DNA of 64,000 nt. Origin: Marsupella aquatica. Taxonomy: Eukaryota; Plantae; Marchantiophyta. The notes below the pieces were generated by a model. That model saw nothing but the letters and a program-made list of their open reading frames with translations. It was not told the DNA's origin and did no database searches. Positions within the stretch are counted from its first letter, which is position 1. Each line of letters starts with the position of its first letter. The stretch covers positions 15,158,645 to 15,222,644 of the forward strand of contig OZ316893.1 of assembly GCA_973895155.1 (NCBI GenBank), given 5' to 3'. Position numbers and translations under genes: made by a program. Of this stretch, positions 1 to 64,000 are shown piece by piece.

Positions 1-499
1 AACTGCGGTGAGCCCTAGAGTCACAAGACTAAGAGCAATACTCAACAGTGTGCAGGGCCGAGATGGCGAGTTTCTTGGAGCGGGAGAGGTTGACAAGAAT
101 ATCCTTTGTGAGCTTTTTTTTTCCATGCAAGCTGTGAACATTTTCTACTTCTTGAATATTATTGAGTTGAGAGTTAGTAGAACTCTCGTTTGAGTTACAG
201 ATAGTGCATTTTATTATGATCACCCGATGGGGGACTTGGTCTCATTTTCAGAAATTCTCCTCATCTATTCAGTCTGTGCTGCCCGGATCCAAAGTCGTGC
301 AACAGAGCATGGCGGAGGTGGTGGAGGAATCCATGTGAGTGACACTTTGAGGATGAGTGAAGGAGAAATTACGGAGGTGCAAGAGGAGTGGAGCTCTAAA
401 GAGTCCAATTTGAATGGCCTGAATCACCTTAATGATGATGAGGAGATTGATGTTGATAGTCTTGATATGTCAAACATAATTTATGAGGTCTGAAAAAGA

Positions 500-1594
500 G
501 TGTTTGGAATGACTTCAGAAATCTTGGAGCAATTTAGATATGTTTACAGTAGTTACAAAGAAGATTTTGTGATGACTGTGAAACAGGATAAGCTCCATTT
601 GCCAGTTATTAAGGAGGCAGCAAAGTCAAACTTTTTTATGCAGGCTATAACTAACCCTTCTCACAATGCGTGGGTACAGCAAGGCTCATAGAGTTGGTAA
701 GGGTGCCACAGGAGGTTGGTTAAAGAATATGGCCTTACTAGTTGGATTACCTCTGACAGTTTTCACAAATTGGAGTGGGAGAGCAATGTTGGTGACACAC
801 ATGGATGCTAAGAGAGTGTCTGGCGAGGTAGGCATGGGGATTACTGGCCATCAGAGTACTGGAGGTTACGAGAGGTATGACCAAACTCAGAGACTGAAAA
901 TTGAGGCTACAACATTAGTATCTGCAAATCCGAAGCTAGATTATGAGCAAGCATTGATTCATGTGTCGAAAACATTCGTGGAGGAGGAACTAGTTGGGTC
1001 TTCTTCAGCATTGAAACTCCTGATTGGCAGGTGAGCAATAAATGCAACCTGCAGATAGCATTGACAAAGGGATCAGAGGTATGTGAGTTACTGATTGTCA
1101 ATTAGTTGCCTAGCTGTGACGTTGATTTGTCTATTTGCTGATCTGCATTTATTTGGTGACTCTTGGCAGGAATCTGAGAAATCACAGGATGATGAGATTT
1201 CTGGTACGCAGTGGCCACTCATGAAGCAAAATCAGGTGAACACATTTGGAAATTTTTTCCGTTGTCTATGTTTCCCTTTAAAAACGGTTTCAGTTATCTG
1301 ACTGCAAAATTTAATTTGTGTTTCTCTTAGGAGCCAAATGCTTTGAAGTTGTTGGAGGCAAAGAGCAATGAACTTTCTATGTTCCCTTACTATGATAATG
1401 GGGTCAACTACGAGGCTGAATTTGCAAAAGATTCAATCCTCTGTGGAAGAATGTGTGGGTTGTTTAAAAGACCTAATGCTTCTGTGAAAAATAGCCTCAC
1501 CAGAAATCAGTTTCACAATTGTTCAGTGACCATCAAGATTGTACAGTTGACTAAAGAGGAGGAGGACAAGGAGAACATGGCTTCATCAACTTAG
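500..1594 (+). pseudogene. Crypton-like tyrosine recombinase (DUF3504-type) C-terminal part, frameshifted, probably intron-containing; 5' part lies upstream or outside the window
   Basis: ORFs 500-691 and 666-1034 join across a frameshift to give FFMQAITNPSHNAW/YSKAHRVGKGATGGWLKNMALLVGLPLTVFTNWSGRAMLVTHMDAKRVSGEVGMGITGHQSTGGYERY. This matches the Crypton pattern WY..G...M...GL...FTNHS.R....TGH.S...Y, with the HxxR His replaced by Trp. GT-AG intron-like gaps start near 1031 and 1236, and the last segment contains QFHNCSVTIKI. Confidence 0.7.
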
Positions 1595-2319
1595 ATTCAA
1601 TAGATTAGTAATAGAGCCCATTGATACTACATTTAACAATAGAGGACACAAATTAGTGCTATACTACATTGAGTTTTTAGGACTAGTAGAGCATAGAGAT
1701 TGAATCTGCCAACATTTTGTTTACAAGTGTAATTGAGCAACAGTTTGTTTACGATAGGTCAAGTGTGAAATACCACAACATATATTGTAAATGTTTTTTG
1801 CATTCAATTTTGACCTTTGTGAGTCTTTCAAATCCGACTCTAGGGTGACTCAGCACCTTGGTCCTCTTTAAATAAAGTGGAATCCTTTTCTCAAATAAAT
1901 GTGTTCATTTTGTAGTGTCATGATGCTATGCAATCTGATTGGATGTTCAATTAAAGAGAAGGGAAAATTGAGACGTGAATTTTAAAATGAGAATTGAGGA
2001 TGTGAAACCATTGACCGCGGCTGGCTGGAGAATTGAATATATACTGCATGAATTGATGCACTGGCTGATGATGCTAACCAGAAATTTTTAAATTGCACGG
2101 ATGGGATATCTAAGATACTATTTCCAACTCCATAAGGCATTATGTAGTATAAGGCTATTACGTAGTTCTGTCCATACATTACAAGGAGCAGTTATGTCAA
2201 GAAGCATTATTATGCAAATGGCGACCTCTTACGGAAATGTACACCAGACGGTAACCAGGACTGGAGACCAAGATTACGTGCAATTACCACAACCCCAGTC
2301 CTTCCATCCCTTTTCATGG

Positions 2320-4676
2320 TGTGACAGGGCCCCAAACCTGGTAGTAACTTAGTAATGACTTATAATTGCGTATATAAGTAGAAAGACAACTAGGTGTAGC
2401 AAAAGTGTTTGGATTTTCAAATTTTAATTTTTTATTGGTTTAATAAATTGATGCGGCAACCGGAGGCCGGAGTTAAGAGGGGTGTCAAGCGGTGATGGAT
2501 GACAATGGAGCCATTGAGGGGTACAAGGAGGCCAAAAGACAGCCCAAGGACTTGGAGGGCAAGGTGTGGGCATCTCGGATGGGTGGAGGCTGGCCGGAGG
2601 CTCCACATAAGGCGCAAAATGGGAAGAATGATCAAAATATAGAATACGTTGAAATTTAAAATAGACGTTGTTGTGCTAGTACTATTCCAAACATGGTCAT
2701 GTTTGGATTCATTTTGAAGCCCTGAATGAGCCCCATGCAAAACTGGGATTTCCTAGTTGATATTAGGTCTGTATCAAACTGTGGCATCTTGAGGGACCTC
2801 AAGGCCCGTAAAACAACAAAACTAGACAATCTTGGAGTAGTGATGGTGGGAGGGCCGTTAGAAGGAAGGGGCTCCCACATTTTCCTTACTCACCCATAGT
2901 CTCCCACATTTTCCTTCCATATCCGTAGTCTCCCAGAGTTTCCTTCCTCATCCGTAGTCTCCCACATTTTCCTTCCTCACTCCGGGCCCCCACACTTTCT
3001 TCCTTCACTTTTTCTCTTTTCTCACTCGTATGTACGGACCCTGGTCCTACAACCATCAGATTTTTTACCATCTTAGAATCAAGAGTTTACGGGCTTTTGG
3101 AAAGAGCTCGCCGAGCCAATCCAATGATGTGTCACATGGCCAAAATAGAGCTAAGATGAAGGAGATAGGGTTTAGGGTTTAGGGTTTTTTGAGAATATGG
3201 GAGTTTTGAGGCTGTACGGACGTCCGTACTACAAGATGTCCCGGCTTTCCAAGGGAAGGAGGAAGTAGCAACACCTACAAGGACCGTGATCTGTGTTTTG
3301 AAAAGCCAGGGTGGTGTGTTGTACGGATGGAGAGGAGGGAGACGGTGCCCCAATTATGATAAAAACATAAACAACCGTATCTCGACCGTTTGACCTCTGT
3401 TTTGTGCGTTGTTTATGGAGCCGTGATCAGGAAGAGCAAGGCTCCTAAGATATTTTATCAGAAGTGAATATTAAGAACATTTTAGTTTTGACAATTGTTT
3501 GGGGCCCCTCCTTTTACGGTGGACTGGTGGTGGCAATAAAGAGGATAGTAGGCCATACGGATGTTAGCCGTATGGATTATCATTTCCAACACATCTAAGA
3601 ATGGTCAACTCACGGGCTTGGAAGGAGTTTGAGGAGCCAGTTCCGGCAAGGTGTGGCGCTCCCCAAACGGAGCCAAAACAAATAAGTTATGAGCCCAGGA
3701 GTTTTGGTAGTTTTACGGATTGAGACCCCCGTAACTCGGCCATTTGGGATCCATTTTGGGAGCCGTTTACGGATCCGTGATCAGGAGGAGCAGGGATGTC
3801 CAAGGATCTCCTCAGGGGAGTAGTTTGAATTATCTTAGGTTTTGACCATGGTAGGGCTCCCTCACTTTTCACGGACTACGGATTGTAGCTGGCACCGTCA
3901 AAGGCACAATTAGTTCCATAGTTAGGTTAGGGTTCTATGGGGCATGTGTGTGCCGCATGTTTTAGATTAGTGGATTTTATGAATAGGGTTTAAGCGGCGC
4001 CGCTAGTGTAGCCGCCATCGTTGTGACCCCGTGAGGGATGCTTTGGTGTGGTTGTAGTATTTAGGAGGGAGCCCCATAGTGAATAGTGGGGGAACTCAGT
4101 CTAGTTTTGAGTGTTAGCTTGTAGCATAGAGAGGAAAGTCAGTTGGAGTAGTGAGGTGAGAAGTATTCATTGTCCTAATGAGGCAGGAGTTGAGTAGATG
4201 GTAGGAGGCCGGGTTGCTCATGCTATGTATTACTTTTTCCCCAAAAGATATGGATTTAGCTTGACTCTGCAAAGTTTGTTACGTGTTATGATCTCGTTTC
4301 TTTCATAGTTGTGTTCTTCTCGTAGCCGTTTTGGTGTATTCCTTGTGAAAGGACCCACTAAGTGGATTCTTGAAAGAAGTTACTTTGCAAGGTCTAGTCG
4401 GCCTTGTGAGTGTGAGGAGTGGTGACAGCACTCCACTAGAGACCAAGAGGAAAATAGAGAGTGCAGACCATGGGACTTGATAAAATGAAGGGTGAGCCAA
4501 TCGGCAAACTTGATAAAAAAAATGCAATTTGGGGAGCGAAAACAAATCTACTCATTCCTAGCATGATAAAGTCTAAATAGCGTTCCTCCATGTCCCTATG
4601 ATGCAATTAAAATGGTATTGGTTGTGAAGAAGTGGAAATATATGTACTCAGGGGTTTCATTTCCACAAAAATGACA
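2320..4676 (+). mobile_element. Degenerate solo LTR of the giant-LTR gypsy family, short variant without the ORF
   Basis: Starts TGTGACAGGGCCCC (the family LTR starts TGTGACGGGGTCCC) and ends ...ATGACA. 3030-4600 aligns to the reverse complement of 6360-7450 (e.g. GCGGCGCCGCTAG.GTAGCCGCCATCGTTGTGACCCC, GGAAAGAGCTCG). Flanks CATGG/CATCA match only 3/5. Confidence 0.7.
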
Positions 4677-5239
4677 CATCACGTATGACGAAGTATAAGG
4701 TCATTTTATTGGTTGAAAGAGAAGACTTAAGAAATTTTTCGAGAAGAACAATATGGTATTTTAAATCAAATTTTGAGACTTATAAGAACATTAGGGTCCT
4801 TATAACCAATTTTTTGGAATTTTCTAAGAATATTCTAACTTTATAGGGGTTGAAAAATAACTTTTTTATTTTAGGGGGTCTGAGGCCTAAAAATGTCATA
4901 GGTGATGGGGAGGGATCTATATAGTGAGACCCCCAAGTATATGTAGTTACTGTTCAATAAACAGACGACACGTAGTGTTTGCTTCAGTTCAAAATTATGG
5001 ACAAAGGCAAAGATGAAGGCAAATCAATGCACATTAGCATTGATTAGTCGTATCTAAGTAGCTGCCCACCTTTGGCTGCCTTTGGAATTAAGCTATATAG
5101 TAGGCATGGTTGGGTTTGGACATCAGCTACAACATATTTTTTGAAGGTTTTTTAATTTTTAGCCAGTGTGGCAAATGTCAGCAGCTCTAAGGAAGGAGAT
5201 GCTAGGAATATCCTTAGTCAAATTTTACTAGATTACATC

Positions 5240-5583
5240 TGTTGAGCATAGACGACAATCGCAACGGCAAGCCCATGAACCATCCAACGCACAAGAGTCG
5301 ACATAGAGAGATACATGGTTCACCTCCCCATGAGGCTATGTCCACAGGAACACACATGAGCTTTACTGCACTCTAGCCCGACCGTTCATACCAAGCATCC
5401 ACAGCGCAAGCTCCCTCTATCTCTCAACTAGCTCCGTAACAATGAGCCCGAGTTCCACTCTCCAAGCAAACACCGCTTGGTTATAGAGTGTGCATAGAAT
5501 GACTAACCTAACCAAGTCTACGACTAAGGTTAGCCTTAACTATGGTACAATCGTAACTCTAGACCTAAGAGTAAATCCTAACG
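5240..5583 (-). mobile_element. Solo LTR of the Ty1/copia family seen at 52573-59066
   Basis: Begins TGTTGAGCATAGACGACAATCGCAACGGCAAGCCCATGAACC like the copia LTR and ends AGAGTAAATCCTAACG. TSD ACATC/ACATT. Lacks the 18-bp array. Confidence 0.9.
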
Positions 5584-5716
5584 ACATTATGACTGTCAGA
5601 TATCTCTAGATTTACGGATGACCATTGGATTTTGGCAAATGGGGTCCATGATTAGGTGGAAATGTGGCAAATGGCATTTAAAAATCTAGCAAATGTTAGC
5701 CAAAAGTGGCAAACAC

Positions 5717-5867
5717 TTTTGGGGGAGGTGGAATTTGACTAAAATTCACACCTAAAAAGTACGTTGATCAGCTGCCCCAAGGCTGGCTGGTAGAGCATGT
5801 GAGTCAAGTGAAATAGGTTCTTGGATTGTAGGTGCAAAATTTTGCCAAATTCCACCTCCCCCCAAAA
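5717..5867. repeat. ~38-bp inverted repeat pair (MITE-like hairpin)
   Basis: TTTTGGGGGAGGTGGAATTTGACTAAAATTCACACCTA ... TAGGTGCAAAATTTTGCCAAATTCCACCTCCCCCCAAAA. Confidence 0.6.
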
Positions 5868-6297
5868 CGGAGATAAGTAATCTCATCAATTATCATTGAA
5901 GTCCATCAGTGAACTTGATATAAGTTGTCATGTCATCTTAGAGAGGCACCCGAGTTGTGGCGTGAAAAAAAAGGCAAAAAATAAGTTCGATTTCTTCTAT
6001 CAAAATTTGAGGTTAAATCTTCACTATGGGGTGTCCATATTGTACGGACACCCCATCTTGGTGAGGTCAGCCAAGATGGGGGCACGTATGTACGGTATGG
6101 ACACTAAATGTTTTGGACAAAAAAATCTGACATTTTTGTCAAAAAAAGTTTTGGTTTTTCTTTCCATCTATACGCCCATCTCAGCGAGGTCAGCTTAGAT
6201 GGGGCCTATCTGAGAGACCTAAGAGAGGTGCAAGGCTCTATCTCAACTGCATAACCAAGGTTCACACAAACATTTGACAAAATGATTGATAATTGAT

Positions 6298-9200
6298 TGT
6301 CACTTGCCTATCCAACGATTAATATGTGCAAACCGTACTTTTCTTTGCTCAAACCGTTGGTATCGTATTACGGGGTCGTGGAGGGACGCTATTTGGAGGA
6401 TTTCCACACCTAAGGATGAGTATGTTTGATTCCGCTCCCGGAAGTGTACTTTTTGATCAAGTCTACCGACTGGTCTCTCCGTTTTTGATCAAGTCCAAGG
6501 GACTGGTCCTACCATCTACAACTCATGCCCACCGGGTGAGTGCTGTCACCACCCCCCTCTCATGGACAAGCATACAAACGTTTACAATAAGGTTTGAACA
6601 CTAGTGACAAGGGCAAATGTTTCCACAATGAAACCGACCACATGCACTAGGGGAGGAAAACAAACAACAGAAGCAACAACAAGTGACACACAAAATATTG
6701 GAACCTCAAGCCAAATCCATATCTCTTGGTGTTTCCCATAACACATGCAAGGGCAACCCGGCCTCCTGCCGTCTGCCCAACTCCTGCCTCCCGGGGACAA
6801 GTGCTACGTTCTCCACCTCACTACTCTGGCTTGAATTTCTCCTAATCGGTGCGCTACAAAAGCTACTCAACAGCATCAAAGCACTACGTTGAGTTCCCCC
6901 CCAAACTACTTTGGGGCTCTCCCCCTAAATACCGAAAAAACCACACCAAAGCACCCCTCATGGGGTCACAACGATGGCGGCTACCCTAGCGGCGCCACTA
7001 AAACCCTGCACTAAGAAATCCCTAAACTAAAAAGGCATGCGTCACACACATGCTGCTAAAACCCTAAACCCTAAACAAGGGGCCGACGGTGCCTTCGACG
7101 GCGCCCCAACTGTACTCCGTGAACCCTGAAATTGCAAGGCACCCCACAATGGCTGAAACTAGGTGCCCTATCAACTGTACTTTTGAGCTCACCCTTGGAT
7201 AGCCCTTCTCCTCCTGATCCCGAATCACTCAGCCGCACTCGCAACGGACATCGGACGCCTGAGTTATGGTCGTTTCCGTATCGAGAAAACACAATTTTGT
7301 CGGGCCATAACTTGCTCATCCTGACTCTGTTTGAGGAGCGCCGCCTCTTGTTGGAATCAGCTCCGCGAGCTCTTTCCAACGAGCCCGTGAGTGACCCCTC
7401 ACAAAAAATTTGGAAATCCAGAGGCCGTACAACCACATCCGTACGACTATCTACTCCTCCTCTTCTTCACTCTCGGTGCCCTGGCTTGTGCCCCGTGAGT
7501 GGGCCTCCTCTTCATCACTCACGGGAGTGAGTGCCACCTCACTTTTCTTCTTCTTTATTGGGGTACTCTTCGTGCTGCCGCTCCCTTGCTTCCTCAAAGT
7601 GGCCAAGGCCTGCCACGCCTTGATGTACCCCTCACCAATGGTGTCCTTCCATAGGGTAGCCTCTTCTCCGGACCGCAACTCCAACGGTAGAACTTGCCCT
7701 GTGGCCATGGGAGTCCCGGGGGTGACAGACCTGGGTGGCATCCCCGTACTGACCTGAGCCTCCCGTAACGATTTCCGTACCTCCCGGAGCTTCTTCTCCA
7801 AGCCCTTGCTCTTCTCTTGACTCTTCTTGGCTCCATCCAACAAGGGCCCATACTTCCCACTAACCTCCTTCACCACCATCTCAATAGCCTGGGAGATCAA
7901 ATCCGGGGAAAGTGTGGAGCTAGGTGTGCCGAGGCTCTTCCGTTTCCCAAGACTCAAGGCCTCACTCCTCTTTGCTCGTGTCTCAAAGGCGGCCACCTGA
8001 CTCCGTAGTGCTCCCACCTGGTTTCTCCACTCCACCACTTCTCCAAAATTCTGCTTCTCTTTGGCCAATGGTTGTCTCAACGCTCCCACCTCTTCTGCTT
8101 CCTTGGCCTTGGTGGACAAGGCTCCCTTCAAGTTGGAGATCTCTACGTGAGCTGCTTGGAGAAGCTTAACCTTCTCATGAATGGTCCCCTCCTTGGCCTT
8201 GATCACCTCCTTCAGAGACAGGGTACTCTGCTCTAACGTCTCTACTCTGGCTGAGGCGTGCTTGAGAGAATCTCTCAATGCGTGGATTAGCTTGAGTCCC
8301 TCATGGACTCCCTCTCTGAAATCCCGTAGCTCTGCCAAGTAAACATCCGGAATGTTGTAGACCAGGGGCTTTTTCGGATCTCCCACGAGTGATTCAAGCC
8401 ACTCCAACGTGTAGTCCTCATCCTGGTTTTCTTCTCCTCTATCTTCATCCCCACCGGCCGACGATGATTCCTCCGTGAGCTTCCCTATAATGGTAGTGGC
8501 AATACTCCGGATCTCCGTGGTGAGAGATGATCTCGTGTCTTCCTGTCCCGGGGAACCAATCAACCCTTCTGCCCTGGCCAATACAAATGACCCCATCAAA
8601 TGTACAGCCCCACCTGGTTTCACACTCCCGGGATCCGCGGCCAACAGCTTCTTCAACCCGTAGTACCACCATCCGTACACATGGGCTGGGTGGTTCTTGA
8701 TGTCCATAGCTACCACGAAATGCTCTTCACTCACCACCCCGGATTGCACGTTGCCAAGGACCCGTTGATGAACCTTGGCCAGGAATCCCTTATACTCAAC
8801 ATCCTTGACAGCGGAAAGAGGGATGGCAGTGGTGGAGGTGGGATTAATCACCCAAGTGGCCACCATCTTCAACGTGAGTTCTCCCCTAATGTGCCGAGGT
8901 GTGAATGAGAATTTCTGATTCCCCAAAAATAGCAGCCTAGCCAACTCCACATGGGGCACTACACGTTTGAGACATTCAAAGTAGATTCCCTCCGTTCGTA
9001 ACTCCATCCCGACCTCAATGTCCCAGCTCTTCCCCGGAGGGATGGTAATCTCCACCTTCATGAATTCTGTAACCCCAGTGGCTTGGAAAATATTCCGACA
9101 ATCCTCCATCACTTTGGCGGAGGTCTTGGGATAAATTCGACGAAAAATCCTCCTACCCACCGGTGTGGAACCTGCTGCCAATCCCGTGCTCATCGTAGCT

Positions 9201-10264
9201 TCTCTCTCTTCTCTCTCCCTTGCAATCAAAGTCTCCACGTAGTCACGGTAAGCAGCCTTGTATCTCCGAATGCGTGCCACACTAAACTCCGGTTGATCTA
9301 GCATTCATGCATCCTGAAATCAAATTCTCAATCACCAAATCCCGTCACCCGTAGCAATGTCAATTCCCTGGCCCGAAACAGCCCCCGTAGCCCAATTAAT
9401 TTATTTCTCTCAATCCCCTCCGTCGTCACTCCATGTTGCTGTCATTAATGCCCGGACAGTCCCCGCAATCCCCCATGAGTGAGCCTTGAGAAGAATTGGA
9501 GAGAAAGCTCAAATAATTGTAACATAAGGAGAAAGCTTTCCGCAATAAGGGAGAGAAACTCGAGTTTGCTTTCGGCAAGAGAAGGGTCGTGTGAAAAGGA
9601 GAAAAGAGGGGAGAGAAAAAACAACGAAAACCCCCCCGGGAGCAGCTTTTTGCCTTGCGCCCCGGAGCCCTCCTATGTCCCGACTCGCGGGAGTCCCCCT
9701 TCCTCGCAGCTCGCGGCTCGCGGCTCACTCGCGAACGCTTCCCCTTCCTCGCACGGCAGCTCGCGGACCTCCTTAGGAGGGATTTATTTAAAAACCCCCC
9801 ATACTCCTCACTCGCGGCAGCTCGCAGCAGCTCCCGCCCTCTGCAGGGCTCGCAGCTCGCTCGCGGACGCTTCCCCTTCCTCGCACGGCAGCTCGCGGCT
9901 CGTAGCTCGCAGCTCGCCCCTCGCAGAAGGATTTAATGGGGGTTTAATTAAACCCCCCATACTCCTCCAGTCCTGCCTGAGTGTTGCTTTAGAAGGGGTG
10001 TTACCAAAAAATTAAAAATGCTTATTTCCCGGACTTCCTTACCTTCCCGGAAAGTCACAATTTTAAACCCCCCCAGGTTTTTGCCCCATAATTAACCCGG
10101 GTCTAGACAAAACTGTTGGGGTCTCCGACTATCCCGAGATGCTTTAAAAAAACTTTATAGATTTAAAGAACATTTAAAAAAAACTCGCGTCTATGGGCTT
10201 ATTTATTTACAGGTGTCTTGCTGGTGACACTAATGGTGATTTACCGTGGCGGGACCCCGTCACA
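6298..10264 (-). repeat. Giant 3' LTR (3967 bp) containing a protein-coding ORF
   Basis: Starts TGTGACGGGG immediately after the PPT and runs to the TSD. A homologous unit stands alone with its own TSD at 37512-41892. Confidence 0.88.
7451..9304 (-). CDS. LTR-encoded 617-aa protein: globular N-terminal region (possibly related to Athila ORF2/env-like accessory proteins), acidic linker, long coiled-coil, basic/acidic tail
   Basis: Intact ATG-to-TAG ORF, same sense as pol. Colinear homolog at 38599-40460. Heptad-rich segment LRDSLKHASARVETLEQSTLSLKEVIKAKE..., and a PIKKKK NLS-like motif near the C-terminus. Confidence 0.85.
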   Translation of the reverse strand: MLDQPEFSVARIRRYKAAYRDYVETLIAREREEREATMSTGLAAGSTPVGRRIFRRIYPKTSAKVMEDCRNIFQATGVTEFMKVEITIPPGKSWDIEVGMELRTEGIYFECLKRVVPHVELARLLFLGNQKFSFTPRHIRGELTLKMVATWVINPTSTTAIPLSAVKDVEYKGFLAKVHQRVLGNVQSGVVSEEHFVVAMDIKNHPAHVYGWWYYGLKKLLAADPGSVKPGGAVHLMGSFVLARAEGLIGSPGQEDTRSSLTTEIRSIATTIIGKLTEESSSAGGDEDRGEENQDEDYTLEWLESLVGDPKKPLVYNIPDVYLAELRDFREGVHEGLKLIHALRDSLKHASARVETLEQSTLSLKEVIKAKEGTIHEKVKLLQAAHVEISNLKGALSTKAKEAEEVGALRQPLAKEKQNFGEVVEWRNQVGALRSQVAAFETRAKRSEALSLGKRKSLGTPSSTLSPDLISQAIEMVVKEVSGKYGPLLDGAKKSQEKSKGLEKKLREVRKSLREAQVSTGMPPRSVTPGTPMATGQVLPLELRSGEEATLWKDTIGEGYIKAWQALATLRKQGSGSTKSTPIKKKKSEVALTPVSDEEEAHSRGTSQGTESEEEEE

Positions 10265-12545
10265 TAGCTCCTCTCTTAATTGCGAAGCGTCCCCGCGAGC
10301 ACCATACTCTTCCTCCATGTAGTATTTCTTTAGGCGTTCTTGATTGATCCGTGTGTTGAGTAGTTGCCCCTCCAACGTCTTGAGTTAACTGAGCCGTTGG
10401 AGTAGACAGCGTCTACTACGTAGGGCCCCATCCAACGTGTATGCAACTTCCCGGGGAAATGCATGAAACGACTGTCGTAGAGGAGTACCAAATCTCCCTC
10501 CTCAATGGACACACGATGGAGACAGGAATTGTAATGTGACTTCCGTTTGCTTTGCTCCTGCTCCGTACGGGTCAAAGCCTCTTCTCGTGTCTCAGTGAGT
10601 TGCTCCAACTGTTGGATCCGTGCAGCTACACTTCTTTCTTCCCCTTCCCTTTCCCGTGTTAGGATCCGAATGGTGGGCACTTCAAATTCCACCGGCACAA
10701 GAGAGTGTTGTCCAAACACAAGGAAATAGGGGTTGTGGCCCGTGGTAGTCTTGTGAGCCAGGTTGTAGGCGTAAGTAGCAGCCAACAACTTCAAATCCCA
10801 ATCTGTCTTGTGAGCTGATACCGTCTTGTTAAGAATCTTGCCCATGATCCCGTTTGCTCTCTCAGTGAGCCCGTTGGCTCGAGGATGGTATGGAGTGGTC
10901 TTCCTATGTGAGATCAAGTAGTTCTCCGTCAGACGTTCAATCGTATGATTGAGAAAGTGAGTACCCCTGTCACTCACCAGCTCCAATGGGGGACCAAATC
11001 ATGTAAAAATCTGCTCGTACAAAAAACGTGCTGTGGTGTTGACATCATCCTTGGCAGTGGCTCGGGCCTCCACCCACTTTGTGGCATAGTCCGTTGCAAG
11101 AATGATGTAGCGCTTCCTCCCTCTTCTAGTGATGGGAGTGAAGGGGCCAATGAAATCAACCCCCCACTTCTCAAAGGGTGCAAGAGGAAGTATGGGCACC
11201 AAGGGGTGGCGTGAGGAGGGCCCTGGTTTGCCTTGACGCTGGCACGGATCACATCGTTGGATGTACCGGTGTACATCCCGAAAGAGAGTTGGCCACCAAT
11301 ATCCAGCATCTAGTATTTTCCTTGCGGTGGTCTCCCGTGCAAAGTGGCCACCAGCTTCCTCCTCATGTAATGCTGCCATGACTGTACGTATCTCAGCTTC
11401 CTCCAAACAACGACGAAGACGGCCATCCATGCCGTACTTGTGAAGTACTCCCCTCACAAGCAAGTAGGGACCTGTCTTACGTAAAAACACTGCTGCTCTC
11501 TCCGGGCCCAAACGTGAGGGAACTCTCGCCGTACGGAGAAATTCCAAAATTTCTCCATACCAAGTGGTGGCCTCCGTAATCACGCTGAACACTTCTTCAT
11601 CCGGGAACCGATCATCAATCTCCTGTGAGTCAGATGCTCCCTCAATACGGGAGAAGAAGTCTGCATTGCTGTGACTCTTCCCCGATCTCACTCTCACCTC
11701 ATAGTTGAACTCCTGCAGCAACAAAACCCAACATGCAATTCTCCCGGACAGATCTGGCTTGTTGACCATGTATTTCAAGCTGTTGTGATCCGTGTGGAAC
11801 ACAACCTTGTATCCCAACAAATAATGACGATACTTTTTACAAGCGTAAATGATACCAAGTGCCTCCCTATCGGTGGGTGAGTAATTCTTCTCTGCCGGGG
11901 CCAACTGCCTACTGGCAAAGTAGATGGGATGGTCCCTTCCTTCATCATCTAACTGACTCAAAATGGCACCGATGCAAAATCCTGATACGTCTACATAGAC
12001 ATGGAACTCCTTATTCCAATTGGGCGTAATGAGTACGGGAGCCTCTAGCAAACGTTTCTTCAATTCATCAAAAGCAGCCTGTCGGGATGGAGTAGGTTCA
12101 AATTCACTTCCCTTCTTCAACATGGAGGTGAGTGGCATGGCTACCTTGGCGAAGTCTTTGATGAAGCGTCGATAGTATCCAACACACCCCAAGAACCCTC
12201 TCACTTCCTTTACGTTCTTGGGAAATGAGACTGCTACCCACACGACCACCTTCTCACGGTCAACTTCAATCCCCCGTGCAGACACTTTGTGGCCCAATAG
12301 GATCCCCTCCTCAATTCCAAAGAAACATTTCTCAGGATGCAGCTTCAAGCAAGTCTCTCGGCACCGCTGAAAAGTCAACCGTAAGTGTTCCAGATGCTTG
12401 ACTCGTTTGCCATAGACAGCAAAGTCATCAATAAAGATCTCCAAGAACCTGCGTAAAAAGGTCATGAAATATATTCATTATGAGCCGCTGGAACATGCCA
12501 GGGGCATTGCACAACCCAAAAGGCATTCTACGAAATGCAAAAATT
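10241..12545 (-). pseudogene. pol: Gypsy pol remnant (RT C-terminal half, RNase H, integrase)
   Basis: AFRRMPFGLCNAP, FLEIFIDDF (RT), YVDVSGFCIGA (RNase H), H..GGH/CDPCQ zinc finger, WGVDFIGP, LVSDRGTHF, GLTERAN, GKLHTRWMGPY. Defects: frameshift near 12460, TGA at 10999-11001, frameshift near 10385. Confidence 0.95.
10265..10280 (-). promoter_or_regulatory. Polypurine tract of the gypsy element
   Basis: Minus strand reads ATTAAGAGAGGAGCTA directly before the LTR start TGTGAC. Confidence 0.75.
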
Positions 12546-13102
12546 GCAGCTCGCGGCTCGCGGCTCACTCGCGGACGCTTCCCCTTCCTCGCACGGTAGC
12601 TCGCGGACCTCCTTAGGAGGGATTTATTTTAAAACCCCCCCATACTCCTCACTCGCGGCAGCTCGCAGCAGCTCCCGCCCTCTGTAGGGCTTGCAGCTCG
12701 CTGGCGGCTCACGGCTTGCTCGCGGACGCTTCCCCTTCCTCGCACAGCAGCTCGCAGCTCGCAGAAGGATTTAATGGGGGTTTAATTAAACCCCCCATAC
12801 TCCTCCAGTCCTGCCTGAGTGTTGCTTTAGAAGGGGTGTTACCAAAAAATTAAAAATGCTTATTTCCCGGACTTCCTTACCTTCCCGGAAAGTCACAATT
12901 TTAAACCCCCCCAGGTTTTTGCCCCATAATTAACCCGGGTCTAGACAAAACTGTTGGGGTCTCCGACTATCCCGAGATGCTTTAAAAAAACTTTATAGAT
13001 TTAAAGAACATTTAAAAAAAACTCGCGTCTATGGGCTTATTTATTTACAGGTGTCTTGCTGGTGACACTAATGGTGATTTACCGTGGCGGGACCCCGTCA
13101 CA
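12546..13102 (-). repeat. Truncated 5' LTR (first ~557 bp only)
   Basis: Near-identical to 9706-10264 and fused directly to RT coding sequence at 12545. Confidence 0.9.
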
Positions 13103-15068
13103 TTGATATCAGTCACTAATAATTGATGAAATAATTGACCCCAAAAAGTGTTTTCCACTTTTGGCTAAAATTTGTTTAGTTAGATTCTTTTATGCATGTC
13201 ATTTGCCACTTTCCCACCAAAGCATGGACCCTATGTGGTAGCATCTAATGGTCGTCAGTAATCTAAGGATACCTAGCGGTCAAAATATAATCCAAGGAAA
13301 ATTAATAAAAAAATATTCCTCACATCTCCTCCCTTAGAGCGACTTACATTTGCCACATTGGCTAAAAAGTTGCGTGAGACATTTGAGGGTTTGGACCCCC
13401 TAGTATAAGTGACTATTTGTTTTTTGCAAAACCATTTAGACTTTCTTTAAATTTTGTCCTTTTTTTACTAAAAAACCCTTTAAAACTTTTTAAAATGTTT
13501 TTTACAATTAAATAAGCCTATTTGTTCTTTAAAACTAACCCAGTCAATAAAGCATACCCTATTTGTTATTCCATCAAAATTTGGAAGTATTCCGCCACAC
13601 CCATTTAAATGGGCCTATATTTCATCGCACATGATGTGTGACCCCCTAAGGGACAAACCTCTAGAGAGGTGAACCATTTATCTCTTCTGTTGACTAGTTG
13701 TGTATTTGTTGGATGTTGCAAATTATGTGCATATTGTTTGAATGACAATCATTGACTCAAAAGGTTTTTGGTATACTTGATCATTTGTTTGGGCAACTTT
13801 TTGATTTTGTTTAAGCTCAAATGTTTCCAACATGTTTTTGGATGTCCAATCTATTATTTGAGAAATTTGCATACTTTCTGAAACAATTTGTTCCATTCCG
13901 GATGACCACCAAGATGGTCAAATATTGTACAATGGACATTGATTTCATTTTTGTGAAATACGGGTTAAATATTTAGGCATGAGCAACAACTTACCACTTT
14001 TGGTAAAAACAAATTCAGGTTTGAGAAGGACACCCTAAGTTGTTTGGGTAAAAGCCCAAGTGGAAGGAGGTCATGATCGGCTACAGTGACCCATGGGTAG
14101 TTTGGGCTGCAAGCTAGAATCTTCGTTGTTGCAAAGGATTCATGAGTACTTTGGGCCACAACTTGGTCTCCTCACTAATAATAAGATCATTGTGAGTACT
14201 TTGGGCCATAGTTTGGGCGCCAATGGCCACAGTTTGGACGCTTCAGTTTAATAAAAGTGTTGTAAGTACTTTGGGCCACTCTGTGGGCGCTAGTAGTTTG
14301 TGAGCAACACTGCCAATAACTGAAGCAATTTTAGAGGGGCAGTGAACTATGAATGATGCTACACGTAATGGAAGTGATGAAGTGGACAAGAGGTAGGGGA
14401 TTGTAATGACCTCCAACTACTAAAGCAAGGTAGTGATAAGGTAATGTAACTGAAACAGGTTGCAAACAGTATGTTTTGCGTTTACAAGTCAAATTTCAAT
14501 CAAATTATAAGGTGCTCCCCAAGTCTTTTATAGAACTTTTGGGCTAGTCCATCCAAGCCAACCCACCAGTCCAACCATGGTCTATTTTTGTTCACTTAAG
14601 TTGTTATTTTGAAGGGAATATGTACAAAAAGAAAAAGTAAAGCTTGCACAGCCACAAAGACATGTAAATAGCTAGGAATAATCAACTTTATTTAATGCAA
14701 TTTAGCTTTTTCTTTTGGAAACAAGGGGAGCAACCCTCTCTATACCAACCATAGGGGCAAAAACCACAATAGGAAACACTGATACCAATTGCACTGGGGG
14801 AGGCTGGGGTCTTGTGGCCTAATTAAAGGAGAACCACATTAATTAGGCCACAAGGCCCTAAAAGACCCACTAGAGGACAAGCTAGAGGGTCACACCCGTG
14901 GGAAACCAGAGAGGAAATTGATGATCAAAGACTAACCTGGTTGCTCATTTTCTCATTCTTCCTACAATTTGTATCCTTATCCTTACAAGGCTCTTGGAAT
15001 TTTACCAAAGTACCATGCAGGTAACCAAGCAATCATCAGCTTCATTCCAAGCTCTACTGGCAAATTAA

Positions 15069-17992
15069 TCCATGGACCCCCATGTTCATCCAAGGAATGT
15101 GTGTTTGATGAAGTGAAATCAATTTTCAACAAGGCGGTAATCGACGGTTTTGAGTCTCCCGATGGTCTTGGTGTGTGCTCGTACAAAAGAAAACACTCAA
15201 AAGATAGAGGAGATTTATCAACGGAAGGTTGAATACGGAGGAATTGAGTTTTTTGACTGTTTTTGCTTACACATTGGAAAAATTGTTTCTATCATTCATG
15301 ATTGATCGTTCGTGAGTTATATTGAGCATTACTGCCACAAGACAGACTGAAGGACAACACTTAGCTATTGGCAAAAGAGCGCTTGTCGATTCGGTGGGAA
15401 GAACACACAAAACAAACAAGTCATCGCTTCACATGAAGGATTTGTAGTTTTTTTATTTAAGAAAGCTATGGTGTGAGAGGGAGACCAACGATTGTTTCTT
15501 TGACATAGAGGCTGCATTTGGCATCAACCTATGTTCAGAGTGAGCTTCAGTTGAAGACAAGGGATGACGATGCAATCAAAAAAATCAATTTTCAACAGCT
15601 AAGTTTGTGACGGTGATGAGATTGTGATATCTCTTAATCGAGAAAGGGTTTCCAATGAGCCTCAGATTCACAAAATTTGTCAAGTTCCAAATGAGTTTTG
15701 AATTTCTTTGCCTTTCCAATGAGTGTGAGTATAAGAAAAATTGATCATGAGTCCATGAATTCTTTTAGCTTTCCAACATTGAGTCCGACATTGACAAATT
15801 TTACGTCAGATTTTGTCACGATACTAAAGAGATCATGAGGTTTTCAATCTCTCTAGCTTTCTAATGTGTGACATTGAGATTATTCGTCAAGAATTAGAGA
15901 GATCATGAGTATCTGAATTTCTCTAGCTTTCCAATGAACCTAACATTGATAGATTTTGTCAAGTACTAAGGAGATGATGAGGTTTTAATTTTACTTTAGC
16001 TTTCCAATGAGTGTGACATTGAGAGATTTTATCAAGACAATACTAAAGAGGTCACGAGTTTCTAAATCTTGATCTTGAGTTTTCCAATGAATCAAACATT
16101 GACATATTTTATCAAGTACTAAGGAGATTGATTATTTAGTTTTACAATGTGAAGCCAAAGGGGTTTTAACTATGTACATTTTTATTGGTTGGTTTTTTCA
16201 AGCTTGCAAACAATTAAAAAATATAAGCATTTTGATATAAAACACTGATATATCTTTGATAAATATAAAAATGGTAACTTTATTTTACTAAATGACATAT
16301 CTCCCTTTGTATTTTGGTTTTTTTTACGTTCAATATTTACGGCATGGCGCTCCAAAAATTACGTTGCTTTTGCCACAAACAGGAATGTGCACGTTTGTTA
16401 TTGTTAAAAGTAGGATCATTCCTGTTTGTGGCTGGTTGTGGTGATGTGGCGCAACCTCGTGGCAGGAAATTTGCAAGAGACCTCTCATGGGGGTCCGTAA
16501 TTAATCCATGGACCCCCATGTTCATCCAAGGAATGTTTGTGTGATTAAGTGAAATCAATTTTCATCAAGGCGGTAACCAACGGTTTTGAGTCTCCCGATG
16601 GTGTTGGTGTGTGCTCGCACAAAAACAAATGCTCAAAAGATAGGATTTATCAAACGGAAGGTTGAATGTGGAAGAATTGAGTTTTCTTATAGGTTTTGCT
16701 TACACATTGGAGAAATCATCTTTCAACCATTCTTGATTGATTGTTTGTGAGTTATATTGAGCATTACCGCCACAAGACAGACTAGAGCACAACACTCAGA
16801 TGTTGGCAAAAGAGCGTTTGTCAATTTGGTGGGAAGAACACACAAAATGAATGAGCCGTCACTTCAAACAAAGGATTTGTAGTTATTTTTATTTAAGAAA
16901 GCTATGGTGTGAGGGGAAGACCAACAATTGTTCTTTGACATAGAGGCTGCATTTGGCGTCAACCTGTGTTTAGAGTGAGCTTTGGTTGAAGACTATCTAA
17001 GAGATGCGAACAATTCAAGTCGGGAAGCAAGCATTGTGGACAAGCGATGGTGACATAATCAAAGAAATCAATTTGTAGCGGCTAAGTTTGTGACGGTGAC
17101 GAGATTGTGATATCTCTTAATCGAGAAAGGGTTTTCAATGAGCCTCAAATTGACAAATTTTGTGAAGTTCCATATGAGTTTTTGAATATCTTTGCCTTTC
17201 CAATGAGTGTTAGTATAAAAAAATTTGATTATGAGTTCATGAATTCTTTTAGCTTTTTAGCTTTCCATTGAGTCTGACATTTACAAATTTTATGTCAGAT
17301 TTTGTCACGGTATTCAAAAGATCAGGAGGTTTTCAATCTTTTTAGCTTTCTAATGTGTGACATTGAGATTATTTGTCAAGAAATAGAAAGATCATGAGTA
17401 TCTAAATTTCTCTAGCTTTCCAATGAACCTAACATTGATAGATTTTGTCAAGTACTAAGGAGATGATGAGTTTTTAATTTTACTCTAGCTTTCCAATGAG
17501 TGACATTGAGAGATTTTATCAAGACATTACTAAAGAGGTAACGCGTTTCTAAATCTTGATCTTGAATTTTCTAATGAATCAAACATTGGCAAATTTTATC
17601 AAGTACTAAGGAGATTTATTATTTAGTTTTACAATGTGAAGCCAAATGGGTTTTAATTATGTACATTTCTATCGATTGATTTTTTCAAACTTGCAAACAA
17701 TTAAAAAATACAAGCATTTTGATATAAACCACTGATATATCTTTGACAAACATCAAAATGATAACTTTATTTTACTAAATGACATCTCTTCCTTTGTATT
17801 TTGGTTTTTTTTTACGTTTAATATTTACGGCATGGCGCCCCAAAAATTATGTTGCTTTTGCCACAAACAGGAATGTGCACGTTTGTTATTGTTAAAAGTA
17901 AGATCATTCCTGTTTGTAACTAGTTGTGATGATGTGGTGCAACCTCATGGCAGAGAATTTGCAAGAGACCCCTAACGGGGGTCCGTAACTAG
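15069..17992 (+). mobile_element. Two head-to-tail copies of a ~1.45 kb non-autonomous Helitron-like element (15069-16504, 16505-17992)
   Basis: Each unit starts A|TC. The last unit ends with hairpin GACCCC-TAAC-GGGGGTC then CGTAACTAG|T. The junction reads CGTAATTAA|TC. Internal ~60-bp subrepeats (CTAGCTTTCCAATGAG...). Confidence 0.7.
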
Positions 17993-18309
17993 TTTCCTCA
18001 TTCCGTTGATTTGATTTTGACCACTGCCACTAAAGCTATTCTTCCATTATCTATGCTTGTAAGACAGTTAAGTGGGCCTCAACTTCCAAATTCCTATTCC
18101 TCTTCAGGTGTCTATTCATGGAGGTTATCTTTAGTTAGAGTCTGGGGAATTCTTTAGTTAGAGCCCAGGTTTGGATAACAACAGTGACCTCATGCATTGC
18201 CTTTTGCAAATTTTGAGCTCTTTTCTTTGTCTATGAGATTTGTGCAAGCACTTGTGGTAGAAAAATTTCAATTCCCTCTAATTGAGCCTCTGACTTGACA
18301 AAGAGGCCC

Positions 18310-18900
18310 AACCAGACAAAACCTACTATATTCAACATAGAAGTATGATTTGTGATGTATACACTTTACAAGTTGTATTCAGATTTCACACTATCTTAGA
18401 ATTTTTTCATTCCCTTCAACGTCACAAAGATGCCACCCGCCGAAGCCTACCCAAATGGACAAAACCTACAATATTCAACATAGAAGTAGGATTTGTGATG
18501 TATACATGTTGCATGTTGTATTCAAATTTCACACTTAAGAAATTTTTGATTCCCTCCAACTTTACAAAGATGCTGCCCGCTGAAGCCTGCCCAATCGGCA
18601 AAACCTAAAATATTCAACATAGATGTAATTTGTGATGTATACATGTTGCACGTTGTATTTGGATTTTCACACTTAGAAAAAAATTCATTCCATTTGACTT
18701 TACAAAGCTGCCAGTCGTTGAAGCGTGCCCAAATGGACAAAACCTACCATATTCAACATAGAAGTATGATTTGTGTGTCATACATTGTGCACAATGTATT
18801 CATAATTCAGACTTGGAAATGTTTTCATTCCCTTCAACTTTACAAAGATGGTCGGGCCTAAATGGACAACAACATGTCATATTCAACACAAAGACGTGTT
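18310..18900. repeat. ~140-bp tandem repeat, 4-5 diverged units
   Basis: ACAAAACCTA..ATATTCAACATAGAAGTATGATTTGTGATGTATACA recurs near 18317, 18459, 18599, 18738 and partially 18870. Confidence 0.8.
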
Positions 18901-19407
18901 TACAGCGTATGCACCATGGAAAATGTACTCAGAGCTAACATTTGCAAATGAAAGGCTTCATTCTTCATTGGATGGAATACAACATCCACTTTGTAATAGT
19001 TTGAACTCATTCAAGGTAGTGTTAAGGTTCATACACAAATGTGCCCTGCTACCATCTAACTTCCCAATACACTAAATAATGACTGTGATATATATGACTG
19101 TCTATTTTGTGGTATCTACTTCATACAAAAGCCCAAAATAAGGGCAATTATAGCAGCTTCCTGAGCAAGTTTAGTGATGCGGCGCACCCATTGTAATCCA
19201 AGGAGTTTTTAATGTGTACGTGGATTGGAAGGCATACTACCAGTGCCTAATGTTGGTGCTCCAACGGTTACAAGGTACTCACTTTCTCCAACATTGTTCA
19301 CATTGTCATGCTCTTCCCCTTCCGCCTACACATTACAATAACATTAAAAGGAAACTAATTCAGACGATGCGAGTACTTTTACATGGACAATTCTTTGTCT
19401 TGCAACA

Positions 19408-19947
19408 TTATAATGGTACTTGCTCATCTTTGGGTATTGCTTGGGTAACCAGGATTTCTTCAAAAGATAGTTTGTTGTGCCCAACCTGTCCACACCTGTT
19501 GCACGTACACTTCATAGTGCCCTGCTTCCTCTTTTTAGGCAGGATTTCAACCATTGGGAGTCCATTGGTAGAGTTTGCACCTGGAAACAAAATGTCTCTC
19601 TCATTGTCATCATCCATTGAATATGTGAGACATAGCCTTCCTGCTGGATCCAGATGGAGGTCCTCCCCATTCCCTAAAGCCCTAGAACAAGTTTCTGTGT
19701 GAATTCTCACAATCTGGTGTTGCCCATTCACCACAACAAGCTCTTGAGCATGACAACTTACACTAAATGGAAGGTGACTGGAAACAAAACTAGGTAATAC
19801 ACCATCATAAAGTAAAAGCAAAGAGTGTGTCTGCCAACACTTATAAAAATGCCTAGCCGGATTCTTTCCTATTTCATCATCCCATGCAATATCTTGGGGG
19901 TTCTCAACATTCTTTGGAGCCCTTTGACGTTCTTGTGTGTCTTGCAT
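19408..19947 (-). pseudogene. Degenerate ORF with a zinc-knuckle-like motif, possibly a MULE-associated remnant
   Basis: KKRKQGTMKCTCNRCGQVGHNKLS resembles a CX2CX4HX4C knuckle lacking the final Cys. Nothing else is recognisable. Confidence 0.3.
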
Positions 19948-19990
19948 TTGTGCCCTCTCATGATAGGGGACATTGACCTCCCAAACATCA

Positions 19991-20163
19991 ACTGCGTGTT
20001 AAATCTACGTCAAGTTAATGTTGTTTGTACACCAGAACATAAACCAATACACTATATTTATGATCTACAAATTGAGTGATTTGAACGACATGTGTCTTGG
20101 TTTATGTTCTGGTGTACAAGTCTATGTTTAGGTTGTAGGGCTAACGTAGATTTAACGCACGGT
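19991..20163. mobile_element. 173-bp Mutator-type MITE (foldback)
   Basis: TIRs ACTGCGTGTTAAATCTACGT / ACGTAGATTTAACGCACGGT, an inner perfect 23-bp inverted pair TTGTACACCAGAACATAAACCAA, and a 9-bp TSD CAAACATCA (19982-19990, 20164-20172). Confidence 0.85.
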
Positions 20164-20420
20164 CAAACATCACCTCTGGTCTACAAATGCATTGAATGAT
20201 TGTCCTCCATGCTTGACATGCTCCCTCTAAGCGTACTATACACATTAATTAGGGGAGTGGAAACACTCATGACCCTACTGTGCAAGCTCATGTGCATCAA
20301 AAAAATGTTGTGTAAAATGATGAGAACTTGCAAAAGTTCTGTAACATGTTAGTGATTGGGTGGGTCCTCCTCTGAATACGTACATTGTCAAGAATGTATT
20401 CGGTTCAAGATATAGGCATG

Positions 20421-20515
20421 TTTACGGACCCCCATGAGAGGTCTCTTGCAAATTCCCTGTCACGAGGGTGCACCACATCACCACAACCAGCCACAAATAG
20501 GAATGATCCTACTTT
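20421..20515 (-). repeat. 3'-end fragment of the Helitron-like family at 15069-17992
   Basis: Reverse complement of ~16405-16500 (TTACGGACCCCCATGAGAGGTCTCTTGCAAATT...). Confidence 0.75.
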
Positions 20516-21508
20516 TTTAGCTTTTACACACGTACACCAAGGTTTACTCCAAACCCTAAGTTGTTTAACTATATATAATATAATACATTTGTTATACATG
20601 GATGTTAATGTCTACACCGCTTTGTATATGTCGTGGTCGCACAATGTCTTGTTCATCCAACATTGTGGTCTCTGTATATAGTGATGTCAATGTATACATG
20701 ATCTAATTCCAATGCTCTATGTCGTCGTGAGGCCGCACGGCGTATGGTTTGTTTAACATTACGGTTGATGTTTGTATGCATTTTGGTCAATGCTTGGGTC
20801 AATGTATACAATGTCAATGCATTGATTCACTCACAACTGTGATCACAGTCAACTGCGTTTGGTGATGCAGTCGGACACTAATGAACAGTAGATCATGTTG
20901 CATTTTACAATGACAATCTTGCTTTGTAAGGACGGCACTGTCCATTAGAAGGACATTCCAATGGTACCTTTGGTGGGCTGGAGGTCCACTGGGAGAGAGT
21001 GTGCAACTTTTGGTCTGTTAAGTAAAATAAATTGTGTTTGGAGGTCCATTATATTAAACTATATATTAAGCATTATATTAAGCTATATCAAGCTTTCATA
21101 TAGCAAGTGGAGGTTCAAGGAAGCATGGACTGATAAGGGAAGATTGAAAGTTTAGGGTTCCCTCTCATAAATCATAGTCCCATTCAAGGCTGTTGAATAT
21201 ATTTTTGCATTAAAAAAAGATGAAGGCAAAGTATATACAAGATACCATAGCAGAAACCAAATGGGAGCAAAGAAAACAAACCCAGGGGCCAAAATGGAAT
21301 GGTGACCGAACAACATAGTGTTGACCGCCACCCATGAGAAACACCGGGCAACCAAGACTAGGGTTGGTGTCAGGAAAGGTTTAATGATTCCACCACGTTT
21401 CCATCATTGACCCCAAATTAGTGTGCGTACTTACTTCAAAGTTCCAAAGATCTCATTTTCACTTAAAATTTGGGTTAGGATAATGTAAAGTGTCCCTAGT
21501 ACATCTCC

Positions 21509-22693
21509 GTGGCTTCATCTCCGTGGCTTCATCGACAACTCTGTCTTCCTATTTCTCACGGTGGTTTTGGGCTTACTTCCACTGAGCGTCTTGCACCTTT
21601 GGCCTTCTTGGGCGCATGGGCGGCCGCCTTCTCATTGTTGGCAAATCGTTTCCTTATTGAGGATCGAACTTTTTTACTTTCGTCTCTCATGGAGGTCGAG
21701 GAGGGTTCCCTCCCATTTCAGGTTCATTTGCGCACGACGCGGTCATCATTACCCGATCCCATTCGAGCTGCGTTACCTTCATTCTAGGAGTTTTTATCCT
21801 TGGACCCCGTCCATCTTCAGGCAGACCTTGCTGGGCGTATGCATGCTTTCACCCTCTCCAGCATCCTCACCGAGGCACCTGACACGGACCGAGCTCGGAT
21901 TCTTTCTTCCGGAGGGAAGGGCGCAGGAGGCTGGCTTTAGGCCAATCCAGTCATTCCTCACCTGTGGATGTCTTCAGCGGAGTTTGCGACAGCCATGCGT
22001 CTTCGTATGGGCTTGCCCCACCCACTTCTTGCTGGTTTACCTCCTACTTGCACTTGTGGGAAGCCTTGTGATGCCACAGGTGTCCATCTTCTTCGATGCA
22101 ATTTGGGCGGCGAAACCATTTTTGTTCACGACGCTGTGAGAGATGCGACTGCTCAAGTTCTCTCTGGCTCTTTGGTCTGCGCGCGGCGGGAGGTGGTGCT
22201 CGAGTTACCTGGTCCTCCATCACAGCGGTTACGGGTGGATCTTACCATGGTCCGTGAAGGTCACCGTACTTTGGCAGATGTAGTGGTGGCAAACCCATTG
22301 CGCCAAGACATCATTGGGACAGCGACAACAATGGCAGGGGCAGCAGTATCACGAGCAGCAACAACGAAGGAGGCCAAATATGCTGCACGAGCTTCATCTG
22401 ATAGCTTCCTGCCCCTTGCTTTTGAGATATTTGGGCGTCTCCATCATCAGTTCGACGGGCTTCTTCGCCAAGCTGCTCGGGATGTTCACGGCCGGATGGG
22501 TCCCACGGTATCTGTTTTGACCACGCACTTTCGCCAACGCATTTCAGTCACCTTATAGCGTGCTCAAGCTCGGGCTGTCTATCGTCGATCTCTGACAGTG
22601 GGTGCTAGTGTGACTCCGCAGCGGCTAGCCCCCCTAGAGGACATTCCTGTCCCACTTGCCGATCTAGTTTCGACACTTGATGTAGACCACTAG
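21509..22693 (+). mobile_element. 5'-truncated CRE-like non-LTR retrotransposon (post-RT region, zinc knuckle, restriction-like endonuclease); 3' UTR to about 22940
   Basis: One frame with two TAG interruptions (21785, 22556): LPISHGGFGL, RLRMGLP...CTCG..CDATGVHLLRC...VHDAVRD, RVDL, LADVVV, KEAKY, FLPLAFEIFGRL, RISVTL*RAQA. Confidence 0.8.
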
Positions 22694-23549
22694 CTTGTTG
22701 CCACATTTGCTAGGTATGATGAGGACCTCAGTCCATTTGCAGTAGTTTTAGTTCATCTTTCTTGGTTTTTAGGGGTTTCTTTTTGCTCACTTCTTTTAGT
22801 TCATCTTTCTTGGTTTTTAGGGTTTCCTTTTACTCGCGTTTGGTTTTGTCCACTTGGGACCTCTCTTGTTTATTCTTTTGTACTCTATTTGGCCTTTTTC
22901 TGTAAAAAGTATGTGTATATTTAGTCTCTAGTGGGAAAAAACAATACTCTCACCCATCACTAAGGTAGCATTATTGTGACGAAGTATTGCAAAGCTTTCT
23001 CTTTATTCCTGCTACGACGGAACTACTCGACGGTCACAGTGATGTGCGGATGCTGACGATTAATTGGAGCCTTCGATATACGTGACAGGCGAACTAGGAC
23101 AGACTCCGGACCAGGCGTGAACCCTCTCTCATTGGGCGATCTTGGTCCCCGGCTCCCGGCCACTTACACTGTAAACGGGAGCTCGTAATCCAGCTTTTTA
23201 ATCGTCACTTGTCAGGATCTCGACGGTCGAAGCCGCGCGTTCAACTTCGGGGCACGATCGGCCGTCAATTCCATCGCACGGAGAGTGTGCTTAGAGGATG
23301 AGTTACGGTGTTAAACCGAGTCGTCCCCCGTAATTTCTTGGCCAAACGTGGTACGTGACGGTGGCCGTGAGAATGCAGGCGGGGCGGTGGAGGGCTCGCA
23401 CTTGTCTCGAGGAATTGGAAGGGAGCTCGTTGAGAGGGAGCTCGTCGAGAGCTTAGAGAGCTCCGAGCCAGAAGACGAGACGAGACCAGACGAGACTTTA
23501 CGAGAGACGAAACGAAAGAGGGAGAGAGAGAGACAGTAGAGGAGCAAGC

Positions 23550-26500
23550 ATGAAGGGTCGTCGATGGACGAGCGGATCGTCAGCTCTCGTCGCTGGATGC
23601 TGCGTCTGGATCTTGGTTTTGGTCCTGGTTCTGGTTCCGACGGGCTCGTATGCTCAAGAGGTATTTGGTGCTTTTTCTTTGTTCATCTGATAAGTTGTAG
23701 GGAGGAATTGGTCGAATTTTTGTCGGTAAACAAGTGGCTGCGGTAGTTCTTGTCGTACTTGATCGGCCGTTTGGCGGTCGTTTTTCAGTGAGATTATAGT
23801 TTTTCAGTGAGATTAGAGTATTATTGGGGAGGGAATTTGATGGCCAGAGTTTCTAGTGTGAACGCGTATTGATTTCATTTTTCCTGGATGATCGTTTTGT
23901 TCACCTGAAAATGGAAATCAAGTCTGTGTGGTGTCCTGTGGCCATTTTTAGTGATTTGTTCCCTCATATGAGATCATCGATTGATGGTAATCTCGGATCT
24001 GCGGCAGCGTCGGGCTTAGAGCTGTCCTGCATTTGCATTACACCATTGTGTTCGCTTTCCTTTTTCGCCGATACGCTCAGGAGAAGTCACGAGAGACTGA
24101 GAGTTCATTTATTAGATAAACTTCTCACGCTGAGCTGAGATCTTGCTTTAGGTCCTTCCCCTAGTCGCAACAGATCTAGAGGGTGCTATTGGATGCGGAA
24201 TGTAAAGTGGCTTTGAAGGGATGAGAACATTGTACATCTTACTTGACGTGCTCGATCTGCTCGTTTTTCGCTGTTGGTCTTACTTTGAACTGATGTGTGT
24301 GATGTCGGAGGACAGAACACTGAGGTGGCAGAGGAGACGGAACAGCTGCTAGCAAATGGTTCGTCTAATCGCCGTGCGAAAGTATGTTAATCAGTCCTAC
24401 CAGATCCGTTTTCCACTGCGTTTGAACTTTGCACTGTATCGACTTCTCTACGTGCTTTGGCTTACGTTCACTTTCATGCTTACGTTTTCCATTATTTTGT
24501 AGCGGGAATGCGCCTTTCACTTGTCGTGCAGCCCCTACTCTCTTCGTATGCAATTTCCAATTTTTTTAGATCTGTGGCTCATACCGCAATTTTCATATCC
24601 TCGTTGCCTTACGTTATCAGGAGCTTTCGTCTGACGGTCTTTCACCATCTAGGGGCACCCTGTCGTTCTAATTGTGCCTTTAAAATACCTACATTATCTC
24701 AGTGCGGCATGAAATTGACCTATAAAAAATACGTCTATTACCTCAGTGGTTAACACACCGCCTTGTCATTTTTGAAATGATCAGAAGTCTCGTCAAACTG
24801 TGTCAGTAACGATCCTCATTACCTGGCTATCATTTTGATTTTCAGTCAGTCTCAAGTTCTTCGCTTGTCAATCTTAGAAACCTTCCGTATATGCTGCAGA
24901 GTTGAGGGTGAGAGAGTTAATGAAAATTCATAAAGATACCTGTCATACCCGGGACTGCTCTTTTTGTCTACCTGCTTTTCGAACCCTTCGAATAGGAGGT
25001 TTGTAGGGTTTCTGGTGGTCATTTTTCAAGCTTGGAATCGATTTTGGCCGTAATCAATCAGATATATGCATCGTGATTGCTCTAAAATCTTTAGAAGGGA
25101 AAGTTCGAACAATTGAGATTTCGTGGTTACTGCGTCTGACAATCCCTCATTGTGATTTACATGCGCATCAGTTCCCAGAAATTACAGAGAAGAGATCGAC
25201 AGATACAGGTGACATTGATGATGTCATTGACGGCGTTAGTAAAACTGTCCCTACAGAAGGCTTGTCTGATGCTTTTGTAACAAGTCTGTCAATCATCCTT
25301 GTGAGCGAGGTAAGGACGGCCCCTAGATTTCACACCCTTGGGAATTTGACTCACATATGATATCTGATGATTGAGTTTATGAGTTCTCAATTTTATACTT
25401 GGTGTTGGTGCAACCTAGCAAGTACTTTCAATGCTAAGACATTGTTGATTTAACTTTGACTGCACAGATTGGTGATGAGACTTTCATTATTGCAGCACTC
25501 ATGGCTATGAGGCATCCACGGGCCATAGTTCTCTCTGGTGCCCTCAGTGCCCTTGTGATAATGACTGTGAGTTTATTACCCTATTGGCCATGGTCCTATT
25601 GTTATTGGCTAGTAGCAGAACTTCCTTGGTCTCACGGCAGCTTGAATCTTGTTGTGATGTTGCGAAATTTGGGTTATTACTTACATTAGCTGCTGTGCTT
25701 GGAAAGATGGGGGGATAGTCCTGGTAGGTACTCATCGGTGGTGGTGATACTGATTGATTACAGGTCCTGTCAACGGGGCTCGGGAGAATCGTTCCAAACC
25801 TTATTTCACGAAAGCACACTAATGCCGCTGCAACAGGTTTTATCCGTGCATTTGCCAATAGACGAAATGACTATTTGCGAGAGGCCTTTCAACTTCGCTT
25901 GCTCGATGTTAGTCCTTGCTTTTCTTGAAAGAAATCTATGTAAATACCTTGACTTGAGGTACGTGGTATAGTTTATATTCATATGCGTTGATTGGCTACA
26001 AAGTCAAGTGGTGTTTGGTATTTTGCTATCCATTCGCGGGTGTGCAGGAATCTGAGACTTTGAGAGAATAACTTGTAGATTTTTCTTTGCAGATGGGATG
26101 TCATTTGATTGTCCCGCAGATAGGATGCCCCAGTAACAAATTGCCAGTTTGATTTCCCTTCGTAATAAACAGTTTTATATATGATTTGGGTTTGTCCCTG
26201 CAGTCTTATACACTTTCTTTGGGGCACGGCTACTCTACATTGCATGGCGAGCTGATCCAAACAATACAGCGCAAAAAGAACTTGAAGAGGTACAAGATCA
26301 TTGCTATTAGTGCTGGAATGTAAAATTTTTCAACCCTGTGAGATTACACATTGTCTAATCTTAGAAATTGTCCTATGTGGATGGATGAAATATGGGGGTG
26401 CATCAGGTTGAGGAGAAGTTGGAAGTAGGCTCTCAAAAGAAGAGCAATCTCCGTCGATTTCTTTCTCGGCTGCTAACACCAATCTTTCTTGAGGTAGGGC

Positions 26501-27180
26501 ACAAAGCTGGATGCGCTCTACATTCTAGTATACACTTGTTTTCCTACAGACCTCTATTCTGAAAATTTAAGTCTCATGTGGATGTGAACTATTTCAGGCT
26601 TTCATTTTAACATTTTTGGCGGAATGGGGAGATCGCAGTCAAATTGCAACAATTGCGGTATGCTAGGGTTGACACCATGTTCATGTTCTTTCCGTTTTAG
26701 TGATAGTGTTACTGGAATATTGCTTCATTCGGTCAGTTTCGTTTTGGTTGTGAACTTGGCCAAAGAAGACTGTCTTTTAAGAATTCAGTTAGGGAAGTTG
26801 TGAGAGATGCGATGATTGACCGCATGGTATTTTGAGGAACTGTAAGCAGCTGAAATACCTGAAAGGCAAAGGTCTATGTTGTGGTATGTTTTTATTCATT
26901 TACAGCTTCTTCAAGTTTTGAGGTATAGCATGAAAGACAATTGTTTTGTCAGCTGAGAAGTATCTGAGTTATTGTCTTTTGTGATGTGCAGTTAGCCTCG
27001 CACAAAAATGCGGTTGGGGTAACAATAGGTGCGGCAATAGGTCACACCATTTGCACCTCTGTGGCAGTTGTTGGTGGTCGCCTTCTGGCATTAAGGATAT
27101 CGCAACGTACAGTTGCCACCATTGGAGGCTTGCTATTCCTTTGTTTTGCACTCACTTCCTATTTTTACCCTCCCTTGTAG
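23550..27180 (+). CDS. GDT1: GDT1/UPF0016-family Ca2+/Mn2+ transporter with signal peptide, similar to Arabidopsis GDT1-like 3 (PML3/BICAT3)
   Basis: Nine GT-AG exons in frame: 23550-23660, 24316-24381, 25172-25309, 25468-25566, 25764-25836, 26204-26289, 26407-26493, 26598-26657, 26992-27180. Motifs SEIGDETF and AEWGDRSQ, C-terminus SYFYPPL. Exon 2 is the least certain. Confidence 0.95.
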
Positions 27181-28511
27181 AGATATTCTCCAATGCTTTT
27201 TAAAATTTAAGGGAATTGCTAAATTACAGTGGATCAGAGAAGCCCTAAAGTCTTCCATATGTCGGCTGTCTTTCTAGGCTTCATTAGCCCAATTTTAGCT
27301 GTTTGTAAATCATCAAATCAGAAGGTTTCTGAGCCTGGAAGTAAACCAACATCAATTTTGCTCTGATTTCTAGCTTGAAAATTTGTAGCATAGGATCATT
27401 CATTCTTTCTTAAGGCCAAAATCTTGGCCCAGTTCCTTTCTCACAGGAAAAAGGTCTTTTACTAGCCTGCAGCCTCTTCGCAATGTCTCCACACTAAAGC
27501 AGGGGAGACGTGATGTTTGAAGCTGGTTCGCATTTCGAGCTGTGACGGCGACACTTTGTTCGTATTTCTCCATCTAGCCACATAGTGAAGTACAAGCATA
27601 TTCTGGAGAAGATGGGCCAATGTCATTGACGCCTGATGTGTGTACAGTGCTGGGCCACCGCAAATCCTTTGATAACTGATGCTGAGCTGCTCAGCATGTG
27701 CATTGTCCATAACTAGGAATCTCTTCCAGCATTGTTCTACATATTTGTGCAAGAAGTCTACTGTGAAGGTTCCATCTGATAACATAGATTATTCGAAAAG
27801 TTTATCCAAATGGCCGATTGACGATTGTCTTCTTTTATTGGCAGAGGTTGTCATAATTTAACGACCAGATGACCAGTTACCCTGTTTTTGTGAGTGCTCT
27901 CTCATCCAGATTTGAAGGGATGTCGCAACTGAATTTTCAGATCACGAGGAACGCACACAGTGAAAACTATTTGAGAGGGCAAGTTTCAATATGAGCCGTG
28001 TACTCTGGGCAGTCGTTTTGTCGTGTTTGAACCAGTTCTCAAAAATTCTGCACCAGTGCGATCAGCGAGGATTGTTCCCCTTCCTTTCACCTTTAGCAGA
28101 TTCTCAGGAAATTCATTTGACTTTCTGGAGCACTCGCGGGATTGACTTTGGAGGAAAATTTCTTTTTCATCCGCTGTAAGGAGCTTTAGGGTTATAGCTT
28201 TACGAGTTTTTTGAGTAGCGCTTCACGAAAAAATAGAATAACTCAACCCTTAGCTCCTCAAAGAATTGCAGATAAGCTCTTGATTCCACACTTGTGCTTT
28301 GGGTAGGGAGTCCATATGCTACGCAACTACTCATTTTCACACATTCCCAAAATTTTCTGAAGGGGAGGGGTAAAGTTTGTATGGTCTGTGCCCCCTTCAT
28401 GATCGGGTCTATCTTGATTGAGGAACAATATTTAGGTCCCTTGTAATCATGTGTTTTCTTGGGACTCCTGTAAATCCTGGGTGCAAGAGGGTCGTTCATG
28501 AAGTGTATTCT

Positions 28512-28825
28512 TTTTTTGTCTTGAACGGAAATGGGGAGGAAATACAATTAGACTCCCCCCATCCCAATGTGACAGTTTTTCTGTAGGGAACCCAGACCAG
28601 GGTGAGCCCCAATGGATCCGACAGGGACCCGCACCAGGAAGGAGAGAGGATTAAATCAGGGCCACAAAGTGGACGACCAGGGGCCGAGCAGATAATCAGA
28701 ACTCCAATCCACTACCCACAAAACCCATCCCACCCACACACAAATACCTTCCACACCCCAGTGTGTGGAGGGGGGATTGAACCTGGGACCTCTCAGTTCC
28801 AGGCAAATCCCCTAGCCAATTGACC
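28512..28825 (-). mobile_element. tRNA-derived SINE
   Basis: 16-bp TSD TCATGAAGTGTATTCT (28496-28511, 28826-28841). Minus-strand head GGTCAATTGGCTAGGGG...GAGGTCCCAGGTTCAATCCCC with A-box-like and B-box motifs, and a short A tail. Confidence 0.85.
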
Positions 28826-30337
28826 TCATGAAGTGTATTCTGCACAGGCTTCATGAGAGTTTCATTTTGTTCGTTTGGGACACGATCCTTGATGAACTGT
28901 AATCCTTGAAAGTTCAAGCATCTGCCTAGGCTTTAAGAAGCCGCCCATTTGTTCGGAGTACCGACTTTTGATAAGAGCGACAACCTTCAGTCATGCACTT
29001 GTCGTACTAAAGTTCCTTATACTTGCAGTGAATCATTGCATGGTCACACATCTTCAATTATCCTTTGCCTCAGGATTGTAGACTCCAAGTAAGAAGCTTG
29101 AATGGGTGCAAAATAAATGATTCTTAACATGGATCCATCAAATTTACCCAAAGTTTGGTCTGTCAACTCAAAAGGAAGACGACAAATTTAGATATAGGAC
29201 AACTTTGCCTCTTTTATCCCTCGCTAGGCCCCTGGTCCACAGATCAACCATTGTCCTGGAATTCTATAAGATTGTCAGAGGAACTTGCAAAAATATACAT
29301 CCCAAGGACTCGCCACCCTTGTTTACATGGTCCCACAATGGTGCATATGGCAAATCAAAACTCTGTACAGTGAGTTGTTACAATGCCTTGTTTCTTGTCC
29401 ACTCATTCTAGTGCCAATCCTCAACGCCACTCCATAACTAAATATTACTCATCACCAATGAATAAGTGTGGATATGTGGAATGATTGTGGAATGATTGTC
29501 TGCATCCCAACCCCATATGCACGTTGCAACCTAGATAAGTGAAGCCTACTGATTAAACATGGAAAGGGTGGTGAGGGATGACTAAGCGTCATATTTGAAC
29601 GGGTGAAGATTTGCTTAGAAGCTGGGCATTATAGGTTCACACTGAGGTTAAAGTTAACATTGGTAATGTGAATCCAACAAAAGCAAGTTACTACTGTAGA
29701 AGATATTAATCTCATTAAGCATCCATTTCTCACGTCATCTGAGCTGCCATCTTGCAATTCAGAACAAACCTAAACTCAAGTATGCATAATCAGAAAGGTT
29801 TCAAACATGGGCATTAAGAGTTTGGATCCTACCAGAACCTGCATTCCAAGAGTCAGCAAAAATCTATAGAACTCATCTACTACAATTAGTGTGGTCCACA
29901 CTAATTTCACTAGACGCCACTGTGTTTCCAGACTTCAATTTAGGGCAGTTATGGATGGCACCTATCCACTCTACTTCCATTCCGCACTTACGAAATTTTT
30001 GTGGGTGAGGAGGTAGTGTAGATTAGCTTGAACCTCAAATAACACCAAGCAAGCATCCAGAAAATGATATCACACTCTGCTCTGGTACACTTTTAAGAGA
30101 CTAACACTTAACGCACAGTTGCAAAGAGGACGCTGTCCCCAGATGGGATAAATGGTCTCCCCACGATGTGACTCAACTATATTAGGTCACCTTTATGTTT
30201 ATGTACATTATGACTTTAGAAGGTCAACGACAAAAGCTATGATCATTAATCTGGAGGCAGAACCATAGTATAGGATGCATGGAGAATCGGTGTCATTGTT
30301 GTGCCCTCTCAATCTTCTCACCCACAACCTGACCCTA

Positions 30338-31792
30338 TCTATAACTATAATACTTAATCCTCGGGGTCCTCACTTTTTTTCTTCCGACCAATCACACGCG
30401 AATAAATATAGGATTTTTTATTGGGTTTAGTGAAATACTTTTAAATTTTTGTTGGAAAACATTAGAGTTATTTTAATCCAATTTTGAGAATTAGAAGAAT
30501 AATAGGGTTTTTAAAATCAAATGTGGGAATATTCCATTAAGTTAGGGGTAACAAAATTCCTAAAAAAAACTTTTATTGACTTAAGTTTTAGGGTGTTTAT
30601 TCCCCCAAAACTTAGCACGTGATATGCGACACTCCTTGGATTGAGGCCCCCGAGACTTAATCCAGCCCAGTTTTGTACTTCATCCCTTTATGAATTCACA
30701 TTTGGGTGGGATTGATTCTAGATAGTCGGATCATGTCATCACATTTTCCTGACCTTTGATCATGATAAATGGGGTGAGTCTTGCACTTACAAGGCCCCTG
30801 CCTTGGCTGTACTCCATGCTAAGAGTACAGTTTGCCATCCATAGATGGCAAGGACTGTACCCCGTGCCACAGGCCAACCCTGTGTCCTCTACTGCCACCT
30901 TGCCCATACCACCTGACAAGGACAGTACTTAGCTGTATGCTCTCCTTGCATTTGGAATTTCTGTACTATACTGCCAAAAATGAGAAGCTGGGCACACGGA
31001 AGCAATGGATGAGGCAGGAGGAGAGAAGAATTTAAAGTGTAAATTTGACCAAGTTGTAAATTCTATAGTTTTCAATTCACATGTCCCCTTGATCTATCCA
31101 TAGTTGTATAACTTTATTCTGGGTGCAAACTAGCTGCTTACTTTATCAAGATAGAGTGAATTAAAATTGATATTTGAATAGTTCAAAATGAAAAAATCAA
31201 TATTCTTATAGTACACTTTTTAATGAACAAATAAACCAAAATACTTTTTGTAATTAGCTTGGCATTTTTTAACTTCTATAATATGCAATGCCGACAATAA
31301 GCTTTTTCGTATACTACCTGAGCCATCAGATTTTTTAAAAATAAATTATCTACTCTTGGATTGATTGACCAGGAGTGTCAAATGATATATTTCTCTTTAT
31401 AATAGATATTGAGTACATGAGATGATTCTTGGGTGATATTACCTAATATGTGAGCTCCCTTGACATCTTTTCTCTCCACAACAACTTTTCTCTTCTCAAC
31501 CTTTTCTATCACCTCGGGGGCGTCACTCTAAAGGAAGTCTCATAACACAATCGACGTTTTTAGCTATTAAAACACCCTAAAAATATTAGAAAAAAAAATT
31601 GAGGCAATTTTCTATCCCTGTATTTGTGGATCCCTGGGTCTATACCTCAATATCTTTTCTCTCCTCTACATGTTTTATCACCTTGATATCTTTTCTCTCC
31701 TCAACATCTTTTGCTTCCTTTGACATCATTGGTCTCCTCGACATCTTTTAACACCTTGGCATCTTTTGTGCAACGCACGGACATTGGGCTAG
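30338..31792 (+). mobile_element. Non-autonomous Helitron
   Basis: 5' A|TCTATAACTATAATAC. 3' GTGCAACGCACGGACATTGGGCTAG|T, the canonical plant Helitron hairpin plus CTAG. Subterminal GACATCTTTT repeats. Pairing of the two ends is inferred. Confidence 0.7.
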
Positions 31793-32429
31793 TAGTTCCA
31801 TAAAAGCAAAGCATGGTGAAAAAGGGTCTTGTGTGTTAAGTTTGATATTTGTTTTTTGTTGCATATATTATGGACTAACCCTCACATCAACACATTATAT
31901 TACCTTATCACATATGGTATGTAGTCACACCTAAGCATGTAGTGTATTGTGAACCTCACTTCAAAACATTATGCCTTATCAAATATTTTATATCATCATG
32001 ACACCCTTAGTGAGCTTCAATAATTCTACCTTGTTGACGCCACCCACCCTGATTTGTTCTATCCATCCAGGCTCTAAAACACCACTGAAAATTTTGCTGT
32101 TTCTTAGGTCACCAGGTGTTTGTCCTTGTGCATACTTAGATATATAACAAAAGCAACTGGAGTTCCTCAAGAGCTATGGGAACAATTACACTTGTGGACC
32201 AACCACTTAGTGAAGTATGGGTCTCCCGTACCTGTTATGGTGTCTCTAAGTTTGCCAATACTAGGATAATGTCTTCCCACAACTCAAGAGTGATAGAAAG
32301 ACCCATAAAAGTTGTTGGAGCTGATCTTTCGCTATTGTAGAGAAAGCCCGCGGGCTCAACATTTATGCAATAACCTTAGGTGTGAATCCGGAACTCCAAA
32401 AAGTTGCGATTGAAGGCATGTGGGCTTTG

Positions 32430-32749
32430 TGACACTTAGATATTTACTCGTAGGGTCTAGAGTAACGACTAGTACTGTAGTTTCAAGGTTGCTAGGTTAA
32501 CTGTGTTACATACTATATACACAAGCAAGACGTGCTCACTTGTGAAAAGAACCTAGGCTCATTCTTAGGGAACCACTTGAGAGATACTCAGAGCTTGTGT
32601 CCGTGTGAACTTGGTATGGTCAACGGGCCTAGACTACAATAAAGCTTTTGTGTGTTCCCGTGTACATAGTCTCATCAGAAATGAACCACGTATTTGTTTG
32701 TTAGATTGGCACATGTACGTGTCGTTGTGAGCAATGTCTTTACTCAACA
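32430..32749 (+). mobile_element. Diverged solo LTR of the copia family
   Basis: TG...CTCAACA with perfect TSD CTTTG. Aligns to the reverse complement of 52573-52993 (GGCTCATT, CCACTTGAGAGATA, TGTGTGTTCCCGTG, GAACCACGTAT). Confidence 0.85.
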
Positions 32750-33490
32750 CTTTGGGCGTGACATGATGGTGGTTGTTGCATTAAGGGTGATTGTTGATCG
32801 AGAGTGAAGGATAATTGATATGTCTCGTCAGACTGAGGTGAGGACTTAACCCCTGCCTTATTGGGTAGAGCAAAGCTACCTCCCCCCATTCTTAAAAACC
32901 TTAATTGGGTCCCATAGCCAAAGTTATAGGATAAACCATTATCTCTCTAGCCTTCACCCATGGCCTAGCTCTGAGATGGGCTAATACTTGCAACTACTCG
33001 TTATGGGATAAGATGAGAGGGTCACCATATGCATAACTCACCTAGACATGGTGTTTGGAGACAAGCTGGGGATGGTAACCAGGGTCTCCCCCTCACTTTG
33101 GGGCTAACCACCCCCAATTGCCACATCTCCTCGGGGTTGCATGGCCCTCTCGCCACCCTAAGCCTCTCCTAGTCACCTATTGCGGGAGAAACTTTAGGTT
33201 TACGGAACTTGGCCTCTATCTGCCCTGCGCTCACTTACCGGCCGCAGCCGGTAAAAGTTAGGGTAAACCTTCGACGCCGCACCGTCGGCACCCGGTCGAC
33301 TGCCGGTCGACGGACCAAGCGGTCGAGGTTCAGGACTTCACGTTCGCGGCCCCTTTTAGGGCAGATCCGCCGCGCAGTGTAACCTCTTCTCACTGGAGTT
33401 CTCTCGACAGTCTCTTTCCACTACTCCTCTCCTTCGACGGAAGGACGCATCCCGACGCTCCAAGTTTGATTGGCGTTTCGCTTCTCCACC

Positions 33491-34282
33491 ATGAGGGATA
33501 AGGTATGGTCACAGCTCGCAGAAACTCGTCTCGTTTCTTGAGGTTCTTACTCTTCCTCTCGTGTTTAGTGTTCCGAGATCGTTGTGGACCTGTTAACTGT
33601 TCTCTTTGAGGCGGTTACTGCCGCTGCTGCTTTTCTCGGATCTGATCGGCCTTTCTGTTCTCCAAGATGAGGGATAAGGTGTGTTGTCACGGTGTCTGGC
33701 TGTTATCGATGTTTGTTCTTTGAGCGGATGTGCCGTCACCGGACCTCGATTTCTTTGGCTCGTTTTATCCATTTATGTCGGGACTTCGAAGTGTTAGGGC
33801 GACTTGAGACTATAGTGGTGTTAGTGCTTATGGGTGTCTGTGTTGCTACTATGTGCGTCCCAGAAGGTTTACGTCTTCAACAGGGAAGATGACGTCTAGT
33901 GCTGTTTCTTTGTCCTTTCCTAGTGCCCGATTGAGGTTTAGGTTGATGATAACGTTAGTCTTGCTCAGCTTGCTCTTTCTGTAATGGAGCTCCCTTTCCC
34001 TCTTCTTTCTATAGCAATCGTTTGCTTCGCGAAGAATTCTATCTCGAGGCTACGGCGTTCAGTTGGCGAGGTTTGTTGTTGTCTTGGAACGAGTTCGTTG
34101 TTACGGTAGTCTGGTTGGTTCATCCTAGAACTACTGCGTCCGCTGAATGCCTAGGTCATTGTTTTGCAGGCTTTTGTTTCGCAATGAATGTGTCCTGACG
34201 ATTCTGTCTGTTGCAGTGGAAGAAGAAACGTATGAGGCGGCTGAAGCGCAAGAGAAGGAAAATGAGACAACGCTCGAAGTAG
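33491..34282 (+). CDS. RPL41: Ribosomal protein eL41 (25 aa)
   Basis: ATGAGGGATAAG|GT (33491-33502, repeated at 33667-33678) spliced to AG|34217-34282 gives [25 protein letters not shown]. Canonical plant eL41 is [25 protein letters not shown]. Confidence 0.95.
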
Positions 34283-37200
34283 AGTGCCTCTCAGTGTGCC
34301 AGCTGAGGGGCTGTGCGCGCTTTACCGTATGCACACTTGTGTGCGCAGTCGGAAGCGCGGCTCCTGGTGTGGGCGAATTCATCGTTCTTTGTCAGAAGAA
34401 ATACTCTGATAAAGTCCGCTGGACTCCCCTGGAAACTTCGCTGAACGGAAAATGGTTTCAGAAATGTAGCTTCTGTGAGTTTATTTTGATGCGAAAACTG
34501 TCTCTGTTCCATGGATCTGGGCAGTCTAATAGACCATATTGCATAGATGCAGAGTTTTATGTTGCCAAACTACGCCATTTGCATGGCTTCCGTGTCGAAA
34601 AGATTTTCCCAAAAATATTTCAAGTTAAGGCGCAAGTTTGTATCGTAATTCTGGTTGCTATATTGTCACGTATTGGTTAATCTTTAGTGGTGGACGCGAA
34701 TGTGGAGTCCCTCCTTCCGATCGGTGTGGTCTAAGTATTCATCATGTCGTCGAACGAATATGGAGCCCCCCCTTCAGATTGGTATGCTTTTAGTATGCAT
34801 TATGTCGTCGTTGAAACTCCTATAGAGGAATTGTAGTTGGTATTCTGGTGGGTCCACCCGTGTAGTCGCGGCGTCTCACTCGTTTTCTTTTCGACTGAAA
34901 GTTCTATCTGTCAGATCGCCTTATTTTACTTTTTAGGCTTCATACGTTACACATTACTTTGAAAAAGTGGTCGATTTCCAGAACGTCGCTCGTGAGGTTG
35001 GTTTTCTTTGTACAATGAACTGTAATTTAGAGGAAGTCTGTTCCCCTGCTAGATTCATTGCCCGTTATACCCCTACTATTACTTGCAGAGTCTTTCCGTA
35101 ACCGTGGGTCGGTTCCTTACTTTCATCTTTGTCAAGTCAGTGTTCATGACGTTGGACATTGTCAAATTAGGTCTGAATGTCACTGGAAAGAGGGTCTACC
35201 CTGAATTGGCAATCCAATCCATTCTGGCCTTTCCCATCCTACCAGGGGGGAAACCTCGGTTGTGAGCCGAGATTGCTAAACCCAAGTCTTCTGATCCATA
35301 GGGATAGCTTCATTGTAAGGGCTTTAAAGGCCAGATCCGGAGCATGGGATACTTGTGTATCCAACAACTTCTCGAAGTATTATCATCTTTGCCATATGCG
35401 TAAGATTATCACAAATAATAAATTTCACTCACTATGATTTATTATTTCTCTAGTATGTTTAGGTATGCACAATTGTTTACTAGGTCTGGGCCAAGGCCAT
35501 ACAATTTTAGGCAAATCAATAAGGCCGGGAGCAAAGCTTTTACCCCTAGTATCAAAGCCATGCGATAAGTACTCTTCTCTGATCATTTTTTTAATGTTGT
35601 GTTCAGAGTGAACCTGATTTCCCTTGTACTCTTCCCATATCCCATATGAGTCGCAGAAATGCAAAACACGTGTACGAACAATAGCCATTTTGGGGGATCT
35701 CAGTAGCCGGTCGTAGGAAGTAAGGAGTTTAGTGTCTTTGATTTAGAATTTCTAGAATGATAACCGTTAGATTTAGAATGTGTTACACATCAACGTTTAG
35801 GGTATAGAAGAATAACAAGAAAGACCAATTATGCAAAGAACCCTGAAGGATTCCATACCCTTGGATTGAACCCTAAACTCGGATGGGTTCTAGCCAAACA
35901 CACAGACTTGCTTGGATAATTCTGTCCAAGAAGTAACCAGAAGTGGCCAAATCACAAAAGTTCTGATTTGTTCTCCCAATACCCTTCTGACTCAACATGT
36001 TTAATTTTATCCTGTTTTTTTCTACTTACTAAGGAAAGATAAAGTTTAGGGTATAGTCAAACCTTGTCAAACCTTTATGGTAAATGGAGTGCGTCTACAA
36101 AGAGTGTACTTTGCTCAACTGTCTGAAACAAAAAGAATTCAATTTTATAAACCCACTATAGTTTTCCTACACACCACCTGGAGATTCTAAGGCATTGCTG
36201 ATCGTTGCATTAGTGATCATTTACAAAGTCTACCACTTGGCAGTTGTTGAAGAATCTTGCTTTTGATAGAACATTGTTGTTGTTGCAAAGAGTGTTGCAA
36301 GTAACTTTCCCACTGTTGAGTTGCCAGACTTTAATTTACAGGACTGCTCTTATAGAATCTAGAATGTTCCTCTTTTTCACAAGAAGCTTCAAATAAGTTT
36401 TCTGCTACAAAGTTACCAGTGGGAGTTTGGGAGGGCCAGGAATCTCCTATGTGCCCTATGAACCCAGGTTACCCCTCCATGGAGCCAAAGGGGTTGGATT
36501 GCATGGATGATTGACAACTATGTAGGTTATTTATGGATTTTAGTTTCCTTAAAGCTCTGTCCAGCCAGTAATAAAATTTGAGACCACACCATGGAGGCTG
36601 TGCATTTCAACATATGACCTTGATAGACATGTGTCTTTACATGTAGCTTAGCTTCTGGGGGAAGAGGAGGACCTAGAGGAGATGATGGAGGAGTTGAGCA
36701 TGACACCTATAAAGTTTTGGTGAGTACTTTTTAGGGGTTGCCACTTATCCACCTCCAATGCTATGATGGAGGTTTTGCATGAGGAAGTTGTTGTTCATGC
36801 AGATTCACAACATGATCATGTAGTTCAATGACACCCTCATCAATGAAATGTCTCCAAAGGTTGGCATCTGCAGTGCCATTTCATCTTTGAAACACTTTGC
36901 AAAGGGGATTTTTTATTGTTTTGCAGAGGAGCACCCACAGAATCATATGTCAAGAAGCACATGGAAGTCAACTGCCAACAAGGCCTTTTAGGGTTGTTTG
37001 CGTCACTTGATTGCACACATTGGACTTGGAAGAATTATTCAATTGAAAAACAAGCAAAACTTCAAGACAAAGATGGGAGAAGTGTAGGGATAATTTTGAG
37101 AGAAGGAAAGGGAACTCAATTGTGCTAGGTGTCACTTATGAGGTCATCGATGGCAATTCCTACCAGCTGTCTTATCTTCTCACAAATGGGAATTACCGTG

Positions 37201-37511
37201 ACATGACCAAATTTATGAAAATTAGCAGTACAAGGAAAAAGGAAATGGTTTGTCAAATGGCAAAAAATCTCTTGCAAGGATCTGCTGCAGGCCCAATTTG
37301 CCATGGTACACAATCCTTCTTGGCCGAGGAGCAGAATAAAATGAGTGTGGATTGGAAGGGAGCTATAACTCTCCACAGTATGATTGTGGAGGACAAGGAA
37401 GATGACAGCATCTTGGACAACAAATGTCATCACTTTGGACTTGAAGTGGCTGCACCCACCTCATCCCTCACTCTCTATTGCTAGGCTCACCTGCAATATG
37501 GCCCATGTTTG

Positions 37512-40500
37512 TGTCACCTGCTTATGAAATGATTTACACGATAAATACGTATTTTCTCCTACTAAAATAGTTTGTTATCATATGACGGGAACGTGGAGGG
37601 ACGTTATTCAGATTCTATTGCATGTAGGATGAGTATGTTTATTTCCGCTCCCGGAAATATAATTTTTGATCAAGTCTATCGACTAGCCTCTCTGCTTTTG
37701 ATCAAGTCTCATGGATTACACCACACACCCTCCTGCTGGTCGCTAGTGGGGTGCTGTCACCACCCCCCCTATTCACATGGATGACCAATCCGTGCAAGCA
37801 TTCCTTAGACACTTCTTGGGGAAAGAACACAATCGTGACACAGAAAAGATAACGCCACACCAAGACTTCAGTAATCAAACCAAATCCATATCTTTTGGTA
37901 ACAAATCGTAACACATTGCAAAGACAACCCGACCTCCTGCCTCACTGGGGCAAGTGCTACACCTCTACCTCACTACTCTGGCTTGATTCCCTCTTTTGGC
38001 TATGAGATAACTTCTATAAACCAACACTAGACTAAGTTCTCCCTAGTTACTCCGGGGCTCTCCCCTTAAATACTGAAAACAAACACACCAAAGCACCCCT
38101 CACGGGGTCACCACGATGGCGGCTACCCTAGCGGCGCCGCTAAAACCTTATCACCAACAGGTAAACATCACTAAACCCTAGCGGTATGTGGCACACACAT
38201 ACCCCTAAACCCTACCTAACTAAGGGACCGACGGTGCTTTCGACGGCGCCCCACAATATCACTCTGTAAATCGCGAAAATATAAGAGGCCCCACAATTGC
38301 TGAAACTAGGTGCCACTCTGATTTCACCTCTGAGCTCTCTCCTGGGTAGCCCTGCTCCCCCTGATCATGAATCACCAAACCGCACCGGAAACGGATATCG
38401 GACGACCAAGTTATGGTCGTTTTAGTTTCACGTACTTACCAACTTCGTCGGGCCCTAACTTACTCATCCTGGCTCCGTTTGAGGAGCGCCGCCTCTTGTT
38501 GGAATCAGCTCCGTGAGCTCTTTCCAACAAGCCCGTGAGTGCCAAATTCTGAAAAGATCAAAAGCAAGAGGTTGTACGACCAAGTCCGTACGGCTACCCT
38601 AGTCCTCCTCCTCCTCACTCACAGTGCCATGGCTTGAGCCTCGTGAGTTGGTCTCCTCATCACTCTCAATTGGAGTGGATACCACTTCGCTTCTCTTCTT
38701 CTTCACCGGGGTACTCTTCCCACTAGTGCTCCCTTGCTTCCTCAACACCGCCAAGGCTTGCCAAGCCTTGATATACCCCTCACCGATGGTATCCTTCCAC
38801 AAGGCAACTTCCTCCCCGGATTACAACTCCAACAGTAAAACCTGCCCGGTGGCCCTGGGAGTCCCTGGTGTCACAGATCTGGGCGTCATCCCTAGTGTAC
38901 CCGTATTGACTTGGGCCTCCCTTAACGACCTACGTACCTCCTTGAGCTTCTTCTCTCCAAGCTCTTATTCTTCTCCTGATTCTTCTTGGTTGCTTCCAAC
39001 AGGGGACCGTACTTCTCAATGACTTTCTTCAGCACCATCTCAATGGCTTTGGAGACCAGGTTAGGAGAAAGCATGGAGCTAGGTGGGTAGGGACTCTTCC
39101 GTTTTCCCAGACTCAAGGCCTCACTTCTCTTGGCCCTAGTCTCAAAGATCCCCAGCTAACTCCGTAGTTCTACAACCTGTCCTCTTAACCTCCCCTTTTC
39201 TCCCGAGTTCTGCTTCTCTTTGGCCAATGCTTCTCTTAGCACTCCAACTTCCTCCGCTTCTTTGGCCTTGGTAGACAAGGCCCCTCTCAAGTGAGAAATC
39301 TCCACTTGAGCCGCATGGAGAAGCTTGGCCTTCTCTTGTATGGCCTCCTCCTTAGCTTGGATCACCTCCTTCATCAACGTGGCACCCTACTGCAATGTTT
39401 CCACCCTTGTGTTGGCCTGCTTGAGTGCATCTCTCAATGTATGGGCTAGCTTGAGCCCCTCATAGATCCCTTCACGAAAATCCCGTCATTCCGCCAAGTA
39501 TACCTCTGGAATGTCGTAAGCAAGGGGCTCCTTTGGGTTCCCCACCAGAGATTCAAGTCACTCCAACGTGTAATCCTCATCTTGGATGTCTACCTCAACT
39601 TGACTGTCTCCCGTTCCTGCTGGCACCTTTGTTAGTTTCCCCAAGATGGTAGTGGCAATGCTGCGGATCTCCGTGGTAAGAGGTGACCTAGCTTCTTCAG
39701 GTCCCGAGGAGGCAATCAATCCTTCTGCCCTGGCCAACAAAAATGACCCCATCAAATGCAACGCTCCCCCTGGTTTCAGACTCTTCGGCTCATTGGCCAA
39801 TAGTTTTGTCAATCCGTAATACCACCATCCGTAGGCATGGGCTGGATATTTTTGAATATCCAGAGCAATTATGAATTGCTCCCCATTCACTACCCCGGAT
39901 TGCACATTACCGAGGACCCGTTGATGAACCTTGGCCAGAAATCCCTTGTCTGCTGCATCCTTGACGGCCGAGAGATGAATGGTCGTGGTGGAGGTGGGAT
40001 TGTTCACCCAACAGGCCACCATTGTCAACATGAGATCCCCGATTATGTTCCGGGGGGTGGATGAGAACTGCTGGTTCTCCAAAAACAAAAGCTTAGCCAA
40101 TTCGGCATGAGGCACCAACCGTTGAATACATGCAAAATAAATCCCCTCCGTGCGCAATTCCATTCGAGTCTCCAGGTCCCAACTCTTCCCTGGAGGGATT
40201 CTAATCTCTACTCTCATGAAGTCGGTGAGCCCGGTGGCTTGGAACATAGCCTTGCAATCTTCCATCACCCAGGCAAAGGTCTTGGGGTAAATTTGACGGA
40301 AAATTTTCCTCGTGACTGGTGCTGGACTTACTGTCGGTCCAATGCTCATTGTTGCCTTTCTTTCTCCTCCCCTCCTCTCAATCAATGTTGCAATGTAAGC
40401 CCGGTATGCCGCCTTGTATCTACGAATGCGAGCCGCACTGAACTCGGGCTGATCAAGCATCCATGCTCCAGGAAAAAATCCCCAATCACAAAATCCCGTC

Positions 40501-41892
40501 ACCCATATCTCGTAGCAAATTTCCAATCCCTGGCCCGAAACGACCCCCGTAACTTGATTAAACACCAGCAATCAAACCTCGGGAAAAACCCGTCGCAAAG
40601 AGCCCGTACTCACTTCACAAAAGCGTCGGATAAGTTCAAGGTGACCGGGTCGGCGAGAGGGGGTTACCCAAGAGCTCACGAAAATAATGGAGTGAGGAAA
40701 GAGGTGGAATGCTTTCGGCAATGTGCGAAGTCATGAAGTGGTTTCGGAAATGCGCGGAGGGAGAAAAAAAAAACCCCTAAAGACAACCCCGTAGCCTCCT
40801 TTCACACTCTAAATTGACCCTCGCAGGTGCACCTCGCTCCCCGGCTGCTCCTCCCGGTTTTGTACTCGCGGGGCCCTTTTGGGGGATTTAACCCCCCCCT
40901 TTTTCCTCCTAAATCCCCGAGCGCCCGACAGCCTCCAACTCGCCCTGGCAGCTCTTGCGTTGGCGCCTGGGCACAACTCCCTATGCAGGGGGCACGACCT
41001 CGCTCCTGCGCCCCCACTCACTGCCTCCCTGCTGCCCTCTCACCTTACTCTCCTACGCCACCTTCACACTCTCACTGCTGGCGGGAGGGCCTTGGGCTCC
41101 CCCGCCACCTGGCCTGCTATCATTATGGAGGGCTTGCCCCCCCGGCTGTCTTAAGCGCCCCGCTCCGTTGCGCCTCGGCCAAGCCTGCCATATGTCGGGG
41201 GGTTTAATTCTCCCCCCCTCTCGCGCTCGCTCCTGGCTCACGGGCTCGCGGTAGCTTATGTACCACCTGGCCTGCTATCATTATGGAGGGCTCGCCCCCC
41301 CGGCTGCCTTAAGCGCCCCGCTCCGTTGCGCCTCAGCCAAGCCTGCCATATGTCGGGGGGTTTAATTCTCCCCCCCCCTCTCGCGCTCGCTCCTGGCTCA
41401 CGGTGCTCCTTTTATATTCGCCTCACGGGCTCGCGGTAGCTTATGTACCCCAGTGAGGATTCCACGTGGCGGCCCCAGGGCTGCCCCTTATGGGGTCCCC
41501 CAAGTGCTCTTATGCAAGGGGGCTCGTCTGCTCCCTGGGTTCCCTGCTGCCGTCACACAAACCCCCCCCCCCTCCGCTTAACACAAAAAATTAGTGCTCC
41601 TCCCCTAGACCTTGCTATTGCGGTCTCAAAAAAAAATGGCCTAAGGGAAACAGGATGTCCGACCATTCTAGCCCTAGTTCCAAGGTCCCAACATGCTTGA
41701 TTGCTGGGGCGCCGTAGGCATCCAAACTATTAGGGTATAAAAGTAAGTAGAGACCTCTGGGGCATAGCAACCTATAAGGACGGAATTAACTCAAAAAAAT
41801 ATTTTAAAACGGCTTATTCACAATGGTTATTTACATGGCACAACCCCACTAAACAACTATCAAGGATTTTCAGTGACGGGAACCCCGTCACA
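37512..41892 (-). mobile_element. Solo giant LTR (4381 bp) of the gypsy family
   Basis: TGTCAC...CCGTCACA termini and perfect TSD GTTTG (37507-37511, 41893-41897). Colinear with 6298-10264. No pol sequence. Confidence 0.92.
38599..40460 (-). pseudogene. Disabled homolog of the LTR-encoded 617-aa ORF
   Basis: MLDQPEFSAARIRRYKAAY... through ...SHGTVSEEED, with a TGA at 39558 where the intact copy has TGG, plus further stops and frameshifts. Confidence 0.9.
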
Positions 41893-42749
41893 GTTTGCAA
41901 TGTGGACACTGCAGATCAAGTGAAGTCAGGATTAATTGAGCATTATTTTGTGGCAACTGAATGCAGCTGGGAATGCAGAGGGAGAAGTGAGTAGTTCATT
42001 GCAAATGGAATGCATTGGGTAGTCTAGGAAACTTTGTAGGAGTACATTTCACAATTATTGGTCATTTCTCAATTATGCAACGTCCTAGGAGATATTGACT
42101 TTGCTGAAATAAATTAGGTGGAAGTTCCACAATTATCCTATTATCTTGCAAGAATCTATTCTTGTTGTTTGTCATCCAACTCGGATTGTATCTCCAAAAT
42201 TCACTTGTATAATGGTGTTCAAAACAATCATTTATTTGATGTGGTTGCAACAAAACAGTAACTCATGGGTCTGTAGTCTGGAAGTAGTCTTGCCCTAAAC
42301 TAAAACAACTATTTTGTCAGAATACAAGTGTGCCATATTGACACATGTACCAATAAAAACATGACAGGTGTCCTATGTCCTAAACAAAAAACAAGTCTGG
42401 CTACTACAGGCGTGTTTAGCAGGCTCACAAACGGGCTGATGTGAGGGCTATGTCATGGAAGGGCTCGACCCAAGGGAAAATCGGGCAATACTGGAAGCCA
42501 GAGTTTGCATAAATTTGGAAGGGCAATAGTGAAGATGGCCTATATAACATGACAATATTTGTTGGGTATATCGCTTCTCCCGGGGCACCATGCACATGTA
42601 AATACCATACAAAGTAGTCAACAACGTCTATTGTAACCAATAATAAAATCTAGATTGTTGAAATTTGATATTGGATTGAGGTATCTACTATTGAAGACTA
42701 TGGCTATGTGGCCTTGTCTTCAACAACCAGGTTCTAGCCATCCTTGTCT

Positions 42750-43500
42750 AAAAGCAAGAACTGCTTTGCTGCCAGTCTAGCTTTGTGACGTCAAGTTGAA
42801 ATAACTAGATCTCTGTAAGCAACAACATCTATTGTAGTTGTCCTTGAATTCAGAGGAGTGACAATGAGAGCATTGGAGTATGTTAGGGCACTTTCTGTCT
42901 TGCTGGTCTTCTTTTCAATATTCTCAAGCTTCTATGCCTCTCAGTCACCATTTGGGGTGTTACTGTCTTGTTGGCAGCAATACTACCCCCCCCCCCCCCC
43001 CGCCCCCCCCTCTTGACTATAAATGTGGACATTGCACCAACATTCCCAGCATGCCTCTGATTCTGCTTAGCCAGCCTCTGTTTAGCTAGTCTTTCCAAAT
43101 GTTTGTATTTCAATTGTGCAACCACCACCACTTGGTGGAGTCCTTAATAATCTTTGAAGCTCCATCAAATTGATATTCTAGCCCCATCTTTGTTGTCTGT
43201 TGATACAGAGCAATCATTTCTCAACCTGCTCATCCTTGTTTGTGCCACTCCCATTCAACTCTAGAATGGCCAACAAGGCTCTAGAAAACTTGACACAACC
43301 ATTGTTGATTCCTTACTTCAATGATACAAGGATTGACTGACCTGAAGACATCCTTCAAGGTACCTGGATACTTTTGGGGGAATTCTGGCATAGCCTTGTT
43401 TTGGTACAATGGACATCAGACTTATGTTGAGCTTCAAGCAAGCCAAGACCTAACAATCTGCTCTAACTCAGTATTACTGACATTTGCCCACTTGTATGTC
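42750..43500 (-). pseudogene. Pong ORF1 (Myb/SANT-like, NAM-associated type) remnant; limits approximate
   Basis: Manual translation: ELEQIVRSWLA ... GINNGCVKFSRALLAILELNGSGTNKDEQVEK/MIALYQQTTKMGLEYQFDGASKIIKDSTKW. Lies convergent to the transposase. Confidence 0.6.
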
Positions 43501-44767
43501 AAGATTGCCATTGGCAGCTTGGTCTACTGGCGGCATGGTGTGCATAAAAAGAGAGTAGGCAAGGTTGCAATATTGGAGGGAGCAAGAGGACACCTCTTTG
43601 CATGCAAGCAGCGATGACAATTAGAATTGAAAATTGAATGAGAACAAGAGACATTGAGAGGCACATAATTACTCAATCAAAATGAATTGTTTGCTTTTTG
43701 TCCCACATGGGAGACCCTGCTCGTGGAGAGTGTAGAGCTTGACGTTTTGTCTGATGAAATCTGCCCATATCCCATCCAAAACGCCACAGGCTGCTCAAAG
43801 GGCTGCACTGACCCAAGTTTAGCATTGCGGTTCATGGGGAACCCTAGAACCAAGTAGATGCATTGAACACAGTTTTCTGTCTTTTGTTAGTTGGGGTGAA
43901 ATGGTCAACACCCTGTCTCAATAACCATGCCCAGTTAGATTGCCCCAGCAGCTTTGCGCTAGTGCATAGCAACAGAAGTCAAGGACACCCAGACCCCAAG
44001 GAGAAAGTGTCAGCCAGATTCAAATCATGCACATTGCTTGCTAAACCTACTATAGTAATACATACTTAGGTTCTAAGCTAAAAGGGGCCATATCTGGGGC
44101 CATATTCAATTGAGGTCGGATCCGGTTTGGAGGGTGTAAGGGAGTTCTAGGGAAGTAAGAAGAAGTCTATTTGTGTTTTTCCCACCTTGGGTCCCTTTAA
44201 GGAGGAAAAATCACGGGAAAATTCAACACTATTCTAAATGTTACCCTCTTTTCATTTTTAATGTGCCAACTTGTGAAATAAGTAAATTCCCTAAGTGGAA
44301 TGTGACGTGAAAGTATAGAGATAGGGATAGGGATGGTAAAATGATGATGCTATGCATTGTGGGACATATCATGATCGGTCTCTTGTAAAGTTGAGGAAAA
44401 TTGCAAGGCCTATTTGTGAGTGTAAAAAAGGTCTGGTTATCCAGTTTTGGCAGTTGTAGCCTTGGCTCTCAAAACTCAGAAAGTTAAAATTTGATTAGCT
44501 CATGTCTCACACTTCACTAACAAATCTTTCTCATTTTCAAACTTCATTTAATCTGAATAGCCAGTAGCATGTGCAACCACCCCTCACCACTCACCAGTGC
44601 ATCCCCATGGAACCCCATGCCTGCCCATAAGTGATCAAGTGACCAAATGGCCACCCCATACTCTACGTCTGGGATAGCCTTTGTTTCTCCTTTGGAAATG
44701 ACTTCCCTCAAAAGGACTAGCACCATTCATTTTCCAGCAAGCCTTCAATTGTGACTGTTGTCTTGAA

Positions 44768-45068
44768 TGTTAGAGACGGGGTTAGAGACTGACTTGATTT
44801 CCCGGCGTTAGTTACTCTGGGTTACATTAGGATGAGATCCACTTAGTATAGGCCCACACATCTCGGCCCCTTGGGGGGGGGGGGTATAGGTTGGAGGGAG
44901 GGCTTTCTCTTCCTCATTCTTCACATGTACTTTCTCATGAGCTATGGATCCCTCAAGAGTTTCTCCATCGTGGTGTCTTGTTGGTGCAGTGTGAGATTGA
45001 GTGCTATCATGTTCCGCATTGTTGTCTAGTGTGGAGCCGACGGTTCTGACATCACTCGCTATTTAACA
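44768..45068 (+). mobile_element. Small solo-LTR-like repeat, copy A
   Basis: TGTTAG...TTAACA termini. About 150 bp is the inverted counterpart of 46440-46590. TSD not convincing. Confidence 0.5.
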
Positions 45069-45109
45069 TCCAAATGTCCCTGTTTTACTTTTCCATATTT
45101 TACTGTATT

Positions 45110-45355
45110 CTCGGGGGGGGTCACTATATGAAGGGTCATACATCACGTGCGACAGTTTGGGTCATTTATGACCCCCCTAAGTCACTTTCTAGAAAGTTGT
45201 ACGGCACCAATCATGTGATGACACGTATGCATTTTGCAATTAAACAACCCTATATTCCCATAGAAGACTTAATAAGTCTTCCGCCAAAACCATTGAAATG
45301 ACCCTATATTTTGTCGCACATGATAGGCCACTTCCATGGAAGTGACCCCCCCGAG
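45110..45355. mobile_element. 246-bp MITE with 8-bp TSD (hAT- or Mutator-type)
   Basis: TIR CTCGGGGGGGGTCACT / AGTGACCCCCCCGAG extending ~55 bp imperfectly. TSD ACTGTATT at 45102-45109 and 45356-45363. Confidence 0.85.
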
Positions 45356-46389
45356 ACTGTATTGTCCTCCAATCTGGTCAAAATTACTAACCTTGCAGTC
45401 AAAGCTATTTCCATTATCAATTGGCCTCCCATTTGGTGTAAAGTTTGGCTTGACTCAAGTATAGTTACCCAAGATCCCACGTGATTGGTTTGTGGACACA
45501 TGAAGGTTTGTGATTTGCTTTTGCTAACCCTCTCCAATGGGACTTTCATATTGGATCCGGTTCCCCCCAAGCAATCTTACTTCTGCCAAATGACACTCAT
45601 GTGTGAAAAACCATATGATCATTTTACTGGGTTCTAAGGGAAGGCTTTAAAAACTTGTGGAAGAAGTTTAGTGTCTTTTAATCCCACTTGTAAGACTTCA
45701 AGTAAAGAGAGGATTTTTAAAAACAGATTTGAAATAATCCAGATTAATGGGATTTTTAGGGTGTAAGAGGTCTCAAAATGCAGTGATGGGGGGTTGGCTC
45801 CATACAGTGAGACTCTTGAAGGTTCCCCCATCCAACACTCACCCAAATGTGAGGGTCCACTATAGTCTATGAGAAAAACTGCCGCTTTTTTGTCCCCCTC
45901 ATTCCCCCACTTTACAGTCAGAGGGGGTTACCTTGGGGAAAATTGTGAGTATCCATGGGTATGAACTATGTGTCATCTTGGGTTATTATAGTCCGGTCAA
46001 GCGAACCCACATAAAAAATGTGGGAACACCTTACAGCTAAATTAGTTTTAAGGGTAGGTTAATAAATTTGAGTGCTTGGGGCACGGTTTGGGGAACAGTG
46101 CAAAGCATATATTAAGGATGACAGCTTTACTCAAAAGAGCAAAACTTGGGTCAGTGCTCAACCAAACACCAAATCTGAGTCATGCTTATTGCAACCAAAC
46201 ACAAAATCTTGAATGTAAAACAACCACTGAAACAATCCTGCAATTGTCGACAACAATTCAAGTTTGCACATCGATTCAACACAACAAACTCTCTCATCAC
46301 TGCCAAGGCAACCAAACCACTTGCCAATCCACAAACACGAGGCTCTAATAGCACTTGTAAGAAATCATGGGCTCATAATAGACCAAAAA

Positions 46390-46636
46390 TGTTAAACACA
46401 AGTGTGCACTCAATCTCCTAACCCACCTAAAAACGGCCATGATGGAGAAACTTACAAAAGATCCCATAGCTCATGAGAGAGTACATATGAAGAATGAGGG
46501 AGAGAATGGTCTCCCTCCAACCTATACCCCCAAGGGTGACCAAGATGTGTGGGCCTCAGTAGAATGGATCCTATCCTTATCTAATGAAGGGTTAACTAAT
46601 CCTAGTGAGGCCAAACTAACTTGGGAACTAACTACA
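46390..46636 (-). mobile_element. Small solo-LTR-like repeat, copy B (inverted relative to copy A); right end approximate
   Basis: TGTTAA start. Shares GCACTCAATCTC, GATGGAGAAACT, CCATAGCTCATGAGA and CTCCCTCCAACCTATACCCCC with the reverse complement of copy A. Confidence 0.5.
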
Positions 46637-47289
46637 GTAAGGAACTTCAGCAAATTCCTAACAACCACATGCAACCACATCAGTGCTTTTGGTTACAAAA
46701 ACAAACTTCTGTGTTTGCAACAACAAACTGACATGACTGTTCTTTTGATAGAAGGCAAGGAAGTACAATTAGACCTAGCAACCCCAAAAAGTGGAAAAGT
46801 AAAATTTAATATTACAAACAGTGCAGTAAAACAAAATATTCAATTGAGGTCAATGCGGGGGTCAATGCAAAGGTCCATGCTTCAAGCTTCAATAATAAAG
46901 AGCTTAACCAAAGACTTAAAAAAAAAATAGTTCGTGCACCCCTAACTCTTTTGTGATCCCTAATTTCAGGAAGCATTTTTTTCCAAGAGTCATAATTTCT
47001 GGAAGCTAAACGGACAAAATCTCCAATGGCCCGTTATTGGAACTCAATCTGAAACAAGGGGCTGTACATTACCAATGGAGTCCGGAACATGGCAGGTGAC
47101 CCATTCTCCATGCAACCTTGGCTCACGATGACTTCAAACCCATACCAAATGCAGAGTTGGTTAGGGTTGCCATAATTCTGGCAACCATTTTAATTTTTGT
47201 GAATATTCAACTATTTATTACTTATCTTATGTTTTTACTTAATAAGAAGAAAAGGTAACCAAAACGGTTGCCAATTAAATTACATTTTG

Positions 47290-47460
47290 TTTTACAGCAT
47301 GGCACCCAAAATTTTACCAAAACTTGCCACAAACACAAAAGGAGGAGTTATTGTAATTTGGAGACAAAAATATGTTCTTGTTTGCAGCACGCCATAATGA
47401 TGTGGCACGCTGTGGAGTCTCAAATTTTGAAAATGACCTCTAATGGGGTCCGTAATTAAT
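47290..47460 (+). repeat. Diverged 3' end of the Helitron-like family
   Basis: ...GCATGGCACCCAAAA...GCCACAAACAC...GACCTCTAATGGGGTCCGTAATTAAT matches 16335-16505. Confidence 0.6.
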
Positions 47461-49799
47461 TATCAGGGGAAATCCGTGAAACCCCACAAAAGGGATCAAT
47501 CAGTAACAAATTTTTGAACCCAAGACCTATGAGTCACTACTCGAGTGAGCTGCCACACAGCCATGCCTCTCTGGGCTTAACCAAAGACTTTTGACAACAA
47601 CTCTTTGAAGTTTGAGACACAAGGGAGAAGTTTGAAATAGATAAATTGCTCTTTGAAAATCTCTTCCAAAATCTTTTCTAAGAATTCTAAGCATGAATGA
47701 CTTTATGAGAGAGAAAATTGAAATCATAATTTGCTGACAACGTAGCTTGACATTCAAGGAAGGCGGAACAATTTTGAAATATGTGAGCTCTTTGATACTT
47801 GACATAATTTGACAATGTTAGGATCACTGAAAATACCTTTCCAAAATCTTTGTAATGTTTCATCAAGAGATCAGGGAGAAGTTTTTTGTTGGTGCCATGG
47901 CTAGACTTATAAGGAAGACTTATAAGGGAATTAGAAATTGATGATTGCTTCAGTACTTGAGAATATTCAATGGTAAGCTCATTTAGAAAACAATTAAAAC
48001 AGTTTCTAAGAATTCTAAGCACAAAATGTTCCAGTGAGAGATTAGGCTTAAATTTGAGATCAATTTTTTTGTTGGTGTCATAGTTTCAAGAAGGGGCCAA
48101 ACAGGTTGGACCGGAGCAAACTAAACACTCAACCCAAGATTGAGGGTTGGACACCATGTTGCAATTAGGGTAGAGTACATGGATGACCATTGATGGTGAA
48201 ACCTGGCCAAATGTTGACTGTTGGGTTGTTTCAAGCTAACAAAAGTACTTTGCTTAATCAATAGTGAAAAAATGGCAACAAAATATGTATTTGGACAAGG
48301 AGGGTGGCCATAGGGAATCTCAGGAAATTTTTTTCCAGTGGGTTGTGTAAAGGAGTGTTTTAGGTTTTTTTGCAACTAGCCTCTACAGTAACTTAAGTCA
48401 TGGTAACCATTATTTACTGAAAAGAGTCATGGAATATCAATCTGGAACTCTATAATCTTCTCTTATTGTAAATTTAAATGAGTTGTTAAGGTACATCACA
48501 TTTTGAAATTTGAGACCCCTACTGAGTAAATCTCAGTTTACAACAAAGTTTAATGAAAAAAATACATGAATTTTATGTCCTCCATGATTTTTCCCTCTGT
48601 GTTTTTTAGTGCATTCTTAGAGAAAATGCCATGTGAAGATTTGGATCACTATCAACTCAAAATTCATAAAAACAAAAATAGTTTAGGCCTTTAGATGTAT
48701 TAAGATCTCATGTCCAGAACATTCTAGGCAATAATCCCCCTCAAGACTTTGGCTGAAGCTCCTTTATTTAGGCATTACATTCACATTGTCCTAATAAGGC
48801 ACTGGTATATGATTTGTACCCTCTGTGATGTATTTCTTTGCATTTTAGGCATTTGAATGCATCGTCAAGATTTGAATGGATTTATTATAAGGATTCTGTT
48901 CTACTTTACCAATATTAGTAAAACTGTTGGACTTTAAGGTCTTGTTACCATAATGTCATGGGCAACGATAGTCTCAAAATCTCGTTTTTCTGTTTACTTG
49001 TTGGGTGTTTATCCTGTTTGGCCCTCTTTTTCTTTCCCTTCATTGTACTTTCTTTTTTTCTTGTTTTTTAAATTTAGGTGAAAGCCTTATCCCTAAATAT
49101 TCTTGTGCAAGGAGTAAAGTCATATTTCAATTTGCATCTGGAAAAAACATGATGGATTGCTTTTGGAATGACACCTAGAGTAGTTTTTCCAGGCACCCAA
49201 ACCAACTCCTAATTGTTTTGAAAATTTATGCATAAATTATTTGGATAAGTTTTGAATGTATGTGTAATCTAAATCTACTAGCTCACAAACCCAATCTACT
49301 AGCTCACAAAGTTTGCAATTTTTCTGAGATCATTTGTTTCATTTCTGAACAACAAAAACATTGTCAAACATTACAAGCAAAATGCCAAGAGAAGCTCCAC
49401 GTTTGTGAAGGACTCTTTGAATAGTTTGAAATGGAGCCATGAATCACCACTTTTGGATGGATCAGTTTGGGCATGGGGAGTGATTTATGTCGGTGTAAAA
49501 TGATTAAAAGTGGCTACAAATTGTAATCAGGAGCCCCTTTGCATGTGAGATTTTAGTCAAAAGTGCAACACATATTACCTTCTAAGTCGATCTGCTTAGA
49601 CATTTTGTGCCAGTCCATCTAAGCTTTGGTAATCCATCCTGGCTCCACAACAAACCCTTAGGTACGTCCAGGCTTTACTGTCATTCCATTTACAAGCATT
49701 GTGAGTTATAATGCTCCAAAACAAACGAAGCAAAGAACTAATAGGAAGCAAAAGTCTCTTGAATACAAACATAAAACACACATACGTGTAAACAAAATC

Positions 49800-50150
49800 C
49801 CTTGGTAGCTAGGGGCATACATCCTAGAATCTAAGATGTCATAGGGTGTAGGCATCTCAATAACCCCATCAACAACATCCCAAATGCTGCTGGAGAATCT
49901 GCCAGCTTAGGGAGCAAAGGAGTTGGGGCTAAAGCTACATGTAGAGCATCTGTAACAAAAAAATGAGCAAAAGATAATAGTACCAATAGAGGAGCCAAGG
50001 ACCTGAAGACCTCTAGTTGGATGAGAGGAAGGGCCAAATCGGAGGAGGTCCGATGATAACCCAGATGGACTCCAAACACAACTATTCATGAGCTTAACCC
50101 GTAAACCAAGGGCCATCAACAGGTTAGAAAGGGTGGTGAGGACCAACTGT
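49800..50150 (-). pseudogene. Probable second CRE-like RT fragment
   Basis: LGLRVKLMNSCVWSP...GLQVLGSSIG and LLPKLADSPAAFGMLL resemble the RT C-terminal/thumb region of CRE-type elements. Confidence 0.45.
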
Positions 50151-52572
50151 TAGAAGAACATCTCACACAAAATGGTACCTATGGTGGGCCCAAAGGTTTA
50201 CTGGGAAAGAGTTTGCAACTTTTGGTCTGTTAAGTGAAAAAATTGCCTTTGGAGATCTATTAAGTATATTTCTCCCTCAATGACGGTCATATAAAGTTGC
50301 ATTTGGAGGTCTATTAAATTTATTTCTCCCTCAATGACGGTCTCATATGATTTTAATTCGATCATTCTTATCGCCTTTTGTTTAATTTCATTCTTATCAC
50401 CTTTTGTTTTAGTGTTTTGCATCATCATATCAAATTATCGTTCAGCAAATAGATTATATTTACGGGTCTAGTTAGAGACTCTTGTAATTGTGAGAAATCT
50501 GTGAAAAATCCACATCATCCCATAAATTCTAAACCATTGGATCTGTGTAATTAGACCATCTAGATTCTTTTCATGTGTGAGCACCTGTGTGAACACTCAT
50601 GTGAGACAAAAGTGAGAACTTGATTCTCAGCCATTGGATGTTTCTAATTGGAGCATCCAGATTTCTTGCATGTGGGAACTCTTGTATATTCCTTGGATGG
50701 GGGACACCTGTATGCAGAATCATGTGGGACAAAAATGAGAACCCGGCATTAGAATATTAGACAATGTCCATGCAATCATGTCACACCAAAATAGATGCAT
50801 GTACGTCATTTTTCTTAACCATGTCATAATGAATGAGTGGACATGTCCAATTAACTTACCCCTCATTCCATGTCTCCACATCCATTTTACATCAACTTGT
50901 CATCAAACAATATGATACACTACTATCCCCCAAAAGCACTGTCATTTTTACAAAATGAGGAAAAAGTGAGAGTAAATCCTAGCCCTTTATCAAAAATTAT
51001 TATTTTTGGCACCATCAGATCCACCTAGACACCCCGCTAGACACTCCTCCCAACTCAAATGTCTGTAAGAATGCCTGCTCGCATCTGCCAAAAATGAAAA
51101 TTATAATAAATTTTGGAAATTTTGGAAAAATCTGAATATCTAAACTATTATTTAAATACACATATCAAGAGTCACCTACAAATAAAATAAATAAATCAAA
51201 AAACACTCCCTCATATTGTGCGACCATAAATGGACACCCGTCGCACGTGCCCATGCACAGACCTTTTCCCTCCCCAATAGCAACACTTTCACAACAATAA
51301 CATACCTCGAGGGCCTCACGCCAAGGGGGTCTCATATCAAGCGCAAAGTTTTTGGGGAAAGACACATTAAACATAAGTAAAAGTTTTAATCACTGATTTT
51401 TTAAACACAAATTCTTTTGACTGTTTAGAATCTTCTTATAATTTTCAAAAATTGATTAAAACAGCCCTAATGTTTTTCCACAAAAATCTATTAGTCTTTC
51501 ACAAGATCCTATAAAAAAACCTTTACTTATTTGTACATTATGGGTAGGAAGAAAATAAGCGAGGACCCGTGGACAACAATGACCAAACTGATAACAATTT
51601 TACAACATTAACAACCCAACCAAAATGAGGAGACTTTTGCACCCATGAAGTATGACAAACAATCAGGCCCGTGCTTTTTAATCTGATGGCACTATCATGG
51701 TTGTTTTCCAAAATTTGACTTTTTTCATCCCAACAAAAGACTGTGAAGCAAAACATGGAAGGGGTCAAAGAGACTGGAAAAAGGGGAGGGGCAATGATCA
51801 AGGAGAAAGTGGGAGGCACATGGATGGGAAGACATGGCCTTCGAAGCTCAATGGATGAGAAAAGGGGAACGCAATGATAACTTTTATGCAACAAATTCTT
51901 TTACATACCTGCATATTGTATGCCACTGTAACATCCTGCACAACATCATACTTTCTGCAATTATATCTTTTGTACATCTTTTGCATAATGACATCTTTTA
52001 TGCAATATCATCTTTTATGTCATGTCATCTTTTGGGTAATGACATCTTTTACACTAGAACATTTTCAATTTGCATAACAATATCTCTGGTGTAATACACA
52101 GGTATTGAGCTAGTTTAATTTGCATAACAACCAATCACCCAAAACTTCATTATGTTCTGTAGAGCCCTTAATGGTGGATGATAGGAATTTTATAACATTA
52201 CCAAAACTAAACCTCAACTAATATTTTACCCTCGAGTCCTTGCAACACTAAATGGTTCCACCATTGGGTTGTTCCAAAGTAGCCAGAGTTACTTTGGTTA
52301 ATCAAGAGTGGAAAAGGGTGGGATTATCATGATTTAACACAAAATAGTGACATAGTATCCAATTCTATCATTTTGGTGCCCCTCGAGCCTGCAGTTGACC
52401 AAGGATGCACTACACAACAAGGGCACATGAGAACCTTCAAATGAGGTTGGACTTATCTAGAGAGTATTTGTAGTAGTGTTACCAGTTTGGGACAGGCTCC
52501 TTCTCGGGCTTCTTGAGGCATGTGGGTATCAAATTATGTGTTAGTTGGCTTGCAGTAACAACTTGTTGGGTG

Positions 52573-52993
52573 TGTTGAGCATAGACGACGATCGCAACGG
52601 CAAGCCCATGAACCATCCAACGCACAATAGTCGACACAAGAGATACGTGGTTCACCTCCTTGAGGCTACGTCCACGGGAACACACAAGAGAGCTTTACTG
52701 AACTCTAAGCCCGTCGGCTATACCGAGTCTCCACAGTGTAAGCTCTCCCTATCTCTCAAGTGGCTCCATAACAATGAGCCTTGGTTCTACCTCTCCAAGC
52801 ACACATGCCTCTTATGATATAGTGTGCAACTTAGTTGTACCTAACCACATAGTTGTACCTAATCACGTAGTTGTACCTAACCACATAGTTGTACCTAATC
52901 ACGTAGTTGTATCTAACCACGTAGTTGTACCAACCCACGTTGTTGTACCAACCACGTCATACCTAACCTAGACGTAAGAGTAAATACCCAACA
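52573..52993 (-). repeat. Copia 3' LTR
   Basis: Direct repeat of 58646-59066, preceded on the minus strand by PPT AGTCAAGGGGAAGAT (52994-53008). Confidence 0.97.
52832..52957. repeat. 18-bp tandem array (~7 units) in U3 of the copia LTR; also at 58905-59030
   Basis: TAGTTGTACCTAACCACA / TAGTTGTACCTAATCACG units. Confidence 0.9.
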
Positions 52994-53183
52994 ATCTTCC
53001 CCTTGACTCTGGTCTAGGGGAGAGTAATACTGCCAATGTATATGATCCCTCAGCGGGAAGTTCTGGACAGAACCAAACCGGTTTCCCTCTCTAACTAGAG
53101 CAAACCAGAACTAAGCCGTAGCCTAATACATAGGAATGAGGAAGAGCATATATCAGTAATTACAATGAATGTTTAAGAAAACT

Positions 53184-56100
53184 CTACTTGTGATGCAATT
53201 GCAAAACCTGCAATACGTCACGGTGTCTAGAGAAACTCTCCAAAGGAATCACTTTGGTAAATGCGTCAGCCGGGTTGAGTTTACCATCAATCTTGACTAG
53301 CTCAAACAAATTATCAGACACAGCCTGCCTGATAAAATGGTACCTGACGTCAATGTGCTTCACTCTGCTGTCCATCACCTGGTTCACAGCAAGGTGGAGC
53401 GCACTTTGACTATCACAATGGAGCTTCACATTCCCCTGTGGCAATCCCATTTCAGTGATAAGTCTATCCAACCAAATCGCTTCCTTTGTTGCTTCCGCAG
53501 CTGCAACATACTCCGCTTCTGTAGTAGACTGAGCAATACACTTCTGCAAAGTAGACCTCCAACTTATGCATCCACCGCCAAGTGTGAACACGTATCCTGT
53601 TGTTGATCTCCTTCGGTCCAAATCTTGTCCATAGTCAGAATCTACATAGCCAATCAATGATCTAGCATTCTTTGCATTCGCATCAAATAAAAGACCATGA
53701 TCCACGGTACCCTTCAAGTACCTGATAATCCACTTCACTGCTTCCCAGTGTACCTTCCCTGGATTCGACATGTACCTGCTCACCTTGCCCATAGCCATGG
53801 CAAGATCAGGTCTAGTGCAAGTCATCAAATACATGAGACTCCCCACTGCCTTGTCATATGGAACCTTTGACATCAACCCCTTCTCTGTGTCATCCGTAGG
53901 ACAGAACGCTGATGATAACTTGAAGTGTGGAGCCAACGGGGTACTTACTGGCTTGCTATTCTCCATGTTGAACCTTGCAATTACCTTCCTCGCATAACTG
54001 CTCTGTGTCAACCATAGCTTGCCAGCCTCCAAGTCCCTAGTGATCTCCATACCCAAAATCCTCTTAGCTGGCCCTAAGTCCTTCATCTTAAACTCTGCAC
54101 TAAGCAGTGCCTTGAGCTTAACAATCTCAGACCTATCCTTGGCTGCAATTAGCATGTCATCCACATAAAGTACTAAAACAATGAACCCAAAGACAACATT
54201 CTTCACCGGTTTCAAATACACACAAGGGTCAAATACACTTCTGTGAAAACCTTGTGACCGAATCCAATCGTCAAACCGCTTGTTCCACTGTCTTGGTGAC
54301 TGCTTCAACCCATACAAGGATTTCAGAAATCTGCAAACCAATTCCTCCTGTCCTCTCTTCACAAAACCTAGCGGTTGTCTCATGAAGATCACCTCTTCCA
54401 ATGTGCCATAGAGGAAAGCTGTGACAACATCCATCTGATCTAGGAGCAGACCAAACATTACAACAAGTACACACAATAGTCGTATTGTAGAGTACTTAGC
54501 AACTGGTGAGAAGACCTCATTGTAATCCACACCTTTCTCTTGTGTGAATCCCTTTGCTACCAATCTAGCCTTGTAGACCTTCGATCCACCTCCTATGGAA
54601 TTATCCTTCAGCTTGTAAATCCACTTGCTGTCCACCACTTGCTGACCCTTAGGCAGCTTAACAAGCTCCCAAGTTTTGTTGTCCTTTAGTGACTGCATCT
54701 CCGTTTGCATTGCTGCAGTCCACTTCTGCTTCTCCTTTGAAGCACTTGCCTCATGAAATGAAGAAGGTTCTCCTTCTTCCAAAATTAACGCATCACCCTC
54801 ATCATCAGCTGTAAAATCATCCTCTTGCAGTTGAGATGAATCAACCCACTGTCCATACCTTGATGGAGCGCGTACAGTGCGACCAGATGTTCTTCTAGCC
54901 GATGACTCCGGTTGATCTGCGTGTGCTGGTACAATTTGAAGCTCAACAGCATCCACTTGCTGCTCACCAGCATCAACAAACTCCTCTGGTTCCTCTGGCA
55001 CAGGAACCAGCTCCATAATTGGAGCAACTCCTTCTCTCCGGTCATGCACCTCATAACCAATCTCCCCCTCAACGAGATCCGGGATATGAGATTTTCCTTT
55101 GTCAGTACGGGAGACCTGAGTATTCTCCCCCTCCTTCAATAATCTGGATTCATTGAAGGAAACATCCCTACTGACAACGAGCTTACAGGCAATAGGATCC
55201 CATAGCCTATAGGCTTTCACACCACTCTGGTACCCAAGAAAAATACATTTTCTGGAGGTAGGATCCAACTTGGTCCTATTCTGCTTTGGTGTGAGAGCAT
55301 ATGCATCACTTCCAAAAATTACCAAGCCATGATAGTCTGCTTGCCGCTTATAGCGCATCTCAAACGGCGTTTTGAAATTGATAGCACTAGAAGGAGAAAG
55401 ATTTACCAAATAAGCTGCGGTATTGACAGCTTCTGCCCAAAATTCTTGTGGTAAACCTGATTGGCTCAACATACTCCGTGACCGCTCCAACAGTGTCCGA
55501 TTGAGCCTCTCAGCGACACCATTCTGCTGCGGAGTATAAACTGTGGTGAGATGGCGAGTTATCCCCTGTTCTGAACAGTACTCTTCAAATTCCATTGAAG
55601 TGTACTCCCCGCCGTTGTCTGACCTCAGACTCTTCACCCTTGTATCCAAACACTTGATCGTGTTTCCAGTCCGATTCTCCACCTGGGCCTTCCACTTCTT
55701 AAAAATGGACAAGACATCAGACTTATGCGTCATGAAATAAATCCACACAAATCTTGAGTAATCATCAATAAATGATACATAATACAACTTTCCAGAGTGT
55801 GAGGGAGTCGGGGATGGACCCCACACGTCACTATGTATGTACTCAATAACCGCTTTGGAACAATGAGTTCCAACACCAAAAGCACGACGATGCTGCTTTC
55901 CAAGAATGCAATACTCACAAAACTCTAATTTACAAGATTGCAAATCAGAAATGAGTCCATTCTTCCGTAAGATAGCCAAACCCTTCTCACTCATGTGGCC
56001 TAGCCGTGAATGCCACAGTTGAGTCATCTCCTCGTGAGACTTGGTTACATTGGCCTCTCCACATTTTGTATTGCCCTGTAACACATACAAATTCTTTTGT

Positions 56101-56411
56101 CTACTCCCCTTCAAAATCACTGTCTCTCCCGACCTGACTTGAAGTTCACCATCAATAACGCTCCATTGATGACCATTTGAATCCAACACACCGAGTGAAA
56201 TCAGATTCATACGCATGCCAGGTACATACCTGACTCCGGACACTGTGCGCACAGCGCCATCAAACATTTGAATCTTCACAGACCCAATTCCCTCAATTTG
56301 ACAGGAGTGATCATTTCCCATCAAAACTGAACCGTTTGAAACAGAGTAAGAACTGAAAAACTCACGAATGTAACAAATATGAAAAGAGCAAGCACAATCA
56401 AGAATCCACAC
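53184..56411 (-). CDS. pol: Copia pol (protease, integrase, RT, RNase H), open frame
   Basis: WILDCACSFH, WHSRLGH..CEYC, HSDVWGP, LRSDNGGEY, QNGVAER, YKARLVAKG, LYGLKQSPRQW, LYVDDML, GYVDSD, NPADAFTK. Confidence 0.95.
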   Translation of the reverse strand: MWILDCACSFHICYIREFFSSYSVSNGSVLMGNDHSCQIEGIGSVKIQMFDGAVRTVSGVRYVPGMRMNLISLGVLDSNGHQWSVIDGELQVRSGETVILKGSRQKNLYVLQGNTKCGEANVTKSHEEMTQLWHSRLGHMSEKGLAILRKNGLISDLQSCKLEFCEYCILGKQHRRAFGVGTHCSKAVIEYIHSDVWGPSPTPSHSGKLYYVSFIDDYSRFVWIYFMTHKSDVLSIFKKWKAQVENRTGNTIKCLDTRVKSLRSDNGGEYTSMEFEEYCSEQGITRHLTTVYTPQQNGVAERLNRTLLERSRSMLSQSGLPQEFWAEAVNTAAYLVNLSPSSAINFKTPFEMRYKRQADYHGLVIFGSDAYALTPKQNRTKLDPTSRKCIFLGYQSGVKAYRLWDPIACKLVVSRDVSFNESRLLKEGENTQVSRTDKGKSHIPDLVEGEIGYEVHDRREGVAPIMELVPVPEEPEEFVDAGEQQVDAVELQIVPAHADQPESSARRTSGRTVRAPSRYGQWVDSSQLQEDDFTADDEGDALILEEGEPSSFHEASASKEKQKWTAAMQTEMQSLKDNKTWELVKLPKGQQVVDSKWIYKLKDNSIGGGSKVYKARLVAKGFTQEKGVDYNEVFSPVAKYSTIRLLCVLVVMFGLLLDQMDVVTAFLYGTLEEVIFMRQPLGFVKRGQEELVCRFLKSLYGLKQSPRQWNKRFDDWIRSQGFHRSVFDPCVYLKPVKNVVFGFIVLVLYVDDMLIAAKDRSEIVKLKALLSAEFKMKDLGPAKRILGMEITRDLEAGKLWLTQSSYARKVIARFNMENSKPVSTPLAPHFKLSSAFCPTDDTEKGLMSKVPYDKAVGSLMYLMTCTRPDLAMAMGKVSRYMSNPGKVHWEAVKWIIRYLKGTVDHGLLFDANAKNARSLIGYVDSDYGQDLDRRRSTTGYVFTLGGGCISWRSTLQKCIAQSTTEAEYVAAAEATKEAIWLDRLITEMGLPQGNVKLHCDSQSALHLAVNQVMDSRVKHIDVRYHFIRQAVSDNLFELVKIDGKLNPADAFTKVIPLESFSRHRDVLQVLQLHHK

Positions 56412-57491
56412 ATCATCTGCTCTCCTAGATGACGTGCACAGGGCATACCCCCGGCTTCATAAAACATACTCATCATTGAGTAAATCAGCTTCTCCATCAG
56501 CCCTAGCCACATTTGTCGATGAAGTTTCCGTTGCCTTTCCCTTACAGTCTCGCTTGAAGTGTCCAACTTGGTTGCACTTCCAACATGTCACCTGCCTCCT
56601 CTGAGGGGATTTACCCTTGGACTTAGATATGGATTTAGATCTAAACTGGGTTCTATGGTCCCCAGTTGGTCGCTGCATACTCCTCCCACGGTTAACATTG
56701 AGGGCAGCACCAGATGATGAAGGCTGTGACGTGATGTGCATCTTCTGCTAAAGATCATCACTAAGCAGAGAACTTACCACGTCATTGTATGAAATGGTAT
56801 CCCTATCACGATGCAACAACACTCGTGATAGGGACTGGTAAGATGGAGGCAATGAACTAAGAAGCTGCAGAGCCTTCGTCTCATCATTCAAAGTCTCCCC
56901 AAGGTTTTCCAAGTCAACGATCATGTCGTTGAAAGCATCCACATGGTCTTGCAACTTCGTACCAGATTCCTTCATCCTGAAACTCATCAGTTTGTAGGAA
57001 GTGTAGAGCCGGTTCGACAACTCCTTGCGGTGATACTTGCTCTGCAATTCCGCAAACAAGGACATGCAATCCTTATGTGCACCTAACTGCTTGATGATGG
57101 GAGGCATGAGATAGAGTGTAACACACCACACTCCCTGCTCCTGCATGCGGTCCCATTGTTTCTCATCAACATCGTCTTCACGAGGGCTCAGCAGTTGGCC
57201 CATCCCTGACGCATAAAGCACTCCCTTCACCTGCTTCTCCCATAGCAAGTAGTCAGAGCGCCCATCATACTTTGTCACTTCATACTTGGGTCCCCCAAGC
57301 TTGAAAGTCCCCATCTTCTTCTTTATCGTGAGCTCCGGTAGTAGTACTGCTTCCTCCACCACACGCCGCACCGGTGATGGTATCGGTGTCACGTGCTCTT
57401 CCTCCTGCTCCTCTCTCTGCCCCTGAAACCTCCACGGTGATCCTCGTGCTTCAAGTTTCACGTCTTCGAAAAACTCCTCCGAATCACTCAT
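56412..57491 (-). pseudogene. gag: Copia gag, same frame as pol, with TAG (56748-56750) and TGA (56457-56459)
   Basis: KYDGRSDYLLW, LLSSLPPSY and zinc knuckle CWKCNQVGHFKRDC. The three ORFs share one frame. Confidence 0.9.
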
Positions 57492-58630
57492 ATGAGAAAA
57501 TCACAAAAAATGTTATTTTTCACAACTTCTCAAAAAACTCGAAACTCAACACCGTCGTGTAGCCCACAAAGCTAGGAGTCCAATACTGAAAACCGAAATC
57601 AAAATCGAAATTTGACGGAAAAGTTATTCAAATTTCGGTCGAGGTGGGTAAAACCTTGGGAAACTCCCCCGTTTTGACCACCTCAGGGAATAACCGAAAT
57701 ACCAAGTACAACCCGTTGTCGGAATTGCGATATGATTGGTGCGCTGCGTTGCCAACTTCAATGGCTACGACCTCGCCGAAAAATAACCAAAAAAGTTACC
57801 ATTCGGCGGATGAAATCTTTGTCGGACGGTCAAAAAATAACTCTCTGGTTTTTTGGAATATTCTATGACCCTTGTACAGGCCCTGTGGGAATTTTGGAAG
57901 AACAATCGAGGGGTTGACATGTGTCCTCGAACCCCCAAAACCCCCTACCACCCTTCGTCGTCGAAATCTGGTCGCGCGCGCAGAAAATACACACGGCAGA
58001 ATGTACCCCTCGACACCAAACGCAAGATATCTCACTCGGGTTTTGACGAAATCAAGATCCGATTTCAGATTTGGAAACTAGACTCCGAGGCGATGAAGAT
58101 CGATATAAGAAGCACCCAAAACGAGGAAAGAACGAGGGAGAAAAAAATTGGTAAAGATGACAGATTTCTCTCAATTGCCATAGCCAATTTCGAATCAGTT
58201 TTTCAAAGAGAAAAAAATGGTACCTTGTCAACAACGAATGTTGATCAATTGCACTTGGTGCCGTCACCAAGTCCAACAAGGTAATTGATTTTGCTTAGCC
58301 TTCCTCTTTGCATCAAAGAGCCAATCCCAGACTCAAAAACAATCGTCTTGCCTCAATCTCTCCGTTGAGTCAAAACACTTGATGCTTCTCCCTCCGAGTC
58401 GATTGCCAACTTTCTTCACAAAATCCAGAACGACAAAAACTTAGATCTCTTTGCACCACGAGCTCCGTTCAACGATTTCTTCACACCGTTAGAAAGCTCT
58501 TGCCCTGATCTATCCGTTGAGCCCATAAACTCCAAGTTCCATGCGATGGAACTCTGGAAAATCCACCAATACTCAACGTTGGAAAATCCGTCATGAAATC
58601 CCGTCACAAACACACGTCACCTCCCAAGCA

Positions 58631-58643
58631 TGCTCTGATACCA
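58631..58643 (-). promoter_or_regulatory. Primer binding site, initiator tRNA-Met
   Basis: TGGTATCAGAGCA, 2 bp inside the 5' LTR boundary. Confidence 0.95.
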
Positions 58644-58645
58644 AT

Positions 58646-59066
58646 TGTTGAGCATAGACGACGATCGCAACGGCAAGCCCATGAACCATCCAACGCACAA
58701 TAGTCGACACAAGAGATACGTGGTTCACCTCCTTGAGGCTACGTCCACGGGAACACACAAGAGAGCTTTACTGAACTCTAAGCCCGTCGGCTATACCGAG
58801 TCTCCACAGTGTAAGCTCTCCCTATCTCTCAAGTGGCTCCATAACAATGAGCCTTGGTTCTACCTCTCCAAGCACACATGCCTCTTATGATATAGTGTGC
58901 AACTTAGTTGTACCTAACCACATAGTTGTACCTAATCACGTAGTTGTACCTAACCACATAGTTGTACCTAATCACGTAGTTGTATCTAACCACGTAGTTG
59001 TACCAACCCACGTTGTTGTACCAACCACGTCATACCTAACCTAGACGTAAGAGTAAATACCCAACA
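58646..59066 (-). repeat. Copia 5' LTR
   Basis: Direct repeat of 52573-52993, followed by TSD GGGTG. Confidence 0.97.
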
Positions 59067-59339
59067 GGGTGTACTTGTGTGCAGCTCTTCAGAACTTTTC
59101 TTACGAGGACTCTAAGTGGATTGCAGGAGTGTGATTCCCCACCAATCAAACAAAACTTGCTTGTGCATTGAAGCTGACTAAGCAAACTTTGTCATTTAGA
59201 TCATCTTTGTGCTTTTTAAATTCATTTTTATTGCAATGGATAGAAATAACTCCAACTTAGTTTATCACTTACAGAATAGACATGGTGGACTATTTTAGTA
59301 AAATCTTAGTAATTAAGTACCAATGAATGTCAAAGTTAA

Positions 59340-60200
59340 GAATATCACAAACGCAAAACTAGTCAATGATTAGTTTTCCACAGAAGACAGATGTTGTGAC
59401 ACAAATGCCTTCTAAGTAATTTACCTAAGCCCACCTTAAGCCAAGTTGACACAGGCAGATCAGACCTAAGCTGACCTCAACTGAGCCAATCTGACCAGAA
59501 AAAACCTTGTCTAAGCCAAGTTGGCCTTTCCCAACCTAATCTATCTAAGCTAACTTCAAAATTTAAGACCAATGTTGTGCATTTTTTATTTCATTTCTAT
59601 TGGATAAAAAAGGTGCGAGTCTACTATTTAATAGTATAGACATAGCCGTATACTCTGGTAAAAGCTGAGTACCCGATTGGAACTTGAAATTGAGACCTAA
59701 AAACAGATATTCAAAGATATATAAAATAGACAAAGATAGCCAATGATCAGGTTGCCACATATACACAAATCTCTTCTTAGGTGATTTACCTGAGATCATT
59801 TCACTTAAGCTACTTTCCCTAAGCTGACCTTAAGTCAACCTGGCCTAAGCAGATCTGACCTCAACCAACCTTACCTAAGCCAAATTTACATATGCTGACG
59901 TTACATACGCTGAATTCAAAACTTAGAGCACGGTTGAGCATTTTAAACTTTCATTCGTACTTGATTTAAAAATTGAAAGTTTTAGAGCTCATAGAATATA
60001 CATGGTGACCATATACTGTGGCAAAATCTTAGTACCAATGGAGCATGGGGTCAAGAAAAAAAAGAGGCAAAGATAGCCAACATTTGTCGGATTAGTATGC
60101 CACATAAGACATAATTAAATGCCTTTTAAGCTGATTTGACCCAGGCAGATCTAACCTGAGCCGACCTCATCTATGCTGATATGACCTAGGAAAACTTAAA
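59340..60200. repeat. Degenerate ~350-bp tandem repeat with short CCTAAGCTGAC-type subrepeats
   Basis: Three blocks (near 59400, 59760, 60110) share AAATGCCTT.TAAG..ATTT.CC and GCAGATC..ACCT.AGC motifs. Confidence 0.5.
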
Positions 60201-62029
60201 GAAAAACAATATTCATTATGGGAGCTTGTTTGTTTGGGTTTGAGTGGTCCTCACCCTCTTTCCCCCTTTATTCCTAAAAAAAAAACAGAAAAACAATTCA
60301 ATCAATCTACAAATCAATCTGGCATGGAAGAACTAGGAAACATTAAACCTTATAACTCTTTCCATGATTTGTGAAGGGTAGTGAAATGAATGTCTTTTTG
60401 CATTTGAATGGACATCCTTATTGCTAGTTGTGTTGAGATACATGTGTTGAGGAACCAGGGTTCAACGCACAATCTATCTTGAATTAAAAGATGTTTGGTT
60501 CACCCATTTTAGGGTGCGTCCTTGACCAAAAGGAAAAATTGACTATATATATTAATACCATACATTGGCCATAGCTTAATAACACTAATTCATGGTAAAG
60601 TACGTTGTGTTCAGAGAGTTAACCTATTTAATCACTTGCTTGAGTTAGGTATCAACAAGTTGTTATCCCTTGCTACTCTCAACAATGTTGTTATAAATGG
60701 GGCACTTGTAGAAGAACCCTACATCCTAATTCTCCCTCACCCACCTTCCCTTACCACATCAAACAACTTTTCTTTTGGTAGAGTCCAATTGAGAAAAAAG
60801 TGGTTAGAAATTTAGAGTTCAATAATGTTACCAACAACTGACAACTAGACCCACATACTTGTTATTTTTACACATCAGTTACGAGTGCAATGACTAAACA
60901 AGCCCCCTCGATCCATGTGATTTTATATTACTGGAAACGATCGAATTATGTTTAAAAAGTACATTGAAGCGCAAACAATTACAGAGACGACGAAGCAAAT
61001 GCAAGCCCCGAAAACCTTGACAACTTGTGGGGTCGAAGTTGTTACGTGTTTTATTGCTCAAAACAGTACAGCAGCCATTTCACGGCGGGAACGAAAAACA
61101 AAACAGGCCTGCACGACGGGATCTTCGAACAGCGGCGATGCAGTTTGACGAGGGACGTGTGGTCCAGATCCAATATGCCGTACACATGGGTTGCGGTTCA
61201 CAACACGGTGCAATCCGGACAGTACTTAACATACGTGAGTTAATAATGATATGTCATGTATTAGTGTCATTCGGGCATTCTACCCTAGTCATGACCAGCT
61301 CGCGAGTCACGTGTTCAAGACTCAAGGAGAGAGATATTTTCCTGTCTTGTAAACAGGAGTGGAGATCTTGTCTTGTAAAGACCTAAAGAAAAGAAAAACT
61401 AGTGGTCCACAAATCGAGGTGATTGAGATAGTCAGACCTTTGTCCTAGCGCGAGGGGCTATCTCGATCGAACCTTCCATACGTCGTGCTACCTTTGGATA
61501 TTATGCACCCTCCATTAGTCCATTGTCTGTTCTGACGTTGTGTAAAAAGGGCTGAAAAAGGGTGAAAAGCAGACAAGGGAAGTGGAAAGGAGGACTGCTG
61601 TGTACCAAGGAGGATATTATATTAAAAAAGAAAATCGTCGTACGGACAAGGAAATGGAAACAAACCATTTGACTTGGGCCATGCGGTCTGTGGCTGTCGG
61701 ATTATCTTTTGTTATCCTTCCGAATTCAATTCCGTTTTAGTCCTATCCACTGGGTAATAAGACTCACTTCAAGGAGTAACGTGTTCACCTTATTTAGTGT
61801 TCTGTATTTCTTTCGGATTGTAGTGATAGGAAACTGGTGTCACTAGAAGCGTGTGAACCTCACTTTTGGGGGATTATGGGGTGGGGGGATGTGTGTTAAA
61901 AAACTCACAGTGAGTTTGGGGATGTGTGTTAAAAAACTCACAGTTACATTTTTCCGACATTGCTATATGGTGAACACCTTCTACCTTATTTTGTCTTATT
62001 AGAAATATGAGTTCTGAATTTTCTTTTAA

Positions 62030-62311
62030 ATCTGGTCTAGTGTATCATTTCACTTTGTATTGGTTTGAATTTAACAAATTATCTAACCCCTTTAATTATT
62101 TCAAGTTTATGATTTTCATTTGATTTGATATGTTTTATTGTGGTAGCTTATTATGTATTTGATGAGATTCATCTGGCCTAGTGTATCATTTCACTTTGTA
62201 TTGGTTTGAATTTAACAAATTATCTAACCCCTTTAATTATTTCAAGTTTATGATTTTCATTTGATTTGATATGTTTTATTGTGATAGCTTATTATGTATT
62301 TGATGAGATTC
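62030..62311. repeat. Recent 141-bp tandem duplication
   Basis: ATCTGG.CTAGTGTATCATTTCAC...GATGAGATTC twice (62030-62170, 62171-62311), with two substitutions seen. Confidence 0.92.
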
Positions 62312-63742
62312 TTTTTCTGCCATTCATTCTCTATTGCACGAGATGGTCAGACTCACCAGGATGCACCCAGTACAAACACCAGAGATGCCCTGTAGGTTAT
62401 ATGTCCATTGGTGAAAAATTTTCCAAACCTTATGGTTTAGAGGTTAACAGGTGTCACCTAAATAGTGAATCTTTCAATAGGGCCTAAAAGTAGAGTACAA
62501 AGCTAGAGTATAAAGCTAACATACTTCTCTGTCAAACACAAATACTATATGGACCTCTAGGGTACATCTTACAAGTTATGTACTGTTTTTCACCTAAAAA
62601 GTGCGATAAAGGTGTGCATTTTTATTCTATTTATTTATTTGATTCACTGTTTTAATGCATTTGAATACTATGCTATAATTGTTATTTGATAAACTATTTA
62701 AATTAATTGGTAGTTTACAAAGGATACAATTGACATTATTGTCAATAAGTTAAAATAGCTGTGTCTTAGAACAAACATGCTATATTTGGAGGATTATGGG
62801 GTGGGGGGATGTGTGTTAAAAAACTCACAGTGAGTTTGGACCGACACTTGAATTGCCCCGCTCTCTTTCTACCGGTAGCCCATGGAAGTTTTCTTGGGTA
62901 TTTATTTTCATTTTTTGGGCATCAAACCTGCAGCTACCAGTTACCTGTGCAACACGGCGACAGTTAATGTGAATCCTGTGATTTATAGAAAGAAATGTAA
63001 TAAGACTCCCTAGTCTTGTACCTGTTCTTGGTTTGTCCTTTACCATTGTGAGTTGTTGGGAGTAAAGTTGCAGGGCCCGCTACACCTTTGTCCGCAAAGG
63101 AAAAGTACCCCCTTCGTACATAGCGCTTTAGAGGTTCCAGCACAAATATCCATGTGTATGCACATGAAGGGTTCTTTTGCATTGGGATTCAAAGAAAAGG
63201 TAGGAAAACACTTCTTGTGATGAACCAGAGGTGAACCAAACTACTGGAATACGAATATGAACCAGAAAATAGTTGAAACAATTTTGATCGTATAAGAAAG
63301 AAAGGGACGGTATGCATTTAAAACTGCAATACTTGGAGTAGAGATGGACAGGAGAGCATGAGAGTTGAGCGAGAATAAATGCTTGCAGCTTGGCTCTCCA
63401 CAGGCACCTAGTGAATCCATCTTTCCTAGATTTTGACCTGGAGCACTGTTTGACTTGCATCAATTGGTTTTTTTAAACTGACTTATGGTATACTGGGTGA
63501 TTTGGGGGGCACATTGGCCTAACCCCCATACAATAACTCAATTGACTTTCATCACCTGAATACAATTTTGAAAGTAAATTCTTTACCAAACTTTCTTTTG
63601 TATATTCTCTTTTATATACGTAGAATCACATAACAAAACGTGCAAAACCGGGAGACAAGGAGCCCATCCTCTTCTTCTTCTTTACCTATTAGAAAGTAGC
63701 TAGAAGATATATTGATGAGGGACAGATACACATGAGACGTGG

Positions 63743-64000
63743 TTATGGACCCGCATTAGGGGTCACTTGTAAATTCCCTGACACGAGAATAGGTCACATC
63801 AGCAAGGATGGTGACAAACAGGACAGAACAAGTTCCATTATTCTATTTCAGTGTTAGTTATTTTTGTATATATTTCTTTTTGTCTTGCAAGGAAATACAC
63901 CTTGCAAGACTTCTGTTCGAGCATGATTATAACTTGGTAACTTGGTTTGGATGAAATCAAGAGAATAAGCTGCACCTCCTGCAAGGGGACTGACAAGAGG
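63743..64000 (-). CDS. Possible last two exons of an unidentified gene extending beyond the window
   Basis: 64000-63901, a GT-AG intron (63900-63778) and 63777-63743 read PLVSPLAGGAAYSLDFIQTKLPSYNHARTEVLQGNLQVTPNAGP*. No family recognised. Confidence 0.35.

Follow-up and report, generated by a model that had tools for sequence, protein, structure and literature searches.

Can the LTR of a plant retrotransposon carry a selected protein-coding gene of its own, and what would such a gene do? Plant LTRs are regarded as non-coding, a solo LTR counts as a dead relic, and surveys of extra ORFs look 5′ or 3′ of the polyprotein. Here we analyzed a 64-kb stretch of DNA (the window), in which a first-pass annotation had placed an intact 617-aa ORF within a single 3967-bp LTR. 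We hold with high confidence that the 617-aa gene lies inside a 4-kb LTR. The fuller reading has about an even chance of being right: a Ty3/gypsy element of a likely liverwort would carry in its 4-kb LTR a conserved gene, probably in U3 and probably coding for an anti-silencing protein of the VANC/PMD kind. The coordinates of all features are given in Table 1.

Table 1. Features of element A and of the related LTRs B and C in the window
Feature	Position	Strand	Remark
Probable related LTR C, without ORF	2320..4676	+	flanks CATGG/CATCA agree at 3/5
TSD TTGAT, left copy, element A	6293..6297	.	
3′ LTR of element A (LTR A)	6298..10264	-	3967 bp, TGTGAC...GTGACA
TATA-like GTATTTA	6926..6932	-	invariant in LTRs A, B and C
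Intact 617-aa ORF	7451..9304	-	inside LTR A, same strand as pol
Leader kept between A and B	9305..9390	-	
Subfamily-specific 5′ part of LTR A	9390..10264	-	CpG-rich, repeats, G-run/AT/C-run motifs
Polypurine tract (PPT), element A	10265..10281	-	directly 3′ of integrase end
Broken pol: 3′ part of RT, RNase H, integrase	10290..12545	-	
5′ LTR remnant, element A	12546..13102	-	first 557 bp; deletion joins it directly to RT
TSD TTGAT, right copy, element A	13103..13107	.	just beyond 5′ LTR remnant
Solo LTR B	37512..41892	-	4381 bp, TSD GTTTG both sides
Broken ORF copy in solo LTR B	38600..40460	-	5 stops and one frameshift; about 70% aa identity

A single Ty3/gypsy insertion with an internal deletion occupies 6298-13102. 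On the minus strand the PPT-like AATTAAGAGAGGAGCTA is followed by TGTGAC at 10264, and the GTGACA end at 6298 is followed by TTGAT; these coordinates stand as first reported, and TTGAT was found again beyond the 5′ LTR remnant. Aligned with 10264-9706, this remnant shows 7 differences over 538 bases; as it corresponds to the beginning of 10264-6298, the 3967-bp unit is identified as the 3′ LTR. Together with the TSDs on two independent insertions this bears out the claim that the unit is one LTR. The hallmarks of Ty3/gypsy LTRs are present (TG...CA termini, a 4-5 bp TSD, a PPT adjoining the 3′ LTR), and RT, RNase H and integrase stand in Ty3/gypsy order; the reading frame of this pol is broken three times, by frameshifts in RT and near its end and by a stop in integrase. 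The 557-bp remnant itself was absent from the first-pass account.

The closest relatives of this pol are liverwort elements, and its RT and integrase motifs are presumably Athila-like. No chromodomain was matched by Pfam in the last two integrase frames, after which the PPT comes immediately, and this lack of a chromodomain after integrase speaks against membership of the chromoviruses. An additional RNase H was found neither between RNase H and integrase nor after integrase, the region upstream of RT being deleted; liverwort Tat Z2 elements are likewise described as being without it in a passage of PMC13468544. Lineage motifs did not occur in the small part of the supplementary text of PMC6317226 and PMC10508981 that was searched. 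Two scans of metagenome contigs for a related locus gave 255 and 155 pattern matches, none of which was confirmed. The window held no tRNA genes, and the Rfam search gave a single chance-level row.

Solo LTR B had been taken for the same unit standing alone. It does have a TSD of its own, a copy of the ORF and the same termini as LTR A, but the LTR starts are unrelated (first 0.9 kb of A, first 1.4 kb of B), sharing just ~20 bases at the terminus and a single short motif, and the two LTRs are not identical over their whole length; they agree at 76% over 6781-9389 and at 75% over the last 200 bp. In LTR A the CpG observed/expected ratio is 0.93 over 9305-10264, and the subfamily-specific part contains 7-bp GCGAGC-type repeats with two G-run/AT/C-run motifs starting at 9958 and 9800. 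LTR B kept its ORF, now broken, as was foreseen for a solo LTR, and solo LTRs of this family can thus carry the gene. LTR C shares with LTR A the 1.07 kb that follows the ORF (65%), and no ORF remnant was found in it by tblastn or profile; acquisition or loss of the ORF module therefore happened in one block, and the gene is dispensable in cis. An older LTR boundary, in the form of a vestigial PPT and TG after the ORF, was not found in common between A and B. The TATA-like sequence reported near 6925, downstream of the ORF, was recovered and is the putative promoter of the genomic RNA; if so, the ORF would lie in U3, a placement that this conserved box makes likely.

The ORF was confirmed as intact, sense to pol and within the LTR. 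In 200 shuffles of the LTR the longest stop-free stretch was 277 aa, against 617 aa in the real sequence. Between copies A and B dS is 0.91 and dN/dS is 0.18 (bootstrap 0.14-0.24; 615 codon pairs), with values of 0.08-0.28 in all six ORF segments; four other frames gave 1.0-1.5, and one antisense frame, which shares third positions, gave 0.25. The ORF is under purifying selection. Its product has a basic N-domain (about 1-250, pI 9.5), an acidic linker, a coiled coil (about 320-520), a KKKK cluster at 584 and an acidic tail.

Read depth was compared by contig pieces in four public runs (X1-X4). Among the pieces listed, which are 32 of more than 13,000, the ORF:pol depth, which is not equivalent to copy number, was about 2:1 in two of the four runs, as is expected of an LTR against an internal region. 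In X3 the ORF stood at 1583-1599, pol at 719-725 and the single-copy flank at 19-20, and in X4 the ORF reached 6035-6330 against about 3110-3135 at three pol sites. Run X1 was ambiguous (ORF-end piece 11087 against 8488-10273 for two pol pieces, a ratio of about 1.1-1.3) and X2 was unreadable. Within LTR A the X3 piece 6471-6735 stood at no more than 757. No RNA run appeared among the sequencing runs listed for the sequence, a listing that carries no information on expression. The first 0.8 kb was shallow in all four runs (in X3, 122-280 against 2400-5500 elsewhere), so the dominant subfamily has a different 5′ end.

The homolog search gave 8 representative matches, of which 6 were judged credible; P0127 and P0128 were dropped, since each matched over a short stretch of a long, repetitive protein with unrelated content. 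The homolog P0125 of Calypogeia fissa (596 aa) has the same domain order and 28% identity to the 617-aa protein. A word-based search with the full ORF found none among 7996 candidates, and a two-sequence profile of the N-domain found one among 7995. Pfam searches of both ORF copies and the 8 matches showed no PMD, DUF1985, ATHILA or Transposase_32 and only coiled-coil noise. Against the sequences of solved structures the N-domain alone gave nothing and its profile a best E of 0.14. AlphaFold models of the window product had mean pLDDT of 41.7 and 34.6, and a fold search with the latter returned generic helical bundles only (best Z 6.6). The Atlas model of P0125 (mean pLDDT 0.51) matched at TM 0.57-0.67 over 172-186 residues in 8 of 10 rows, all under the naming bar of the tool; these eight are unnamed or plant-type clusters, five of which carry Transposase_32, ATHILA, PMD or DUF1985. 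A feature search with the window protein placed ATHILA and Transposase_32 clusters at 0.83, a score that shuffled proteins often reach. On these models the N-domain probably has a fold of the PMD/Athila type.

On our preferred reading, U3 has taken in an extra ORF of the Athila type. With the PPT right after integrase, standard reverse transcription would copy all downstream sequence, including the ORF, into both LTRs at each insertion, and LTR-LTR recombination would leave one gene copy behind. Less firmly, transcription of the ORF may start at a second promoter within the first 0.9 kb of U3, as it does at P2 for MMTV sag, the protein may oligomerise via its coiled coil, and the N-domain may bind the subfamily-specific repeats of the same 0.9 kb. 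A VANC/PMD-like nuclear protein would protect the LTR of its own element from silencing by the host. Among anti-silencing, targeting and particle roles, anti-silencing gains a structural lead from the P0125 rows (TM 0.57-0.67, under the naming bar), and we propose it tentatively, at somewhat below an even chance. The PMD is similar to VANC's DUF1985 domain (bioRxiv 2024.09.27.615353), and published models show a coiled-coil pentamer for VANC as well as for the Athila domain (PMC13547354). VANC targets tandem repeats, which vary from one related element to another (PMC5735166), as do the 5′ U3 repeats of LTRs A and B. Many Marchantia transposons are marked by H3K27me3 (bioRxiv 827881). VANC of DNA transposons has a demonstrated anti-silencing activity, and the passages cited report none for any retrotransposon protein.

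The same LTR-internal gene may instead serve the replication cycle, its product acting as particle scaffold or RNA chaperone, in nuclear import or in the targeting of integration. It would be expressed by splicing of an RNA from a 5′ LTR start to the 3′ LTR, which would leave solo LTRs silent. We consider this somewhat unlikely. A long coiled coil suits a structural role and Bagy2 has spliced sense extra ORFs (PMC7264820), whereas the basic N-domain and KKKK cluster suit a nuclear DNA binder. A canonical TTTCAG lies 10 bases 5′ of the ATG in LTR A, but this splice-acceptor-like site is not kept in LTR B, which reads TTCCTGGAG there; and the decay of solo copy B, expected where solo copies are not maintained, is predicted for single insertions by any model. 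An envelope-like role, with the ORF product a membrane protein serving spread between cells, is very improbable: sense ORFs 3′ of pol are often termed env-like (PMC7264820), but the highest 19-residue hydropathy of 1.09 is too low for a membrane helix, and the haemagglutinin rows of the solved-structure search are weak (E 0.6-1.0) and cover the coiled coil only.

Other explanations touch the architecture itself. The 4-kb LTR might belong only to a minor subfamily or rearranged copies, with the ORF internal in most members and the 2:1 depth due to pol-less non-autonomous copies. The shallow LTR start fits this, and an element complete with both LTRs, PBS and gag was not encountered, element A itself lacking PBS, gag and protease through its internal deletion. 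Yet the ORF lies between TSD-flanked LTR termini in two insertions as far apart as their dS indicates, integrase directly precedes the PPT, and in X3 the non-coding LTR part 7013-7116 (1627-1792) is as deep as the ORF, where an internal ORF should have half that depth; we regard this explanation as quite improbable. We give very little probability to the ORF segment being a passenger, either a separate element or a captured host gene inside an ordinary LTR. The lack of the block in LTR C would suit it, but purifying selection over the whole ORF is unlike a passenger, the homolog searches found no named host protein resembling it, and no 6-base direct or 8-base inverted repeat flanks the ORF at the same position in A and B. 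For a nested insertion with its own TSD, which the first-pass annotation had considered, no TSD or inverted termini around the ORF were found in common between the two.

A selected gene within the LTR doubles its dose with each insertion and outlives solo-LTR formation. Our literature searches found no plant precedent for an LTR-internal gene, in agreement with the first-pass annotation, which knew of none. Gene, putative promoter and candidate target repeats within 4 kb form a compact test case for the role of Athila/Ogre/Retand-type extra ORFs, favoured by an intact natural copy and by the tractable model that the plant group offers in Marchantia. A bolder extension, which we consider unlikely, is that a liverwort lineage moved a VANC/PMD-like anti-silencer, its promoter and fast-changing target repeats into the LTR, making every LTR a self-reinforcing cassette. 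LTRs, solo LTRs included, would then keep themselves and their subfamily unsilenced, and LTR-LTR recombination, the removal route of the host, would leave the anti-silencer in place.

Among known systems, Athila (ATHILA PF03078, Transposase_32 PF20167) is alike in being non-chromovirus, without an additional RNase H in the preserved part of element A, and in its sense extra ORF, such as the 487-aa Transposase_32 ORF of sunflower Athila (PMC11728184); the N-domain also draws ATHILA/Transposase_32 clusters in the Atlas, under the naming bar. Unlike Athila, the present ORF matches no Pfam profile by sequence and lies 3′ of the PPT, in the LTR, whereas the extra ORFs described in surveys are internal (PMC7264820; PMC6317226). 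VANC of VANDAL (MuDR) and the PMD proteins MAIN, MAIL1 and MAIL2 share the predicted fold neighbourhood (DUF1985, PMD) of P0125, and VANC also has a coiled coil and nearby repeats varying between subfamilies. They have no detectable sequence similarity to the ORF, and VANC belongs to flowering-plant DNA transposons with binding and demethylation tested, whereas such activities of the present ORF product are predicted. Retand (TRP28) and Retrosat2/RIRE3 (ORF0) have conserved accessory ORFs, some with Smc-type regions, and the LTRs of Retrosat2 exceed 3.2 kb; in contrast, the Retand ORFs are antisense, between pol and an LTR of 0.3-1.2 kb (PMC11963269), and ORF0 is described upstream of gag-pol, with no mention of a position in the LTR (PMC3485330). 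MMTV sag/naf comes from a vertebrate retrovirus and is unrelated in protein and function, while the present LTR is 4 kb long and its host a plant; sag/naf is nevertheless alike in being a protein-coding ORF inside the LTR, located in U3 (for the present ORF, probably so) and in MMTV expressed from a second U3 promoter (PMC9412291).

Element A is an internally deleted Ty3/gypsy insertion, read on the minus strand. Its purine tract, AATTAAGAGAGGAGCTA, leads into TGTGAC at 10264, and the LTR that starts there (LTR A) ends in GTGACA at 6298, adjoining TTGAT. Comparison of the window with itself revealed a second copy of the first 557 bases of LTR A, and as a second TTGAT lies directly beyond this copy, the whole of A is a single insertion, in the order 5′ LTR remnant, deletion joint into mid-RT, RT-RNase H-integrase, PPT and 3967-bp 3′ LTR. 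Alignment of the remnant with the 3′ LTR shows 7 mismatches in 538 bases and two indels in repeats (K2P 0.013), a low divergence that indicates a young insertion. The 557-bp start has no further copy within 6298-9705, which excludes a short-LTR reading of A. The first-pass annotation had taken the 3967-bp unit as one LTR with an intact 617-aa ORF inside it, sense to pol; the matching remnant, the TTGAT on both sides, the lack of an internal start copy and the 617 open codons all agree with this, and the overall architecture of a gene-bearing LTR is well supported and very probably correct.

Features of the window by position
Feature	Position (strand)	Remarks
LTR C, probable related LTR	2320-4676 (+)	
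ORF's place in LTR C	2900-3580	degenerate duplicates of post-ORF segment; 29-bp repeat; three TAGGGTT telomere-type units
Copia LTR-related pieces	5240-5494; 32548-32693	
Element A	6298-13102 (-)	
LTR A	6298-10264 (-)	
GTATTTA	6932	identical in A, B and C
ORF	7451-9304 (-)	617 codons
First 25 residues of ORF	9200-9304 (-)	near-invariant in A, B and P0121 (unnamed fragment, 44% identity); missing in Calypogeia homolog
Possible self-fold, first 20 bases of gypsy LTR	10245-10264 (A); 41872-41892 (B)	one mismatch in A; perfect in B
5′ LTR remnant of A	12546-13102	557 bases
Second TTGAT	13103-13107	
Tandem duplication	15063-17991	~1.44 kb, 87% identity; 70-72 bp repeats inside
278-bp repeat	18317-18850	after the tandem duplication
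196-aa ORF	21968-22558 (+)	C-x-C...H zinc-knuckle-like motif; no Pfam match; presumably end of a non-LTR retrotransposon
Solo LTR B	37512-41892 (-)	TSD GTTTG
Ty1/copia element	52573-59066	TSD GGGTG; two identical 421-bp LTRs, each with seven copies of an 18-bp repeat
Copia open frames	56748-57491 (gag); 53184-56321 (pol)	

B has the termini of A, its own TSD and no pol, and is a solo LTR. It had been described as the same unit standing alone, which holds for the termini, the presence of a TSD, 2.6 kb aligned at 76% and the final 200 bases at 75%. It does not hold for the 5′ parts: the initial 1.4 kb of B and the initial 0.9 kb of A are unrelated. The TATA-like box proposed downstream of the ORF is invariant in all three LTRs, and if GTATTTA serves the genomic RNA as its TATA box, the ORF would lie in U3. 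LTR C has 1.07 kb with the putative promoter in common with the others and neither the ORF nor the G-run/AT/C-run motif, so such LTRs can exist lacking the gene.

Contigs of four public runs (X1-X4) were compared with 5900-13500; the depths, which do not equal copy number, come from 32 of >13,000 contig pieces listed. In X3 the ORF stands at 1583-1599 (three pieces) and non-coding LTR sites 7013-7116 at 1627-1792, against 719-725 for pol (two pieces) and 19-20 for single-copy flanks. In X4 the ORF reaches 6035-6330 (four pieces) against 3108-3136 at three pol sites of the variant tables, the one pol piece among those listed being diverged (depth 527). The ORF:pol ratio in X3 and X4 is thus about 2:1, as expected for an LTR. 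Against this, an ORF-end piece of X1 has 11087 and two pol pieces 8488 and 10273 (three other pol sites 5805-6205), the X3 piece 6471-6735 has 757 only, and X2 depth is unreadable for the ratio. All four runs cover the first 0.8 kb of LTR A only thinly, so the window copy is from a minor subfamily.

The longest frame in 200 shuffles was 277 codons. In B, 5 stops and a frameshift break the ORF. Aligned with that of A in 615 codon pairs, it differs at 107/92/241 sites of codon positions 1/2/3, with dS 0.91, dN 0.17 and a ratio of 0.18 (bootstrap 0.14-0.24). As the ratio is low in all six segments (0.08-0.28), these sequences indicate purifying selection on the gene along the lineages leading to both insertions. 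A separate nested insertion of the ORF, with a TSD of its own, is ruled out, because no direct (6-base) or inverted (8-base) repeat beside it recurs at matching positions in A and B.

The protein consists of a basic N-terminal domain, acidic linker, long coiled coil, KKKK cluster and acidic tail, with no membrane helix in its 617 residues; its first 25 residues are possibly a separate interaction motif. With residues 1-280 as query, an exhaustive HMMER search found eight matches. Five are unnamed fragments (44-59% identity) and two were discarded as spurious; the eighth, from Calypogeia fissa, is 596 aa long, is 28% identical over 189 residues (pairwise E 1e-19) and has a weaker second match ahead of the coiled coil. 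Pfam named none of the eight. When the Calypogeia protein's Atlas model was searched for similar folds, 8 of 10 rows aligned over 172-186 residues (TM 0.57-0.67), all below the naming bar; five of these eight are clusters with Transposase_32, ATHILA, DUF1985 or PMD. Structure models of the window's own protein were too poor for use; it met ATHILA and Transposase_32 Atlas clusters at 0.83, a likeness that is a lead only.

The pol motifs of A have, as we take it, an Athila look. Among the best 120 of 517 pol matches, the nearest that carry a name come from two liverworts, Calypogeia fissa (<=70% identity) and Riccia sorocarpa (57%). Since neither a chromodomain after integrase nor an additional RNase H (aRH) was detected in the preserved part of pol, A fits a non-chromovirus without aRH, whether Athila, Phygy/Selgy-like or liverwort Tat Z2, by comparison with described groups (PMC6317226, PMC13468544, PMC10508981).

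During reverse transcription, whatever follows the PPT ends up in both LTRs. Where the PPT comes directly behind integrase, as here, an accessory ORF such as lies internally in Athila-like elements would become part of U3, doubled per insertion and retained when only a solo LTR is left; a search for traces of an earlier LTR boundary gave none. While the gene is conserved, the 5′ part of the presumed U3 varies by subfamily and is rich in CpG and in repeats. Within 2951 bases of this part lie 10 of the 11 window matches of the G-run/AT/C-run motif (both strands; palindromic sites, two in A with its remnant and one in B, counted twice). Counts this high arose in 0 of 2000 Markov resamples, which shows only locality, as the pattern was drawn from the same sequences. 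The motif could be the promoter of the ORF or a candidate binding site of its protein.

For the protein itself we tentatively favour, by analogy, an anti-silencing function, as a lead that may or may not hold. The strongest alternative is that the protein, made from spliced RNA, serves in replication or targeting; a sequence resembling a splice acceptor stands before the ATG in A and is missing in B. PMD proteins oppose the mark H3K27me3. This mark has been reported on many Marchantia transposons (bioRxiv 827881). PMD is described as resembling the DUF1985 domain of VANC, the anti-silencing protein of VANDAL transposons, and PMD-A proteins as retrotransposon-encoded (bioRxiv 2024.09.27.615353). 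VANC is reported to bind short motifs in tandem repeats differing among related elements (PMC5735166), and the 5′ U3 repeats of A and B likewise vary beside a conserved gene.

Plant non-chromoviruses are reported to have LTRs of up to ~5 kb and extra ORFs, typically with PMD, Transposase_28 or Athila ORF1 domains (PMC6317226). In line with the first-pass annotation, the full-text literature searched, mostly open-access papers, yielded no plant retrotransposon whose LTR contains a protein gene; the only LTR-gene case from one literature query was MMTV (PMC9412291). The additional ORFs are placed in the internal region by the review in PMC7264820, whereas the ORF of A lies inside the LTR.

What the first reader, a model, noticed from the sequence alone, without database searches (positions are those of the whole stretch)
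37512..41892. Solo LTR keeps the gene, and the ORF is much better conserved than the sequence upstream of it
Seen: the two ORF copies align residue for residue over long stretches (KGFLAKVHQRVLGNVQSGVV, GWWYYGL, HLMGSF.LARAEGLI, LTTEIRSIATTI) with many third-position differences. The upstream segments (9700-10250 vs 40800-41880) are barely alignable apart from the termini. Inference: the protein was under purifying selection in active lineages, so it is functional for the element and not captured junk.
Basis: partly seen in the sequence, partly recalled or inferred. Interest (0 to 1): 0.8.

Follow-up and report, generated by a model that had tools for sequence, protein, structure and literature searches.

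The report
Retrotransposon LTR carrying VANC-like accessory gene
A plant (likely liverwort) Ty3 retrotransposon carries a 617-codon gene under purifying selection inside its 4-kb terminal repeat, next to a cluster of a short repeated DNA motif; the protein is weakly predicted to resemble the DNA-binding anti-silencing factor VANC, so the repeat would likely be a self-contained cassette for keeping the element active.

The parts
37512..41892 (-). Solo LTR, 4,381 bp, TG...CA
   Evidence: Termini TGTGACGGGG...GGTGACA; 5-bp TSD CAAAC at 41893-41897 and 37507-37511
38599..40460 (-). Broken copy of the LTR ORF (pseudogene): 5 in-frame stops and one 2-nt frameshift
   Evidence: Stops begin at 39560, 39488, 39389, 39158 and 38823; frameshift near 38955; one 9-nt and one 3-nt in-frame indel relative to the intact copy
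40800..41499 (-). GC-rich upstream block of the solo LTR: ~158-160-bp duplication, 12 sense-strand GCGAG, G-run/AT/C-run palindromes
38075..38598 (-). Conserved non-coding segment downstream of the ORF (likely cis-elements of U3)
   Evidence: 78% identical to 6940-7450, with 1-, 2-, 3- and 7-nt indels and no codon periodicity (38/30/41)
38067..38073 (-). GTATTTA TATA-like motif, 562 bp from the LTR 3' end; likely main promoter, which would place the ORF in U3
   Evidence: Same motif 635 bp from the end of the other LTR and about 600 bp from the end of the third; promoter role inferred, TATTTAA as a TATA variant recalled
6298..13102 (-). Internally deleted Ty3/gypsy element E1 (6,805 bp) with 5-bp TSD ATCAA
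12546..13102 (-). Truncated 5' LTR of E1 (557 bp), joined directly to the middle of RT
   Evidence: First 345 bp identical to the 3' LTR, 94.8% overall
10330..12545 (-). pol remnant: RT C-terminal half, RNase H, integrase (Ty3 order; one RNase H)
   Evidence: Pfam RVT_1, RT_RNaseH (E 1e-35), Integrase_H2C2, rve; groups with Riccia elements, support 99/99
10265..10280 (-). Polypurine tract directly before the 3' LTR
   Evidence: ATTAAGAGAGGAGCTA then TGTGAC
6298..10264 (-). 3' LTR of E1, 3,967 bp, holding the whole ORF
7451..9304 (-). Intact 617-aa accessory ORF: globular N-domain (aa ~57-270), acidic linker, coiled coil (aa ~318-520), basic KKKK cluster at 584, acidic tail; no transmembrane helix
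9650..9964 (-). GC-rich upstream block of E1 LTR: 17 sense-strand GCGAG, 132-158-bp spaced repeats, CpG o/e 1.10
6926..6932 (-). GTATTTA TATA-like motif of the E1 3' LTR
2320..4676 (+). Third, related solo LTR (2,357 bp) without the ORF and without the GCGAG cluster
   Evidence: TGTGACAGGG...ATGACA, flanks CATGG/CATCA (3 of 5 match); 65-72% to the 3' ~1.1 kb of the other LTRs; no tblastn or HMM hit

Best explanation
This is a solo LTR of a Ty3 retrotransposon family, likely from a liverwort, whose 4-kb LTR contains a sense 617-codon accessory gene under purifying selection; the protein is predicted to be a nuclear DNA-binding regulator of the VANC/plant-mobile-domain fold and would likely bind the GCGAG cluster upstream in its own LTR to counter silencing or activate the element. 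Shown: LTR anatomy, ORF inside the LTR, purifying selection, a broken solo copy, motif clusters in both ORF-bearing LTRs. Inferred: the ORF lies in U3, upstream of the main TATA-like motif; reverse transcription therefore copies it into both LTRs, and LTR-LTR recombination leaves it behind in solos. It is likely expressed from the 3' LTR of full elements or from a second promoter in the GC-rich/CT-rich region upstream of its ATG. The N-domain would bind DNA and the coiled coil would oligomerise it. The upstream array turns over by tandem duplication while keeping the motif, as VANC target arrays do. Intact solo or truncated copies such as E1 could supply the protein in trans.
Confidence: 0.45

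Rival explanations
1. The ORF is a functional accessory gene of the Athila/Tat eORF type (Transposase_32/28-like N-domain plus SMC-like coiled coil) that acts in integration targeting, nuclear import or particle/RNA handling, not in anti-silencing. The GCGAG arrays are ordinary U3 enhancer repeats for host factors.
For: Same domain plan as Retand/Athila aORF proteins, which are nuclear and carry SMC-like coils (PMC7264820, main text; PMC11963269, passages). Atlas leads point to these families. Repeat arrays and CpG-rich blocks are common in large LTRs (PMC6317226, passages; PMC4029996, listing only).
Against: The only solved-structure match that spans the domain is a DNA-binding anti-silencing protein, and the motif cluster is present with the ORF and absent without it (n=3).
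Confidence: 0.35
2. The protein restrains its own family (copy-number control, or a VANC/PMD-fold repressor), and ORF-bearing LTRs are kept because they limit damage to the host.
For: Host PMD proteins MAIL1/MAIN silence TEs (PMC5418596, passages). LTR-encoded MMTV Sag protects hosts that carry endogenous copies (PMC11998498, passages). E1 has lost gag and half of pol but keeps an intact ORF.
Against: The solo copy has decayed. Differences between E1 and other copies are 9 non-synonymous of 12, so inserted copies do not look selected by the host. The family appears abundant.
Confidence: 0.12
3. The ORF is a captured host gene or passenger: the dN/dS signal predates capture, or comes from RNA or other constraints.
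For: No gag-pol-like or known-family hit. Calypogeia homologs are annotated as unnamed proteins and their context could not be fetched. A related element carries a captured ELF1 gene (L001), so capture does happen in this lineage.
Against: Both copies sit at the same place in homologous LTRs, so their divergence (dS 0.6-0.9) built up inside the element; it is frame-specific, holds at non-CpG sites and covers the whole length. There are no introns.
Confidence: 0.05
4. The unit is not an LTR with an internal gene but a separate element, or a short-LTR element with an internal eORF.
For: The 5' LTR of E1 is truncated before the ORF, so two full ORF-bearing LTRs in one element were not seen.
Against: The PPT abuts the unit's start and integrase ends ~65 nt before it; E1's TSD encloses both repeats; the solo has its own TSD and no repeat between its two ends; depth is about 2:1 over pol in X3 and X4.
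Confidence: 0.03

Closest known systems
VANC anti-silencing proteins of VANDAL (Mutator-like) DNA transposons; VANC21, PDB 9LNK
   Same: TE-encoded accessory protein; weak predicted fold match over 189 residues; coiled coil (VANC is predicted to oligomerise through coiled coils, PMC13547354, passages); short motif piled up in non-coding tandem repeats that differ between relatives (PMC5735166, passages).
   Different: Here a retrotransposon of a likely liverwort, whereas VANC is described as dicot-specific (PMC13547354, passages); no DUF1985 hit, 11% identity; candidate motif is GC-rich (GCGAG) against YAGTATTAY; binding and demethylation untested.
Extra ORFs of non-chromovirus Ty3 elements: Athila sense eORF (Transposase_32/PF03078), Ogre PMD-A, Retand antisense Transposase_28
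   Same: Accessory ORF kept under selection in an aRH-less, non-chromovirus Ty3 lineage; globular domain plus coiled coil; nearest Atlas clusters.
   Different: Those are described in the internal region, between pol and the 3' LTR or before gag (PMC7264820, main text; PMC11963269 and PMC3485330, passages). Here the ORF is wholly inside the LTR and so survives in solos. No Pfam hit, no transmembrane helix.
MMTV sag (superantigen ORF in the LTR)
   Same: A full protein-coding gene inside the LTR, kept in endogenous copies (PMC11998498, passages).
   Different: Vertebrate retrovirus; unrelated transmembrane protein with an immune role.
Retrosat2/RIRE3/RIRE8 (Tekay) with >3-kb LTRs and ORF0
   Same: Very long LTRs, many solos, an orphan ORF with Ka well below Ks (PMC3485330, passages).
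   Different: ORF0 is described as upstream of gag-pol rather than as part of the LTR; chromovirus lineage of grasses.

Membership tests
Ty3/gypsy LTR retrotransposon | RT-RNase H-integrase order | tested here: met
   Pfam order in 10330-12474
Ty3/gypsy LTR retrotransposon | TG..CA LTRs, 4-6-bp TSD, PPT before the 3' LTR | tested here: met
Ty3/gypsy LTR retrotransposon | PBS and gag after the 5' LTR | not testable with these tools
   Deleted in E1; no genome is held. A related element, L001, has gag and a TGGCGCCG PBS-like site
Solo LTR | Single LTR with its own TSD, no internal region | tested here: met
   CAAAC on both sides; no PPT, PBS or pol next to it
Tat clade (Ogre, Retand) | Additional RNase H (aRH) in pol | tested here: inconclusive
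   One RNase H stretch and ~100 aa to the integrase zinc finger in E1; one in the full relative P0003. No aRH seen after RH, but E1 lacks the N-terminal part of pol and no aRH-specific profile was run
Athila clade | Groups with Athila polyproteins | tested here: inconclusive
   Nearest named hits are Riccia (56%); angiosperm hits (34-40%) form a separate clade; tree of 25 rows picked from 120 listed, no outgroup or reference Athila
Athila clade | eORF between pol and the 3' LTR | tested here: not met
   Only ~65 nt between the integrase end and the LTR; the ORF is inside the LTR
VANC | DUF1985 domain by sequence | tested here: not met
   No Pfam hit at E<=1 for either copy or six homologs; HMMER filters drop weak matches
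VANC | DUF1985/PMD fold | tested here: inconclusive
VANC | Encoded by a VANDAL/Mutator DNA transposon | tested here: not met
   Encoded in a Ty3 LTR
VANC | Short motif piled up in non-coding tandem repeats of the same TE | tested here: met
   GCGAG/CGCGAG clusters, 0 of 500 shuffles; that this is the protein's target is not shown
VANC | Sequence-specific DNA binding and loss of DNA methylation in trans | not testable with these tools
   Needs EMSA/ChIP and methylomes
Transposase_32 / Transposase_28 / PMD eORF proteins | Profile match to PF20167, PF04195 or PF10536 | tested here: inconclusive
   No Pfam hit; Atlas neighbours 0.79-0.86 with low shared features; hhalign against 3 PF20167 segments, probability 0.2
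env-like eORF | Transmembrane helix | tested here: not met
   Highest 19-residue Kyte-Doolittle mean is 1.09

The most novel reading that the evidence does not exclude
A liverwort retrotransposon lineage encodes its own VANC-like, sequence-specific anti-silencing protein and has packed gene and target array together inside the LTR. Every LTR, including solos and dead truncated copies, would then be a self-contained cassette that can demethylate and reactivate the family in trans. This would extend VANC-type anti-silencing from dicot DNA transposons to retrotransposons and to bryophytes, and suggest that the Athila/Ogre/Retand extra ORFs belong to the same ancient fold and do the same job.
Probability: 0.3. 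Interest if true: 0.88.

Novelty: new variant of a known kind. Interest (0 to 1): 0.66.

Why it matters
The function of plant retrotransposon extra ORFs is a long-standing open question (PMC7264820, main text). This element gives a compact test: an intact ORF, a candidate target motif beside it, an ORF-less relative as control, and a likely liverwort host lineage with a tractable model. A gene inside the LTR also changes what solo-LTR formation means, since the usual route for removing a retrotransposon would leave an accessory gene behind. If the VANC-like fold holds, it links retrotransposon eORFs, PMD proteins and VANC, and pushes the fold back to bryophytes.

Tried and rejected
Word-based protein search of the full ORF found nothing at E<=0.001 among 7,996 candidates; the HMMER search found 14 and the alignment search 2, one of them new. 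Single-sequence AlphaFold of the full protein was uninformative (pLDDT 41.7). Foldseek against PDB and BFVD gave no E<=0.001; the VIA second look covered only Foldseek's 322 chains, which did not list VANC21. PDB sequence searches gave only chance or coiled-coil matches. hhalign against three Transposase_32 segments scored 14.2, below the ten best of 30 column shuffles; too shallow to decide. No RNA holder listed. No genome is held, so copies could not be counted or placed on a tree. The metagenome scan with P0003 gave 1 locus of 27 candidate stretches; its 1.57 kb of LTR shows no match to the ORF or LTR. Low cover of 9458-10198 by run contigs is not used as evidence of fast upstream evolution, because neutral divergence could drop it under the 85% threshold. 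A coding role for the downstream conserved segment was rejected (frame-breaking indels, no periodicity). A splice acceptor before the ATG (TTTCAG in E1) is not conserved in the solo. The abundance of the solo's own subfamily, and whether its breaks are private, stay open. Earlier findings of the scan: none. No paper on the VANC21 structure turned up. No complex prediction was run.

Full report
ANATOMY. Self-comparison of the window and the sequence show three related LTRs. Element E1 runs 13102->6298 on the minus strand with TSD ATCAA. It consists of a 557-bp 5' LTR stub (first 345 bp identical to the 3' LTR) fused to mid-RT, a pol remnant in Ty3 order, a polypurine tract, and a 3,967-bp 3' LTR (10264-6298). 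That LTR holds an intact 617-aa ORF (9304-7451) in the same sense as pol. The finding, 41892->37512, is a 4,381-bp solo LTR with TSD CAAAC. A third solo LTR (2320-4676, + strand, 2,357 bp, TSD 3 of 5 matching) shares the 3' ~1.1 kb but has no ORF homolog by tblastn or HMM. The pol remnant is 73% identical to an unnamed polyprotein and 56% to Riccia sorocarpa elements. It falls in a 99/99 clade with three Riccia rows in a tree of 25 rows that I chose from the 120 listed. ORF homologs are unnamed fragments and five Calypogeia fissa proteins. The host is therefore likely a liverwort (inference).

SELECTION. Over 611 codon pairs (one gap codon, five stop codons and the terminal stop left out) the copies are 72% identical in protein; dS 0.63-0.86, dN 0.17-0.18, dN/dS 0.20-0.29 for kappa 1-3.3, upper bootstrap bound 0.35. 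Third positions carry 240 of 433 differences against 146+-9 in 200 neutral simulations; non-CpG fourfold sites differ at 36% and non-degenerate sites at 10%; transversions alone give 18% and 4.5%. The solo copy has five stops and one frameshift, equal to roughly 130-160 neutral substitutions after insertion, so it is a pseudogene and the value for active lineages is probably lower. In contigs of four public runs from two studies, 10 of the 12 indels shown are non-triplet and lie in non-coding LTR, one is a triplet in the ORF and one is in pol; 25 were not shown. The 12 ORF substitutions among the 40 rows shown (514 not shown) are 9 non-synonymous and 3 synonymous. Most are sites where nearly all contigs differ from E1, so E1 itself looks to be drifting.

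ORF IN BOTH LTRs. No intact element was seen. The PPT directly precedes the unit, so by the established mechanism of reverse transcription the whole unit is copied to both ends. Hand-picked contig depths give ORF/pol of 2.2 (X3), 2.0 (X4) and 1.8 (X1), and ORF/flank of about 80-190. X2 was not used, two other X1 pol contigs give only 1.1-1.3, and the tool warns that depth is not copy number. A GTATTTA motif lies about 560-640 bp from the 3' end of all three LTRs; read as the main TATA (recalled variant), it puts the ORF in U3. A CT-rich leader precedes the ATG in both copies, which allows a second promoter. No RNA holder was listed, so expression is untested.

THE UPSTREAM REGION. Although unalignable, both upstream regions carry recent tandem duplications (spacing 132-185 bp), G-run/AT/C-run palindromes found nowhere else in the window (7 of 7 matches in these LTRs), and a strand-polarised GCGAG cluster: 18 of 18 and 12 of 13 copies on the sense strand, against 2-3 expected, 0 of 500 dinucleotide shuffles. 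The rest of the window has 0.6 per kb and the ORF-less LTR has one. CpG o/e is 1.10 in E1's block against 0.54 in the ORF, but only 0.70 in the solo's block. The motif was picked from these same sequences, and duplication inflates the counts. [quoted passage not shown] The pattern here is the same, but host-factor enhancer repeats would look alike.

COMPARISON WITH PRINT. Plant Ty3 extra ORFs are well known and are described as internal, mostly between pol and the 3' LTR (PMC7264820, parts 1-2 of 3, whole main text; PMC6317226, passages; PMC11963269, passages; PMC11728184, passages; PMC3485330, passages). PMD-A is Gypsy-encoded (PMC5418596, passages), and PMD and VANC DUF1985 are structurally alike (10.1101/2024.09.27.615353 and PMC13547354, passages). 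An LTR-encoded protein is known from MMTV (PMC11998498, passages). Searches for ORFs inside plant LTRs and for retrotransposon anti-silencing proteins listed no plant precedent by title or abstract. The library lacks most subscription papers, and the REXdb supplements were not consulted, so absence from print is not proven.

VERDICT. Shown: a selected accessory gene inside a Ty3 LTR (about 0.9). Likely: a nuclear DNA-binding regulator of the VANC/PMD-like fold acting on its own LTR (0.45). Possible: a true anti-silencing cassette active in trans (0.3). It is not a VANC by sequence or by host element; it may work like one. New variant of a known kind; interest 0.66.

Noticed in passing
L001:1992-2240 (+): A related Ty3 element carries an intact 82-aa ELF1/ELOF1-like transcription elongation factor ORF (Pfam Zn_ribbon_Elf1, E 3e-28) between its PBS-like site (~1570) and gag (~2299): an apparently captured host elongation factor in a retrotransposon leader.
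   Followed up: partly
window 2320-4676 (+): ORF-less related solo LTR with 29-bp CT-rich tandem repeats (2872-3005) and a second copy of the conserved downstream module where the ORF would be; a candidate non-autonomous or ancestral LTR type.
   Followed up: partly
window 52573-59066 (-): Ty1/copia element with two identical 421-bp LTRs, gag (56748-57500) and a 1,090-aa pol frame; very recent insertion. Older LTR relatives at 5240-5494 and 32548-32693.
   Followed up: no
window 7020-7080 and 38180-38215 (-); 3170-3188 (+): Telomere-like TTTAGGG/TAGGGTTT repeats just upstream of the TATA-like motif in the two ORF-bearing LTRs, and a TAGGGTTTAGGGTTTAGGG run in the third; telo-box role recalled, not tested.
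   Followed up: no
window 21489-22558 (+): Fragment resembling the zinc-knuckle/REL endonuclease end of a non-LTR retrotransposon (recalled resemblance; no Pfam hit).
   Followed up: no
window 15063-18888: Tandem ~1.4-kb duplication (87%) and smaller ~140-bp repeat arrays.
   Followed up: no
window 44808-45004 and 46406-46599: Inverted repeat pair (75% over ~200 bp) about 1.4 kb apart; possibly a DNA transposon remnant.
   Followed up: no
window 37047-37484 (+): Weak Plant_tran (PIF/Harbinger-type) match (E 0.004) right beside the solo LTR's end: the solo appears to have inserted into an older DNA transposon.
   Followed up: no
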